A stretch of 63,950 bases of DNA, the filler included, from Kipferlia bialata (taxonomy: Eukaryota): NCBI GenBank assembly GCA_003568945.1. It is 5 parts of 5 records of this genome, joined end to end, with 100 filler letters (N's around TTAATTAATTAA, not from the genome) between each part and the next. Parts side by side here need not be neighbours in the genome. Positions count along the whole stretch, not along the records: positions 32,134 to 48,054 come from BDIP01000648.1; 4 more parts are not named here. The stretch is one strand, 5' to 3'. Below the pieces are notes generated by a model, which did no database searches, had not been told where the DNA came from, and worked only from the letters and a program-made list of their open reading frames with translations. Both the position numbers and the translations under genes were made by a program. This document shows positions 1-63,950 of this stretch, piece by piece; the first letter of the stretch is position 1, and every line of letters starts with the position of its first letter.

Positions 1-15967: not shown

Positions 15968-16067
15968 NNNNNNNNNNNNNNNNNNNNNNNNNNNNNNNNN
16001 NNNNNNNNNNNTTAATTAATTAANNNNNNNNNNNNNNNNNNNNNNNNNNNNNNNNNNNNNNNNNNNN
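15968..16067. other. Artificial contig spacer (N-TTAATTAATTAA-N)
   Basis: 100-nt N run with an all-frame stop linker; the same linker recurs three more times. Confidence 0.97.
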
Positions 16068-16181
16068 ATATATAACTACTTTATACACTGACAAAGAAGC
16101 TGGGTGTACCCCCCCCCCCCCCTCTTCTCTTCCGTTACGACAGAAAGCACGCGGGAAGACATAGGCCAAATCACTCCTACC

Positions 16182-16942
16182 TGTGGCTTGTGGCGCTTAA
16201 GAAGTGCAGGAGCAGGCTGGGGATCGATGGTCTGGGACACAGAGATCACCTGTGTGAGAACAGGACAAGAATAATCACAGTAATGACAGACGAAATGGAA
16301 GAGAGTGAGGTCAATACAAACAAAATCAGGTAGGGGTCGCTCCGAATGGCCATACCTGGGGGGAGAATGCCGCCGGGACATTCTTACTCATTGGCGGCAG
16401 CCTGGGGTAAGAGTCAGACCTGTAAAAACATAGCACAGTGGGAAGAAGAGCGATGGTAAAGAAATTAGATTGTCATACTTGCGTGAGGGAGCTCCCCTGG
16501 CTCCTGGGCCTTGGATACTGATAAGTCCTGACATTCAAGTCGGCAGGAAGTCAGTCTCCGTGGAAAGTAAAGGTCAAACGACCTTAGAAAGGAGGAAAAG
16601 ACCTCTCCTTGTCGAACAACACAAGCAAGCTTGTGCAGCCGACGGCTCGAAGTCGTTGAGCCGAAGGGAGCGGAAGAAGCGCTAAAAGCGCCGGTTCCAG
16701 ACTCTCTGCGGTGAACGACTGAGCGGTATGAACGAGATAGGTGCCTATTTTAGCATCACAAGCCTTCTGCTCTCGTCGCAAAAACACATAAGGGTTTGTA
16801 GTTCTCTTTCAGTTAGGCAAATCAATCGCAATATTTCGGTTCTATTTAACACAATCGCCCCCACTATATCATCGTGTTCACGGAAGCCATTACGTGCATC
16901 GCCCTTTGTTCGACAAAAGGGGTGGAAGAGGTGAAAAGGCAC
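16182..16942 (-). CDS. Hypothetical spliced gene, ends uncertain
   Basis: Exon-like segments with GT-AG borders: TYLVHTAQSF...LLVLFDKER|TYQYPRPRSQGSSLTQ and VISVSQTIDPQPAPALLKRHKPQ. No family recognised. Confidence 0.4.
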
Positions 16943-17097
16943 ACTTTCGGCTTTAGCCTAATAGAAAGTTAAACCCTTTCTCCTGATCGACAAAAAGGTC
17001 ACACATCAGTATCATCGGTCAGTCAGATCAATATTGGCCTCTACTGTGAACTGTAGTGTCAAGTATACAGTGAATGGTTGTCCTCAAAATTTTGGAG

Positions 17098-20000
17098 CTA
17101 CCCGGTTCCGTGGGCGGCAATGTATTCTGCAACTCTCTCCTTGATGTCTGGCCTCTCCGTGACATCCTTCATCCTGGGTGAGATACAACTCTGAATGTGC
17201 GCAGAATTATACTATTGTGCAGTTTTAATATAGGTTACCATATAGTTATGATAAGAATAACATAGCATATCACAAAGCACGCACTCAAAGGTACTCCTGG
17301 AAAAGGGGTCTGGCTGCCCCTTGGTGACAAGCCTCTGGGCAGTATCCCTAGGAAGTGAGTCGGGTATTGTCAAGTGACAGAGTACAGCATACGGAATACC
17401 TTGATACAACATGTCCCGAGGGCAGCTCAACTGGGTCCTCCATGAGTCCATAGGTGATGGGGTCAAAGAGCTCCTGGGGGTTATGGTTATAATGAGCACA
17501 TAGTGAACTGCATACAATTAATTGCATGAATGCGTACCTGAGTCCTCCATGTCATCTAGATACTAGATTATAGAAGGCCTCTATGCATGTCACTGACAAT
17601 GACTCATTGTATATACATATATACATATATATACCTCCACATATATATATACATATATACATATATATACCTCCACATCTGAGTCCTCCATGTCATCTAG
17701 GTCACTGGTGTACTGGGAGGGGCTACTCTGGCCTGGGGTGAGTATATTCATATATTCATATTGATCATAGATTCATACTTTGTATACATCTAACACAGAC
17801 ACAGACATATGTCTGACTTACTTATCAACCGCAGCAGCTCCCCAGCTGCCCTAGAGCCTATGGATGCCCTGTTGTCCTTGATGGCCTGGGGTGAGTACAT
17901 ATATAGTATATATAGGTATGTAGTATATACATATAGTATGACACGATACATATACTATATATATGTGTGTGTCTCTGATTGCCTGTATGCTACTGGCCCT
18001 GGGGTTAGTATATATACATAGTATACACAGATATGTAGTATACATATATATATATATACACACCTGGATGCTGTTGGTGCTGGACTGGATGTCAGCCAAT
18101 AGAGGCATCTCGTGTCTGGACCCCCCTGCCTGCATACCCCTCAGCACACACACCAGACTGCCACACACTATGCCCAGCATGGAGACAGCCAGCTGAATGT
18201 GGCGCTGGTTCTTACGATCTTGTAGCTATAGTCAGATAAATACACCTATGACCACCTAAGTATGTTGGATACTTGTATGAGAATAGCAATACACGCACCT
18301 GGGGTAGCTTGGCAAACAGATGATAATACAAAAGAATATGTATTGTATAAGTTGGACAGTAGGAATAATAGCAGACGCACTTGGGGTAGCTTGGCAAGTA
18401 GCACAACGAGGGCACCCCCTGCGTCTAGGGCTGCCTTGTCCCAGAGGTGGGTGGGGAGGGAGGGGAACACAGACAGGCAGCTGAAGAGTGAGGGAGGGCA
18501 CACTCGCAATAGGTGTGCTTGAAGTTAGATTGGACTCACATTGCTAGTGGGAGCGTGCGCTGCAGGGAACCGATAATGAACTCCCCCTCAATCTCCTCAA
18601 TGTCTCTCTCTATCCCCTTCACCTCTCCGTCTTCATCTGACTCGGTGTCACCGTATTGCTCCCTGGAGTAAGGCTTAGACGGGTTTGAGCATATATATTG
18701 GTTCATATATATACATAAATACATAGAGTCCCACCTGATACATATGAATTCATATATACATATATGTATAATACTCACTGTCTCACCTGAACGTGCCAGT
18801 GAGGAGGCTTACAACAGAGTCACAGTTCTGGGCCACCTAGGTTGTTAGAACAAACGAAATGTTGGTCATGGCAGGAAGATATCAGTTGGCATTTCTATAG
18901 GGCCACTCTCCGTATGAATTGCATTGGGTTCTAACCTGCCGAGACACAAGCTCAAAGAAGGACCGGAAGTTGGAAGACTTCTCTCCCCCTAGACGGCTGA
19001 GGTCGGCGAAGATACCCCTGCAGAGCTGGGTTAGAATCAAATATGACTCTATATAGAGAATAAACGGGGCATGTGGAGCAGGTGGCTGTGAGTGAGAATA
19101 CTATGAATGCTATCTTACCTCCTGGGAGAGTGCCTCACTTGTCTGTGCCACACACAATGCACACTGCACCACATTGGATATCAGGTCCATGGCCAGGGGG
19201 TGGTTGGCCGTGTCGGAGGGCTTGGTCCGACACACAAAGTCCATAGTGACCCTGGGTGAGTAAGCTTACTCCTTCCCTCACAGAGAAGACAACAGGAGAC
19301 GCTATATATATACCTTAGCACTAGCCCTGCCACTGACACAGGCAGTGGGTCCATGTCCAGGTCGATGTCCGTGTCTGTGTTGACCTCTCCACATGGCACC
19401 CAGGGCACCTCGTGCATGGCAAGCTGGGTCCATAGCAGCTGGGGTGAGTGTCTATAACACCCTAAATATAATTATAGTTACAAAAAATATATTCATTATA
19501 CTCCTCGCTATTAACCCTGTAGGTCTCATAGTAAGGCCAAGAGACTGTACTACTCTAACTATATGCTATATATGCACAAATGATATTCACCTGCTCTGTT
19601 AACAGTGAGTCCCTGCTGCGTCTGGGTTCTATAAATATCTACCAGCCTATATATACATATACACACCAACACGATATATATATATAGATATCAATACTGT
19701 ATCCAATCAGTACCTGCTGCGCCTGTCTAGGTATCATTGCACTCCCCCTGGCCAGTCTCTTGATGTCCCCATCTGCCACAGTCTCATAGTCCTCACACCG
19801 GAAGTAGGAGGATAGGACTCCAATGAGGGGGTAGACATCGCCACGCAGTGACTGGGAGTGAGGCTCTGATAGTGAATGGAATTGGGATATACAGGAGTAA
19901 ATCAACCTTGTGTGTCACTGTCTCATCGCTGTTCTCCACATCTCCTGACAGACAGAGAGTGCATAGGACTGCAAGTGCATGGCCAAGGGGTGAACCCCGG

Positions 20001-23000
20001 CTGTTTGTCGTAAACAGCTCGTCGTGAGAGGCAGTGCTACGGTGCAGACACAGCTAAGGTTAGAGAGAAAGGCGAAGCCCAATATCAATGGGGGGTGGGG
20101 GGCAAGCCAGTACTTGGGTAGATTAATATCTCCTACCTGCAGCAGTAGCAGCACCATGGAGTGTGGCAGCAGTCTGTGTGGGTAGTTGGCCACAAACACC
20201 TCGCCCTGTCTGCACGTGGTGAGGGCAGCTGAGTACAGGCGGAACAGGCTGAGCAGGAAGCGACGGATATCGCCAAACACTGAGGGTGAGACATAATCAA
20301 ACACTGCTATTTCATCACTCATCCCTATGAGAAAGTGTCACGAGCTATCTTCTCTTGCCTGGTAGTTTCATCATTGTGGCCGTATGCTTGATATATGCCA
20401 GCAGCAAATCGCGTCTCTTCGTAAGCTGTATCATCCGAGGGTCCTTCTTGGGGTCGGTGCCACCTTGCTTGCACATGTTGGCTACCTGAGGCTTAGAAAA
20501 CAATGTGTGCAAGAACAGAATAATGACGGGTTCCAGTAAATACTATAAGCCAACAGACTCACCATTTTCATCAGTCCCTCCTTGTCTCGTGCCTCTCTGG
20601 GGTCAGAGGGGTAAAATAGTGGATAATATACAATAGAATAATATATTGAAAGGTGTCAAGCAATGCGGTCAGAAGGGAAAGGAGGTGAGAACGAATGAAC
20701 ACATATATGTCTTATGAGGTATCAAGCAACATACCTCTCAGCAGCTGTAATCCTAGTGGCCGAGGGTCCGAGGGAGTGGTGAAGAGAGAGAACGATGCTC
20801 AGTACGAGACGTGTGGCCTAGGGTGTGAGGACAGAAAGAAAGACAATCAAGAATAGAATTGTGTAAAAGACTGGCTACCAAGTACAAGGTGATATATATA
20901 CATATAGCTATACTATACCTTTGACTCCGGGTCTGCCTTGGGCTGGAAGGGCGGGAATCTGGCGGCATTGTTAGAGGGGAGGTCCTCTGTTGTGTCACCT
21001 GGGATGAGAGTAGGCAACACTGATCCACAGGTGGTGAGTCTCTACTACTATATGACTGTATGAATAAGTATCCATTTACCTGTTGTGGTGACCATGTGGT
21101 TAAGCTTGGCCAGGTATGTTGGGTTGAGCATCTGTCTTAAGTCAACCTGCCGGGGGTCGCAGGACCTGTGGTAGGGGTGGTAAGAAAGGGGGGAGTGGAG
21201 TGCTATTATTATATATACCTCAGAGCCTGGCACAACCCGAGAGAGACGCATGCCTTAGAGACTGGGTCTATGTAGTCTCCATCGAAGGGGTCACTCTCCT
21301 GAGGATAAGAGGAAGGGGTAGAGAGAGAGGAAAGAAGTCCAAAGGAGGATAAGAATGAAAGTCTGCTGATTGGACTCATAGAGTATATACATCTGAATTC
21401 GACTCCGAGGAATACTGTGAACAGTCTACCTCTGTGACCCAGGATGTCTTGTCACGGCAGGTGTCAGAGAGCACCCTGTCCAGACACTGCAGCAGAGAGG
21501 CTTGGCAGGTGGGGGCAAGGGTGGCTGAAATGAGAGAGAGGGTGATACACATGTACTATTAGCATGCTTTGGTACCTATCAGTCTGGTGATTGGTCCATC
21601 CACCACTGTCTCCTTGTGTGACACCAGGTGGGGACTGGGGGGCTCATCGGATGCCATAGCCTCTGGAGGTTAGACAACAGCGCCAGCACACTTCGCTCAG
21701 TATACTCTATTTGATACACCCTCTACTATACACTATCTCATCACCTGAGTATGCCCTCCTGACCCTGTCTGTTGCACAGAGGGGGGCAGTGAAGCCTGGG
21801 GTCAGAAACAACACACACACTAATCACAGATACTAGTTATCCTGATATGCTACATACCTAGTGCAAACATGTTTGGCATCCCAGCTCCCTCACTCTCCCT
21901 CTCCCTGTCTTGCAGGTCCACCACAGGTGCACAGTGCTGGGTGAGTGCCCTCTCCACTAGAGTCTGTCCCTGTGCACCCATAGACAGTACGTGCTGGCAC
22001 AGGACAGCACAGAAGGAAACAACCCTGAGGATTAGAATACATACGTATTGTGGTCCAGTACTCACTAATGGAATAATAGTAGTATTATAGTAAGCACAGG
22101 ACAGCGGAAAAGGACACAACCCTGTTTATTAGGTGCCAAGTCACTCAAATATTGAGAAATATACCACATTTGTATACAGTAGTGATGTACTACCTGCCCA
22201 GCTTGTTGGACATCTTGATGGAGAGGGGGCCAGCACTGGAGGTCACCTATGGTTAGAGAGAAATGACTCTCTACCAATATGGAAGACAGATGTGTAGTAT
22301 GCACACAAAATTTCTTCTGGTACTTACCTTAGCAGACACTGTGACACAGAGGTTGAGCATGCTCATGATGCAGTACTGGATGTGACCCGCAGATACTGCG
22401 GCCATGTCTCTCTGCAAAGAGAGAGTGTGTGAGACGAATCTGCCAACAAATGCATCACCCTGGGGTCCCATGCTCAGACACACCTGGGTAAGAGAGAGAC
22501 TCTGACAGAGAGACAGACACTCAGGGAAGATATAGAGAGAGCACAAGAGAGAGAGGAGGGGGTCTGTTATACATACTGAGTTTCATACCCAAAGCAAGGA
22601 GAGAGAGAGAGGTATGACATATATATATATACTGATATGCATACCCCAAGCAAGGCATCGAGGCACTTGGCTGTGGTTGGACATGCATCCTCCCCCTTGA
22701 CAGACACTGTCAGCATGGCTGGGCAGTGCATGATGGAGGAGATGAAGGCAGTCACTGTGTCTGCGGCATCTGTGTACTCCCTCTCCCTGGCCCTCAGGTG
22801 GGTGCTGACAAGGCGGTGCATGACAGCACCTGGGGTGAGGGGGAGAAGGGTGTTGTAAGTGTTAAAGAGTGCGGGGGGAGGGGTGGAACTGGTAGGGGTG
22901 GTGCATGACGCCTGGGATGAGAAGAGGGTGACAAATGTGAGAGAAGAGTTACTGTATATAATACAATATAGTAAGCGTACTCTGAAGAGACTGGCTAACA

Positions 23001-23625
23001 CAGACGAAAGGAGAATGGGGGGTGGGGGGGGGGGCGGGGGGGATGACAGCCTCCAGTCATAGTCTAGGTGATACATGTGACAGACTATACTTCATGAGAC
23101 AATACACACTGGCACACACCTAGAGATGGGGCATCATGTCTGGCAGCTACTAACAGAGCCACATCGAGTGTGCACCCGTCAGGAACCTAGATGGATAAGT
23201 GGCGAGGAGAGTGTGGTAGACTGGTCACTGCAGGAGAGGTATACAGTGACACGGTTAGTTGGAGGGGGGGGGGAGGGGGATTCCCTGCTCAGTGAATGAC
23301 TTACTCATAGAGGTGTGTATCTGTAGATAGAACAAGGGAACTGACAAGTGACGTACTCACTTCAACTGAATATACCCAACCCTCCCTCTTGACACAACCA
23401 TACAACACAGCCACAATTAGTTATAGCTGAGTGACACGCGGGTATTAGACTACGAGGTCACTCATACACTAAAGATAGCTATTGATACTTCGGCACAGGA
23501 CACAGAAACAGCCTAGAGTATATACTATACAGTGTATATATATATATGCATCATACCGGAATGAGCCTGGCCTGTTTCTCATCATAGAGCAGAGTGGTGG
23601 ACAGGGCCTGGAGGGCCTTGTTCAT
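17098..23625 (-). CDS. UFD2: Ufd2/UBE4-like ubiquitin conjugation factor E4 with C-terminal U-box
   Basis: Spliced C-terminus ELFDPITYGLMEDPVELPSGHVVS|RDTAQRLVTKGQPDPFSRSTF|EMKDVTERPDIKERVAEYI is a U-box. It follows a long helical core. Proposed start MNKALQALS at 23625; stop TAG at 17098-17100. Confidence 0.8.
20280..20358 (-). other. GC-AG intron (79 nt) in the UFD2-like gene
   Basis: CCAG|gcaaga...ctcaccctcag|TGTTT gives in-frame MKLP-VFGDIRRF; read-through hits TAG after three codons. Confidence 0.65.
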
Positions 23626-24594
23626 CGACAGATGCCGAAATCACTGGCCTTGTACTTAGTGGCAACAATAGGTAAAGAGAGGCTCTTCCCAATCAAGTAG
23701 TGACTCAGCGGGACCCTTTCTCACAATTAACCGTGTGCTCAAATAGTATACTCAACTACTCAAATAATATACAGCACACTGCTCTGAGCACACTGTGTGC
23801 TTCTCCTGATCACACTAGTACATTCCCATATGAATGTAACGCTGAACATGCTGGGAGATCAAATGATCCACCTGACGAACTGCTGATCCAATAGTCAACA
23901 TCATCCATACATCTCTTGTCATGACCCCCTCGATGGCTGTTGGATGGTGTGAGACAGTACGCAACGGTGGTATTTGACTCTCATACAGTTGAGTGTGCAG
24001 CAGCAACAGCCGGTAGGCTGACAAGGGAGGAGAACTATACGACATCGTGCACAATCGAGTATATTTACTGTTACTATGACGGTGTCCAGGCTGAGTGAAT
24101 GCCATATAGAGATTGTGTCGGGTCATTCTGAGACAGTTTGGATGGATACAACCATTGGCTATGACAGTATAAGTTAACACATTCCCAGTGCCTGTGGAAC
24201 TTCAACAGTGTTGAAGCACTCTCAGAGTGGTTTTCTGAGAGTGCAAGTCAGTGCTCTCTCCTGTACCCCACCAATATTCATGAGACAAATTGGGTAGAGC
24301 ATGGTAATGGTATCGATTTCTATTGCCTAAGGCTCTTTCTGGCATACTATGACACTATACGCATTTCTTTAATGAAGCCTACTATATGGAGGGGTCTTCA
24401 AAAGTTGATATATATGTAAGCGTTCTCTTTCTCTGCAGTACTATATCAAGGGGACACGTGGTTAGAAGCAACTTGATACTACCCACAGCATCTGTATCAG
24501 AGGAGATCTGGATGAGTGAAATCTTAGGCTAACCCAATAGGTCCTGGGGCAATTCTGCTGATACATGACAGCACTCTCTCTCTCTCTCTCTCTC

Positions 24595-25558
24595 TTATTG
24601 TGCTACCTCTGTGATGACAGCACTAGGTGGGATGACAGCCCATCTCATGCTAGGGTGTGGGTACTCCAGCTCGGGGTCTATGTAGTGCAAACATGTGTCA
24701 TGCTGACCTGTACCAAGCACCAAGGCAGGATAGAACATAACACCACTATAGTAGTCGTTCTGTGTTACATCTGGGAACCTACCAACTTCACCTGATATGG
24801 TGTCATACACGTGCCACATGTATGTCTCACATCTCAAATCGTTAGATGACTCTTGACACACAAGCATCAGGCGCCCAATGCTTAGCAGAGTGTCTGCTAC
24901 ACCTGTGTCTGGGATCACTACTCCTGTCTCCACTGTCCATCCTGCACCTTGCTCCAGAGAGATCACTTGGCCACTGTTCATAATGGCATATACTCTGTCA
25001 TATATGGTGCAGGGTTGGCGCAGATACCGCTGAAGCTCTGGTGAAGAATTCCTCCCTCACCCAGCCTGCTTCCCCTCTCTCGGGGTCATACACCCAGAGG
25101 GGGACACTTTTACTGAGTATTTGCGTGCCCATATGAGTAGACTCTCCAATTATGTAGCAGCGTCCATTGTCAGAGAAACAACGTCCGAAATCTACGTCGT
25201 GCACACTTGGTCCTCTCTCTCCCTCTCTCTCTGGACAGTCAATCTCATTAAATGACGTGGGAGAGTCTAAATCCATGAAAGACATTCGCCCCTTCCCTGT
25301 GTCATCACACGTGTAGGCATATAGCCTTGGCCCGACACTGTAGAGTAATGGGGAGAACGTATAGTTCTCTGGATCGAACTCAAGCATATCAAGTGAATGG
25401 TTCTTTATGGCCCCGGTCTCTGTGAGGGTGTAGAAGTGGAAGAGGGGAGCATCATGATCCGTTGAGACAGCCATGTTGTGGAGTACAGAAAGGCTAAGGT
25501 CGGCATTGCCTGGTAGCTCATCCTTCACCCTCTCATGTGCTATGAAGAGAGGCTCCAT
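24595..25558 (-). CDS. Kelch-like beta-propeller protein split into two frames (frameshift or micro-intron near 25030-25060)
   Basis: 186-aa and 128-aa ORFs read as one protein: LYSVGPRLYAY, DNGRCYIIG, LWVYDPERGEAGW...IYDRVYAIM, WHVYDTISGE, C-terminal IDPELEYPHPSMRWA. Confidence 0.7.
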
Positions 25559-25995
25559 TATCTCTCAGAAGAAGAATAGCTTACGGGGGAGCTGCCAGCG
25601 GGTGGGGGTATAGAGTCTAGTGGCCAGACACAGTAGCACTAAGAGGGTTACACTTTGAGGGTCTCACTCAAGAGTATGGAGCCGTCGAATGAGAGGATCA
25701 TTGTGAGACCATTTCTTAAGAATTCCATATCACTGTATATGAACTTCTTTGGTACTGTTGATCAAGGTAATTTGCCCATACCCTATTATGATACCTCCAT
25801 AGCAGGTGTATCCTACACGGAAGCTGGTAAAAAACGCCAGTACACAGTCTGCCGATTGAGTAGGAGCTACTACCAGTCAAGACGCGTATGACTCCTTGAT
25901 CTCTCTAACTAAGAGATAGACTCATTGAGTTCAAAACCATAGCAGCATAATAGTCGTTGTTTACTTGAGATTACAATAATATGGCTGATATACAT

Positions 25996-26517
25996 CTATT
26001 TCCTAGCTATCTGAGACTCGAGCGCTGCTATAACCTGACCGTAGTGGTGTGTGTAGTGTGCCTTGCACTTGGCTATCTCCTGTGCCATGTGTGTCTCATA
26101 GGCACCCCTCAGAGCGGCATGTCTGTCTATCAGGCCCTGGTTCTCCTTGGTCCTCTCACGCAGCTCTGCCCTAAGAGCCTCAGCCTCAGCCTCTGCAGCT
26201 CTGGCCAGGTCTAGCTCGCGTTGTGTAGACACCAACTCCTCCTGTAGAGCGGATATGTACTGATGGAAGAAGACATCGTCCTGATGGGAGTCGTGTAGAC
26301 TATGCGTGTTGGAGACGGATGCCTGGGTATAGGTGCTGCTGGGGGGAGTGGTACCACTGGCACTACCCCACTGTGTGTAGACAGGCTCTGGTCTGTGGAG
26401 CCAAGTGACATTGGGTGCAACCCTAGAGGTGTCAGACACTAATCCGACACTGACATGGTGTGATGCTGGTACTTGGCGTGCAACAGAGTTGGAGTAGCGT
26501 GCAACACTAGTGCTCAT
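25996..26517 (-). CDS. Intronless hypothetical protein with C-terminal coiled coil (173 aa)
   Basis: ATG-to-TAG ORF with exon-like composition; heptad-like segment YISALQEELVSTQRELDLARAAEAEAEALRAELRERTKENQGL. Confidence 0.65.
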   Translation of the reverse strand: MSTSVARYSNSVARQVPASHHVSVGLVSDTSRVAPNVTWLHRPEPVYTQWGSASGTTPPSSTYTQASVSNTHSLHDSHQDDVFFHQYISALQEELVSTQRELDLARAAEAEAEALRAELRERTKENQGLIDRHAALRGAYETHMAQEIAKCKAHYTHHYGQVIAALESQIARK

Positions 26518-27027
26518 GTCTGGACCTATACTGATATGCTAAATTGAACTCAGTGGAAGAGAGGATCGTGTCAGCAATCTACCAACTACCCTCTACACGA
26601 CCATGCCGCGTAGAGCTAAAACTAATGACAAGTGTCAAAAATGTCTGAACCCTTATTTCAATACTTTTACCCGATGATTGCAAACAGTACTATACATACT
26701 GCGCGGACTGCGCAGCGCAGCCGTAAGACCCTCGAGTACGTATGACGTACTGCGGCACATGCGTGAAGTGGTATAACAAGGCTGGGATCAAGGGCTTCCG
26801 GTAATGTATAGTGTATGCAGTTTCAGAGTCTGAACTTCAGACTACAGACTCTAGTCTACAGTACCGTGAGCAACCCTCTCACTGAAAAGATGCTATTCTC
26901 CCCTAATACACGATCATTGAACACGATCTTTTAGGAAAAGCTATTGACAATACTACTCTTCCAGTCAATCATCCAGCAACTCTGGATTCTATTGTGATTA
27001 TTGCTCAGATTAGAGAGACACTTCCAT

Positions 27028-28083
27028 ATGGAGTGTGGGTGTGCCGTCTGCGCAGAGCCAGACAATGGACCTTGGGTAGTCACCCGCTGTGGACATGCAT
27101 TCCACAGAGCTTGTCTGGAAGCTTCTCTGAGGTATGTGACACGGTATATTTAGGGCCATTCCACGGAGTGTTTCGGGCGTTCTTTAGAATGTGTTATGAG
27201 GAATTGTTGGATGCATGGTATTGTAGAGATACTCCTGTATTATCGTCATATACCACAATAGAATACCATCCGTGAGTGTCTCTATTGTCTCTCTCTAAGG
27301 GAGACTCTCTAAGCATAGGCACAACAACCTCTGTCCCATGTGTCGTGGCCATGTAGCTATGGATACCTGCTACCCACTATTCCCGGTACGTACTACATAG
27401 CCTATACTATCTGCTATGTACACAGGTACAATAGAGACCCATGCCTTGTGTACACTATCTGTTAGTCAGCCTCGGGGCTCTCAACAGCCTATAACATACA
27501 TATCTAGCACAGTGTGGTTATTCTTTATGGCGTGTGTATCTAACAGCAGACCGTAATCGAAGGCAGAGAGGGTACGAGTACTAATGTGGAGGCAGAGGAG
27601 ACGATACGTGTTCTCCTCAACAGCATCCAGGACGGCACTGCGGGAAGAGTGGCTGAGCAGGAAAGGGCAGCCCGGGAGATTGAGCAGCTAACAGAGGCCT
27701 TGCGGCTTGAGGAGTTCAGAAAAAGGGAGGCATTGACCCAGTTAGCCAGAGAGCGAGAGAGAGCAAGAGAGAGGGAGAGGCAGCAGCACACAAGAAGACC
27801 AGGTGCAAAGGGGTTTAGAGAGGTGATCTCAATACTAGGCCTTGTCATTGGGTGCATCAGCGCTCTGTTTGGCCTTGGTCTCTGTGCAAGGTACACCCCA
27901 CTACTGCAGGGATTTGCGGTGTTGGCACGTGGTCTCTGGTGCTCCGTTAGATTCACTCGAGACTGTGCAACAATGGTACTCTGGTGGTGCTTTAGAGGTG
28001 TAGCTTGGCTGTTGAATACTGCAGCTACAGCACTCAAACTATACGTCTATACCTTCCCGGCAAACCCAGTTGTGGGTGACTGA
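27028..28083 (+). CDS. RING-H2 E3 ligase with coiled coil and C-terminal hydrophobic (probable membrane) region
   Basis: Exons 27028-27131, 27319-27385 and 27550-28083 give CAVC..CGHAFHRAC..CPMCR (C3H2C3), then a coiled coil, then VISILGLVIGCISALFGLGLC. Confidence 0.9.
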
Positions 28084-28338
28084 TGTTAAGAAGGCAAACT
28101 AGCATTGTCCATTTATAGATAACAAACTTGGTTATGGTTATGCCATCTTGTCGGAGAGCGTTTTCAGAAGTTCTAACACCTGTGTTCGTTTCATTGTCTA
28201 GTAAAACCTTTCTCTGGGTAACGTATTCATTTACACTTCATTTGGCTATGTGACAGAGAGAGAACTCTGCTGAAACCGTCGTGCGTCTATTACCCAGTTG
28301 TGGCTTGCATTGTGAAACCACTACTGTGTTATACAGAG

Positions 28339-30254
28339 CTATGGCTGTGCACAGAGCTCGACACATCTGCCAAGACATGCATCTTCACACTGGTCCACAC
28401 ACAGACACCCCACACCCTGGCACTCACACATCAGAGGGCAGAGGGAGAGACACACCGACTCACAGTCAGAGAGACAGTGGAAGGGAGCTGCAGAGCCAAT
28501 GGGTGGATCAACCAGGTTACCGTCGTCGTCTACTGCACAGTAGGTACCACACTCCTCTACCTCTACACAGGGGTCACACTCGATGATGTCGTCGTCGTCG
28601 GGTGGGATGGGGGTGGTGCAGTCGTAGCCTGGGTGAGGTATATTGACGACAGGTTGATAATAGACAGAGACACTCTGTCAGAGAGAGAGAACAGATACTC
28701 GAAGGGAGTTTGTTGCAGTCGTAGCCTGGGGTAGTGATTGGGTGGTTATGGAGTGAGAATACAACTGGGAGAGAGAGTTACCTAGTGTGCACAGTTGTAG
28801 GTGAAGTCTTTTAGAGGTAGTCTAAAGAGACACAGCAATGAGAGTGTTGGAATACACATTGACACAGAGATACCCAGTGTGCCGCAGTTGTAGTTGAAGT
28901 CATGGGGAGGGAGGTCACAGTCGATGTCAGCGTTGCACTGGACAGACAGAGTCTGAGGGTGAGAGTAGTGTCTACTCATTTATAATTGTCGTATACTAAG
29001 AGTGTGTGAATTACTAATCCCTAACGATGGTACCGTTAATGACTGACTGTACCTGAAGGAACTCCAGCTCTAGGAACTCCACAGGTACAGAGCCGGAGAG
29101 AAGGTTGGACACAACGTCAAAGACCTGGTGTGAATGTATGTGAATATATGTGATGTGCTAACTGAGTGCAACAGACCGAGCAAAAGCGATAAACGGGACT
29201 ATGTGAAGTAGGGTGGTGTGAGAACTACTATCAACTAAAGAGACCGTACCCGTATGTACTCCATCTGGTCGACACAGGTGGGTATCTCCCCAGAGAGAAG
29301 GTTGTTGCCCAGGTTTAGACTCTGGTGTGAGATACTACCATATGACGATGACATACATACTACCTGCATGTGTCTCCACTGGACTTACTATGTAGTCATA
29401 CACCACTGCCTATATATGTTTATAGATTACAGTTTCTATTACTATACCACCTGCATGTGTCTCCACTGGCATATGCAGTCATCGATGGGGCCAGACAGGC
29501 CAGACTTGTTCATGGACAGAGACTGATATGAGTAATCAATAGAGTGGTTGTCTACACGCATTGATAAGAAACCAATACCTTCAGCTCTGTGGCCCCACAC
29601 AGTGCTGTAGGGAATCCCTCGATGTCGTTGTCATTGAGTGTGACAGTCTGGGGGTTAGGTTGGTGACTGTACCTATGTGGCAATGGGCAGTTGAGGAATT
29701 CTGTTGAATGAATACCCACAAATGTTTGATGGACATTTGACATACCTGTAGAGAGGTGAGACACGATATGGTGTCTGGGATTGTGCCGTACATGCCAAAG
29801 TCTGGGGTGAGAAACACAGTGATCTAGTATACATTGATAGACTGCCACTCACCAAATAGTAGTCCCAATATGTTGAGAGACCATCACTCACCTTGCATGT
29901 TGAGCACCTGGACAAACCCTCTCTTGCACTGCACACCAGTCCAGTCGCAGATGTCAACGTCACTCAGCCTGTGGTCAGTATCACTATCTATACTACCAGT
30001 ATGTGTGATACATACACTGCCGACAAGAGGAGCGCCAGCACAACGGCATTCAGCGCTGAGAGTACTTAGTGTGGTGCTATGAAACAGAATGACATCAATA
30101 CACACAAGGCAGTAGATAGTACATACCAGTTTGTGCTCTTTGTCCACATGTCCCCATCTGTGGCATAGTAGAGCTCAGTGAGTACATCTCTCTCAGAGGG
30201 ACATTGTGCAAGGGCAATGCCGACCAGGCAACCAATCAGTGCAAGTAGGAGCAT
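28339..30254 (-). CDS. CWP: Giardia-type cyst wall protein homolog: signal peptide, LRR cap, about 5 LRRs, Cys-rich domain, extra Cys-rich tail
   Basis: Spliced product MLLLALIGCLVGIALAQCPSERDVLTELYYATDGDMWTKSTNWLSDVDICDWTGVQC...GTIPDTISCLTSLQ...GLSGPIDDCICQWRHMQ...LSGEIPTCVDQMEYI...QCNADIDC...CDPCVEVEECGTYC. This follows the architecture and Cys spacing of Giardia CWP1-3 as I recall them. Confidence 0.85.
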
Positions 30255-30261
30255 CTATATA

Positions 30262-30394
30262 CTGATGTCAGGGACTCAATCCGCAGTGTGGTAAGCACAC
30301 TGTATACGCTACCCTGATACGGCAGGTCGTAGTATGATCGATGAATGGGAGTCGTAATTCTATGATCCTGGTGTTGCTGAACTGTATACCTTAC
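30262..30394 (-). other. Probable 5'-UTR intron of the CWP gene
   Basis: Donor GTG|gtaagg at 30394 and consensus acceptor ctgacatcag ending 7 nt before the ATG. Confidence 0.6.
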
Positions 30395-30430
30395 CACTCT
30401 CTCTCTGAAGAGAAGGAGAGTGAGCACTAG

Positions 30431-30551
30431 CTGTAGCAAGAGCTCCTTAACTGTAGAATGACCTCAACAGTGATGTTAACAGTGTCACTATTCCCTCAAC
30501 AGTGTCGAGTCTCTATGCTGCCAACGACAACTGTTGACAAGTGTCAACAGT
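30431..30551. promoter_or_regulatory. Cluster of six C(T/A)ACAG boxes upstream of the CWP gene (Myb2-type encystation elements)
   Basis: CTGTAG 30431 and 30451, CAACAG 30465, 30497 and 30545, CTGTTG 30531, plus variant TAACAG 30477. The last two exact boxes lie in a perfect 10-bp inverted repeat, 30530-30551. Confidence 0.7.
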
Positions 30552-30629
30552 GACAGAAAATGTCATCTGTCAGTATGTCCTATACCTGGTCTTATATGAC
30601 CCTCTGCAACTGTATTGTTCCGCCGAAGT

Positions 30630-31867
30630 CTATTCCTGCTCTAGAATCTTGTCGCACAGGACAGGAGTATTTGGATGAGTAACAGTATTGGCAATGTATA
30701 TATCGATGATTTCAGAAGGCTCGGGACCTTCAGAAGAACTCCCACAGGCGTTGATATCTCCCGTTGGTACGGCAGACGGCACTTTCCCATTATTGGAGAG
30801 AGAATAGACACACGTTGACACTGCGGTCTCACCGAGGAGCTCACCGTCTCCGTCAGTGTCAATGGCGTTGGCGCGAGATTGTTCCAATCTGATCTCTACG
30901 TCTGCCTCTCTGGATATACCATGGCCATTGAAGTAGGCCCGTCGCTTGTCATTCATAGCCTAGGCGTCAATGGAAGCAATGATTATAGTCCATCAGATTC
31001 ACATGCCTATTAACATACCTGTCTCTCGGTTACTGTAGCAAATGAGTAGTGCACAATACAGCCAAGCACACCCATACATGACCATATGATGGAGAGACAG
31101 CCTGAGGCTACGGCAGCGGCACAGTATGGACCATAGTATCTGAAGAATGAGGAAGACTCGGTGTGTATGCAACGCGATTATATAGATAGACCTCACAAAG
31201 TGGGTGTGAAGAGTACCAGCACTTACGTGTCCCAATGAATACCGCTGTGTGTGGAGTGCAAGTACTTACACATGGGTGGACTTCGGTGCTTTGTAGTAGT
31301 GCACATGCCGAGACAGTGCGATGTGCATGCACTGGAAGCGGATATAGCTCTGCGGTAAGAGGGTCGTTGCCATTGCACGAATGTATATCTATCACCCAGA
31401 TTTTCAATTATATACATTATATATACAATATATACGTAAGACTGAGCCTCTCACCTCTATTGCAAAGAGTAGACCTGCGCTGAGATTGACCCACATGAAG
31501 ACCTAGGGTTAGACTACTACATTATGTAATATACAATATATACATGATATAGAGATGTGGGGGATTCTATTTGAGTCCCACACTGTGCGCCACAGGTAAC
31601 AACTACTCTACCTGTGGCTTCCTATACGCTCTTCTCTTCAGCAGTCTGCTCCAATAGACAGCCCAGAGCGGCATCGCTGGGTGTTATAGGAGCTGCATAC
31701 ACTGATAGATATACGCCAAACTGCCACACTCTCATGGGATTCAAATGGGACCTGTACACACTGAGAGACACACAAACCTTACTGAAACATCGATATGTGA
31801 CTCAGGTGGCCGTACCTGCAAATGACACCTCACAGCACAGCATGATGACACAGCCCCAGTCCCACTC
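30630..31867 (-). CDS. Hypothetical membrane protein, 5'-truncated
   Basis: In-frame exons EWDWGCVIMLCCEVSFA|AMPLWAVYWSRLL...|YYGPYCAAAVASGCLSIIWSCMGVLGCIVHYSF...|AMNDKRRAYF...EQE-stop. Confidence 0.6.
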
Positions 31868-32033
31868 CTGAGACACAAGCATGTGGATCCAACTGGAGGT
31901 GAAATACTCCTTACATATATAAATGGAAATCTTGTTTTCCGTCGGAGGTAGGGCTTCAAAAATATAGAGATAGATTTTATATAGAATAATGATATTCTAT
32001 ATTTCTATATTTTAGAGACAAAAATGTGCTGAA

Positions 32034-32133
32034 NNNNNNNNNNNNNNNNNNNNNNNNNNNNNNNNNNNNNNNNNNNNTTAATTAATTAANNNNNNNNNNN
32101 NNNNNNNNNNNNNNNNNNNNNNNNNNNNNNNNN
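32034..32133. other. Artificial contig spacer
   Basis: N run with TTAATTAATTAA linker. Confidence 0.97.
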
Positions 32134-32141
32134 CCCCCTCT

Positions 32142-32176
<35 letters not shown>

Positions 32177-32231
32177 ACATCATACGTCATATTCCGTCTC
32201 CCCATCCTCCCCCCCTTCATCTCACCATCAG

Positions 32232-33436
32232 AAGGGCGACCGTGAGATTGTCCTGATCCTGGGCTCTGACCGTCTGTCCCTGAGGGTGCTGGCTAGGGTG
32301 GTTGAACTGGATGCACACAAGCATACCTCTAGCCCCTCCACACTCTTAGCTAAGTGCACTGTGGTCCCCCTCTTCACCCTGACCGACCCTGCCACTGGGT
32401 CTCCCCTGCCCTCGCACAACCACCACGGACACTCCCTGCAGAGTGTGCTGCTGGATACATGCCCCCCCAAGAGATATGTCTGGGAGGACACGGAGGAGAT
32501 AGCCTCTTTGGTCACAGACGCAGGTATAACATTGTCTATCTATGTGTCTAGTGTGTCGTATCATATCTGACCCTAGGCAGCGTAGACCTTGTTCTCTTTG
32601 CCCCCGAGGTCGATGGCCATGCAGGGGTCATGGGGGTCAGGGACACACAGCCTGGGCCGGTCATGGTGCCATACCAGCACAGACTGAGGTACTCATCATC
32701 TATTGGGTCCTGAATTGTCTGTCTACATACTACTTAGTCTTCTAGGGTCTTCGTGTCACCCGTTCGTGTAGCTGTGGAAACAGCTTTACGTGTCAGTCTA
32801 CTGTTTCTTAGTCTTTTATAGTCTTCTTGTCACCCATTGTGATACCCGTGTAGAATGGAAACTGCTTCCTCATATGTCATATCTTCCAACAGACATCTCT
32901 GTCGATGTGTCTGCCAAGTATCTCTGTCTGTCTCTCTCTCTCTCTCTCCTCACCCTTAGGATGTCTGACGACTGTGGTGGCTTCGAGCACACTCCCTCCG
33001 AGGCATATGCCGTTGGTATGGGCTGCCTATCTACAGCCAAGAAGATCATAGTGGTGGCCGTCAGTGAGCTGTATGGAGAGGCCTTGGTCAAGGTATAGGG
33101 AATATTTATATAATCATTGTTACATACCCCCATACTCTCGCTCTCTAATTGTCTAACCCCCTTAGACCCTCGACCCTCCCCACCCCTCTGCCGACCCCAC
33201 CTCGCTCTCTCTCCTGGTGTCCCAGAAGACCCTCTCCCTCTATGTTGATCCCTTTGCTGTTCTTGCTCTGCCCTGTATAGCAACCCCATGGCTGCATGCC
33301 ACATCTACTCTATGGACACAGTCGCCAAGGTATAGTCACTGTGTACTAATCTAATGGGATACTCTGGACAGTCGCCAAAGGTACTGATGTATTGAGGCAC
33401 TATTTCCAGGCTTGTCAAGAGTACCGTCGTACACAT

Positions 33437-33470
<34 letters not shown>

Positions 33471-36015
33471 GTATGTATATATTAATATATACATTATTAT
33501 TAGTATTAGTATTAATATGTGTATATATATACCAATGCCAGGCTAGTCAAGAGTGCCGTGGTGTGGACTGCCCAGCAGACAGGCAAGGCCATACCCACAC
33601 TCACTAGCAAGGTATGGAGATGTATTGATTCACATATATATAGTATTATATATGTGTATATACTAGTACCCTCCCTCACCACCCAGGACTTCCTCCAAAG
33701 GGGTCTAGGGGGACTCATCGCCAAGAGGGGCCTCAGTGCACTGCTCAGGTTTAGTAACACTATTCACTACTCGCTTGTCACACATTATCACAGTATGTCA
33801 TTCCCTTACCCTTTAGTACTGTGCAGCGTGACATTGCAGACAGGGTGAGGTTTGCCTGTCCCATCGTGCCCCTCTCTGCATCAGACCCCCACCCCACAGT
33901 GGTGGTCTTCTCCCCACACCCAGGCAAGTAGTGTGTTCTATATGCTAGTGTTTTGTTCTCTCCACACCCAGGTAGATCAGCAGTGTGTTGTATACGCTCT
34001 GTATGCTATATTCATACCAATTCTGACCTCCGTATATGGACATTCGCTCACCCCCAGATGACGACGTGGTGTCCATGGGAGGCACACTATCCAACCTCCA
34101 GGTATGGAACCATACATGACATGAATTATATATATTATTGAATGAGTGCTGTAACCCATGGAGTATCGTACAGTGTACTGATACCCAGGCCCATGGGTGC
34201 GATGTGCACGTGGCATATATGGTATCTGGCTCCAATGCCGTCAGCACAGACAGTGTCCTGGCACACTCTAGGTATATATATATATATATATATATATACG
34301 ACTAGTCATTGTTACTCTTAGGTTGGTTTAGTAGCTACAGATTTAGTAACAAGTTGGTTTAGACACCTGACAACAAATTTTGATACTTGACACTGACCCT
34401 TAGATTTGCCGAGACCCTTGCCGATCTGAACCATATTACAATACATTGCACTTCCTGTCACAGATATACTCTACTCTTACTATTAGATTTGCCGAGACCC
34501 TTGCTGATCTGAACCCTGCCCTGAAGGGGGTGTCTGAGTGGATCAAGGATAACATGGATAGTAAGGAGATAGGTACGTTATGCGTCATGATATGTCACTC
34601 TCTATTGTGTACGCCCTAACTATACATATATATATATATGTATGTGTGTGTATTATACACATACCCTCACCCTCTAGGCATCCAGCTGAAGGGTGCTGTG
34701 CGTCGGACCGAGGCCACAGCAGCTGTGGAAGGGATGGGTGTACCCCAGGACCACGTACACTTCCTGGACCTGCCATTCTACACGTACGGGTCTCTCTCTC
34801 TCTCCCCCCTATGTACATTTCTCTCCCCTTACCCCTTATCTCATCCTCTAGTACCAAGAGTGCCCCCGAGGCCCCCGAGAACGTCGACCGTGTCTCCAAG
34901 CTCCTCAACGCCTTGCAGCCCAGCCACCTCTTCCTGGCAGCTGATCTCTGTGATCCCCATGGCACTCATGGTGCATGTTACGAGGCACTGAAGGCGGCTC
35001 TCTCCACCTTCTCTCTCTCCCCCCCTCTGCCCCCCTGCAAGTGCAGTCTCTGTACCCAGGGCATGGCACCCTCTGCGTCTCAGCTGGTGCCTCTGCTGGG
35101 GGCACTGTCACCACCCGACCAGACACACACACAGCCAGAGCACCCGAGGTATGGGTGCATTCGGATATTGATATATCTACTTCGTGGATACAGTAACTAT
35201 ATGTGGAAACAGTAACTATACTCTTATATATCCTCACTCCCCAGACTGTGGCTCTACAGAGGTGCCTGGCAGGACTACCCGGCTGATCAGGTATGTATGT
35301 GTATATTCCACACACACTACCAGGGCAGTACGTATTATATATGCATGTGTACAATATACCCTGAAACCTAGGCCGATGTGATCCTGGCCCTGACTGGTGA
35401 GCAGCTGACCCAGAAGCTGGTGGCCATCCAGAGGCACTTCTCACAGGGGGCAGGTACTGTATCTATAAGTATATCGTATATATACGTAACCTTATGCTCC
35501 ACGTCATCCTCTACGTGCCATCTTTAAGGGCACAGTTGATAATGTATTTATATGTATACAAACATGTTTGTGTGTATGCACAATGTATACATGTCTCACT
35601 CCCCAGGTGCCATGTTCAAGGGCACAGACTCCAGAGAGTTCTGGGAGAGAGCCAGGGACAGAAACAAGGTGCTTAGCTATGATGCTAATTACTGCATATA
35701 GGCTAATTCTAGTGGTACTGATAGTGATACTGACCCCAGGCCCTAGCCAATGAGCTTGCCCAACTGCAACTAGTGATGCTAATATAGTATCAATAGTACT
35801 TATAGCATATACCTCTATTGATACTGACCCCAGGCCCTAGCCGATGAGCTTGCTTAGCTGGCAAATAGCCTCTACTATACCACCTAGTAGTATTACCGTG
35901 TAACTTCATATACATATTGTACTGACCCCAGGCCCTAGCCGATGAGCTTGCCCAGCTGGGCCAGGGGACCTATGTGGCAGCAGAGGCCTTTACCACTGGG
36001 TTCGAGCTTCCATAG
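32232..36015 (+). CDS. nagB: Glucosamine-6-phosphate deaminase-like domain fused to PIG-L-family deacetylase (long bacterial NagB type), 5'-truncated
   Basis: Spliced motifs KSAVVWTAQQTGKAIPTLTSKDF, VFSPHPDDDVVSMGGTL, VHVAYMVSGSNAV, KGAVRRTEA, HFLDLPFY, DLCDPHGTHGAC, LWLYRGAWQ, FKGTDSREFWERARDRN and YVAAEAF match the long Bacteroidetes-type NagB. Confidence 0.88.
33924..34057 (+). other. GC-AG intron interrupting the HPDD metal-binding motif
   Basis: CACCCAG|gcaagt...ctcacccccag|ATGACGAC restores FSPHP-DDDV; read-through gives GGC AAG TAG. Confidence 0.85.
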
Positions 36016-36645
36016 ACCTACTAGTCGATATTCCCATCCTGAGACGGTCGCGGTGTCCAGGTCTATGGGTATAGGGAGTGAGGGTCACAAGGCGTCACAC
36101 ATGGATTGACAGGATACATATCCTTGTCTCCTTAATTGAATGGTCTTCATTGCGTGTCACATTCAAGTGAGGTCGCAGTCCAGTTACTATTACGTTTGCA
36201 GAGATTCATTCTCAAGCTTTCTACCTCTTGGAGGTAACCGTTCTTTATGTGCCGATATATATCGTGATGTCAGCAGTAAATGTTCCATCGTTCCTAAGTC
36301 GAGTTGGTGTTCACAGAACACCAGCACATACAAAGACAATACTTTTAGTACCACTACCAAACCAATATTGACATGAGAGAGATCCAAAGGAAATCCTCTA
36401 TTGCTTTCCTCACCCTATAATGTACAGAAAACACGTATCGTTGAGTGGTCATCAAAGCGTCACTCCAACGAGAAAACGAAGCACAGGTGCTACAGCAGCT
36501 AGGTAGTACTCTCCCACCAGTGACTGAGTGGCAGGCGACGGACTATAGTCTCACCAGCAATCCTTATAGTGATTCAGTTACATCAGCTAGTCACCCAACA
36601 CCAAGCTAGTTACCGAGCTAAACACCAAGGCAGATACCAAGTGCC

Positions 36646-37282
36646 TCATGCCCCTAGGTAGTGGCTGAATAGAAGGCCGATGCCACTGGCCAGGAGGGAC
36701 CCGGCCTGGTTCGACAGCCCTATCCACCTGGGGGTGAGGGGGATAGACTATATTGAATACAAAGTATCTGTAAATAGAATGCACACCTCTTGACAGTCTT
36801 GTCCTGGTCCACCTATCTCTATACATATATATGTATGGATACATTAATANNNNNNNNNNNNNNNNNNNNNNNNNNNNNNNNNNNNNTGTATGGATACATT
36901 AATAGTATATATACCTCTTGATAGTCTTGTCCTGGTCCACCCCTATCTGCCCTGACAGCAGGGAGTGCCTCCTCCGATAGGCAGGGCGGGTCAGCAGGGT
37001 GTACACAATGGTGGCCACGTAGCCTTGGGATGAGAGGGAGAGAGGCAGTGGGAGTAGGGGAGAGAGAGAGGGAGATGATCTACGGATGCCACGCCTCTCG
37101 AGCGTAGTATGATGCACACAGAACGCACACAGTACCTGCGACGAATGCCTGCCAGGCCACCTCGACATACAGGCCCATGGGGATGATGTACACATCGGAG
37201 ACAGCAAAGTAGGCAAAGTAGGTGAGGAGACCGGTCTGGAAGATGTTGAGGACTAGAGGGCTGCCCCTAGTGGTTAGATAGA

Positions 37283-37329
<47 letters not shown>

Positions 37330-38772
37330 AAAGAAGGTTACCGTACTTGTCGATGATGGAGCCCAGCCTGCCCAGGAAGTTGAACACTGTGTACACTGTG
37401 TTGAGGACAGACATGACCTGGGACTGGTCATCCCCGTACCTAGGGGGTTAGCATATGTGTATGTATAGAGAGAGAGAGACAGAGGTAGGGGGGACAACCT
37501 GTCCGTGGCGTATAATGTATATGTATATATGTATGACTAACATAGAATATATATGTGTGTATATGTATAGACACACACCTGTCCGTGGCGTATGGCAGCA
37601 GTGAGGGTGTGAGTGTGTATATGAGCAGACTGGTCCACAGCATGTGCACGCAGGGTGTGACATAGGCAGAGAGGGGCGGTGGGGGTATCCGGTTCTGGGT
37701 CTGGGACCCGGCCCAGGGCTCCATGCCACCACTGCCGCTGCCTGGGGTAAGTATAGGTATGGGTATATACACATAGAGAGAGAGAGAGAGGTGCAGGGCT
37801 CCATACCACCACTGCCACTGCCTAGAGGTGAGGAGAGATATGTATATACATCATGTATGATATAGATATAGAGAGAGAGGGATAAGGGTTCAGGGCTCCA
37901 TGCCTGGGGGGGAGGTGAGGTGGAGGCATAGGTATATGTGGGTATACAGTATCAATTTGCATCATAAATACCTCCCAGCAGCAGCCCCTCGGTCTCCTCA
38001 TAGCTGGGGCTGGACCTGTCGGCACCGGCCTGGGTATGAGTGTATATAGTAGTATATGTTTATCGAATTTTGGTACTATATACCTTGTAAGCCTTCTGAC
38101 TGGCCTCTGTGTTGAGCACCACCACAGCAATGACACTCACAGCCTGCATGGGGAGGACAAGCCACCAGAACAGACTCACTGAGATCAGAGAGAAAGAGAG
38201 AGAGAGAGAGAGAGAATGCGTCCTCTCCCTATGGTAATGTATGTAGAGAGGCAGCTTACCTTGTGGGTCCTCCAGGCCTATCTGCACATTGCCCAGGAGG
38301 GCTGCCACCAATACACTATATATATACTATATCTATATACATATATATATCTACCTTGTGGGTCCTCCAGGCCTATCTGCACATTGCCTAGCAGTGCAGT
38401 GACCATACCAGACACAGTGAGACCGGTGGAGGTGATGGAGGTGTAGTACGGGTCACTGGGATGAGGAGAGCGAAGGGGTTCTTTCTTACTTACTTATAGA
38501 TAGCTGCCTATATATATCAATTGTGAATATCAGATGTAATGTGACCGGTGGAGGTGATGGAGGTGTAGTAGGGGTCACTGACAGTGAGAGATAGCAGCAT
38601 TCACAAAGTGGGACAGAGAGAGTGATATGTTGATAAATTGAGTACCTGTTTGCGACGTATGAGAATGTGAACACAATTGCTGTGCACCCTACTATACCAG
38701 CCATGAAGGAAGCAAGGAGGACCATGACTGATACGTCATCTACAGTCACTGGGGTTAGACATATAGATATGT

Positions 38773-38803
<31 letters not shown>

Positions 38804-40257
38804 AGACATGAGAGAGGCGAGGAGGACCATGACTGATACGTTGTCAACAGTCACTGGGGTTGGAGGAGAGAGAGAGATGAGTAGAAAGATGTGCGTGAAT
38901 ATGGTATACTCACCATCCCATGCTGTGGCCAGTCCCACATCAGTATATATATATATATTGCCCACATATATGTATACTATTACACATACTGATGCTTATT
39001 ATCAAATATTACTATTAAACACTATCAGTTAGTCACTCACCATCCCATGCTGTAGCCAGTCCCACACACACCAGACACCCTATGCTGAACAGGAGGAGGA
39101 GGACAGTACCATCCCTGGAGTGAGATAAGACAATAGAGATAGGTATACATATATATACATATGTTGAGAGAGAAAGAGAGATAACATGAAGAGAGGGACA
39201 GTGTCATCCCTTGGGGAGTGAGGTATATTGATATTGGGATAATATATATGTGATATACCTGGGGGGGGGGGGAAGAGAGAGAGAAAGAGAAGGAGGGAGA
39301 GAAAGAGAGAGAGAAAGAGTAAATGGAAAACTACATGGGTGAGCGGAATGCATGCTTACATAATTAGAGCACTCGGAGAAACAACCAAGAGCTGATGGTA
39401 ATATAAACACACACTCTGGTCCAAAGCTTGGGTAGTATATAGAATAGTATACACTCACCGCATCCCCCCTGTCTTCCTCCCCCTCATCACGACCATCAGG
39501 AAGGGCATATACTCATATATATATATATATACTATATAGAACACATAATATAGTAGAGAGCGTCTTCATACTCACCTCATCCCCCCTGTCTTCCTCCCCC
39601 TCATCACGACCATCAGGAAGGGGTATTCAATTATGCAATATATTCATCACAGTCATACTATATATACAAATATGGATATGTAGTACATATTATGTACCTC
39701 ATCCCCCCTGTCTTCCGCCCCCTCATCACGACCATCAGGAAGGGGTATTCAAATATGCAATATATATATCACAGTCATACTATATATACAAATATGGATA
39801 TGTACCTCATCCCTCCTGTCTTCCTCCCCCTCATCACGACCATCAGGAAGGGCAGGATGTTGGCCAGATTGTAGCACACAGTGATGTGGGAGGAGATGGC
39901 ATCGCCCTCGGGCAGGGTCTGGGGGTATTAGAACACACTGATACATATAGAGAGAGAGAGAGAAAAAGAGAGAGGGGGAGAGAGGGTGAAAGGGAGAGGG
40001 AGTGGGAGGAGATGGAATCACATTATTATCACTTGAGCAGGGCCTGGGGGTATCAGCACACTGAGAGACACACCTATTTACATTTCAAGTCTGCTCATAT
40101 AGAACCATTGATTGAGGACATCCCAAGTGTAGTACAACCTGCATCATGTGTATCCACATACCTTGATGAAGAACGGGGCCTCACTCCAGAGTGCATTGAT
40201 CAGGGTGAATGGACCAAACCCCAGGCACAGGTGCAATACAGTACCCAGGAACCGAGA

Positions 40258-40260
<3 letters not shown>
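36646..40260 (-). CDS. SLC52: SLC52 (RFVT/GPR172)-family riboflavin transporter-like membrane protein
   Basis: LHLCLGFGPFTLINALWSEAPFFIK|TLPEGDAISSHITVCYNLANILP, IVGCTAIVFTFSY, TGLTVSGMVTALLGNVQ, LTPSLLPYA and WIGLSNQAGSLLAS parallel SLC52 motifs (INGLWVELP..LPEG, DCTSSV, GLSG, QxGSLLG). Confidence 0.78.
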
Positions 40261-40295
<35 letters not shown>

Positions 40296-41058
40296 TTTCT
40301 CTCTTCCTTTCTCTGTTTGGCTTACTCTCTCTCTTACTCTCTTTCCGTCTCTCCTACTCTCCCTATACAGTATGGATACGAGAGAGTGAGCAGGCAAGTC
40401 TATACTCCACTTGATACCACTCGCACTGATAGAGGCCATGCCAGGATCTAGGGTTTTTGTTTCGACATTCAGCACCCTTTTGCGAACCGTTTGTCGAACC
40501 GTTCATTACTAAGTAGATCTACTGAGTGAAAGCGACACACCTAAATAAGGACCTAATACCCACACTCAGTATCACATTCAGAAGAGCTTTTCCATTACAA
40601 AATAATGGGGATCTATTGTACACGCATAATAAAGTAGTTGGTACATAATACAGACTCAGCACAAAGGAACACACCGTGATAAGGTAGGAAGTAAAGGTTC
40701 ACGGATACTCACTAAAGGACTCTGGGCAGGTCTACCAGGTCTAGAGAGTACCCATCATTCCTCGAGTCTGTCGCATACATATACACTGAACACTTACAGA
40801 TATATGTTCGGTTAGTAGCTCTAGACCCTTTCCAGAGGCATGTCCTCATAGGTGTAAAGATGCGCACACCTAGTGCCAAACACCGCCCTTACCAGTTCTC
40901 GGAAGGTACTGAAACACGCACTCCGTGACGAGAGCACTGACAAAGGTACACCGCGGGCTCCGTCTTGGGGTAGACACCACCACTACCCCATCAATATCTA
41001 AAACCTAGATACAAGGCACTTCCCTACACCTCGTGCACCTCTTGTGCCATACAGTGAC

Positions 41059-43927
41059 CTACAGTCCATCTAGCTGCCTTGCCATCTCCGCTATCCCAGC
41101 CAGGACCAGGGGTGCATTGGACACATCATCTGCTGCCTCCAGCAGACACTGTACATCCACGGGTAGGTGCCTGGTGGCGTCAAAGCGAGAGGGCAGGGAG
41201 ACACACTTCTCACCACCGTGGGTCTCGACATACTCCTGAGGGTAAGATAATACTTCAGTGCCAGAGTATATATGTACATACCTTGAGATCCGTGACTGCC
41301 CCCTTCACTGTCTCCATTGTGAGCAGTGTGTCGTATACCGGGTCCCCCGTGTCCACCCCGATGCACAGCAGACCTGTATCAGTATCAGTATCAGTATCAG
41401 TATCAGTATCAGTATCTATTATATATGATACTGATGCAGACCTGTCCCACCCCGCATGTGGTCATACTGGTAGACGGTGCCACGTCTGGCATCGGCATCA
41501 AGGGAGTGGCCCTAAGGGTGAGATATCTATATATATATGTGTGTGTATATACTGGTAGATGGTGCCACGCCTAGCATCGGCATCAAGGGAGTGGCCCTGA
41601 GGGTAAGGGAATATATATACTCTATATATACTATAGACATATGTATATACACTACCTTGCTGTACATGTACTGTACATACACTGTATATCACTGCTGTAT
41701 TGCCCAGTAGTATACATAACCACGAAATATATAGACTCATATACCTTGCTGTACATGTACTGCAGCACTGATGTCTTGTCCAGGGTGGCCAGATGGGCAA
41801 AGTGAACAGAGGGGACCCACGCCCAGACAGGCCTAGTGTCAGGGTGTATCTCTACAGATAGGGGGGGTAAGAGAGTTAGAAAGTAACACAGACCCATACA
41901 TAGGTATACACATGCATACCTGATGAGTGCCGTTGACACAAAGGACAGGGACACCAGGGGGGATACGCCTGGGGGGTTAATGTACCATGACTGGGTGTAC
42001 CTAACAAATACGATCCATGAGTTTCTTTGCATGTGATGTATGAGGCACGCACCTGGCGTGATTGACCTGAGCATAGATGTATATACATATACACCGCTGC
42101 CGGGTATGAGTGTGATAGTACATGACACCTGTAGTGCTTAATTCTTTGTATATAGTAGCGTACGGTATATAACATACCTGGCGTGATTGACCTGAGCTGC
42201 AGCCCCGACACCACCCCCTCCTGCCCTGTGTCTGTGCCTATCTGACACGACATGCCCACAGTCACATACCCAGACACACCGTGGGTGGCAGCGGAGAGAG
42301 TGACCTGGGGGTGAGGCATGTATAGAATATATCATAGGGGGAGAGAGAGAGAGAGAGAGAAACCGTGGGTGGCAGCGGAGAGAGTGACCTGGGGTGAGGT
42401 ATACATATATATGTGTGTGTATATAGAGAGAGAGAGAGAGAGAGAGACAACTTGGGTAGCGGCAGAGAGCGTGACCTGAGTGTTACTCACATACATACAT
42501 ACATCATAGGTATTCAATGCAGTTATATGCTATCATGATGGGTGTACATTATACCTGTCTTGCTGCCAGTATGAGTGTGTCTGGGGCATTGAGTGATGAA
42601 GTGATGTATATGATACACTACGAAATATATAGCAACAAGCTCATCTATATAGTACTATATTATGCATACACTTTCATGGTGTATACTATCAACTATACAG
42701 TACTATATGATACCTGTCTTGCTGCCAGAATCAATGTGTCTGGTGCATTGAGGGTGGCATACCCCACGGACCTGGCCCTAAGGGGTCAGGGAGAGAGTCA
42801 GGAATTATATACATAGAGAGGGTGATATCAAAGAGAATAGATACAAGTCAAACTACATATATGTGAAACTACTATGACAGATACCCCTACCTGTGTCCCA
42901 GTAGACACGGTGCTATGACCACGTGACTGGCCACAGCCACACAGTCAGACAGGTGCACACCCTCGCCCATGCCAGTGCTGCCCTGGGGGTTAGTGTATGA
43001 TAATCATAGACAGCGAGATACAATACATATTCATTCAAATATGCTTTCTCTTTAGATCTGGCGATGAGTTCTGATGAGACTTCATGCCCTACCTCGAGTG
43101 CAGCTGGGGGCACATAGACTGTATACACTAAGCACTGAATACTATACATATACATACTCCAATGATGCAAATACATAGATACATACATACCTCCAGTGCC
43201 GCTGGGGGCACATAGACTGTGACTGCAAAGGACAGAGAGGAACTGTCCAGACACCTAAGAGTTAGTACACAAGATATTTATGCACTATAACTAAATACTA
43301 CAGTATAGCGCCAAAGGGTGCAAAGGATAGAGACGTACTGTCCAGACACCTGAGGGGTTAGCACACATACACATCCACACCTATACATACCATTGCGAAA
43401 TGAATATGTACCTGTGGTATATAGCCCCAGCCGGTACCAGTGTATTATCCTCAGCATCTGCCTCTGCACTTTCTACCACACCCTGTATGGATGGGTGTGG
43501 GGGGCCATACACAGGCAGTGTGTGTGTGTCCTTGTCGACATACACTGCACCTGTGCCCTCACCCCCAGGGTGGGAGGGAGAGACAAAGGGGGGCAGGGAG
43601 AGAGACGCAGTGTCTGTCATGTCTACATGGGGAGAGCAGACATACGGGGGAGGGAGAGGGGAGGGGGAGGGCACCCCCAGGCCATCTGGTATGGCCACAC
43701 CCCCACCCACACCCCATGACAGTGGTGATACAACACGTGCTATGGCCTCTGGGTCACCAGAGAGAGAGGGCAGGTTGCACCGAAGGGCGAACCTTCTGAA
43801 TAAAGGGTCCATGGCCTGAGAGGGTGTGGGGGATATGAATGAGACAGAGCACCCTAGGGAGAGTGCTAGGCCCTTGACCCGGACGTGGCACCTGGCGGAT
43901 AAGAAGACGAAATATGCTATACATATA

Positions 43928-43964
<37 letters not shown>

Positions 43965-46766
43965 ATATATGATAAGGAGAGGAATCATACGAAATTGTGT
44001 CAGGGATGAGAAGAAGACGAAGAATCCATGTTCTTGGCGCTACTATCACTATATCTTGCCCTATTCTTGGTATATATACATATCATTACTTGATACATAC
44101 CTAGCCGACAGGGCACAGGTCAGGGCAGAGAGGGCCAGGGGTCTGGTCCTGGCCCTGTTCTTGGCTGACTGTACCACCCTGCGTCTCTCTGCCTCGGTGG
44201 CACCCCTGGGCACAGCCTTGACTATATGGAGTCGGTCTCTGGTGTATTAGTATTGAAAGAAATTCTTTTGTATATATATATATGTGTGTGAATATATATA
44301 AGGGACAGCCTTCACTATGTGCAGTCGGTCTCTGATGGGTCAGTATGGGTATAGGTGGTAGTATTTGAGTGAGTATCAGTAGCAATATCATATACCTAAC
44401 GAATGAGCACGTATCCCTAGGCGAGTGCCCCTTGGGTGTAACTAGCATAGTATATATAGATTAATATATATATATAAATATATATAAGATATACCTCACG
44501 AATGAGCACGTATCCCTAGGCGAGTGCCCTTTGGGTGTGACAGAGGTGTCTGGGCCTAGGCCTATCACACTCAGACAGTACGAGATGTCAGACTCGACGG
44601 GGTTGCTGCACACAAGGACAAGTCTGGGAATTAGAACAATAACATTCTCAATGTAAGACCCACTATAACCATGTACTCTAATGAACTATGTACACTCCCA
44701 TACCTAGCATTAGCGACCCCCAGCCACCCGAGCTCTGCCAGCCCCACCCTGTCACACACACACACATATACATATATATATCTATATATATGAATTAGTA
44801 TAAACTAGTACATATTAATGCTTCCTCACCTAGCATTAGCGACCCCCAGCCACCCCAGCTCTGCCAGCCCCACCCTGTCACACACACACACCACTAGGAA
44901 TGGCATGGAGAGAGTGGGCTGGGCAGCCATCTGGGAGGAGAGGCGGCGCTGCAGGGCACCGCTCTAGGGTGAGGATGTGAAAAGGAATGAGCAGTTGTAT
45001 TCTATGCTTATACCTTAGCTCTGTCTGCGTGCATCTGTGCCTCCCACTATACTCTCTCTCTCCATATATATATGTATGTACAACACACATCTGCCCTATG
45101 TATACCTTAGCCCTGTCTGCGTGTATCTGTGCCTCTCTCATGGCATACACTAAGGCACATGCCCTCTTCTGTCTGAGCAGGGACTGGCAGAAGGTGACAC
45201 AGGAGCCTGGTATTAATAAAACTCGTACGATTATGTATACAAGTATATAATGTATCTGTATGTATATATACATATATATGCCCTCTTCTGTCTGAGGAGG
45301 GACTGGCAGAAGGTGACACAAGAGCCTGGTGTAGGTATAGATATCACAAGTACAATTATGTTTATATATGTATGGATATCTCAATACGCCCTCTTCTCTA
45401 TGAGAAGGGAGCGGTAGTAAGTGGCAGAAGGTGACGCTAGACCCTGGAGGGTGAATGAGACATCTACGTGTAGTAGGCAGAGATAGTACACTCCATCAGT
45501 ATAACAGTATCTACCTGTCTCCCTCCGTGTGTCTCTGTGTGTCTGTCTCTGTGTGGGCAAGGAGTGTGACAGCTCCCTGTCCACCGTGTATGTCTCAGTC
45601 TCCAGGGTGCCACTGGGGACACCTACCTGGAGGGGTCAGAAATATCAATCACAAACCAGTGAAATATCTCACTCAGACCCATTCCTCCCCTACCTTCAAT
45701 TAAAGAACTATTGTATGCATATACATAATGTACCTCCCCCCCCATTAGTGCATGCACATAGGACTGGTGCACATTGGCGTGGCTGTTGTTCCTGAGGGAT
45801 AAGAGAGAGAGAGAGAGAGAGACTGTTGTTCCTGAGGGATTAGTAACCGACGCTTAAGATGTCTTATACTTCACCAATGTCAAACCTTCTAGGTATATAT
45901 GTATATGTATATATACATATAAAGGTACCTAGGAGCGGAGAACCCCATTGACGATGGTATCCTCAAGGCAGCTGGGTCCACATCCATGGAGGGGTCATAG
46001 AGACCCTCCCTATCTATGCCTGTGTCCACGGCACTGACCTGGTCCAGTACCCTGGCGGGGGCGGTGTCTGGGGGGTGAGGATACGAAAATGTATATGAAA
46101 ATGAAAATGAAAACTATATGACACACACACAAGCCCTGTATTATCGTTCTTATCCTTCATATATACCTCTCACGGTTGCTGTGCAGCACTCGAGCACATT
46201 AGACCTGGATGCCTCTCTGGTACTCATGCTCTGCCTGCTCTCAGTGACCCTCTCTCTCTCCCTCTCCCTGACCAGCTGGTGTCTGATATGGGCTGGTGAG
46301 TGCAGGTACTGCGGCACATAGGGACCCCTACCAGATGAGCTACTGGCCCTGCTACCCAGAGAGACCCTGGCACCCACAGACGCACCCATATCCACCCTAT
46401 TGATAGCCGGACCCCTCTTCTGTACAGCTATCCTGCGTCTAGTCCCTCTGGGTACATGGGGTAGTGTCATATGCACTGCCCCCCCTCCCTCGTCACCCCT
46501 GGCACTGAGTATGGGTGAGGAGGGTGGCCTCTCGATGCACATGTGGCCATCAACGGTGGTGGAGGGGCGGGCCTCGGCACTGCCTGAATAGTAAGAATTT
46601 GGTATATACAATACAGTGGAGAGAGAGAGAGAGAGCTACTACTGTGGTGGAGGGGCGGGCCTCGGCACTGCCTGGGGAAAGTACTAGCTATATATACTAT
46701 GGTAGAGAGAGAGAAAGAGAGAGAGCTACTACTGTGGAGGAGGGGCGGGCCTCGGCACTGCCTAGG

Positions 46767-46805
<39 letters not shown>

Positions 46806-47736
46806 TCTACCCACCTGAGTCCATGTCTGGCACATCCACTGATATCTATATACATATGGGTACTTAATATACACTTCTAGGCTTACTTTAATTATGTATA
46901 TATGTGTGTGTACCTGAGTCCATGTCTGGCACATCCACTGACATCACACTCATACTACCCATACTCATACTCATGGTGCCATGGGAGGGGGTGCGGGATG
47001 GGGTGCCTGGGCCATGGGCAGAGATCGGCTGGGGGGCCAGTCTGGGGTGGGAGGAGGGCACACACAGGATATAGTGCATGGTGCATAGTGTATGGTGAAT
47101 GGTGGGTAGGGTGTAAATAGTACACAGTGAATATCATGTACCTAGTTGTGGCTGTGGAGTGTGAGGTCAGGTCTCTCATCTCAGCTGGGAGCTGTTGCCT
47201 AACCCTCTCTCTCCGCCTCTCCCTCTCCACACTCCTATCACCTGTTATCAGTGCCAATACTTGTGTACATATCAGTAATAGTGCCAGTAGTTGTGTCACT
47301 AAAAGTATCTACACACATATCACTTGTATCAGGACTAGAGTCACTACTTGTGTCAGTATCAGCACATCTCACCTATGGATGCCCTGGCCACAGAGAGTGC
47401 CGCTGCAGGTACAGGGCTACCCACCGCCACAGGTGCATTGGCGCTCTTCCTCTTGGCAGCCAGTCTCCTGGGTGTGGTGGGTGCTGCCTTGTGGCCAGAG
47501 TTCTCTCTCCTACGACCATGTGTCAATTGCGGCTTAACCTGAGACTTAGCATTGCTAAGCAGTCTGCTTTACCAGAGAGTAAATATGCGGCTTAAGTCAC
47601 CTTACCTTAGCCTTTGGAGGTGGCACTCCCTCCATGGACACTGCACCATCATCACCCTTTGTCTCCTTTGGTTCCACACTCTCTGATAGGAACTTGGTCA
47701 GGTCTGAGCTGACATCGCCAACAGGGCCAATGACAC
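41059..47736 (-). CDS. IQCH: IQCH-like protein, 5'-truncated
   Basis: Order and content of LLCHLLP, ARLVLVCS, DRLHIV, CNLPSLSGDPE, HFAHLATL, GHSLDADARRGTVY and GLLCIG resemble the IQCH C-terminal region (GIGYDxEERQGTVF...GMLTIG, from memory). Stop TAG at 41059-41061. Confidence 0.6.
41376..41415. repeat. Hexamer microsatellite (GTATCA)n in an intron
   Basis: gtatcagtatcagtatcagtatcagtatcagtatcagtatc. Confidence 0.9.
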
Positions 47737-48054
47737 CTAGGGTAAGGGACAGAGGAAGACAGTAAGAGAGCAATAGTGTAGTATAGTGTAGTATAGTGGA
47801 GTGTAGAGAGGAATATGGTTGGAGGAGGGGGGCAATGACACCTGGGGTGAGACATCAACGTCTAACGAAGTGAAGGTAGGGCAAGACAGAGATGTAGAGG
47901 AATGAGGGGGAGGTCTCAATGACACCTGGGGTGAGTAAGACCAGAGTATAGGGTGGATTTATACTAAGCCTACTAGTGTGGTGGGGGAAAGACATACATA
48001 AAGTGTCGAGGAAGAATTGGGGGGGGGGGGGGGGGGAAAAGGGGAGTCCGCTGG

Positions 48055-48154
48055 NNNNNNNNNNNNNNNNNNNNNNNNNNNNNNNNNNNNNNNNNNNNTT
48101 AATTAATTAANNNNNNNNNNNNNNNNNNNNNNNNNNNNNNNNNNNNNNNNNNNN
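48055..48154. other. Artificial contig spacer
   Basis: N run with TTAATTAATTAA linker. Confidence 0.97.
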
Positions 48155-48211
<57 letters not shown>

Positions 48212-51200
48212 AGACATCGGCTGGGGGTGAGGGGTACATAGGGAGCATACACCTCACTGATAGATGGACACTACAAGATGTGCTACAGTATAGAGTACAT
48301 GTACCTGGGAGAGTGTGTTAGCCATGTCCCTCTCCTTCTCCCCCTCCTCCATCAGATATGCCTCAGTCAGATACCCAAGGGCACCGTCAAACAGAGCCAG
48401 GGCAAGGGTCAGCGTGTCGCCCTCACACCTGGGGTCAGTTAGCATTCATACATGACACTATCTCTACAGGTATACCCAGCGCACAGAATACATATGATCG
48501 CTTCACTTAGCATTGCCCACTGGCTATATATCCATATTAACCCACTTATACCACTATACTATACCTGGTAATTTCCAGCGAGTGTGTCTCTGCCCCATGT
48601 CTCCATCGACTCATATATATACTTTCATGTATATATATACTAACACATATATCTGTACCTAGCGATGTCGACCGAGTGTGGCTCTGCCCCCTGCCTTCTC
48701 AGGGTGGCATCCTCCTCAGACTCAGACGCCTTGCTGGTCTTCTTCTTGGACTGGGGGTGGGGATAACGCAATACACATTGATATTTATACCAATATATAT
48801 GACTCATCATGTTGAACTAGGTGTGAAACGATAGTGATTTACAAAAGAATACATAACTACTCTTATACAATAAACATACTGGACATGGTAGGGGAAGATG
48901 GATGCAGAATGTGAACACGATTAAGTAGATACTTAAACACAATGATACGTCGTGTTAAGACACACCTTAGATGACTCTCCGCCGGTGACGACCTCGGTAC
49001 CAATGTCCTGAATATGAGAATACTCAAATACATACAATAACAATTAACAATTGAAAGGATGTCCCAAACCACAATGTAACGATTTATCTATATACCGTAG
49101 TATCACTGCATCCATACCGGCTGGTGGTGTCTGAGCAGTGTGAACAGAGCATTGTATATGGCGCCAAATGGAGTGGCATATGCCCTCAACTGTCTGGTGG
49201 TGACAGAGGCAATGGTGGCCATGATGTCCTGGAGGGTAAGAAGAGAAAGACAAGAAGAGTAGTAAGACAATTATCTATTTACACTAATACATATACTAAC
49301 TATAATGTCAAGTGCATAAGGTCCGGGAATACCCACCTTGTGCTCTCTGGCCACACACGCCTTGACCTTTCTGGTATCCAGGGACATGAGGAAGATGTAG
49401 AACTCCCTGGGGTGAGTCTAAATCAAGTAGAGATCATTTATGATAGTGCATGCCGATTCAATGACAAAAGGTGAGTACCTCTACAATACTAAATACTGTA
49501 TACCTAGCCTTTCCGCCCATTGTCTGTCCCCTGTCTGCCAGTATCTGCCACAGGAGGGGGACGGCCTTGAGACCAGACCTGGGGTGAGTATACACGAAAG
49601 GGGGGACCTCGTTGTGGGACGGAGTATGAATATGGATATATACATAATGTAAAGAACGCATGTACAAAAATATATATACACATTCGTGTATATGCCCTAC
49701 CTGTGTGATATGGACCCGTGTGGCACACTGCCACAGACAGAGGATAGGAGGTACCACAGACCGTCCTAGGGGGTGAGGTATATATATACTACACTGATAT
49801 CCTAGTGGATATTGAGGTAAAGTAAACAAAAAGTAAATACTGCTGTATACTATAGTATATGTACATATTCCGGTGTACCTGCTGCTGGTGGGTGACTCCA
49901 TCGAGCTGCCAACCGTCTGCACCGGCACCTAGGGGTCAGATACAAGAGCATAGGAATAGGTAAAGGAATCGAGATATGATGGCAATAGTATTGAAGAGAC
50001 ATATCATACCTGTCTCTCCGTATGTCATGAGAAGGGCCCCGGTCAGAACATGGACCAGTCTGGGGTGAGTAGAGTAACGGGTCATACCAGCACATACTAG
50101 ATTTCATCATCATTACTATACACCTGTATACACTAACTATATACACACCTGTCTGCCCTGTCCTTGTCATGGCACACCAGTGCCCTGCCCAGCATATCAG
50201 GGGGGAGGGCAGACCCGGCAATGACCTTGGATGAGACATATACAGAGAACATGGTCCATCCCAATACTAATTGAGATAGAACAATATATAGAACAAAAAC
50301 AGTGTGAACTTGATAAAAATAACCATCACACTGTACCTGCAGCACCATGGCAAGTGCCCCCCTGTCAAACCCGTCCTGCTCACAGTCTGTGCTCACTATC
50401 AGTCGGTACAGCACGGTGTGGGCGCTCTCCAGGGCAGCACTGACGTTAGAATACACAAACACCATATAAACAACAATATAACGTCATGAATGTACAAGAC
50501 AGAGTGCACACACTCAAGGGCAAAGCTGCAAACACATTTAGACACCATTCACGTACATGTCGTCCTGCCCCCTCTGTGCCTCATGTTCAGCCACATTGGC
50601 AGCAACGGGGACAATACTCTGGGGTGAGAACATGTATACATACAATGGAACTATGAACTCATACAAGAGTATTACAATATTACAATTTTTGATGGATAGA
50701 GTAGTGACCATACCTGCAGGAATGCGTCGACCAGTCCCACTGCATACGGGGTCTCATACCCACTGCCCAGGGTGTTGTCATACCTAATGGGTGAGAGATA
50801 TGTATGAAACATATNNNNNNNNNNNNNNNNNNNNNNNNNNNNNNNNNNNNNNNNNNNNNNNNNNNNNATTACTGTATATAAGCATAATATGCATAGCCAC
50901 TGCCCAGGGTGTTGTCATACCTGGGGTGAGACATATCCATGACACACACATATATACCATACTATATATCACACTGTATATATATAACCTGGGTGAGAAG
51001 GGGGGGGGGGGAATAAGATGTTCCGAGTATATGACTCTCATATATATATATATAATTGTACATGAGATACTAATACCATACCCTGCGTGTGCCTCTGGGA
51101 CTGAGAATGACAGGGCCAACTCGGTGGCAGAGGACAGGCCCTGGGGGTGAGAAAGGCAGAATGGAAAAATCCCAAATTAATATATATTATATGAATATTT

Positions 51201-54068
51201 CATCCCAGTTGGGTGGCAGAGGACAGGCCCTGGGGGTGAGGGGAGGAATAATGGCAATGGTTTGTAACAATGGTCTGTATCAACACACAATATACAATAC
51301 CTGGATGGCTGTCCTGCGCACTGCCACCTTCTCATCTTGGACTCGGTGGGAGAGCACCTCGCAGATGCTGGGGGTTAGAAAGACATAGTGGACATGTCTT
51401 GATACAAAAACTATGCTTGGGTTAAGATTGGTATTGATAAAAATATCACAGATATGCTGGAAAATCTGGAAAACGTCCAAGATGAATGGGGATACACCTA
51501 GTAAATGTCCCTAACTACAAGCATACCTGACCATCTCTGGGTCCTGGTACTTGAGGACCATCTCTTCTAGGTCCTGGATGGCAACGCCTGAGGGTGAGGC
51601 CGAAGACATACCAGCAGAACGAGAAGAGTCATATATAAACAATGGTCACATATGCGAATAGACCATACATCACCCCATACCTATCTCATCCTCTGCGACC
51701 TGTCTCTGTGCCACTGTCTCCCAGTGGCCATCCCGCAGCACACCCATGCTCTTGCCAACGGCCTGGTGATAAGACATGCATTATATATATGTGTATAGAC
51801 GTATACAGACGTGTATATATATATACATATACATGCCATGCTCTTGCCGACGGCCTGGGGGATAAGTATGTGTATTAGCAATATACATATTCAATACGTC
51901 ACGAATACATTCATCATATAATGAATAGTATAGTACTTCTTAAATGTCAATGTGTATATATCCTACCTCAGACAGTGTGTGTGTGCGTGTCAGGATGCTG
52001 GTGGCCAGAGCACAGACCAGTCTATGGTGAGAGGATGTAACTGAAGTTCAATATAGCGGAGCGTTCATGTATACATGCATATCGACTGACCTAACACCTG
52101 CCCGACGAAGAGCAACGGCCTTAGCAGATAGAGCGTGGCCAAGACCTGATGTGAGGGTATAAGTGACGCATGATATTTTGTATCGTTCTACTATCATCAG
52201 ATCAACACACTATGTAGTAATGCAAATATATATATATACCTGGTATGTCCTTCATGACCAACCCCTGCTGCACCATGTAGTCTGTGGATNNNNCCTGGTA
52301 TGTCCTTCATGACCAACCCCTGCTGCACCATGTAGTCTGTGGATATATATGGATACACCGTAAACAAAGATATATATATCGATGTAAACTATAATTAGTA
52401 TACCTGGAATATCCTTCATGACCAACCCCTGCTGCACCATGTACTCTGTAGATATATATGGATACACTATAAATCTATATCGATGTACTATCAATATACC
52501 TGGTATGTCGATCATGACCAGTCCCTGCTGCACCATGTAGTCTGTGGATAGAGACACATATATATATGTATATATATATATATATCATTAGTATACCTGG
52601 AATATCCTTCATCAATAGTCCCTGCTGCACCATGTAGTCTGTGGCTAGAGATAGGGCTATGAGGGCGGTGCTGGAGACAGTGATGTCAGTCTCACTGGCG
52701 TTAGATACACTCATCAGACATACGCACATACATATACATGAGAGAGTGTCATTGAGATCAAAGAGAGGGTAAGACACATACGTGTGTACAATATAGAGAT
52801 GTGTGTGAGAGAGTGTGTGTGTGTGTGTGTGTGATACTATACCTGGTCATGCTGACGGCTGTGTCAAAGAGTGCCTTGATGTCATTCCTCTCTCTCTCCT
52901 TCTCTGCCTCTCCCTCTGACAGAGACTCGCAGTGCTGGTTGAGCAGGAACCCAATCACATCTGGGGGGTTAGTATTGGAAACTGTGCAAGCTGTCAGAGA
53001 CAGAGTATATGTCTATGCGATTCTTTCTACTGTAATCACACATACATATGAATTACCATATGAGAAGATTACCAGCCTGCCGTTGCCGATCTGACCTCAT
53101 TGCTCCCCATATTCTTTGCATATATATACTCATTAGTAACCATATACGACAAACAAACATATACATACACATATATAATGATAACCCTACCTGCCGTGGC
53201 CGCCCTGACCTCCTTGCTCCTCTGTCTGGACAGCAGCCTCAGCAGCTTGACAGCCTGGGGTGGGTGTTAAACATACAGCATCAATGAACACTTTGAGAAG
53301 GCCGTAATGGAAACACACAATTGTTATCACGATTCAGGAATATGTGGTTGTGATCCACATGGCAATGTTTGACATTGAATTCAGGATTGTTATACCTTGT
53401 TTGGAATTGGATCCCCCCTGCCCCTGAGTGTGTCGATGAGACTGCCCACTGTGACAGACAGGGCCATGCGCTCATCCTTCTTGCGGGTGGCCTAGGTGTC
53501 AGTACATATAGTATACATATATATACCATGAATATCCTACATGGGATATACATATCATATGCATAGAGTGTGGCATACCTTGACCATGCCGTGTGCCGCT
53601 ATGGTCAAGAGCTCATCAAAGTGGACACCCTTGCGAGTGCCCTCAGTGTCCTTCCTGGGGATTAAGGGTGTAGACAGAGAGAGAGAAGAAGAGAAGAAAG
53701 AAATGCCGATTACAACACTGGACCTTGAGTATACGTATAGGTACAATGATACCTCCCATCACAGGATCTGTTCTCCTTCTCTGCCTTCTCCATCAGAATG
53801 TCAGTCAGATAGGCGCCACCGTGGAGAGACAGCACAGTGCCTGGGGTGAGACAGTAGTAGCAAGACTAATAGAGAGAGAGAGAGAGAAGAATCCAATAGT
53901 ACTGGACAGTGCCAAAGGTGAGAGGAAGAGAGAGAGTCAAACCCCGTCATAGAAAGAGATGCAACCTACTCACACAATTATACATACGAACTATGCAAAA
54001 ATACAGGTATATATGTACCCACCTAGCAGTGTCATAGCCAACAGGTACACACAATCATGAAACATAAG

Positions 54069-54101
<33 letters not shown>

Positions 54102-55166
54102 ATGTAATAATGTGTTCACTCACAAGTCCATTACCCACCTAGCAGAGTCATTGCATTGTTGTGGTGCTGGTGGTAGTACTCATCGGCTGGGGGTGAGGGG
54201 TAGTTGCAATACATATATATATATATATATTCACATATACATATATGAATAGTACTCATACCAAGAGGTAGTACTCATGTACCTAGCGTTGCCAGTCCCA
54301 GCTGTACCACGGCATCTACCATGGACTCCCTGGACATCCTGGGGGTGGGATACACCACCACGTATACTGACATATAACTATACATATACATGTATCATAC
54401 GAAACCACAAATATCTCACACGGCACAATCATGGACTCTAAACCTGTTAAGGTGAGGCAAATGACACATATACAGGAATTCAAGGTAGAATGTAAAGTTC
54501 CAGTCACTGAACCGCATACGATCACTCACTTTGGTGTCTTGTGGTCTGTGAGGGATGCCAGGGCCATGGCTGGAGGGTCAGACAGAGTAAGAGAGACAGT
54601 GAGAGTAAATACTATTGAGGTAGAGTATACACTGACTGTACCTGCTCCACCAACTACCAGTTCAGAGAGTGTGGCCATGCCCTCTGTCCTCTCTCCCCAA
54701 GTATATATATAGAGTATATATATGAATATATACACAGATAAAGCACCTGCTCCACCAACCACCAGTTCACAGAGTGTGGCCATGCCCTCTGTCCTCTCTC
54801 CCTCCCTCATGCCCAGGGCCACAAAGGAGAGAGAGAGAGTGACGTGGCCCAGGGTGCGGTGGTACTCAGTGTCAAGGGCAGCCCGCTCGGCCTTGCCAGT
54901 GGACCTATGATAAGAGAATGAGAGAGAGGAGCCGATGTCAAGGGCAGAATGATTGGCTTCGCTCCTTGACATATGGTTAGGGCTCTTCATACTTAGTTAA
55001 ATACCTCTATATATAGAGAGAGATAACACATGGTGTACCTTCTTCTGACTGGCGCCTCCTCCTCCTCCTCCTCAGGTGCTGTACCCTTCTTGGCCTTCGT
55101 GGTGGTGGTCTGGGACAGAGACCCGGAGATGAAGTTGGAGATGGCAGCTGGGGGTGAGACACTAGG

Positions 55167-55198
<32 letters not shown>

Positions 55199-57140
55199 GG
55201 TAGATAGGGATACATATAAGTATAGATATATACATATATAGAAGGCCGAAGATAATGTGGAGATGGCAGCCGGGGGTTAGGATATGAATGATATACAAAC
55301 AACTATATATATACATATCTATATGGGTAGATATATGAATAGACATATACATGTAGAGAGCCAGAGATGAAGGGGGAGATGGCAGCTGGGGGTGATACAT
55401 TAGGGTATGGTTATATGAACCATTATACATTGGTAAATGAGAAATATGAATACACATATATAGAGATCCAGAGATGGAATTGGGGACTCCAGTCGGAGAG
55501 TGAGATCTACTACGTAAAACATGTAGTTCGTGTGTATGAAGCATAGCTGTGGCATCGGATGTCCTATACAACTATGCCTGGGGAATACATAACATATGAA
55601 TTAATATATGTGAGTTTACATACCTATGACTGGAGTGATGAGGATGCGCTCTGGGGGCATGAGACCCACAAGGGCACACAGACACACGCCTGGTGTTGGG
55701 GATAGATAGGTGTATATACAGAATACATACCAACATGCATATGATTGGTCAGAAGTGGGATACAAATCAATATAATATATATGGGCATGAGACCCACAAG
55801 GGCACACAGACACACGCCTGGTATTAGGGATATTCTCCATGGAATAGAATAGTAAATGTTATATAATTATGTGTATTGGGTATCAATATGGATTGATTGC
55901 ATAGACTAATATATATACACACATCAATATACCTGCCGCCGAGTACCCCATAGCCACGGTGTATTTATACATATCTCTAGATATATGAATATATATACAT
56001 ATACATGATAGTACCTGCCCCCGAGTACCCCATGGCCACTGTATTCATGTATATATATCCCAATAGACACATAGATATACACATATAACACCTGCCCCCG
56101 AGTACCCATATGGCCACTGCGTATACACATATATAGATCTCTCTCTCTATATATATATATATATACATATATGTACCTGCCCCTGAATAGCCCATGGCCA
56201 CTGCGTATGCCAGGCCTGCACTCAGCCTCATCTGACTCAGGGTGGACAGGGAGAGAGAGACATCATCGTCATACTCCTCACTCTCACTCTCTCCCTCCCT
56301 CTCCATGGCAACATCCCCAGAGGCACACTCGGAAGGAACATCTCCCTCTCCCTCTCCCTCTGCATCTCCACTCATTGTAGCATCTCCCTCTGCCTCTCCC
56401 TGGGTCTCTGCCGCAGCTTCCTCCTCCTCCTCCTCTGGCTCACTCTGAGAGTGAGAGGAGAATGATACCAATATACCACACATCTTCTCTGTGTACACAG
56501 GTACTATATACACCCACCTCGTATGTCGTCCTGTAGTCCAGTATGTAAAGCAAGTATATATAGATATATAATAGTATAGACAAACATACTCTATATTACC
56601 TCATAGGTCGTCCTGCAGTCCAGTATGTAAAGCATAAGAATGTCAATACATATACATAATAGTATGGTTATTTACTCTCTCTCCCACCTCGTATGTTGTC
56701 CTGCAATCCAGTATGTTAAGTGTATGGATATATATATATATATATTTATATAGGCATACACACTCCCTCCCACCTCGTATGTAGTCCTGCAGTCCAGTGT
56801 GTTAAGTGTATGCATATATATATATATCTATTTATATAGGCATACACACTCTCTCCCACCTCGTATGTTGTCCTGCAGTCCAGTGTGTTGAGCATAAGAA
56901 TGTCAATACATATACATAATAGTATGGTTATTTACACTCTCTCCCACCTCGTATGTTGTCCTGCAGTCCAGTATGTTAAGTGTATGGATATATATACATA
57001 TACATAAATGATATGGTTATTAGTATTGTGGTAGTATCTATACTCTCTCCCACCTCGTATGTTGTCCTGCAGTCCAGTGTGTTGAGCCTTGGGATGAGCT
57101 CTCCCAGCATGGGCTCAAAGTCAACATCCTCCAGCCAGTC
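48155..57140 (-). CDS. Large HEAT-repeat protein, possibly the cohesin regulator PDS5; truncated at both ends
   Basis: More than 25 short helical exons. GVCLCALVGLMPPE resembles PDS5 ACCLADIxRIYAPE, and ICEVLSHRVQDEKVAVRRTAIQGL resembles ERxxDKxxxVRxxAxxGL. A condensin HEAT subunit is not excluded. Confidence 0.5.
52238..52645 (-). repeat. Array of exon-end echoes encoding (D/E)YMVQQGL(V/L)M(K/I)DIP
   Basis: Five copies of cctggtatgtccttcatgaccaacccctgctgcaccatgtagtctgtgg-like sequence, including the real exon. Confidence 0.9.
56513..57090 (-). repeat. Array of seven copies of an exon 3' end plus donor (about 86-nt period)
   Basis: cccacctcgtatgttgtcctgcagtccagt near 56513, 56597, 56683, 56769, 56855, 56943 and 57049; only the last continues into the full exon (LNTLDCRTTYE|gt). 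Confidence 0.92.
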
Positions 57141-57291
57141 CTGACAATAAGGATATATATATATAGATGATACAATGCACATACACACACATACATATGT
57201 ATATATATATATACTCCCAGAGCCCCAAAGTCAACATCCTCCAGCCAGTCCCACAGGTGAGATACATATCAACATATATAAAGGTAAATAT

Positions 57292-57326
<35 letters not shown>

Positions 57327-57370
57327 AGGAGGAGGAGGGGGGGGGGGGGGGGGGTTTTTTTACCCCTCCC

Positions 57371-57470
57371 NNNNNNNNNNNNNNNNNNNNNNNNNNNNNN
57401 NNNNNNNNNNNNNNTTAATTAATTAANNNNNNNNNNNNNNNNNNNNNNNNNNNNNNNNNNNNNNNNNNNN
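57371..57470. other. Artificial contig spacer
   Basis: N run with TTAATTAATTAA linker. Confidence 0.97.
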
Positions 57471-57587
57471 TTGAATGAATTAGGTGAGCCAACCCCCCCC
57501 CCCCCCCCCCCCCCCCAATTTCGATTATCAGAGAGACTAACCGATCATCTTTGTGCTCTCTCCCACATTGTATAGTCTAACCCCCAG

Positions 57588-60500
57588 CTCGGAACCGAGT
57601 CTTCGTGGCTGTGTCTCTACCAGGGCATGCCCTCTCCTGTCACATTGGCACCTACATGGACACCCACGGTGATGCCACCCTATCCACTGGAGAGAGTGCC
57701 CCCACCGGCATGACCATTGACCCTGTCTCTAGTGATCCAGTCCCCAGGTGGCAGTGGCAGACAGTGCCGGAGGGACAGGGTGTGCCCGGGGTGGGACTGG
57801 AGCCAGTGGGAGTGGCCAGGTACCCTCACATTCACACGACGTATTGGTCTGATTTGCTTCGTACCAAATGCTACCCCCCCCCCCCGCCCCCCATTGTCTC
57901 TCATTCTATTTCCCCCTAATGCTCAGGATTGGTCATCGGATCTATGTTCTCTGCCAAGGGGAGAGACTGTACTCTCTCCACTGCTATGACCTTGACACTG
58001 GTCGGTGGATCCCAGAGAGAGACCTTCTAGTCGAGGCAGGAGACCACCAGGGTCCAAGTGAGTACCGTGTGCATGTGTAATAGTGCAACCACGTCACATA
58101 CTTGCACATATATTTTCCCACATCTGGCATTCTGTTGGTCACTTACGGCAGGTTGGCGCTTTAGCCCTGCCGTATTTGCTCTCAATGGATGGCTGCTTCT
58201 GGTAGGAGGGTCAAACGAGTTTGAGGGGTATGTAGATATATAGGTATATATATGTAGAGTGACATAAGTTATGTCCTCTCTTTGGATATTTTCTATGGAT
58301 ATCCCTATGGTATTATGTATTCTTACACCAGGAGTCCTCTCTACAGTGACGTGTGGGCATATGATCCAGCCACGAGGTATGTATATAGTGTGTCTTACTG
58401 TGCCGTATGATGTTCTGTGCCTATTCTCTCCACAGAGGGTCCAGAGTCCTAGTACCCCTTGTCTTCTCACTCTAGACACTGGGCTCTTGTTGGCGATGCT
58501 CCCTACCCACTGTATGAAGTATCAGTGTGTGTCTGTGGTAGCAAGGTGGGATATTTCACCATTCAGAGATATGATGTACACACAATAGCATTCTAATCTC
58601 AGGCATTCATCTTCAGTGGCAAGTACAAATCGTCGAGTCTACTGTACCGAGAGACCTATGTAACACTCTCTCTCTCTGGGGGTGTAGCAGTCTGGGGTGA
58701 CATAAGGCAGTTTCCAAAGGTGGGTACACAATTACACAATAGTCAGTTACAGTATTTAGTGGCATATCAACCCAAAGCAGTAAGAGTATACCATTTAGAA
58801 GTAGGTTTGATCTCTCTCATCGCAGTTCAAGGGATTCAATAGAATGACTGGCCTATACTGCATGGACCTGGGGGACTGGGTACTGCTCCAGTGTGAGAAT
58901 GCGAGCATGGCTCTGAGACCCTCTGCCAGTGGGAGGGATGAGTGGAGGGAGTGGGCGAGGCCTGGTAGACACCACATGATCCCAGACCACGTGTGCCGCC
59001 TCAACACCCACCAGTGGGTGTCTATTCAGTCAATGGCCGGTGGGAGTGTTACACACCCAGTCGAGATCATCTCCCTGCCCACCCCCGCAGTCGTCAGCCA
59101 GATCAGCGTGCGCTCTCTCCCTGATGCACTCTCCTGTACCAGTGTCGACATTGTGCATGATGTACTAGGGAGTATATGTCCCAATAGGGTCAGTGGTACA
59201 CATTGATACTATTGTTCTAGGTGTGGAGGCGTTCTTGCATCTTGATACCGTATAGTGTCCTGACTCTAGGAGCCTGACATCCTTGCTCTGTTTGCCTTGC
59301 TATTCCGCTTGGCTCATCTTTACGATGCACGGGCTACCCAGGCGTGCCTTGTCGTCATGTCCTCTATGACGGAGATCTATCCTGACAAGAACTTCCTGCT
59401 TATGTCTGGAGGAAACGTCAAGCCTCTCTTTGAGTCCGCCAAGATCTTCCTCCTCACTCTGTATGGGTCAAAGGATGTCCAGACCTTCACTGGTCCCATC
59501 CCCAGCAATGTCATGGATACAGTATCCCTAGCCGTCTCACTCTGCCACGACTGCTGGCTACCGGTCATCTTCTATATAATGGCTCATGTACGGCTCGTGT
59601 ATATACAGTTCTTTCCGCTAATATCTCATCTCTATTGTTGCTGACAACACCAGGTTACTGGGGCCGCCTCCAAACTGACTGAAGCCACTACGGACGTCAG
59701 TGTCCAGGGCTGTCTCCACATAGTCAACACCATAGTGCAGGGTCTGTGTGCGAGTACACCTCCTGAGTTGTGGCATCCACTGATAGGTACACCCTCAAGT
59801 ACATCAACATGAGTTTCAGATTCAATCTCTATTTCTGAAGGTGTAATGAATATTCGCGTCAGCATTGAAGTGTGTTTCGATACCGACCCTGACCCCAGCC
59901 AGCAGTCTGTCCATGAAGCATCCGGAAGGTGGGAATGACGGTGGAGAGAATAGACTGGGTGGGGATGGTCCCCTATCCAAGGTATTGTCCTGTCTCACTG
60001 CACTCTCCCATGGCGTCCAGGGTGTCGATGCCCTCCCTCTTTGGATGGCCCCTATGCAGACCTACCTCGACAAGGCGGAGGAGAGTGACCCGCTAGGAGT
60101 GGTTGTGGGTCGCGCCTCTCTCTCTGCCTGGGACAGTGGCGTCCCTACCATGCCCCCCAGGGATGCCATGGATATACTAAGACGAGACCTGGGTGGTGGG
60201 GGCTGGAACGACGTGTCTGCGCTGATGCAGTCTCTCCTTAGGATGGCTGTGCAGTTCCCAGTGTACATACCAGTGTGGACACAGATGGTCTCCCAGCTTG
60301 GAGGTAGAGGGTCCATTGGAGAGGTGGACCTCTCTTCTGTCTTGATCGGAACTGACTCCGTTCATCACGCACTGAGACTCCTATACGCCGCACCCCCCAT
60401 CTCTCGTCTACAGTTGCACCCGGACACTCCCACTCACATTGTACCCTATCTCCATAACGCTGCGAGTAGGAGGTCTGATGTGGAGGCGAGACCCCCTCGC

Positions 60501-61901
60501 GACCCTTACTCTGAGATGGGGACTGTACTCCAGATGCCTCCCCAGGGGGTGGTTGGCGAGGGACCCTCCATAGTCAGTCTGCACCCCGTGTGGTCTGACC
60601 TGGACGAGTTCTACTGTGCGACAGGGTACCCCATAGGAGGGGGTCGGTGTCTGATGCTGGTGCATGAGTATGAAGGGAACGGCAACTCCGTTGACTATTC
60701 CATGACATGTGAGTGGCTGGTGGTGCAGGAGGAGTCAGGCGAAGAGTCGGACGTGTTACGGCGGAGACATGAGGTCTCCCTGGAGACTGAGACTGTGAAT
60801 GAGGGCGCTCCCTGTCTGACACATGTGCGTTCCAGCTTCATGTGGATGTGTGGTGGTGCTCTGTACGTACTTCTGCACAGGGCTGAGTCAAAGGGCAGGA
60901 CCTTTGTGCCCTGTGCCGACCCCCATCTCTTGTACCGTGTAGACACAGAGACACTAGAGTGGACCCCCATCCCCGACATCAACCACCCCCCTGTTATGTG
61001 CACCACAGAGTGTGAGTATGTGTCTCTGGATGGGAAGCTCTTCCTGTACGGATGCATGCCCATTGACGCAGAGACTGGGTCTGTGGCTGAGGTCACCCCC
61101 CATACCAGTGGCACCACCCTGGTCTTTGACCCCGAGGCTCTGACGTGGCTCAGGGTCCAGGACTCCAGCCCGTATATGGGGTGTTCCGTGTGGAGACCTG
61201 TCACTTGTGAAGCCCAGGGGCGTGCCTACTTCCTGTTCAACCCCCTTCTCACAGAGAGGGCACCCATCGACTCGTCCCTATACACAGTCGACGAGTTTGG
61301 GAAGTGCCGTCCCCTTGGCGACACTCCTAGCAGGGACCACGTGCTCGTGTCCCCTGGGATGGCCTGTCTGGACAACACTATATATATGGCTAGTCCAGCC
61401 GCCAAGCACGGTGGGTGTACTATTCCCACAGTCAGACTCATATCCTTCCGGTTTCTGTTCTCATTCACACCCTCACCCATAGCCCTAGCGTTTGACACTC
61501 TGACTGGCGAGTACACCACCTGTGGCAAGTGTCCCTGTGTCTTTGAGGCAGTCTCAGATATGATGGGGTGGGTGGCATGTAGACGTTGGAGTGGTTGTTG
61601 CTGTGTCTTCTCACACATGATGTCTAAGTATGTCAGACTCACTCTCAGGTTCAAGACGTTCCAGCTTAGCGAGAGCACCTTCCTCCTGTACAATTCGGGA
61701 TCTGGTAGGGATTTGCTGATATATATATACATATATATATATACATCAATGATATATACGTCAATGTCTATTTAGAGAGAAGTACTCCCAATACACCTCT
61801 TAGATGTCCACATCTTGCCACTGACCCTAGGTATGAACCTCTGGGTTATGAGGGTGGACGTCGAGGCCCACAGAAGAGTGCAGGAGAAGTCGGTATGCTA
61901 G
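57588..61901 (+). CDS. Double Kelch-like propeller protein with central helical domain, 5'-truncated
   Basis: N-terminal blades (IGHRIYVL, CYDLDTGRW, ALNGWLLLVGG, VWAYDPAT), a helical middle (59270-60450) and second blades in the 636-aa ORF (CGGALYVL, VDTETLEW, LDGKLFLYG, VFDPEALTW). Ends VQEKSVC-TAG. Confidence 0.75.
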
Positions 61902-62076
61902 GCCCAGTGGTAGAGTTGGTGTACATAGTGGGGTGGAGCTGTGAAACACAATGTATAATGTGACCCCCATAAGTCACATATAATGGTCTTCCTTATCAGG
62001 TCTACTCTTCCACCACTTCGGAAAGAGGTTTGGACTGTTTCAATAGAGTGTCCGTTGCGTGTTGATCACGGCTTGA

Positions 62077-63261
62077 TCACACCCAAGTGGATGTGAGCTC
62101 ACTCATCCTACCCACTGATTCCAAGTTGTCTCCCACAACCCATGCGTAGTTACTCAGATATGTAGCGCGCTCCTCCTCACTAGATCTCTGGTAAATGGAT
62201 CTTATGTGTGCAAGGCTAGCCTTGACACTCGGATCCTCAGCAGGTGTAGAGTCATTGCTCATATAGCGCAGATCCCTTGCATACTTTATAACCCTGATAT
62301 CAGTACACCCTTTTGACATGCGGTATATATATATAGTATAGTAATACAGTAGTGTAGTATTGTAAATACACAATAATGAATACCCTACACCCCACCTGTT
62401 GTATGACACGAGCATGAAGGGCCTGTTGGGCATGGGCATCACCAGAGACACCGTGTTAGACAGGATGTCGTGGGGGAGGGAGGGGTGCATGTAGACAGAG
62501 TGGGGTGGACTAGGTGGGGTTGCTCCTTTACCACCCCCACCGAACTGGACACCCACACAGGAAATGACAAGGTCAAACCCCGAACAAACATCCTCAACAC
62601 TAGTGTGGATCTGTTGGTGGGGGGGGGATGGGATGGATGATTAGCACTGCCCAAAGGCATCCCAGACTACCACTGCATAGAGAGAGGATTACCTTGTGTA
62701 CAACCTCAATGTCAACACTCCCTGGCCTTATCTGGGCCCCACAAGCACTTGGGGAGGGATCAATGTTCATCTTGAAGCAGGTATGAAACTGGTTGACTCT
62801 GACTTTTGTGAACCTTGGGTAAGCAAAACAATATAGGTCAGACCATATGTACAGTGTGTGACAGTTGATATGATATCAATGAGTATATATGGACCTGGTA
62901 TCCCTCTCAAAGTGAGCATTCAATGCTGCCCTGCTCCCCTCATCATGGGGCCACAGGTCAAGGTCTCGGGGGAGGGATAGGTCACTGGTGTCATTGTCTC
63001 TGCCTTTCATCAGGCACTTGAAGGCACCCCCAGCCAGGCTGTACCTAACTGCTGATGGTTAGTGAGGTATCATGCGTCACTATGTCAACACCACTTGGGT
63101 CATTAGCGTGGTTATAGAGCTACACATCAATCACTACATTGACTGGACATCACATGCCACTCACCATGCCCCTCTACTTGGAGGGTGTCCAGTCCCAGTC
63201 TGTGGTGCCACTGACAGGCATAGAGACCCACACCATCAGGGGTCAGAGAGAGGGAGGCCAT
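62077..63261 (-). CDS. Small Pol-beta-superfamily nucleotidyltransferase (class II / CCA-poly(A) polymerase head-like)
   Basis: Five exons give YSLAGGAFKCLM...PRDLDLW (GG...DxD), DIEVV (third acid), GFDLVISCVGV (DFTxNA-like) and SYNRVIKYAR. Confidence 0.7.
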
Positions 63262-63404
63262 GCCCAATGGTGCTTAGTAAGGTAGTAGAGAGACTCTCTC
63301 AGACTCTGAGTCAGAGTGTGTATGAGTGACTGAACCCTTCCATCATAAACAGTGTAGCTTCACCCAGGACCTGGGCCAGGTGGCCTCTACTGCTCTATGC
63401 TGAT

Positions 63405-63822
63405 ATGTTGATATGCTGTGTCATTGGCGCTAGCTGCACCGGCAAGTCTACCATCACTCGCAACGCCGCTGCCATTCTGCATGCCCTGTGGGCTGACAAG
63501 AAGGATGAGGGGGAGGCGGGGGAGGATGCATCAGTACGATTCGCCAGAGAGAGGGAGAGAGAGAGACAGCGCCTGAGCGCTGAGCAGACAGTATCCTGTG
63601 AGACACCTGGAGAAGAAGGAACAGTATCACCTGCAGTGGATGCTGGGCCGATGTCTCAGGGTGGTGATGGGGCTGATGCTGTGGCACTGTCCATTGATGG
63701 TCTGGATCAACATAGTCACAATGAGGATACGCATCTTCCCGCGCTCCACCGCCACCTTGTTGTGTTGTGCCACGATGACTTTTACAAGGAGGAGGGGTTC
63801 GAGAAACACACGACAGCCACAG
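63405..63822 (+). CDS. P-loop nucleoside kinase (nicotinamide riboside / uridine kinase family), first exon only
   Basis: VIGASCTGKST Walker A and VLCHDDFYK; donor ACAG|gtatgc at 63822/63823. Confidence 0.75.
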
Positions 63823-63901
63823 GTATGCATTCACAGATCATGTTACCATCACAAAATAAATAATAAATCTCTTTCTATCTGTCTCCCCTTCTCCAGTACC
63901 G

Positions 63902-63950
<49 letters not shown>

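What the first reader, a model, noticed from the sequence alone, without database searches (positions are those of the whole stretch)
28339..30551. Giardia-type cyst wall protein gene with six Myb2-type boxes: a candidate conserved encystation regulon
Seen: a CWP-like protein and six exact C(T/A)ACAG boxes in 120 bp (30431-30550), just upstream of a probable 5'-UTR exon. At equal base composition about one such box per kb is expected. Established: Giardia Myb2 binds C(T/A)ACAG in promoters of encystation genes (cwp1-3, glucosamine-6-phosphate isomerase). Inference: the same Myb-CWP circuit operates in an intron-rich, probably free-living relative, so it would predate parasitism and imply a regulated cyst stage.
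Basis: partly seen in the sequence, partly recalled or inferred. Interest (0 to 1): 0.85.

Follow-up and report, generated by a model that had tools for sequence, protein, structure and literature searches.

The report
Cyst-wall gene in free-living Giardia relative
A free-living relative of Giardia (Kipferlia bialata) has a gene that likely encodes a Giardia-type cyst wall protein, with six copies of the DNA box that switches on Giardia's cyst genes clustered just upstream, so the cyst-making switch would be older than parasitism.

Summary
Observation confirmed. The gene is Kipferlia bialata KIPB_003391: nine exons, 304 aa in my model (the annotation skips one 72-nt repeat exon), with a signal-like N-terminus, five leucine-rich repeats, an acidic Cys-rich region and an extra 63-aa Cys tail. 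No Giardia CWP could be fetched, so no tree. Against CWP peptides printed in a paper it matches in register, 46-47 of 115 residues by hand, versus 36 +/- 3 for 541 generic modules (1 of 541 reaches 46), and shares odd repeat positions and cysteines. Six exact CWACAG boxes lie 177-296 bp upstream of the ATG; 0 of 450 simulations gave six in 120 bp, and no other 120 bp of the window holds three. A likely 5'-UTR intron would put them just before the transcript start (inferred; no RNA). Not shown: expression, cysts, a Myb2 orthologue, binding, or any second gene, so 'regulon' is untested. Four boxes are also a generic Myb site within a longer local repeat. Verdict: likely new CWP-family member (0.8) with a real Myb-type box cluster; conserved Myb2 circuit about 0.4.

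The parts
30127..30254 (-). Coding exon 1: ATG, hydrophobic signal-like peptide (about 16 aa), start of the N-terminal LRR cap
   Evidence: LRRNT_2 19-57; hydropathy peak at residue 1
29892..29968 (-). Exon 2: end of cap (C50, C57), start of LRR1
29746..29801 (-). Exon 3: rest of LRR1 with non-canonical D-F-G and C82
29579..29647 (-). Exon 4: LRR2 (C104)
29451..29522 (-). Exon 5: LRR3, 72 nt, in frame, skipped by the public annotation; carries the strongest CWP-type marks (N-K-S-G-L, C-I-C-x3-H-M)
29250..29321 (-). Exon 6: LRR4 (C150), 72 nt
29053..29124 (-). Exon 7: LRR5, 72 nt
28874..28952 (-). Exon 8: end of solenoid (C188) and start of Cys-rich region
28339..28628 (-). Exon 9: acidic Cys-rich region ending in C-x2-C-x5-C-G-x-Y (226-238), then a 63-aa extension with 12 Cys, mostly in C-x3-C ladders on two predicted helices; stop at 28339-41
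28699..28725 (-). Possible 27-nt in-frame mini-exon inside intron 8 (part of a decayed internal duplication); use unknown
30255..30261 (-). 7 nt of 5'-UTR after a splice-acceptor-like site ending at 30262 (inferred)
30262..30397 (-). Inferred 5'-UTR intron; candidate donors at 30397, 30394, 30389 (128-136 nt, like the gene's other introns of 56-245 nt)
   Evidence: no RNA support
30395..30424 (-). Inferred short non-coding first exon; initiator-like TCACT with A at 30421 (resemblance to the trichomonad initiator is recalled, not tested)
30431..30550 (.). Cluster of six exact CWACAG boxes plus a seventh TAACAG-T at 30477; -177 to -296 from the ATG, -10 to -129 from the inferred start
30530..30551 (.). 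Perfect 10-bp inverted repeat (2-nt spacer) made of the two distal boxes
30630..30959 (-). Last exon of an unidentified upstream gene; its stop lies 80 bp before the cluster

Best explanation
KIPB_003391 is a nine-exon Kipferlia bialata gene that likely encodes a secreted cyst wall protein of the Giardia CWP family, and the six CWACAG boxes upstream are likely binding sites for a Myb factor that would switch it on when the cell encysts. Shown: gene structure, signal-like N-terminus, cap plus five LRRs, acidic Cys-rich tail, no membrane anchor, and a box cluster far beyond chance. Inferred from Giardia: the protein enters the secretory path, its LRR solenoid binds a beta-1,3-GalNAc polymer, and its cysteines cross-link it into a wall; the extra Cys-ladder hairpin would add cross-links or a partner surface in place of CWP2's basic tail. 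Inferred for the DNA: transcription starts near 30421, a 5'-UTR intron is removed, and several Myb molecules bind within about 130 bp of the start, as at Giardia cwp1. Odds by step: CWP-family homologue 0.8; boxes work as Myb-type promoter sites of this gene 0.65; the factor is a Myb2 orthologue running a multi-gene encystation regulon 0.4.
For: Host and gene. Architecture fits the published CWP definition (signal peptide, 4-5 LRRs, over 14 conserved Cys, C-terminal Cys-rich region): 16 Cys in residues 18-241, pI about 4, no hydrophobic 19-mer above 1.6 after residue 20. Giardia CWP peptides with positions (PMC8579046 Table 8) fall on the model in register (offset 0 to 2 across cap and LRRs): hand count 47 of 115 for CWP1/B, 46 of 115 for CWP2/B, against mean 36.2, sd 3.2, max 47 over the same 113 model positions for 541 generic cap+LRR modules, 1 of 541 at 46 or more. 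Shared odd features: D-[MF]-G in LRR1 (0 of 357 other stored proteins), N-[KNS]-[AS]-G-L in LRR3 (3 of 357), C-[IM]-C-x3-H (0 of 357). A Spironucleus CWP primer reads C-G-x-Y at that protein's end (my translation); the model has C-G-x-Y at 235-238, close to CWP1's length of 241. Boxes; Poisson chance of six in the 375-bp intergenic stretch 6e-6 to 3e-5; two CTACAG alone 0.002. The motif was fixed in advance by the gene's identity (CWACAG). Giardia cwp1 has an array of such sites, most followed by T and including TAACAG-T, as here (primers), with several sites acting together. Spironucleus CWP and GalNAc genes share an upstream motif. K. bialata has the UDP-GalNAc pathway.
Against: No full-length Giardia or Spironucleus CWP came back from three word searches, the representative search or the Atlas; all listed neighbours are generic LRR proteins, so orthology rests on a hand comparison with paper peptides. 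The diagnostic motifs were picked after seeing both sides, and the control modules are mostly unnamed or bacterial, not other K. bialata LRR proteins. One generic module reaches the same identity (47). CWP Cys166 is Ser164 here; C82, C104, C150, C188 are not covered by the peptides seen. Boxes sit 177-296 bp from the ATG against about 41 bp in Giardia; the Giardia-like position depends on an unproven intron. They face both ways and are 12-34 bp apart, not in a 7-bp tandem as in cwp1; the three cwp1 sites that mattered were not exact CWACAG. Conservation of motif and position is already weaker in G. muris. S. salmonicida has 107 Myb proteins, so another Myb could own these sites. Small local duplications are common in this gene. 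Cysts are documented in only two Carpediemonas-like genera, not Kipferlia. Across 17,389 genes 0.1-0.55 such clusters are expected by chance.
Confidence: 0.55

Rival explanations
1. The protein is a CWP homologue and the boxes are bound by a Myb, but by a different Kipferlia Myb reading the longer site TYAACAGT (or the generic YAACNG core); the likeness to the Giardia Myb2 circuit comes from shared Myb chemistry, and the gene may serve a coat or stress stage rather than a Giardia-like cyst.
For: TYAACAGT has 5 of its 9 window copies here and YAACNG 7 copies; two boxes form a perfect palindrome; Myb families are expanded in S. salmonicida; Myb factors go with encystation in unrelated protists too.
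Against: The two proximal boxes are CTACAG, which is not a YAACNG core and is the Giardia form (chance 0.002); the ACAG-T flank matches Giardia cwp1.
Confidence: 0.22
2. The protein is a CWP homologue but the cluster is non-functional: a decayed local micro-duplication in the 3' flank of the upstream gene that happens to contain the hexamer.
For: Direct-repeat families of 11 and 25 nt overlap the boxes; exon-end duplications occur twice inside this gene; the cluster begins 80 bp after the upstream stop codon.
Against: Similarity among copies is limited to the 8-11 bp core, no tandem array is called, copies face both ways, and of 5,285 comparable motif classes only this motif and its overlap cluster outside plain repeats; the odds that a chance cluster of exactly this motif sits before this gene are near 1e-5 to 1e-4.
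Confidence: 0.1
3. The protein is a generic secreted LRR protein (bacterial-type cap plus LRR module with a Cys-rich tail) of a wider K. bialata family, convergent with or only distantly related to CWPs.
For: All database neighbours are generic LRR proteins at about 22-45% identity; one of 541 modules equals the Giardia identity count; the last 63 aa have no counterpart in CWP1.
Against: Same repeat number and register, shared loss of the canonical Asn in LRR1 and LRR3, in-repeat cysteines at 0-5 of about 530 aligned generic modules (C82, C104, C126, C128, C150), C-G-x-Y at the CWP end position; and the independent presence of the CWP promoter motif.
Confidence: 0.13

Closest known systems
Giardia intestinalis cyst wall proteins CWP1/CWP2 (GL50803_5638, GL50803_5435; 241 and 362 aa)
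   Same: Signal peptide, cap plus five LRRs in register, in-repeat cysteines, Cys-rich C-terminal region, acidic LRR part; 46-47 of 115 printed peptide residues identical by hand.
   Different: Eight introns (one LRR per exon for repeats 2-5) where Giardia genes almost never have any; 63-aa acidic Cys-ladder extension instead of CWP1's end or CWP2's basic tail; CWP Cys166 absent; function untested.
Spironucleus salmonicida CWP homologues (e.g. SS50377_15904)
   Same: CWP-1 homologues outside Giardia in a species where no cyst was seen in culture; C-G-x-Y near the end; shared upstream motif with GalNAc-pathway genes.
   Different: Parasite, eight near-identical copies, shown to traffic to Giardia cyst walls; its motif logo is a figure I could not see, so I cannot say it is CWACAG.
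Giardia Myb2 regulon (CWACAG sites at cwp1-3 and other encystation genes)
   Same: Same hexamer, several copies, ACAG-T flank, TAACAG-T variant.
   Different: Giardia sites average about 41 bp from the ATG and mostly one exact copy per gene; here six exact copies at -177 to -296, both orientations, one palindrome; factor and targets unknown.
Generic cap + plant-type LRR modules (Pfam PF08263, PF00560; Bacteroidota multi-module proteins, plant receptor ectodomains)
   Same: Fold and LRR consensus, about 30-40% identity.
   Different: Lack the in-repeat cysteines, the altered LRR1/LRR3 and the Cys-rich tail.

Membership tests
Diplomonad cyst wall proteins (CWP1-3) | N-terminal signal peptide | tested here: met
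   Hydrophobic first 19 residues (Kyte-Doolittle 2.2) ending A-L-A; no dedicated predictor run
Diplomonad cyst wall proteins (CWP1-3) | Four to five tandem LRRs (PMC2867935) | tested here: met
   Five in my model, four in the public annotation
Diplomonad cyst wall proteins (CWP1-3) | More than 14 positionally conserved cysteines | tested here: inconclusive
   16 Cys in residues 18-241; four (50, 57, 126, 128) match printed CWP peptides in register, C226/C229 fit CWP1 C224/C227 spacing, one CWP Cys (166) is missing, the rest are not covered by what I saw
Diplomonad cyst wall proteins (CWP1-3) | C-terminal Cys-rich region, no membrane anchor | tested here: met
   C-G-x-Y as at the end of the Spironucleus CWP
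Diplomonad cyst wall proteins (CWP1-3) | Groups with CWPs in a phylogeny / reciprocal best hit | not tested
   No full-length CWP returned
Diplomonad cyst wall proteins (CWP1-3) | Induced at encystation, goes through ESVs to the wall, LRRs bind GalNAc polymer | not testable with these tools
   Giardia properties
Giardia Myb2 regulon | CWACAG upstream of the gene | tested here: met
   Six exact copies, beyond chance
Giardia Myb2 regulon | Sites close to the start (about -41 from ATG; -45 to -100 at cwp1) | tested here: inconclusive
   -177 to -296 from ATG, so not met on the ATG scale; -10 to -129 from an inferred start if the 5'-UTR intron is real
Giardia Myb2 regulon | Motif shared by several encystation genes (CWPs, GalNAc pathway, myb2 itself) | not testable with these tools
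   No genome held
Giardia Myb2 regulon | Myb2 orthologue present, binds the sites and is needed for induction | not testable with these tools
   No Myb2 query sequence or genome available

The most novel reading that the evidence does not exclude
A free-living fornicate keeps the whole Giardia encystation switch: an orthologue of Myb2 reading the same hexamer in front of an orthologous cyst wall protein. The factor-site-target link would then have survived the split between Kipferlia and diplomonads, intron loss and genome compaction, and K. bialata would have a regulated, so far unseen cyst stage whose wall protein carries an extra disulfide-stapled helical hairpin.
Probability: 0.4. Interest if true: 0.75.

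Novelty: new member of a known kind. Interest (0 to 1): 0.58.

Why it matters
The cyst is how Giardia spreads, and its wall proteins and Myb2 switch were described only in diplomonad parasites in the papers I read. A CWP with the same promoter code in a free-living relative would show that wall protein and switch, not only the wall sugar, were inherited pre-adaptations. It gives a one-gene reporter for finding a hidden cyst stage in K. bialata and a rare test of very old cis-regulatory conservation in protists. It is not a new kind of system, and a pre-parasitic origin of cyst chemistry is already expected.

Tried and rejected
Genome-wide motif enrichment and Myb2 search: no genome held. Fetching diplomonad CWPs or paralogues: tail query gave only the gene's own protein (1 of 21 candidates); full protein gave 95 hits of 883 candidates, all generic LRR besides self; representative search was filled by long multi-repeat proteins (best 150 of 66,352); a two-row profile listed 120 of 3,065 hits, none named CWP; Atlas gave generic LRR clusters and nothing for the tail. 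These searches depend on shared words, summed repeat scores or big clusters, so the blank says nothing about orthology. Metagenome scan: 23 pattern matches, none confirmed. RNA: no RNA holder listed; the one possible RNA run laid 0 contigs on 25500-32000, no evidence either way; the DNA run covers the locus in one contig with no differences but may be the source. Structure: single-sequence model of the protein unusable (pLDDT 43); tail model shows two helices at pLDDT 72-80 but no PDB match at E<=0.001. PDB sequence search: plant LRR receptors, no CWP among 60 of 144 shown. Column counts, 59 were partly on gapped columns; I rely on the pairwise recount. My first guess that the upstream gene is a DHHC enzyme found no support. 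Morf et al. 2010 not held. Earlier scan notes: nothing.

Full report
Source. The window is five scaffolds joined by N spacers (15968, 32034, 48055, 57371). The gene lies on the 15,966-bp piece 16068-32033. A search with its last exon returned one protein at 100% identity, KIPB_003391 of Kipferlia bialata, GIQ82284.1, 280 aa, named hypothetical or LRR N-terminal domain protein. K. bialata is a free-living fornicate with 17,389 genes and 124,912 introns (PMC5874029, passages).

Gene. On the minus strand nine exons from 30254 to 28339 join into 915 nt, 304 aa and a stop; all 8 introns are GT-AG with a branch-like word a few bases before the AG. The public protein lacks exon 5 (29451-29522, 72 nt, phase 0). 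Exons 4-7 each carry one LRR (69, 72, 72, 72 nt). The product has a hydrophobic N-terminus, an LRR cap (PF08263), five repeats, 16 Cys in residues 18-241, 12 more in 242-304, 48 acidic against 9 basic residues and no later hydrophobic stretch above 1.6. The last 45 residues are predicted as two helices with C-x3-C ladders (pLDDT 72-80, single sequence), without a PDB or Atlas match.

Is it a CWP? CWPs are defined by a signal peptide, four to five LRRs, more than 14 conserved cysteines and a Cys-rich end (PMC2867935, PMC2924369, passages). No full CWP sequence came back from any search, so I compared by eye with the CWP peptides and positions printed in PMC8579046 (section 13 read whole). They fall on the model in register: CWP 29 on 29, 67 on 66, 91 on 90, 108 on 106, 125 on 123, 159 on 157. 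By hand CWP1/B matches 47 and CWP2/B 46 of 115 residues (two one-residue gaps allowed). Over the same 113 model positions, 541 cap+LRR modules from 223 of the 357 other stored proteins give 36.2 +/- 3.2, maximum 47, 1 of 541 at 46 or more; those modules were themselves top hits of very large searches. The model and the peptides share departures from the LRR consensus: D-[MF]-G in repeat 1 (0 of 357 other proteins), N-[KNS]-[AS]-G-L in repeat 3 (3 of 357), C-[IM]-C-x3-H (0 of 357). These patterns were chosen after seeing both sides. In-repeat cysteines 82, 104, 126, 128, 150 occur in 0, 3, 0, 5, 2 and C188 in 17 of 508-538 aligned modules; only 126 and 128 are covered by the printed peptides. 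The reverse primer for Spironucleus CWP SS50377_15904 translates to C-G-x-Y at that protein's end (PMC3916229, passages and section 13; my translation); the model has it at 235-238, near CWP1's length of 241. Against: CWP Cys166 is a Ser here, the controls hold no other K. bialata LRR protein, and there is no tree. I put CWP-family homology at 0.8: a CWP-sized core plus a 63-aa extension.

The boxes. Six exact CWACAG lie at 30431-30550, 177-296 bp before the ATG and 80-200 bp after the stop of an unidentified upstream gene. The window has 73 in all; no other 120 bp has three; 0 of 450 Markov simulations reach six. Among 5,285 comparable hexamer classes, 55 reach six, 53 of them in two C-rich runs and one tandem repeat and 2 here. 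Poisson chance for this 375-bp intergenic stretch is 6e-6 to 3e-5, or 0.1-0.55 such promoters per genome. Since the motif is fixed by the gene's likely identity, the coincidence counts. The copies are not independent, however: TYAACAGT has 5 of its 9 window copies here, a seventh site TAACAG-T sits at 30477, seven sites fit YAACNG (the generic Myb core; recalled), and the two distal boxes are a perfect 10-bp palindrome. The two proximal CTACAG, both on the gene's strand, are not explained by that longer motif (chance 0.002).

Position. One acceptor of the gene's own type ends at 30262, 7 nt before the ATG (chance 0.02 with a strict, 0.14 with a loose pattern; the strict one fits 6 of the 8 coding introns), with donors at 30389-30397 and an initiator-like TCACT at 30421 (initiator likeness recalled). 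If right, the boxes lie -10 to -129 from the start. No RNA could test this.

Comparison with Giardia. CWACAG is the verified Myb2 site, found in 14 of 21 genes up at 7 h, on average 41.5 bp from the ATG, mostly once per gene, and less conserved in G. muris (PMC8700996, passages and supplement rows; PMC7641422, passages). myb2 knockout abolishes cysts; cwp1-3 promoters hold four to seven consensus sites, and three at -45, -59, -66 act together (PMC9547401, passages). Its primer table shows cwp1 as a tight array of such hexamers mostly followed by T, including TAACAG-T and CTACAG-T, while the three effective sites are degenerate (supplement rows; my reading of the mutated primers). Spironucleus CWP and GalNAc genes share an upstream motif whose logo I could not see, and that genome has 107 Myb proteins. 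So the array here works like a cwp promoter in word and multiplicity, and differs in spacing, orientation and distance from the ATG.

Mechanism. Most likely a Myb factor, induced under stress, binds several boxes just before the start and turns on a secreted LRR lectin that binds a GalNAc polymer and is cross-linked by disulfides into a cyst wall; the tail adds cross-links. Only the anatomy and the statistics are shown. Rivals: another Myb and another stage (0.22), generic LRR protein (0.13), chance micro-duplication (0.10).

Novelty. [quoted passage not shown] I found no passage reporting a CWP or Myb2-type sites in Kipferlia: searches (listings; of the papers naming Kipferlia I read passages of five: PMC7762791, PMC7641422, PMC11437800, PMC5874029, PMC7985675), and none for the accession. 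Figures and the supplements of those five were not seen and could list such a homologue; subscription papers are not held. PMC13332039 and PMC1805757 were seen as passages only. Verdict: a real feature; probably a new CWP-family member with a real Myb-type box cluster; a conserved regulon is a good, testable, unproven hypothesis. Interest 0.58.

Noticed in passing
window 28629-28873: Intron 8 holds a decayed tandem copy of the end of exon 8 and the start of exon 9; a 27-nt in-frame mini-exon (28699-28725) with good splice sites would add a cysteine.
   Followed up: partly
window 29355-29385: Intron 5 repeats the last ~20 nt of exon 5 with its donor, perhaps why the annotation skips exon 5.
   Followed up: partly
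window 26842-26884: Two CTACAG 14 bp apart followed by CTCTCACT upstream of a RING-finger gene (RING at 26998-27150), 1.4 kb from the CWP-like gene; not significant alone.
   Followed up: no
window 15968, 32034, 48055, 57371: 100-bp N spacers join separate scaffolds; neighbours across them are not linked. The first scaffold is much lower in GC (34-39%) than the rest.
   Followed up: yes
window 3884-4238, 8079-8367, 9373-9822, 35721-35959, 39574-39804, 46556-46802: Tandem arrays with periods of 90-150 bp that look like exon-plus-intron duplications.
   Followed up: no
window 41376-41416: A 6-bp tandem repeat that accounts for 47 of the 55 other dense hexamer clusters.
   Followed up: yes
window 30630-31900: Unidentified multi-exon gene upstream on the same strand, with hydrophobic exons; no Pfam match above cut-off for four ORF pieces.
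   Followed up: partly
P0096-P0244: The closest cap+LRR modules come from very long multi-module proteins, and Atlas neighbours are mostly Bacteroidota; a bacterial origin of the CWP module is a lead only.
   Followed up: no

What the first reader, a model, noticed from the sequence alone, without database searches (positions are those of the whole stretch)
33592..33700. Apparent intron gain by tandem duplication: an echo has become the branch point and acceptor
Seen: the last 20 nt of the 75-nt intron (33667-33686, TACCCTCCCTCACCACCCAG) match the last 20 nt of the upstream exon (33592-33611, TACCCACACTCACTAGCAAG) at 15/20 and keep the codon sense (PSLTTQ vs PTLTSK). Splicing restores LT-SK-DF, collinear with bacterial LT-xx-DY. 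Inference: duplicated coding sequence supplied CTCAC..CAG, as in the classic duplication model of intron gain, in a gene of probable bacterial and hence intronless origin.
Basis: partly seen in the sequence, partly recalled or inferred. Interest (0 to 1): 0.78.

Follow-up and report, generated by a model that had tools for sequence, protein, structure and literature searches.

The report
Intron ending in copied exon end
In a sugar-metabolism gene of an intron-rich protist, one 75-base intron ends in a 15-of-20 match to the end of the exon before it; it likely arose when that exon end was copied behind a stretch of AT-rich filler, by a process that has left similar copies in about four of ten introns examined nearby, but chance is not excluded and the gain itself is untested.

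Summary
The 15/20 match is real. My 15-intron model, which uses junction 33611/33687, equals a deposited protein at 609 of 609 residues. The match is the best of 113 curated introns. Chance per intron is about 2-7 in 10,000, or 0.002-0.045 expected in the set; with a loose register it is 0.21. The classic AG|GT model fails: the next exon starts GA, and the intron's 5' part does not resemble it (7/29). The gene is not a recent transfer: it groups with Dysnectes and Carpediemonas proteins. In this window 43 of 113 introns hold a direct copy of a flanking exon end or start (null 50 of 6,720). Donor-side copies sit behind a TA-rich spacer unlike ordinary intron starts, and this intron's first 55 bases look like such a spacer. 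Best reading: insertion with a direct repeat, as in Daphnia neointrons, created the intron (0.45). Rivals: chance 0.35, acceptor swap in an old intron 0.15. No RNA reads or orthologous intron positions were available. The scan noted similar echoes before, in sea-urchin DNA.

The parts
32139..36015 (+). Host gene, 16 exons from the end of an assembly gap: long-form glucosamine-6-phosphate deaminase-like protein with a PIG-L-type deacetylase domain; 5' end lost in the gap
   Evidence: 609/609 with P0001; PRK02122, E 1e-102, 344 bits, under the 384 cut-off
33542..33611 (+). Exon 5 (70 nt), ending in the codons for Leu-Thr-Ser-Lys
33592..33611 (+). Exon end proposed as the source of the copy; holds CTCAC at -12 and ends AAG
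33612..33686 (+). Intron 5: 75 nt, phase 0, GT-AG, in frame and free of stop codons
33612..33666 (+). Donor (GTATG, the commonest in the set, 23 of 113) and TA-rich spacer; GC 0.20 in bases 7-46
33667..33686 (+). 20-nt echo of the exon end (15/20)
33675..33686 (+). Predicted branch point CTCAC (commonest pentamer, 38 of 112 other introns) close to the CAG acceptor
   Evidence: branch-point use is inferred
33687..33748 (+). Exon 6, starting with GAC (conserved Asp), not GT
33471..33533 (+). 3' part of intron 4 that resembles the spacer of intron 5; inconclusive
   Evidence: rank 1 of 112, not significant after correction for TA-richness
33388..33430 (+). Internal echo of the intron 4 acceptor and start of exon 5
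   Evidence: (D6)
33956..33972 (+). Internal echo of the end of exon 7, followed by GT although the modelled donor is GC
   Evidence: (D15)
34383..34432 (+). Internal echo of the intron 9 acceptor and start of exon 10
   Evidence: (D3)
35504..35535 (+). Internal echo of the start of exon 15
   Evidence: (D10)
35722..35860 (+). Two internal echoes of the last acceptor and start of exon 16
   Evidence: (D2)

Best explanation
Intron 5 likely arose in one local repair or slippage event in a once continuous exon: about 20 bases of coding sequence were likely copied in direct orientation with about 55 bases of TA-rich filler between the copies, the filler would have supplied the donor, and the copied Leu-Thr-x-Lys codons would have supplied branch point and acceptor. 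Shown: the match, its rarity, the junction copies in 43 of 113 introns, and the spacer-like composition. Inferred: that the copy is real, that exons 5 and 6 were joined before, and that the differences then moved toward the acceptor consensus (three of the five, at -7, -5 and -3, put C where it is frequent). Exon 6 begins with G, so a copy of 21 bases followed by filler starting with T would give the GT. At existing junctions the same event only lengthens the intron and leaves an internal echo.
For: Best of 113 pairs; 1.6e-4 to 7e-4 per intron under four nulls. Echoes in 43 of 113 introns against 50 of 6,720 mismatched trials; direct, not inverted (4 of 226), and rare for exon interiors (2 of 108); 22 of 23 junction-anchored donor echoes are followed by GT. 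Echo length 15-50 nt and spacer 32-151 nt (one of 298) bracket the 20 and 55 nt seen here. Donor spacers are more AT-rich (median GC 0.26, n=22) than starts of introns without echo (0.375, n=67, p=3e-6) and than the sequence behind the echo's own GT (0.37, p=0.001). The focal value is 0.20; 9 of 22 spacers but 5 of 67 plain introns are at or under 0.225, likelihood ratio about 3.5-5. Spacers are no more alike to each other than to reversed controls, so not one mobile element. Daphnia neointrons average 78 bp and 78% AT, and 33 exon-end direct repeats of 4-12 bp were found among the 90 (PMC4202315, passages).
Against: Loose-register null expects 0.21 such cases in 113, and 124,912 introns (PMC5874029) would give about 20-50 by chance at my rates, so one picked case proves little. 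Seven or eight of the 15 matches are consensus bases; TACCC lies near the 3' end of 10 of 113 introns; another acceptor reaches 13/20 with this exon end. Identity of 75% is below all 23 donor echoes (76-100%, mean 92%). It is the only 3'-terminal echo among 113. The composition test was prompted by seeing the low GC rank. No orthologous gene structure and no RNA reads were seen. Metamonads lack canonical NHEJ (PMC8516963, passages), so the Daphnia pathway cannot be carried over as it stands.
Confidence: 0.45

Rival explanations
1. Chance convergence: conserved Leu-Thr and Lys codons happen to spell the short branch-point/acceptor consensus, and an ordinary C-rich acceptor matches the rest by luck.
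For: L254 and T255 are conserved for protein reasons; CTC is 131 of 470 Leu codons and AAG 117 of 120 Lys codons; 97 of 113 exons end in AG. The Ser-Pro-His-Pro exon end at 33923 reaches 13/20 with its own acceptor in this way. Loose null 0.21; the finding was selected from very many introns.
Against: 0 of 112 other acceptors reach 15/20 with this exon end; nulls that keep the consensus give 2e-4 to 7e-4; spacer-like composition; this exon end ranks only 22 of 113 in general acceptor-likeness.
Confidence: 0.35
2. Acceptor swap in an old intron: an ordinary donor echo formed at an existing junction, the copy happened to work as an acceptor, and the old distal part was deleted. A real copy, but no intron gain.
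For: 23 of 113 introns have the starting structure, spacer + echo + old intron; the focal intron equals its first half.
Against: Needs a base-exact loss of the old part, since exon 6 follows the copy directly with no indel against 119 homologs.
Confidence: 0.15
3. Classic tandem duplication of an exonic AGGT segment (Rogers model).
For: The 3' end matches the upstream exon; the length is a multiple of three without a stop (4 of 113 introns are so).
Against: Exon 6 starts GA; the intron start matches exon 6 at 7/29; the 5' local score is 4; the 55 nt are TA-rich, not exon-like.
Confidence: 0.03

Closest known systems
Daphnia pulex neointrons formed at staggered breaks (PMC4202315, passages read)
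   Same: Short (mean 78 bp), AT-rich (78%) intron with a direct repeat of the adjacent exon's last bases at the far end, and no identifiable source for the body.
   Different: Repeats there are 4-12 bp and gains are proven by intron-less alleles. Here the repeat is 20 nt at 75%, holds the predicted branch point, no intron-less allele is known, and the lineage lacks canonical NHEJ. About 93% of Daphnia neointrons have in-frame stops; this one has none.
Rogers-type tandem genomic duplication; vertebrate ATP2A1 intron (PMC3265369, passages; PMC3443670, passages)
   Same: Copied coding sequence would supply branch point and acceptor, with the protein unchanged.
   Different: No AGGT site; the donor does not come from the copied exon; the 5' half is unlike the downstream exon.
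Potato RdRp intron gained by a duplication across an intron-exon boundary (PMC4974935, parts 1-2 of 5 read)
   Same: Local duplication near a junction with one splice signal activated from exon sequence.
   Different: There the donor is exonic, the acceptor is inherited and the gain is shown by phylogeny and RNA reads. Here the acceptor is exonic, and a source in intron 4 was tested and inconclusive.
Long-form nagB of Bacteroidota and protists (PMC1484493, passages; NCBIfam PRK02122)
   Same: Same family, 30-36% identity to the top hits, collinear at the junction.
   Different: The query is divergent (branch 1.25), scores under the family cut-off, and groups with fornicate proteins.

Membership tests
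Rogers-type tandem duplication intron | AG|GT site in the exon sequence | tested here: not met
   Exon 5 ends AG, exon 6 starts GA; that Asp is kept in 117 of 119 homologs
Rogers-type tandem duplication intron | Intron 3' end resembles the upstream exon end | tested here: met
   15/20, best of 113
Rogers-type tandem duplication intron | Intron 5' end resembles the downstream exon start | tested here: not met
   7/29; local score 4
Insertion with flanking direct repeat (Daphnia-type neointron) | Direct repeat of the exon's last bases at the far end of the intron | tested here: inconclusive
   p 2e-4 to 7e-4 in register, but 0.21 expected in 113 under the loose null
Insertion with flanking direct repeat (Daphnia-type neointron) | AT-rich body without an identifiable source | tested here: met
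   Core GC 0.236, second lowest of 110; no unique source in the window; rest of genome not held
Insertion with flanking direct repeat (Daphnia-type neointron) | Intron absent from alleles or relatives | not testable with these tools
   Only proteins of relatives were found; the metagenome scan gave no relative's gene
Any functional spliceosomal intron | Removed from the mRNA | tested here: inconclusive
   Deposited model and homolog alignment agree; no RNA reads seen
Introner or transposon-derived intron | Family of similar introns | tested here: not met
   22 spacers, pairwise mean score 11.9 against 11.8 for reversed controls; window only
Recent bacterial transfer | Protein nests among bacteria, apart from related eukaryotes | tested here: not met
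   Groups with Dysnectes and Carpediemonas, SH-aLRT 98, 67 rows, no bootstrap

The most novel reading that the evidence does not exclude
This lineage has a genome-wide mutational process that copies 15-50 bases at splice junctions behind fresh TA-rich filler. It doubles existing introns and, inside exons, makes new ones whose branch point and acceptor come from codons. Much of the organism's intron load would then be home-made and recent rather than an ancestral state of fornicates.
Probability: 0.2. Interest if true: 0.8.

Novelty: new variant of a known kind. Interest (0 to 1): 0.5.

Why it matters
Few gained introns have an identified source, so a copy that supplies the branch point would be a useful case. 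The larger point is the setting: 43 of 113 introns carry junction copies with an asymmetric TA-rich spacer, which makes a gain mechanism countable in a genome with about 125,000 introns. The genome paper for the species so named reads that intron richness as ancestral while noting independent gain as possible. Echo introns also mean that a perfect-looking inner splice site is skipped in my models and, for this gene, in the deposited model.

Tried and rejected
Intron 4's 3' part as source of the spacer: rank 1-6 of 112 by setting, residual p 0.008-0.12, but 0.09-0.70 after removing shared TA-richness; left open, not used as support. Stop-free 3n length as a sign of youth: 4 of 113, dropped because about 93% of Daphnia neointrons carry stops. 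Other junctions: of the in-frame donor/acceptor pairs listed, all others drop or add residues against the homologs; retention would insert 25 residues. Self-training of my gene finder degraded, so I curated iteration 0-1 output by hand. Pfam on six single exons gave nothing useful. Metagenome scan returned 80 loci; those inspected were uninterrupted, bacterial-type genes. The whole genome, RNA runs and the protein atlas were not available, so genome-wide counts and splicing stay open. A note of mine called the intron's GC the lowest of 110; one search shows it is second.

Full report
Observation. The two 20-mers match at 15 positions in register and the match ends there. Splice signals read by eye gave a 15-intron open frame identical over 609 of 609 residues to deposited protein P0001, whose source label names Kipferlia. 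That model is a prediction, not reads. In 119 homologs the region aligns without a gap at the junction, so removal of exactly these 75 nt is the best reading; the other in-frame junctions drop or add residues.

Is it chance? I curated 113 introns in six open-frame models between 17 and 57 kb. Only the focal gene is checked against a deposited protein; genes at 0-17 kb and 57.5-64 kb were left out. Acceptors are short and C-rich with a CTNAY motif mostly 10-12 nt from the end, like the fused signals described for diplomonads (PMC6679479, passages). The focal pair is the best of 113. Mismatched pairs reach 15/20 in 2 of 12,656 and the anchored score in 5 of 12,656. Simulated acceptors give 1.6-1.9e-4 and 4-7e-4. 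Expected cases among 113 run from 0.002 to 0.045. Allowing register shifts raises this to 0.21. So such matches are not common, but a genome of 124,912 introns (PMC5874029, passages and methods section) would hold tens by chance.

The classic model fails. It needs an AGGT segment and likeness at both ends (PMC3265369 and PMC3443670, passages). Exon 6 starts with GAC, and the intron's start matches it at 7 of 29.

The gene is not a recent import. It is a long-form glucosamine-6-phosphate deaminase-like protein. Named relatives include Dysnectes, Carpediemonas, Barthelona, Eukaryota sp. TZLM3-RCL, Lenisia, Anaeramoeba and heteroloboseans. In a quick tree of 67 chosen rows the query groups with Dysnectes, Carpediemonas and unnamed P0121, P0131, P0141 (SH-aLRT 98), next to Barthelona and TZLM3-RCL (90); Anaeramoeba (P0130) falls outside, the query is a long branch of unusual composition, and the root is a midpoint. 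The long form was already known from several protist groups (PMC1484493, passages). An old bacterial origin remains possible but does not date this intron. Intron density of the gene, 7.8 per kb of coding sequence, is like its neighbours', 6.9-11.7.

The setting. 43 of 113 introns hold a copy of the last or first 50 nt of a flanking exon at score 12 or more, against 50 of 6,720 mismatched trials; these introns are about twice as long (median 209 against 94 nt). Of 23 junction-anchored donor echoes 22 are followed by GT; of 21 acceptor echoes 20 are preceded by AG; mean identity is 91-92% on the exon side and falls near background within about 6-12 nt on the intron side; inverted copies (4 of 226) and exon-interior copies (2 of 108) are at background. 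Some flanks do stay similar (6 of 23 donor flanks at p 0.05 or less), so part are plain tandem repeats. The spacer between real donor and echo is much more TA-rich than plain intron starts and than the sequence behind the echo's GT. I infer that the old intron lies behind the echo and the spacer is new filler; later microsatellite growth is the alternative. No such asymmetry was seen on the acceptor side (p 0.3-0.6).

The focal intron in that light. It has the form spacer (55 nt) + echo (20 nt) with nothing behind it. Both lengths lie within the echo ranges, and its GC of 0.20 fits spacers better than plain introns by about 3.5-5 to 1. If the copy is real, the simplest history is the same event in a continuous exon, surviving because the copied codons spell a branch point and AG (inferred). 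This resembles Daphnia neointrons more than the Rogers model. Canonical NHEJ is reported absent in metamonads, so microhomology-mediated end joining or template switching is my inference for the agent. Against: 75% identity is below all 23 donor echoes, it is the only such case at the 3' end, and a proposed source in intron 4 did not survive correction. Three other introns have terminal likeness to their flanks (see noticed items); two 5' cases score 11 or more where 0.02 are expected, and two of the three rank third and fourth lowest in GC of 110, the focal one second (seen after the fact).

Literature. Searches listed no paper on junction echoes in this organism, and the genome paper's main text has no occurrence of 'duplicat'; I did not open supplements, and subscription papers are not searched. 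Rogers 1989, Li 2009 and Gao and Lynch 2009 were seen only as cited by the papers read. Earlier scan notes report similar echoes in sea-urchin genes and call them a known neutral scar; I did not test them.

Verdict. Observation confirmed; interpretation partly supported. Gain by insertion with a direct repeat 0.45, chance 0.35, acceptor swap 0.15, classic model 0.03. Alone the intron is a modest, unproven case; the window-wide echo pattern is what makes it worth a genome-wide count. Interest 0.5.

Noticed in passing
window 17000-57100, both strands; also visible by eye at 1-6000: 43 of 113 curated introns contain direct copies of their own exon end plus GT, or AG plus exon start, some in 3-6 copies (39420-39840, 52240-52630, 56510-57070). 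Donor-side spacers are markedly TA-rich. This looks more important than the single intron I was given.
   Followed up: partly
window 47605-47539, minus strand: 67-nt, not AT-rich intron at an AG|GT site with likeness to both flanking exons (scores 7 + 11; 0.027 expected among 113); a better candidate for the classic model, but weak on a whole-intron template (rank 4) and in an unverified gene model.
   Followed up: partly
window 41441-41374, minus strand: 68-nt intron with an exact 10-nt direct repeat across both boundaries (0.02 expected); its 3' half is a 6-nt tandem repeat that spells the branch point.
   Followed up: partly
window 54282-54187, minus strand: 96-nt AT-rich intron whose bases 5-16 equal 12 nt at the start of the next exon: mirror image of the focal case.
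   Followed up: partly
window 33924-34057: GC-AG intron in the deposited model, although an echo 48 nt inside offers a GT donor; a second GC donor is modelled at 20358 (minus).
   Followed up: no
window 34272-34486 and 35669-35931: The open frame needs the most distal acceptor although inner copies have an equal or better branch-point motif; when both echo types occur in one intron the donor echo came first in the cases listed.
   Followed up: no
window 32139-33165: The N-terminal deaminase-like half of the protein is very divergent (P0001 lists only PF02585 while homologs also list PF01182); P0126, P0131, P0137, P0139 and P0141 lack that half in alignment A1, by truncation or loss.
   Followed up: no
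window 17290-22911, 28339-30254, 36646-40260, 48305-57140 (all minus): Neighbouring models look by eye like a U-box protein, a leucine-rich-repeat protein, a membrane transporter and a HEAT-repeat protein; labels are recalled, not from a call.
   Followed up: no

What the first reader, a model, noticed from the sequence alone, without database searches (positions are those of the whole stretch)
33905..34060. Essential GC donor with a downstream GT echo that looks like a recursive (ratchet) splice site
Seen: the catalytic HPDD motif needs the non-canonical donor CCAG|gcaagt (33924). An echo 48 nt downstream reads ttctctccacacccAG|GTagat, a pyrimidine tract plus AG abutting GT. Using only the echo GT would introduce a stop. 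Inference: donor echoes of exons ending in AG create zero-length-exon ratchet points, which could explain how echo-laden introns are tolerated.
Basis: partly seen in the sequence, partly recalled or inferred. Interest (0 to 1): 0.7.

Follow-up and report, generated by a model that had tools for sequence, protein, structure and literature searches.

The report
Skipped splice-site copies in protist introns
In a gene of a free-living protist, a 134-base intron is cut at an unusual GC start signal while a copy of the exon end with a normal GT signal 48 bases further in is passed over, and similar skipped copies sit in many neighbouring introns, which likely reflects small duplications ignored in one-step splicing rather than stepping-stone splice sites.

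Summary
Observation confirmed; ratchet reading not supported as a general rule and unproven at this site. A spliced contig joins 33923 to 34058, so the GC-AG intron is used; the public protein (named Kipferlia bialata) already has it. The echo is the second unit of a 48-nt tandem duplication (39 of 48 bases match, intron side included). Its AG scores like a modest acceptor, but no better than the exon end it was copied from, and lacks the branch motif of 61 of 67 real acceptors. Such echoes lie in 27 of 67 mapped introns (genes partly chosen as echo-rich). The first donor and last acceptor are used although echo sites often score as high. Only 14 of 24 GT-bearing donor echoes end in YAG, 2 have a branch motif, none gained one. 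Best reading: duplication relics skipped in one step, probably by pairing sites across exons, unexpected for ~100-nt introns. Unexplained: echo spacing equals normal intron length. Intermediates and lariats could not be tested. The scan has no note on this genome; related notes concern other genomes.

The parts
32232..36015 (+). Host gene, 5'-partial, 16 exons and 15 introns: glucosamine-6-phosphate deaminase-like protein fused to a PIG-L family deacetylase domain (609 aa)
   Evidence: Spliced contig; model identical to P0001; PF02585 3e-19; PRK02122 344 bits, below its 384 cut-off
33817..33923 (+). 107-nt exon ending in CCAG; encodes the motif up to His-Pro and the first base of Asp
   Evidence: Joints 33746->33815 and 33918->34053, no other letters; open frame
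33924..34057 (+). 134-nt GC-AG intron, phase 1
   Evidence: Skip of 134 nt in the contig; coordinates confirmed
33924..33929 (+). Used donor GCAAGT; only GC donor among 67 mapped introns; AAGT at +3..+6 found in 0 of 66 GT donors
33929..33931 (+). In-frame TAG that would end translation if only the echo donor were used
33908..33955 (+). First unit of a 48-nt tandem duplication (16 nt exon end, donor, 5' intron)
   Evidence: Alignment 39 of 48 identical; intron side outscores 34 of 34 foreign introns
33956..34005 (+). Second unit (the echo): exon-end copy 33956-33971, GT donor 33972, copy of the 5' intron; differs from the exon at 33961 (T) vs 33913 (C)
33969..33977 (+). CAG|GTAGAT junction, the candidate ratchet point; no YTNAY branch motif 5-14 nt upstream; not used in the contig
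34047..34057 (+). Predicted branch motif CTCAC (A34050) close to the used acceptor CAG
   Evidence: Sequence; same layout in 61 of 67 acceptors
34058..34101 (+). 44-nt exon completing HPDD
33330..33541 (+). Intron with a skipped donor echo (33381) and a skipped acceptor echo (33409)
34272..34486 (+). Intron with a skipped acceptor echo (34403, score 17.2) stronger than the used acceptor (6.8)
35454..35606 (+). Intron with a decayed acceptor echo (35514, AG lost)
35669..35931 (+). Last intron; two skipped acceptor echoes (35739, 35833) scoring the same as the used acceptor

Best explanation
The transcript is spliced from the GC donor at 33924 to 34057, and the GT echo is the second unit of a 48-nt tandem duplication that is likely skipped in a single step, probably because this organism pairs splice sites across exons so that half-exon copies are ignored. 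Shown: GC use in the assembled transcript; the duplication; frequent half-exon copies; use of the outermost sites in this gene. Inferred: the first donor changed GT to GC after the duplication and is carried by its AAGT flank; the AG|GT junction is a by-product of exons ending in AG (62 of 67) and of a pyrimidine-rich coding stretch; a donor is chosen by closeness to the upstream acceptor across the exon and an acceptor by closeness to the next donor; rare use of inner sites gives stops or frameshifts and would be lost; duplications that favoured inner sites were purged.
For: Contig uses the outermost sites in 5 of 5 echo-bearing introns of this gene, 7 echoes. Unit alignment covers exon and intron side. 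Echo and source exon end score alike as acceptors, 12.9 vs 13.3; 0 of 26 donor echoes gained a branch motif. Echo donors score at least as high as the used donor in 15 of 24 (about 6 ties), echo acceptors in 12 of 19, so position rather than strength decides. Copies are shorter than their exon in 40 of 40 measurable cases and none has a good partner site at its far end (best acceptor 2.4, best donor 5.7; 10th-percentile real sites 7.1 and 6.7). Inner-site use gives a stop in 30, a frameshift in 10 and an open frame in 3 of 43. Preference for sites closest across the exon is the exon-definition rule in PMC9225289 (passages).
Against: One-step and stepwise removal give the same mRNA, and contigs drop rare forms, so cannot show one step. 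Outermost use is forced by the reading frame, and for 52 of 67 introns it comes from annotated proteins, not reads. Introns of ~100 nt are in the size range where intron definition and inner sites are expected (PMC9225289). With loose thresholds 16 acceptor-before-donor pairs lie inside introns against 14 in the other order, so no lack of pseudo-exons was shown. Echo spacing (medians 96.5 and 93.5 nt) matches echo-free intron length (98.5, KS p=0.52), which stepwise removal predicts and this model does not explain. The intron side is alignable in only 3-5 of 25 echoes. Matrices come from 67 introns; array copies are not independent.
Confidence: 0.62

Rival explanations
1. Ratchet or rescue at this site: the 48-nt piece 33924-33971 is removed as its own intron (before or after the 86-nt piece 33972-34057), at least part of the time.
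For: Exact CAG|GT geometry; best acceptor score of 26 donor echoes, above 20 of 67 real acceptors; 6 of 67 real acceptors also lack YTNAY; both pieces fit the intron size range; human short introns show occasional recursive lariats (PMC10156609 passages).
Against: No branch motif and no gain over the source exon end; no second donor downstream that would make a cryptic RS-exon (PMC8605326 introduction); the identical signal at the real exon end is not used as an acceptor in the contig; conventional lariats dominate in short human introns.
Confidence: 0.12
2. General stepwise removal: every echo marks an intron-sized module removed in turn.
For: Step length matches intron length; model-free spacing starts at 77 nt (32 donor pairs) and 83 nt (35 acceptor pairs) though 30-260 was scanned; 24 of 26 donor echoes keep GT and 19 of 22 acceptor echoes keep YAG.
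Against: 10 of 24 donor echoes are AAG/GAG while 66 of 67 real acceptors are YAG; 2 of 24 have a branch motif; YAG not enriched (p=1.0; model-free 10 of 25 families vs 41 of 62, p=0.01 towards fewer); acceptor echoes rarely regenerate GT.
Confidence: 0.04
3. No special site pairing: inner sites are used often, the faulty RNAs are degraded, and only the outermost product accumulates.
For: 40 of 43 inner-site products carry a stop or frameshift; echo sites are often as strong as used ones; contigs hide unstable forms.
Against: Genes with many echo-laden introns (17 of 20-32 introns in places carry several) would lose most transcripts (inference); one unbroken contig of depth 659 spans all 15 introns.
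Confidence: 0.14
4. First-come commitment for donors during transcription plus a separate rule for acceptors, without true exon definition.
For: First donor always used; branch motif fixed 5-14 nt from the AG suggests its own acceptor rules; reduced spliceosome, 87 of 174 proteins found (PMC6679479 passages).
Against: First-come predicts the first acceptor too, yet the last is used, including past two equal copies in the final intron.
Confidence: 0.06
5. C33925 is a base error (ordinary GT donor) or the echo is an assembly artefact.
For: No DNA reads were available; the contig does not cover intron bases.
Against: Echo differs from its source by substitutions and gaps; AAGT flank unique among 67 donors fits a compensated GC donor (GC-donor rule recalled).
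Confidence: 0.02

Closest known systems
Recursive splicing at ratchet points / zero-nucleotide exons (Drosophila Ubx, kuz, Bx; PMC8605326 outline and introduction; PMC10156609 passages)
   Same: Adjacent AG|GT inside an intron; product identical to one-step splicing.
   Different: Host intron 134 nt, not kilobases; no branch motif; no cryptic RS-exon donor behind it; arises by copying the exon end; no intermediate seen.
Competing duplicated splice sites and the exon-centric proximity rule (PMC9225289 passages; Reed and Maniatis 1986 seen only as described there, its exon-shortening result recalled)
   Same: Two like sites compete and the ones closest across the exon win.
   Different: Natural and frequent here, and in ~100-nt introns where the inner, intron-proximal sites are expected to win.
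Intron gain by tandem duplication of an AG|GY proto-splice site (PMC2891723 passages)
   Same: A tandem duplication leaves GY...AG between two copies of an exon end, with length equal to the unit.
   Different: The duplication spans an existing exon-intron border and lengthens an intron rather than making a new one; the unit is not shown to be spliced alone.
GC-AG U2-type introns (recalled)
   Same: GC at +1/+2 with a near-perfect AAGT flank, branch motif and CAG acceptor.
   Different: Used in preference to a GT copy 48 nt downstream.
Stwintrons (search listing and abstracts only)
   Same: Nested intron-like pieces.
   Different: Here no splice signal of the outer intron is interrupted, so two steps are not required.

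Membership tests
Recursive splice site (ratchet point) | YAG directly followed by GT inside an intron | tested here: met
   CAG|GT at 33969-33973
Recursive splice site (ratchet point) | Working acceptor with branch point upstream of the AG | tested here: inconclusive
   Score 12.9, above 20 of 67 real acceptors, but no YTNAY (61 of 67 real have it) and equal to the source exon end
Recursive splice site (ratchet point) | Splicing intermediate or two lariats | not testable with these tools
   Only contigs of one run; none joins at 33971/33972, but contigs drop rare forms
Recursive splice site (ratchet point) | Cryptic RS-exon with its own downstream donor (Drosophila model) | tested here: not met
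   No further strong donor in 33973-34057
Recursive splice site (ratchet point) | Signs of selection on the acceptor across such sites | tested here: not met
   No YAG enrichment, 0 of 26 branch-motif gains
Recursive splice site (ratchet point) | Conservation of the site in related species | not testable with these tools
   No genome held for the window; only protein homologues at 31-37% identity
GC-AG spliceosomal intron | GC donor used in the spliced transcript | tested here: met
GC-AG spliceosomal intron | Branch motif and YAG acceptor | tested here: met
   CTCAC 34047-34051, CAG 34055-34057
GC-AG spliceosomal intron | C at +2 confirmed in genomic reads | not testable with these tools
   No DNA run listed
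Exon-definition splicing | Sites closest across the exon are chosen among competitors of like strength | tested here: met
   5 of 5 introns by contig, the rest by annotation; echo sites equal or stronger in 15 of 24 and 12 of 19; survivor bias applies
Exon-definition splicing | Splice-site mutation causes exon skipping rather than intron retention | not testable with these tools
   Needs experiment
Exon-definition splicing | Lack of complete pseudo-exons in introns | tested here: inconclusive
   No copy has both ends, but 16 loose acceptor-before-donor pairs exist; no expectation computed
Stwintron | Inner intron interrupts a donor, branch point or acceptor of the outer intron | tested here: not met
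   Outer signals are intact in the DNA
PIG-L/LmbE deacetylase domain (PF02585) | Pfam score above cut-off and HxDD motif | tested here: met
   70.2 bits vs 28.2; motif invariant in 13 of 13
NCBIfam PRK02122 glucosamine-6-phosphate deaminase-like | Score above 384 bits | tested here: not met
   344.1 bits for a 5'-partial protein

The most novel reading that the evidence does not exclude
In this short-intron protist, tandem duplications across exon-intron borders keep adding intron-sized modules, and where a copied exon end reads like an acceptor, as at 33971, it becomes a working ratchet point: the intron is removed in two 48- and 86-nt steps. That would show recursive sites being born from exon-end copies and give a route by which introns grow and multiply in the intron-richest known fornicate.
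Probability: 0.12. Interest if true: 0.7.

Novelty: new variant of a known kind. Interest (0 to 1): 0.4.

Why it matters
The single site is mostly ordinary: a GC-AG intron already in the public gene model plus a small duplication. Its setting is more useful. Many introns here hold natural duplicated-splice-site experiments in which inner sites as strong as the used ones are ignored. If this reflects pairing across exons, it would place exon definition in a metamonad with ~100-nt introns and a reduced spliceosome, against the usual intron-length rule, and existing RNA reads could test it genome-wide. The match of echo spacing to intron length also bears on how this lineage gained or lengthened its ~125,000 introns (number from PMC5874029).

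Tried and rejected
The run search listed one holder, kind guessed as RNA, contigs only; no RNA holder on record and no DNA run. A second laying of contigs on a neighbouring stretch gave no data, so transcript evidence covers one gene only. All-GT route with the echo as a microexon: keeps HPDD but is not in the contig and its acceptor scores -0.6, below 35 of 35 real ones. TAG read as an amino acid: rejected, TAG ends two genes. RNA structure as the reason for skipping: z = -0.03. A size floor excluding a 48-nt step: not found (53 and 46 nt introns exist). Long junction repeats as a general intron-gain mark: mean 3.33 vs 3.25 in controls, p=0.18. Depletion of pseudo-exons: not shown. No solved structure by sequence; no Pfam family for P0121 or P0122. 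My first branch motif (YTVAY) missed CTTAC and was widened to YTNAY. Literature searches showed no description of these echoes in Kipferlia; one search listed 20 of 33 papers and 20 of 1,894; searches were empty; supplements were not seen.

Full report
Setting. The window is five contigs joined by spacers. The finding lies in a 5'-partial gene on the + strand. A 15-intron model translates to 609 residues identical to P0001, which its source names as a Kipferlia bialata protein; the taxonomy places the species in Fornicata. The protein matches PF02585 and, below cut-off, PRK02122. SPHPDDD is invariant in 13 of 13 aligned proteins; its catalytic role is recalled family knowledge. P0001 is a prediction from what is probably the same DNA and is not independent support.

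Observation. The GC donor (33924), the echo (AG 33970-33971, GT 33972) and the acceptor (34057) are as described. One run, X1, holds the stretch as contigs; its kind is a guess, but its 2194-nt contig lacks all introns. It skips 134 nt at 33918->34053 with 5 bases of slide, which is 33923|34058. Twelve joints of this gene were listed and three rows were dropped at repeats; the 15-intron model reproduces the contig coordinate at 9 of 9 places, which fixes those three as well. No contig joins at the echo. Using the echo GT alone gives an in-frame 48-nt insert with TAG at 33929-33931, and TAG is a real stop here. An all-GT route (donor 33850, echo as a 23-nt microexon) also keeps HPDD on paper but is not what the contig shows.

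What the echo is. 33908-33955 and 33956-34005 align at 39 of 48 bases, across both the exon end and the intron start; the intron side outscores 34 of 34 foreign introns. It is a tandem duplication over the exon-intron border. The pyrimidine run and AG are copied coding sequence. The used donor is the only GC among 67 mapped introns and the only one with AAGT at +3..+6; ignoring +1/+2 it scores 7.3 against 4.7 for the echo, while with them it scores 4.6 against 10.3. I infer GT became GC after the duplication.

The wider pattern. I mapped two more proteins onto the window (P0121, dropping its 2 doubtful 5'-most of 22 introns; P0122, all 32, one spanning a gap). These genes were chosen partly because they looked echo-rich, so prevalence is biased upward; the second contig has only 2 model-free hits and the fifth none. 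Of 67 introns, 27 hold echoes: 26 copies of exon end plus donor and 22 copies of acceptor plus exon start; controls 8 and 4 of 4422. Donor echoes precede acceptor echoes in 6 of 6 introns with both, as duplication geometry would give. The first donor and last acceptor are used: by contig in 5 of 5 introns of this gene, by annotation elsewhere. Echo donors score at least as high as the used donor in 15 of 24 (about 6 ties) and echo acceptors in 12 of 19. Copies are shorter than their exon in 40 of 40 measurable cases, and none has a good partner site at its far end. Inner-site use gives a stop in 30, a frameshift in 10 and an open frame in 3 of 43; two inserts cross gaps, so up to two calls are uncertain.

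Test of the ratchet idea. Real acceptors are YAG in 66 of 67 and have YTNAY 5-14 nt upstream in 61 of 67; exons end in AG in 62 of 67, so AG|GT in a donor echo is automatic. Only 14 of 24 GT-bearing donor echoes are YAG, 2 have a branch motif, both inherited, none gained. Source exon ends are YAG in 10 of 16 introns with an echo and 31 of 51 without (p=1.0). A model-free scan, leaving out 3.7 kb of the third contig, found 32 donor pairs (0-1 in 10 shuffles; one pair is an acceptor echo read on the wrong strand), 13 YAG, 1 with a branch motif; 10 of 25 families are YAG against 41 of 62 real AG ends. Acceptor echoes would regenerate GT in 3 of 15 introns against 11 of 52, GT or GC in 9 of 15 against 21 of 52 (p=0.24). 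So ratchets cannot be the general way echoes are tolerated. The finding's own echo is the best case among donor echoes: 12.9 as an acceptor, above 20 of 67 real ones, next best 7.4, but equal to its source exon end (13.3) and without YTNAY. No donor follows it to form a cryptic RS-exon. A 48-nt step is not excluded by size. Intermediates and lariats could not be examined.

Results against my reading. Spacing between like sites (medians 96.5 nt, n=26; 93.5 nt, n=22) is indistinguishable from echo-free intron length (98.5 nt, n=40; KS p=0.52), and model-free spacing starts at 77 and 83 nt although 30-260 was scanned. Stepwise removal predicts this; a size-biased duplication process or selection against close competitors could too. 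The finding's 48-nt unit is among the shortest. Exon copies are about 91% identical, but the intron side is distinguishable from foreign introns in only 3 to 5 of 25 echoes, with partial likeness on average (5.3 and 5.5 of 10 against 3.5 and 4.0); detection bias and faster decay of A+T-rich repeats may explain it. With loose thresholds 16 acceptor-before-donor pairs lie in introns against 14 the other way. Outermost use is also what survival of the reading frame forces.

Mechanism. Most likely the intron is removed in one step from GC 33924 to AG 34057 (about 0.85), and site choice follows closeness across the exon (0.62 overall). PMC9225289 (passages) reports inner sites preferred under intron definition, outer sites under exon definition, and a switch near 200-250 nt; echo-free introns here have a median of 98.5 nt and echo-laden ones 230 nt, so either the organism uses exon definition generally or the added length tips these introns into it. 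Rivals: ratchet or rescue at this site 0.12, frequent mis-splicing with decay 0.14, first-come donor choice 0.06, general stepwise removal 0.04, sequence error 0.02.

Literature seen. PMC5874029 passages and methods section; PMC6679479, PMC10156609, PMC2891723, PMC10711314, PMC9225289 passages; PMC8605326 outline and introduction; PMC9860276 one passage, no mention of Kipferlia in the main text; stwintron papers as listings. Searches showed no description of exon-end echoes in this organism; coverage is partial and supplements were not seen. The scan holds no note on this genome; notes on other genomes describe a tandem acceptor array where the first copy is used and arrays of complete mini-introns, both unlike this case and unchecked by me.

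Verdict. Observation confirmed; ratchet interpretation unproven here and not general; the echo pattern with outermost-site use is a new variant of known splice-site competition. Interest 0.4.

Noticed in passing
15968-16067, 32034-32133, 48055-48154, 57371-57470: N-flanked spacers join five separate contigs; genes do not run across them.
   Followed up: yes
whole window: Spacing between echo and source site starts near 80 nt and matches intron length; cause unknown.
   Followed up: partly
50921/50920 (- strand); also 43350/43349, 54444/54443, 42053/42052: Four more intronic AG|GT junctions; 50921 has a full branch motif (acceptor 22.1, donor 11.2) and is a stronger ratchet candidate than the finding, though beside a sequence gap.
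   Followed up: partly
41374-41441 (- strand): 68-nt annotated intron with a 10-nt direct repeat at its junctions and a six-base repeat filling; 1 of 67 reaches 8 nt (0.4% in controls), a possible recent gain by break repair.
   Followed up: partly
56445-57053, 52146-52596 (- strand); 9373-9810, 2880-3340 (+ strand): Arrays of four to seven exon-end copies, each with GT, in single introns.
   Followed up: partly
35371: A contig of X1 starts at this acceptor with 255 letters in front that fit nothing in the laid stretch: chimera, paralogue or trans-joined RNA.
   Followed up: no
36389-36813 (- strand): A second spliced contig (depth 69.6, joint 36724->36784, CT..AC) marks a convergent neighbouring gene.
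   Followed up: no
67 mapped introns: Exons end in AG in 62 of 67; branch motif sits 5-14 nt from the acceptor; donor +4 is mostly T or C; one AAG acceptor at 50226.
   Followed up: partly
32232-36015: The deaminase-deacetylase fusion has mostly bacterial best hits plus two eukaryotic transcriptome hits, one from Dysnectes brevis; origin not examined.
   Followed up: no
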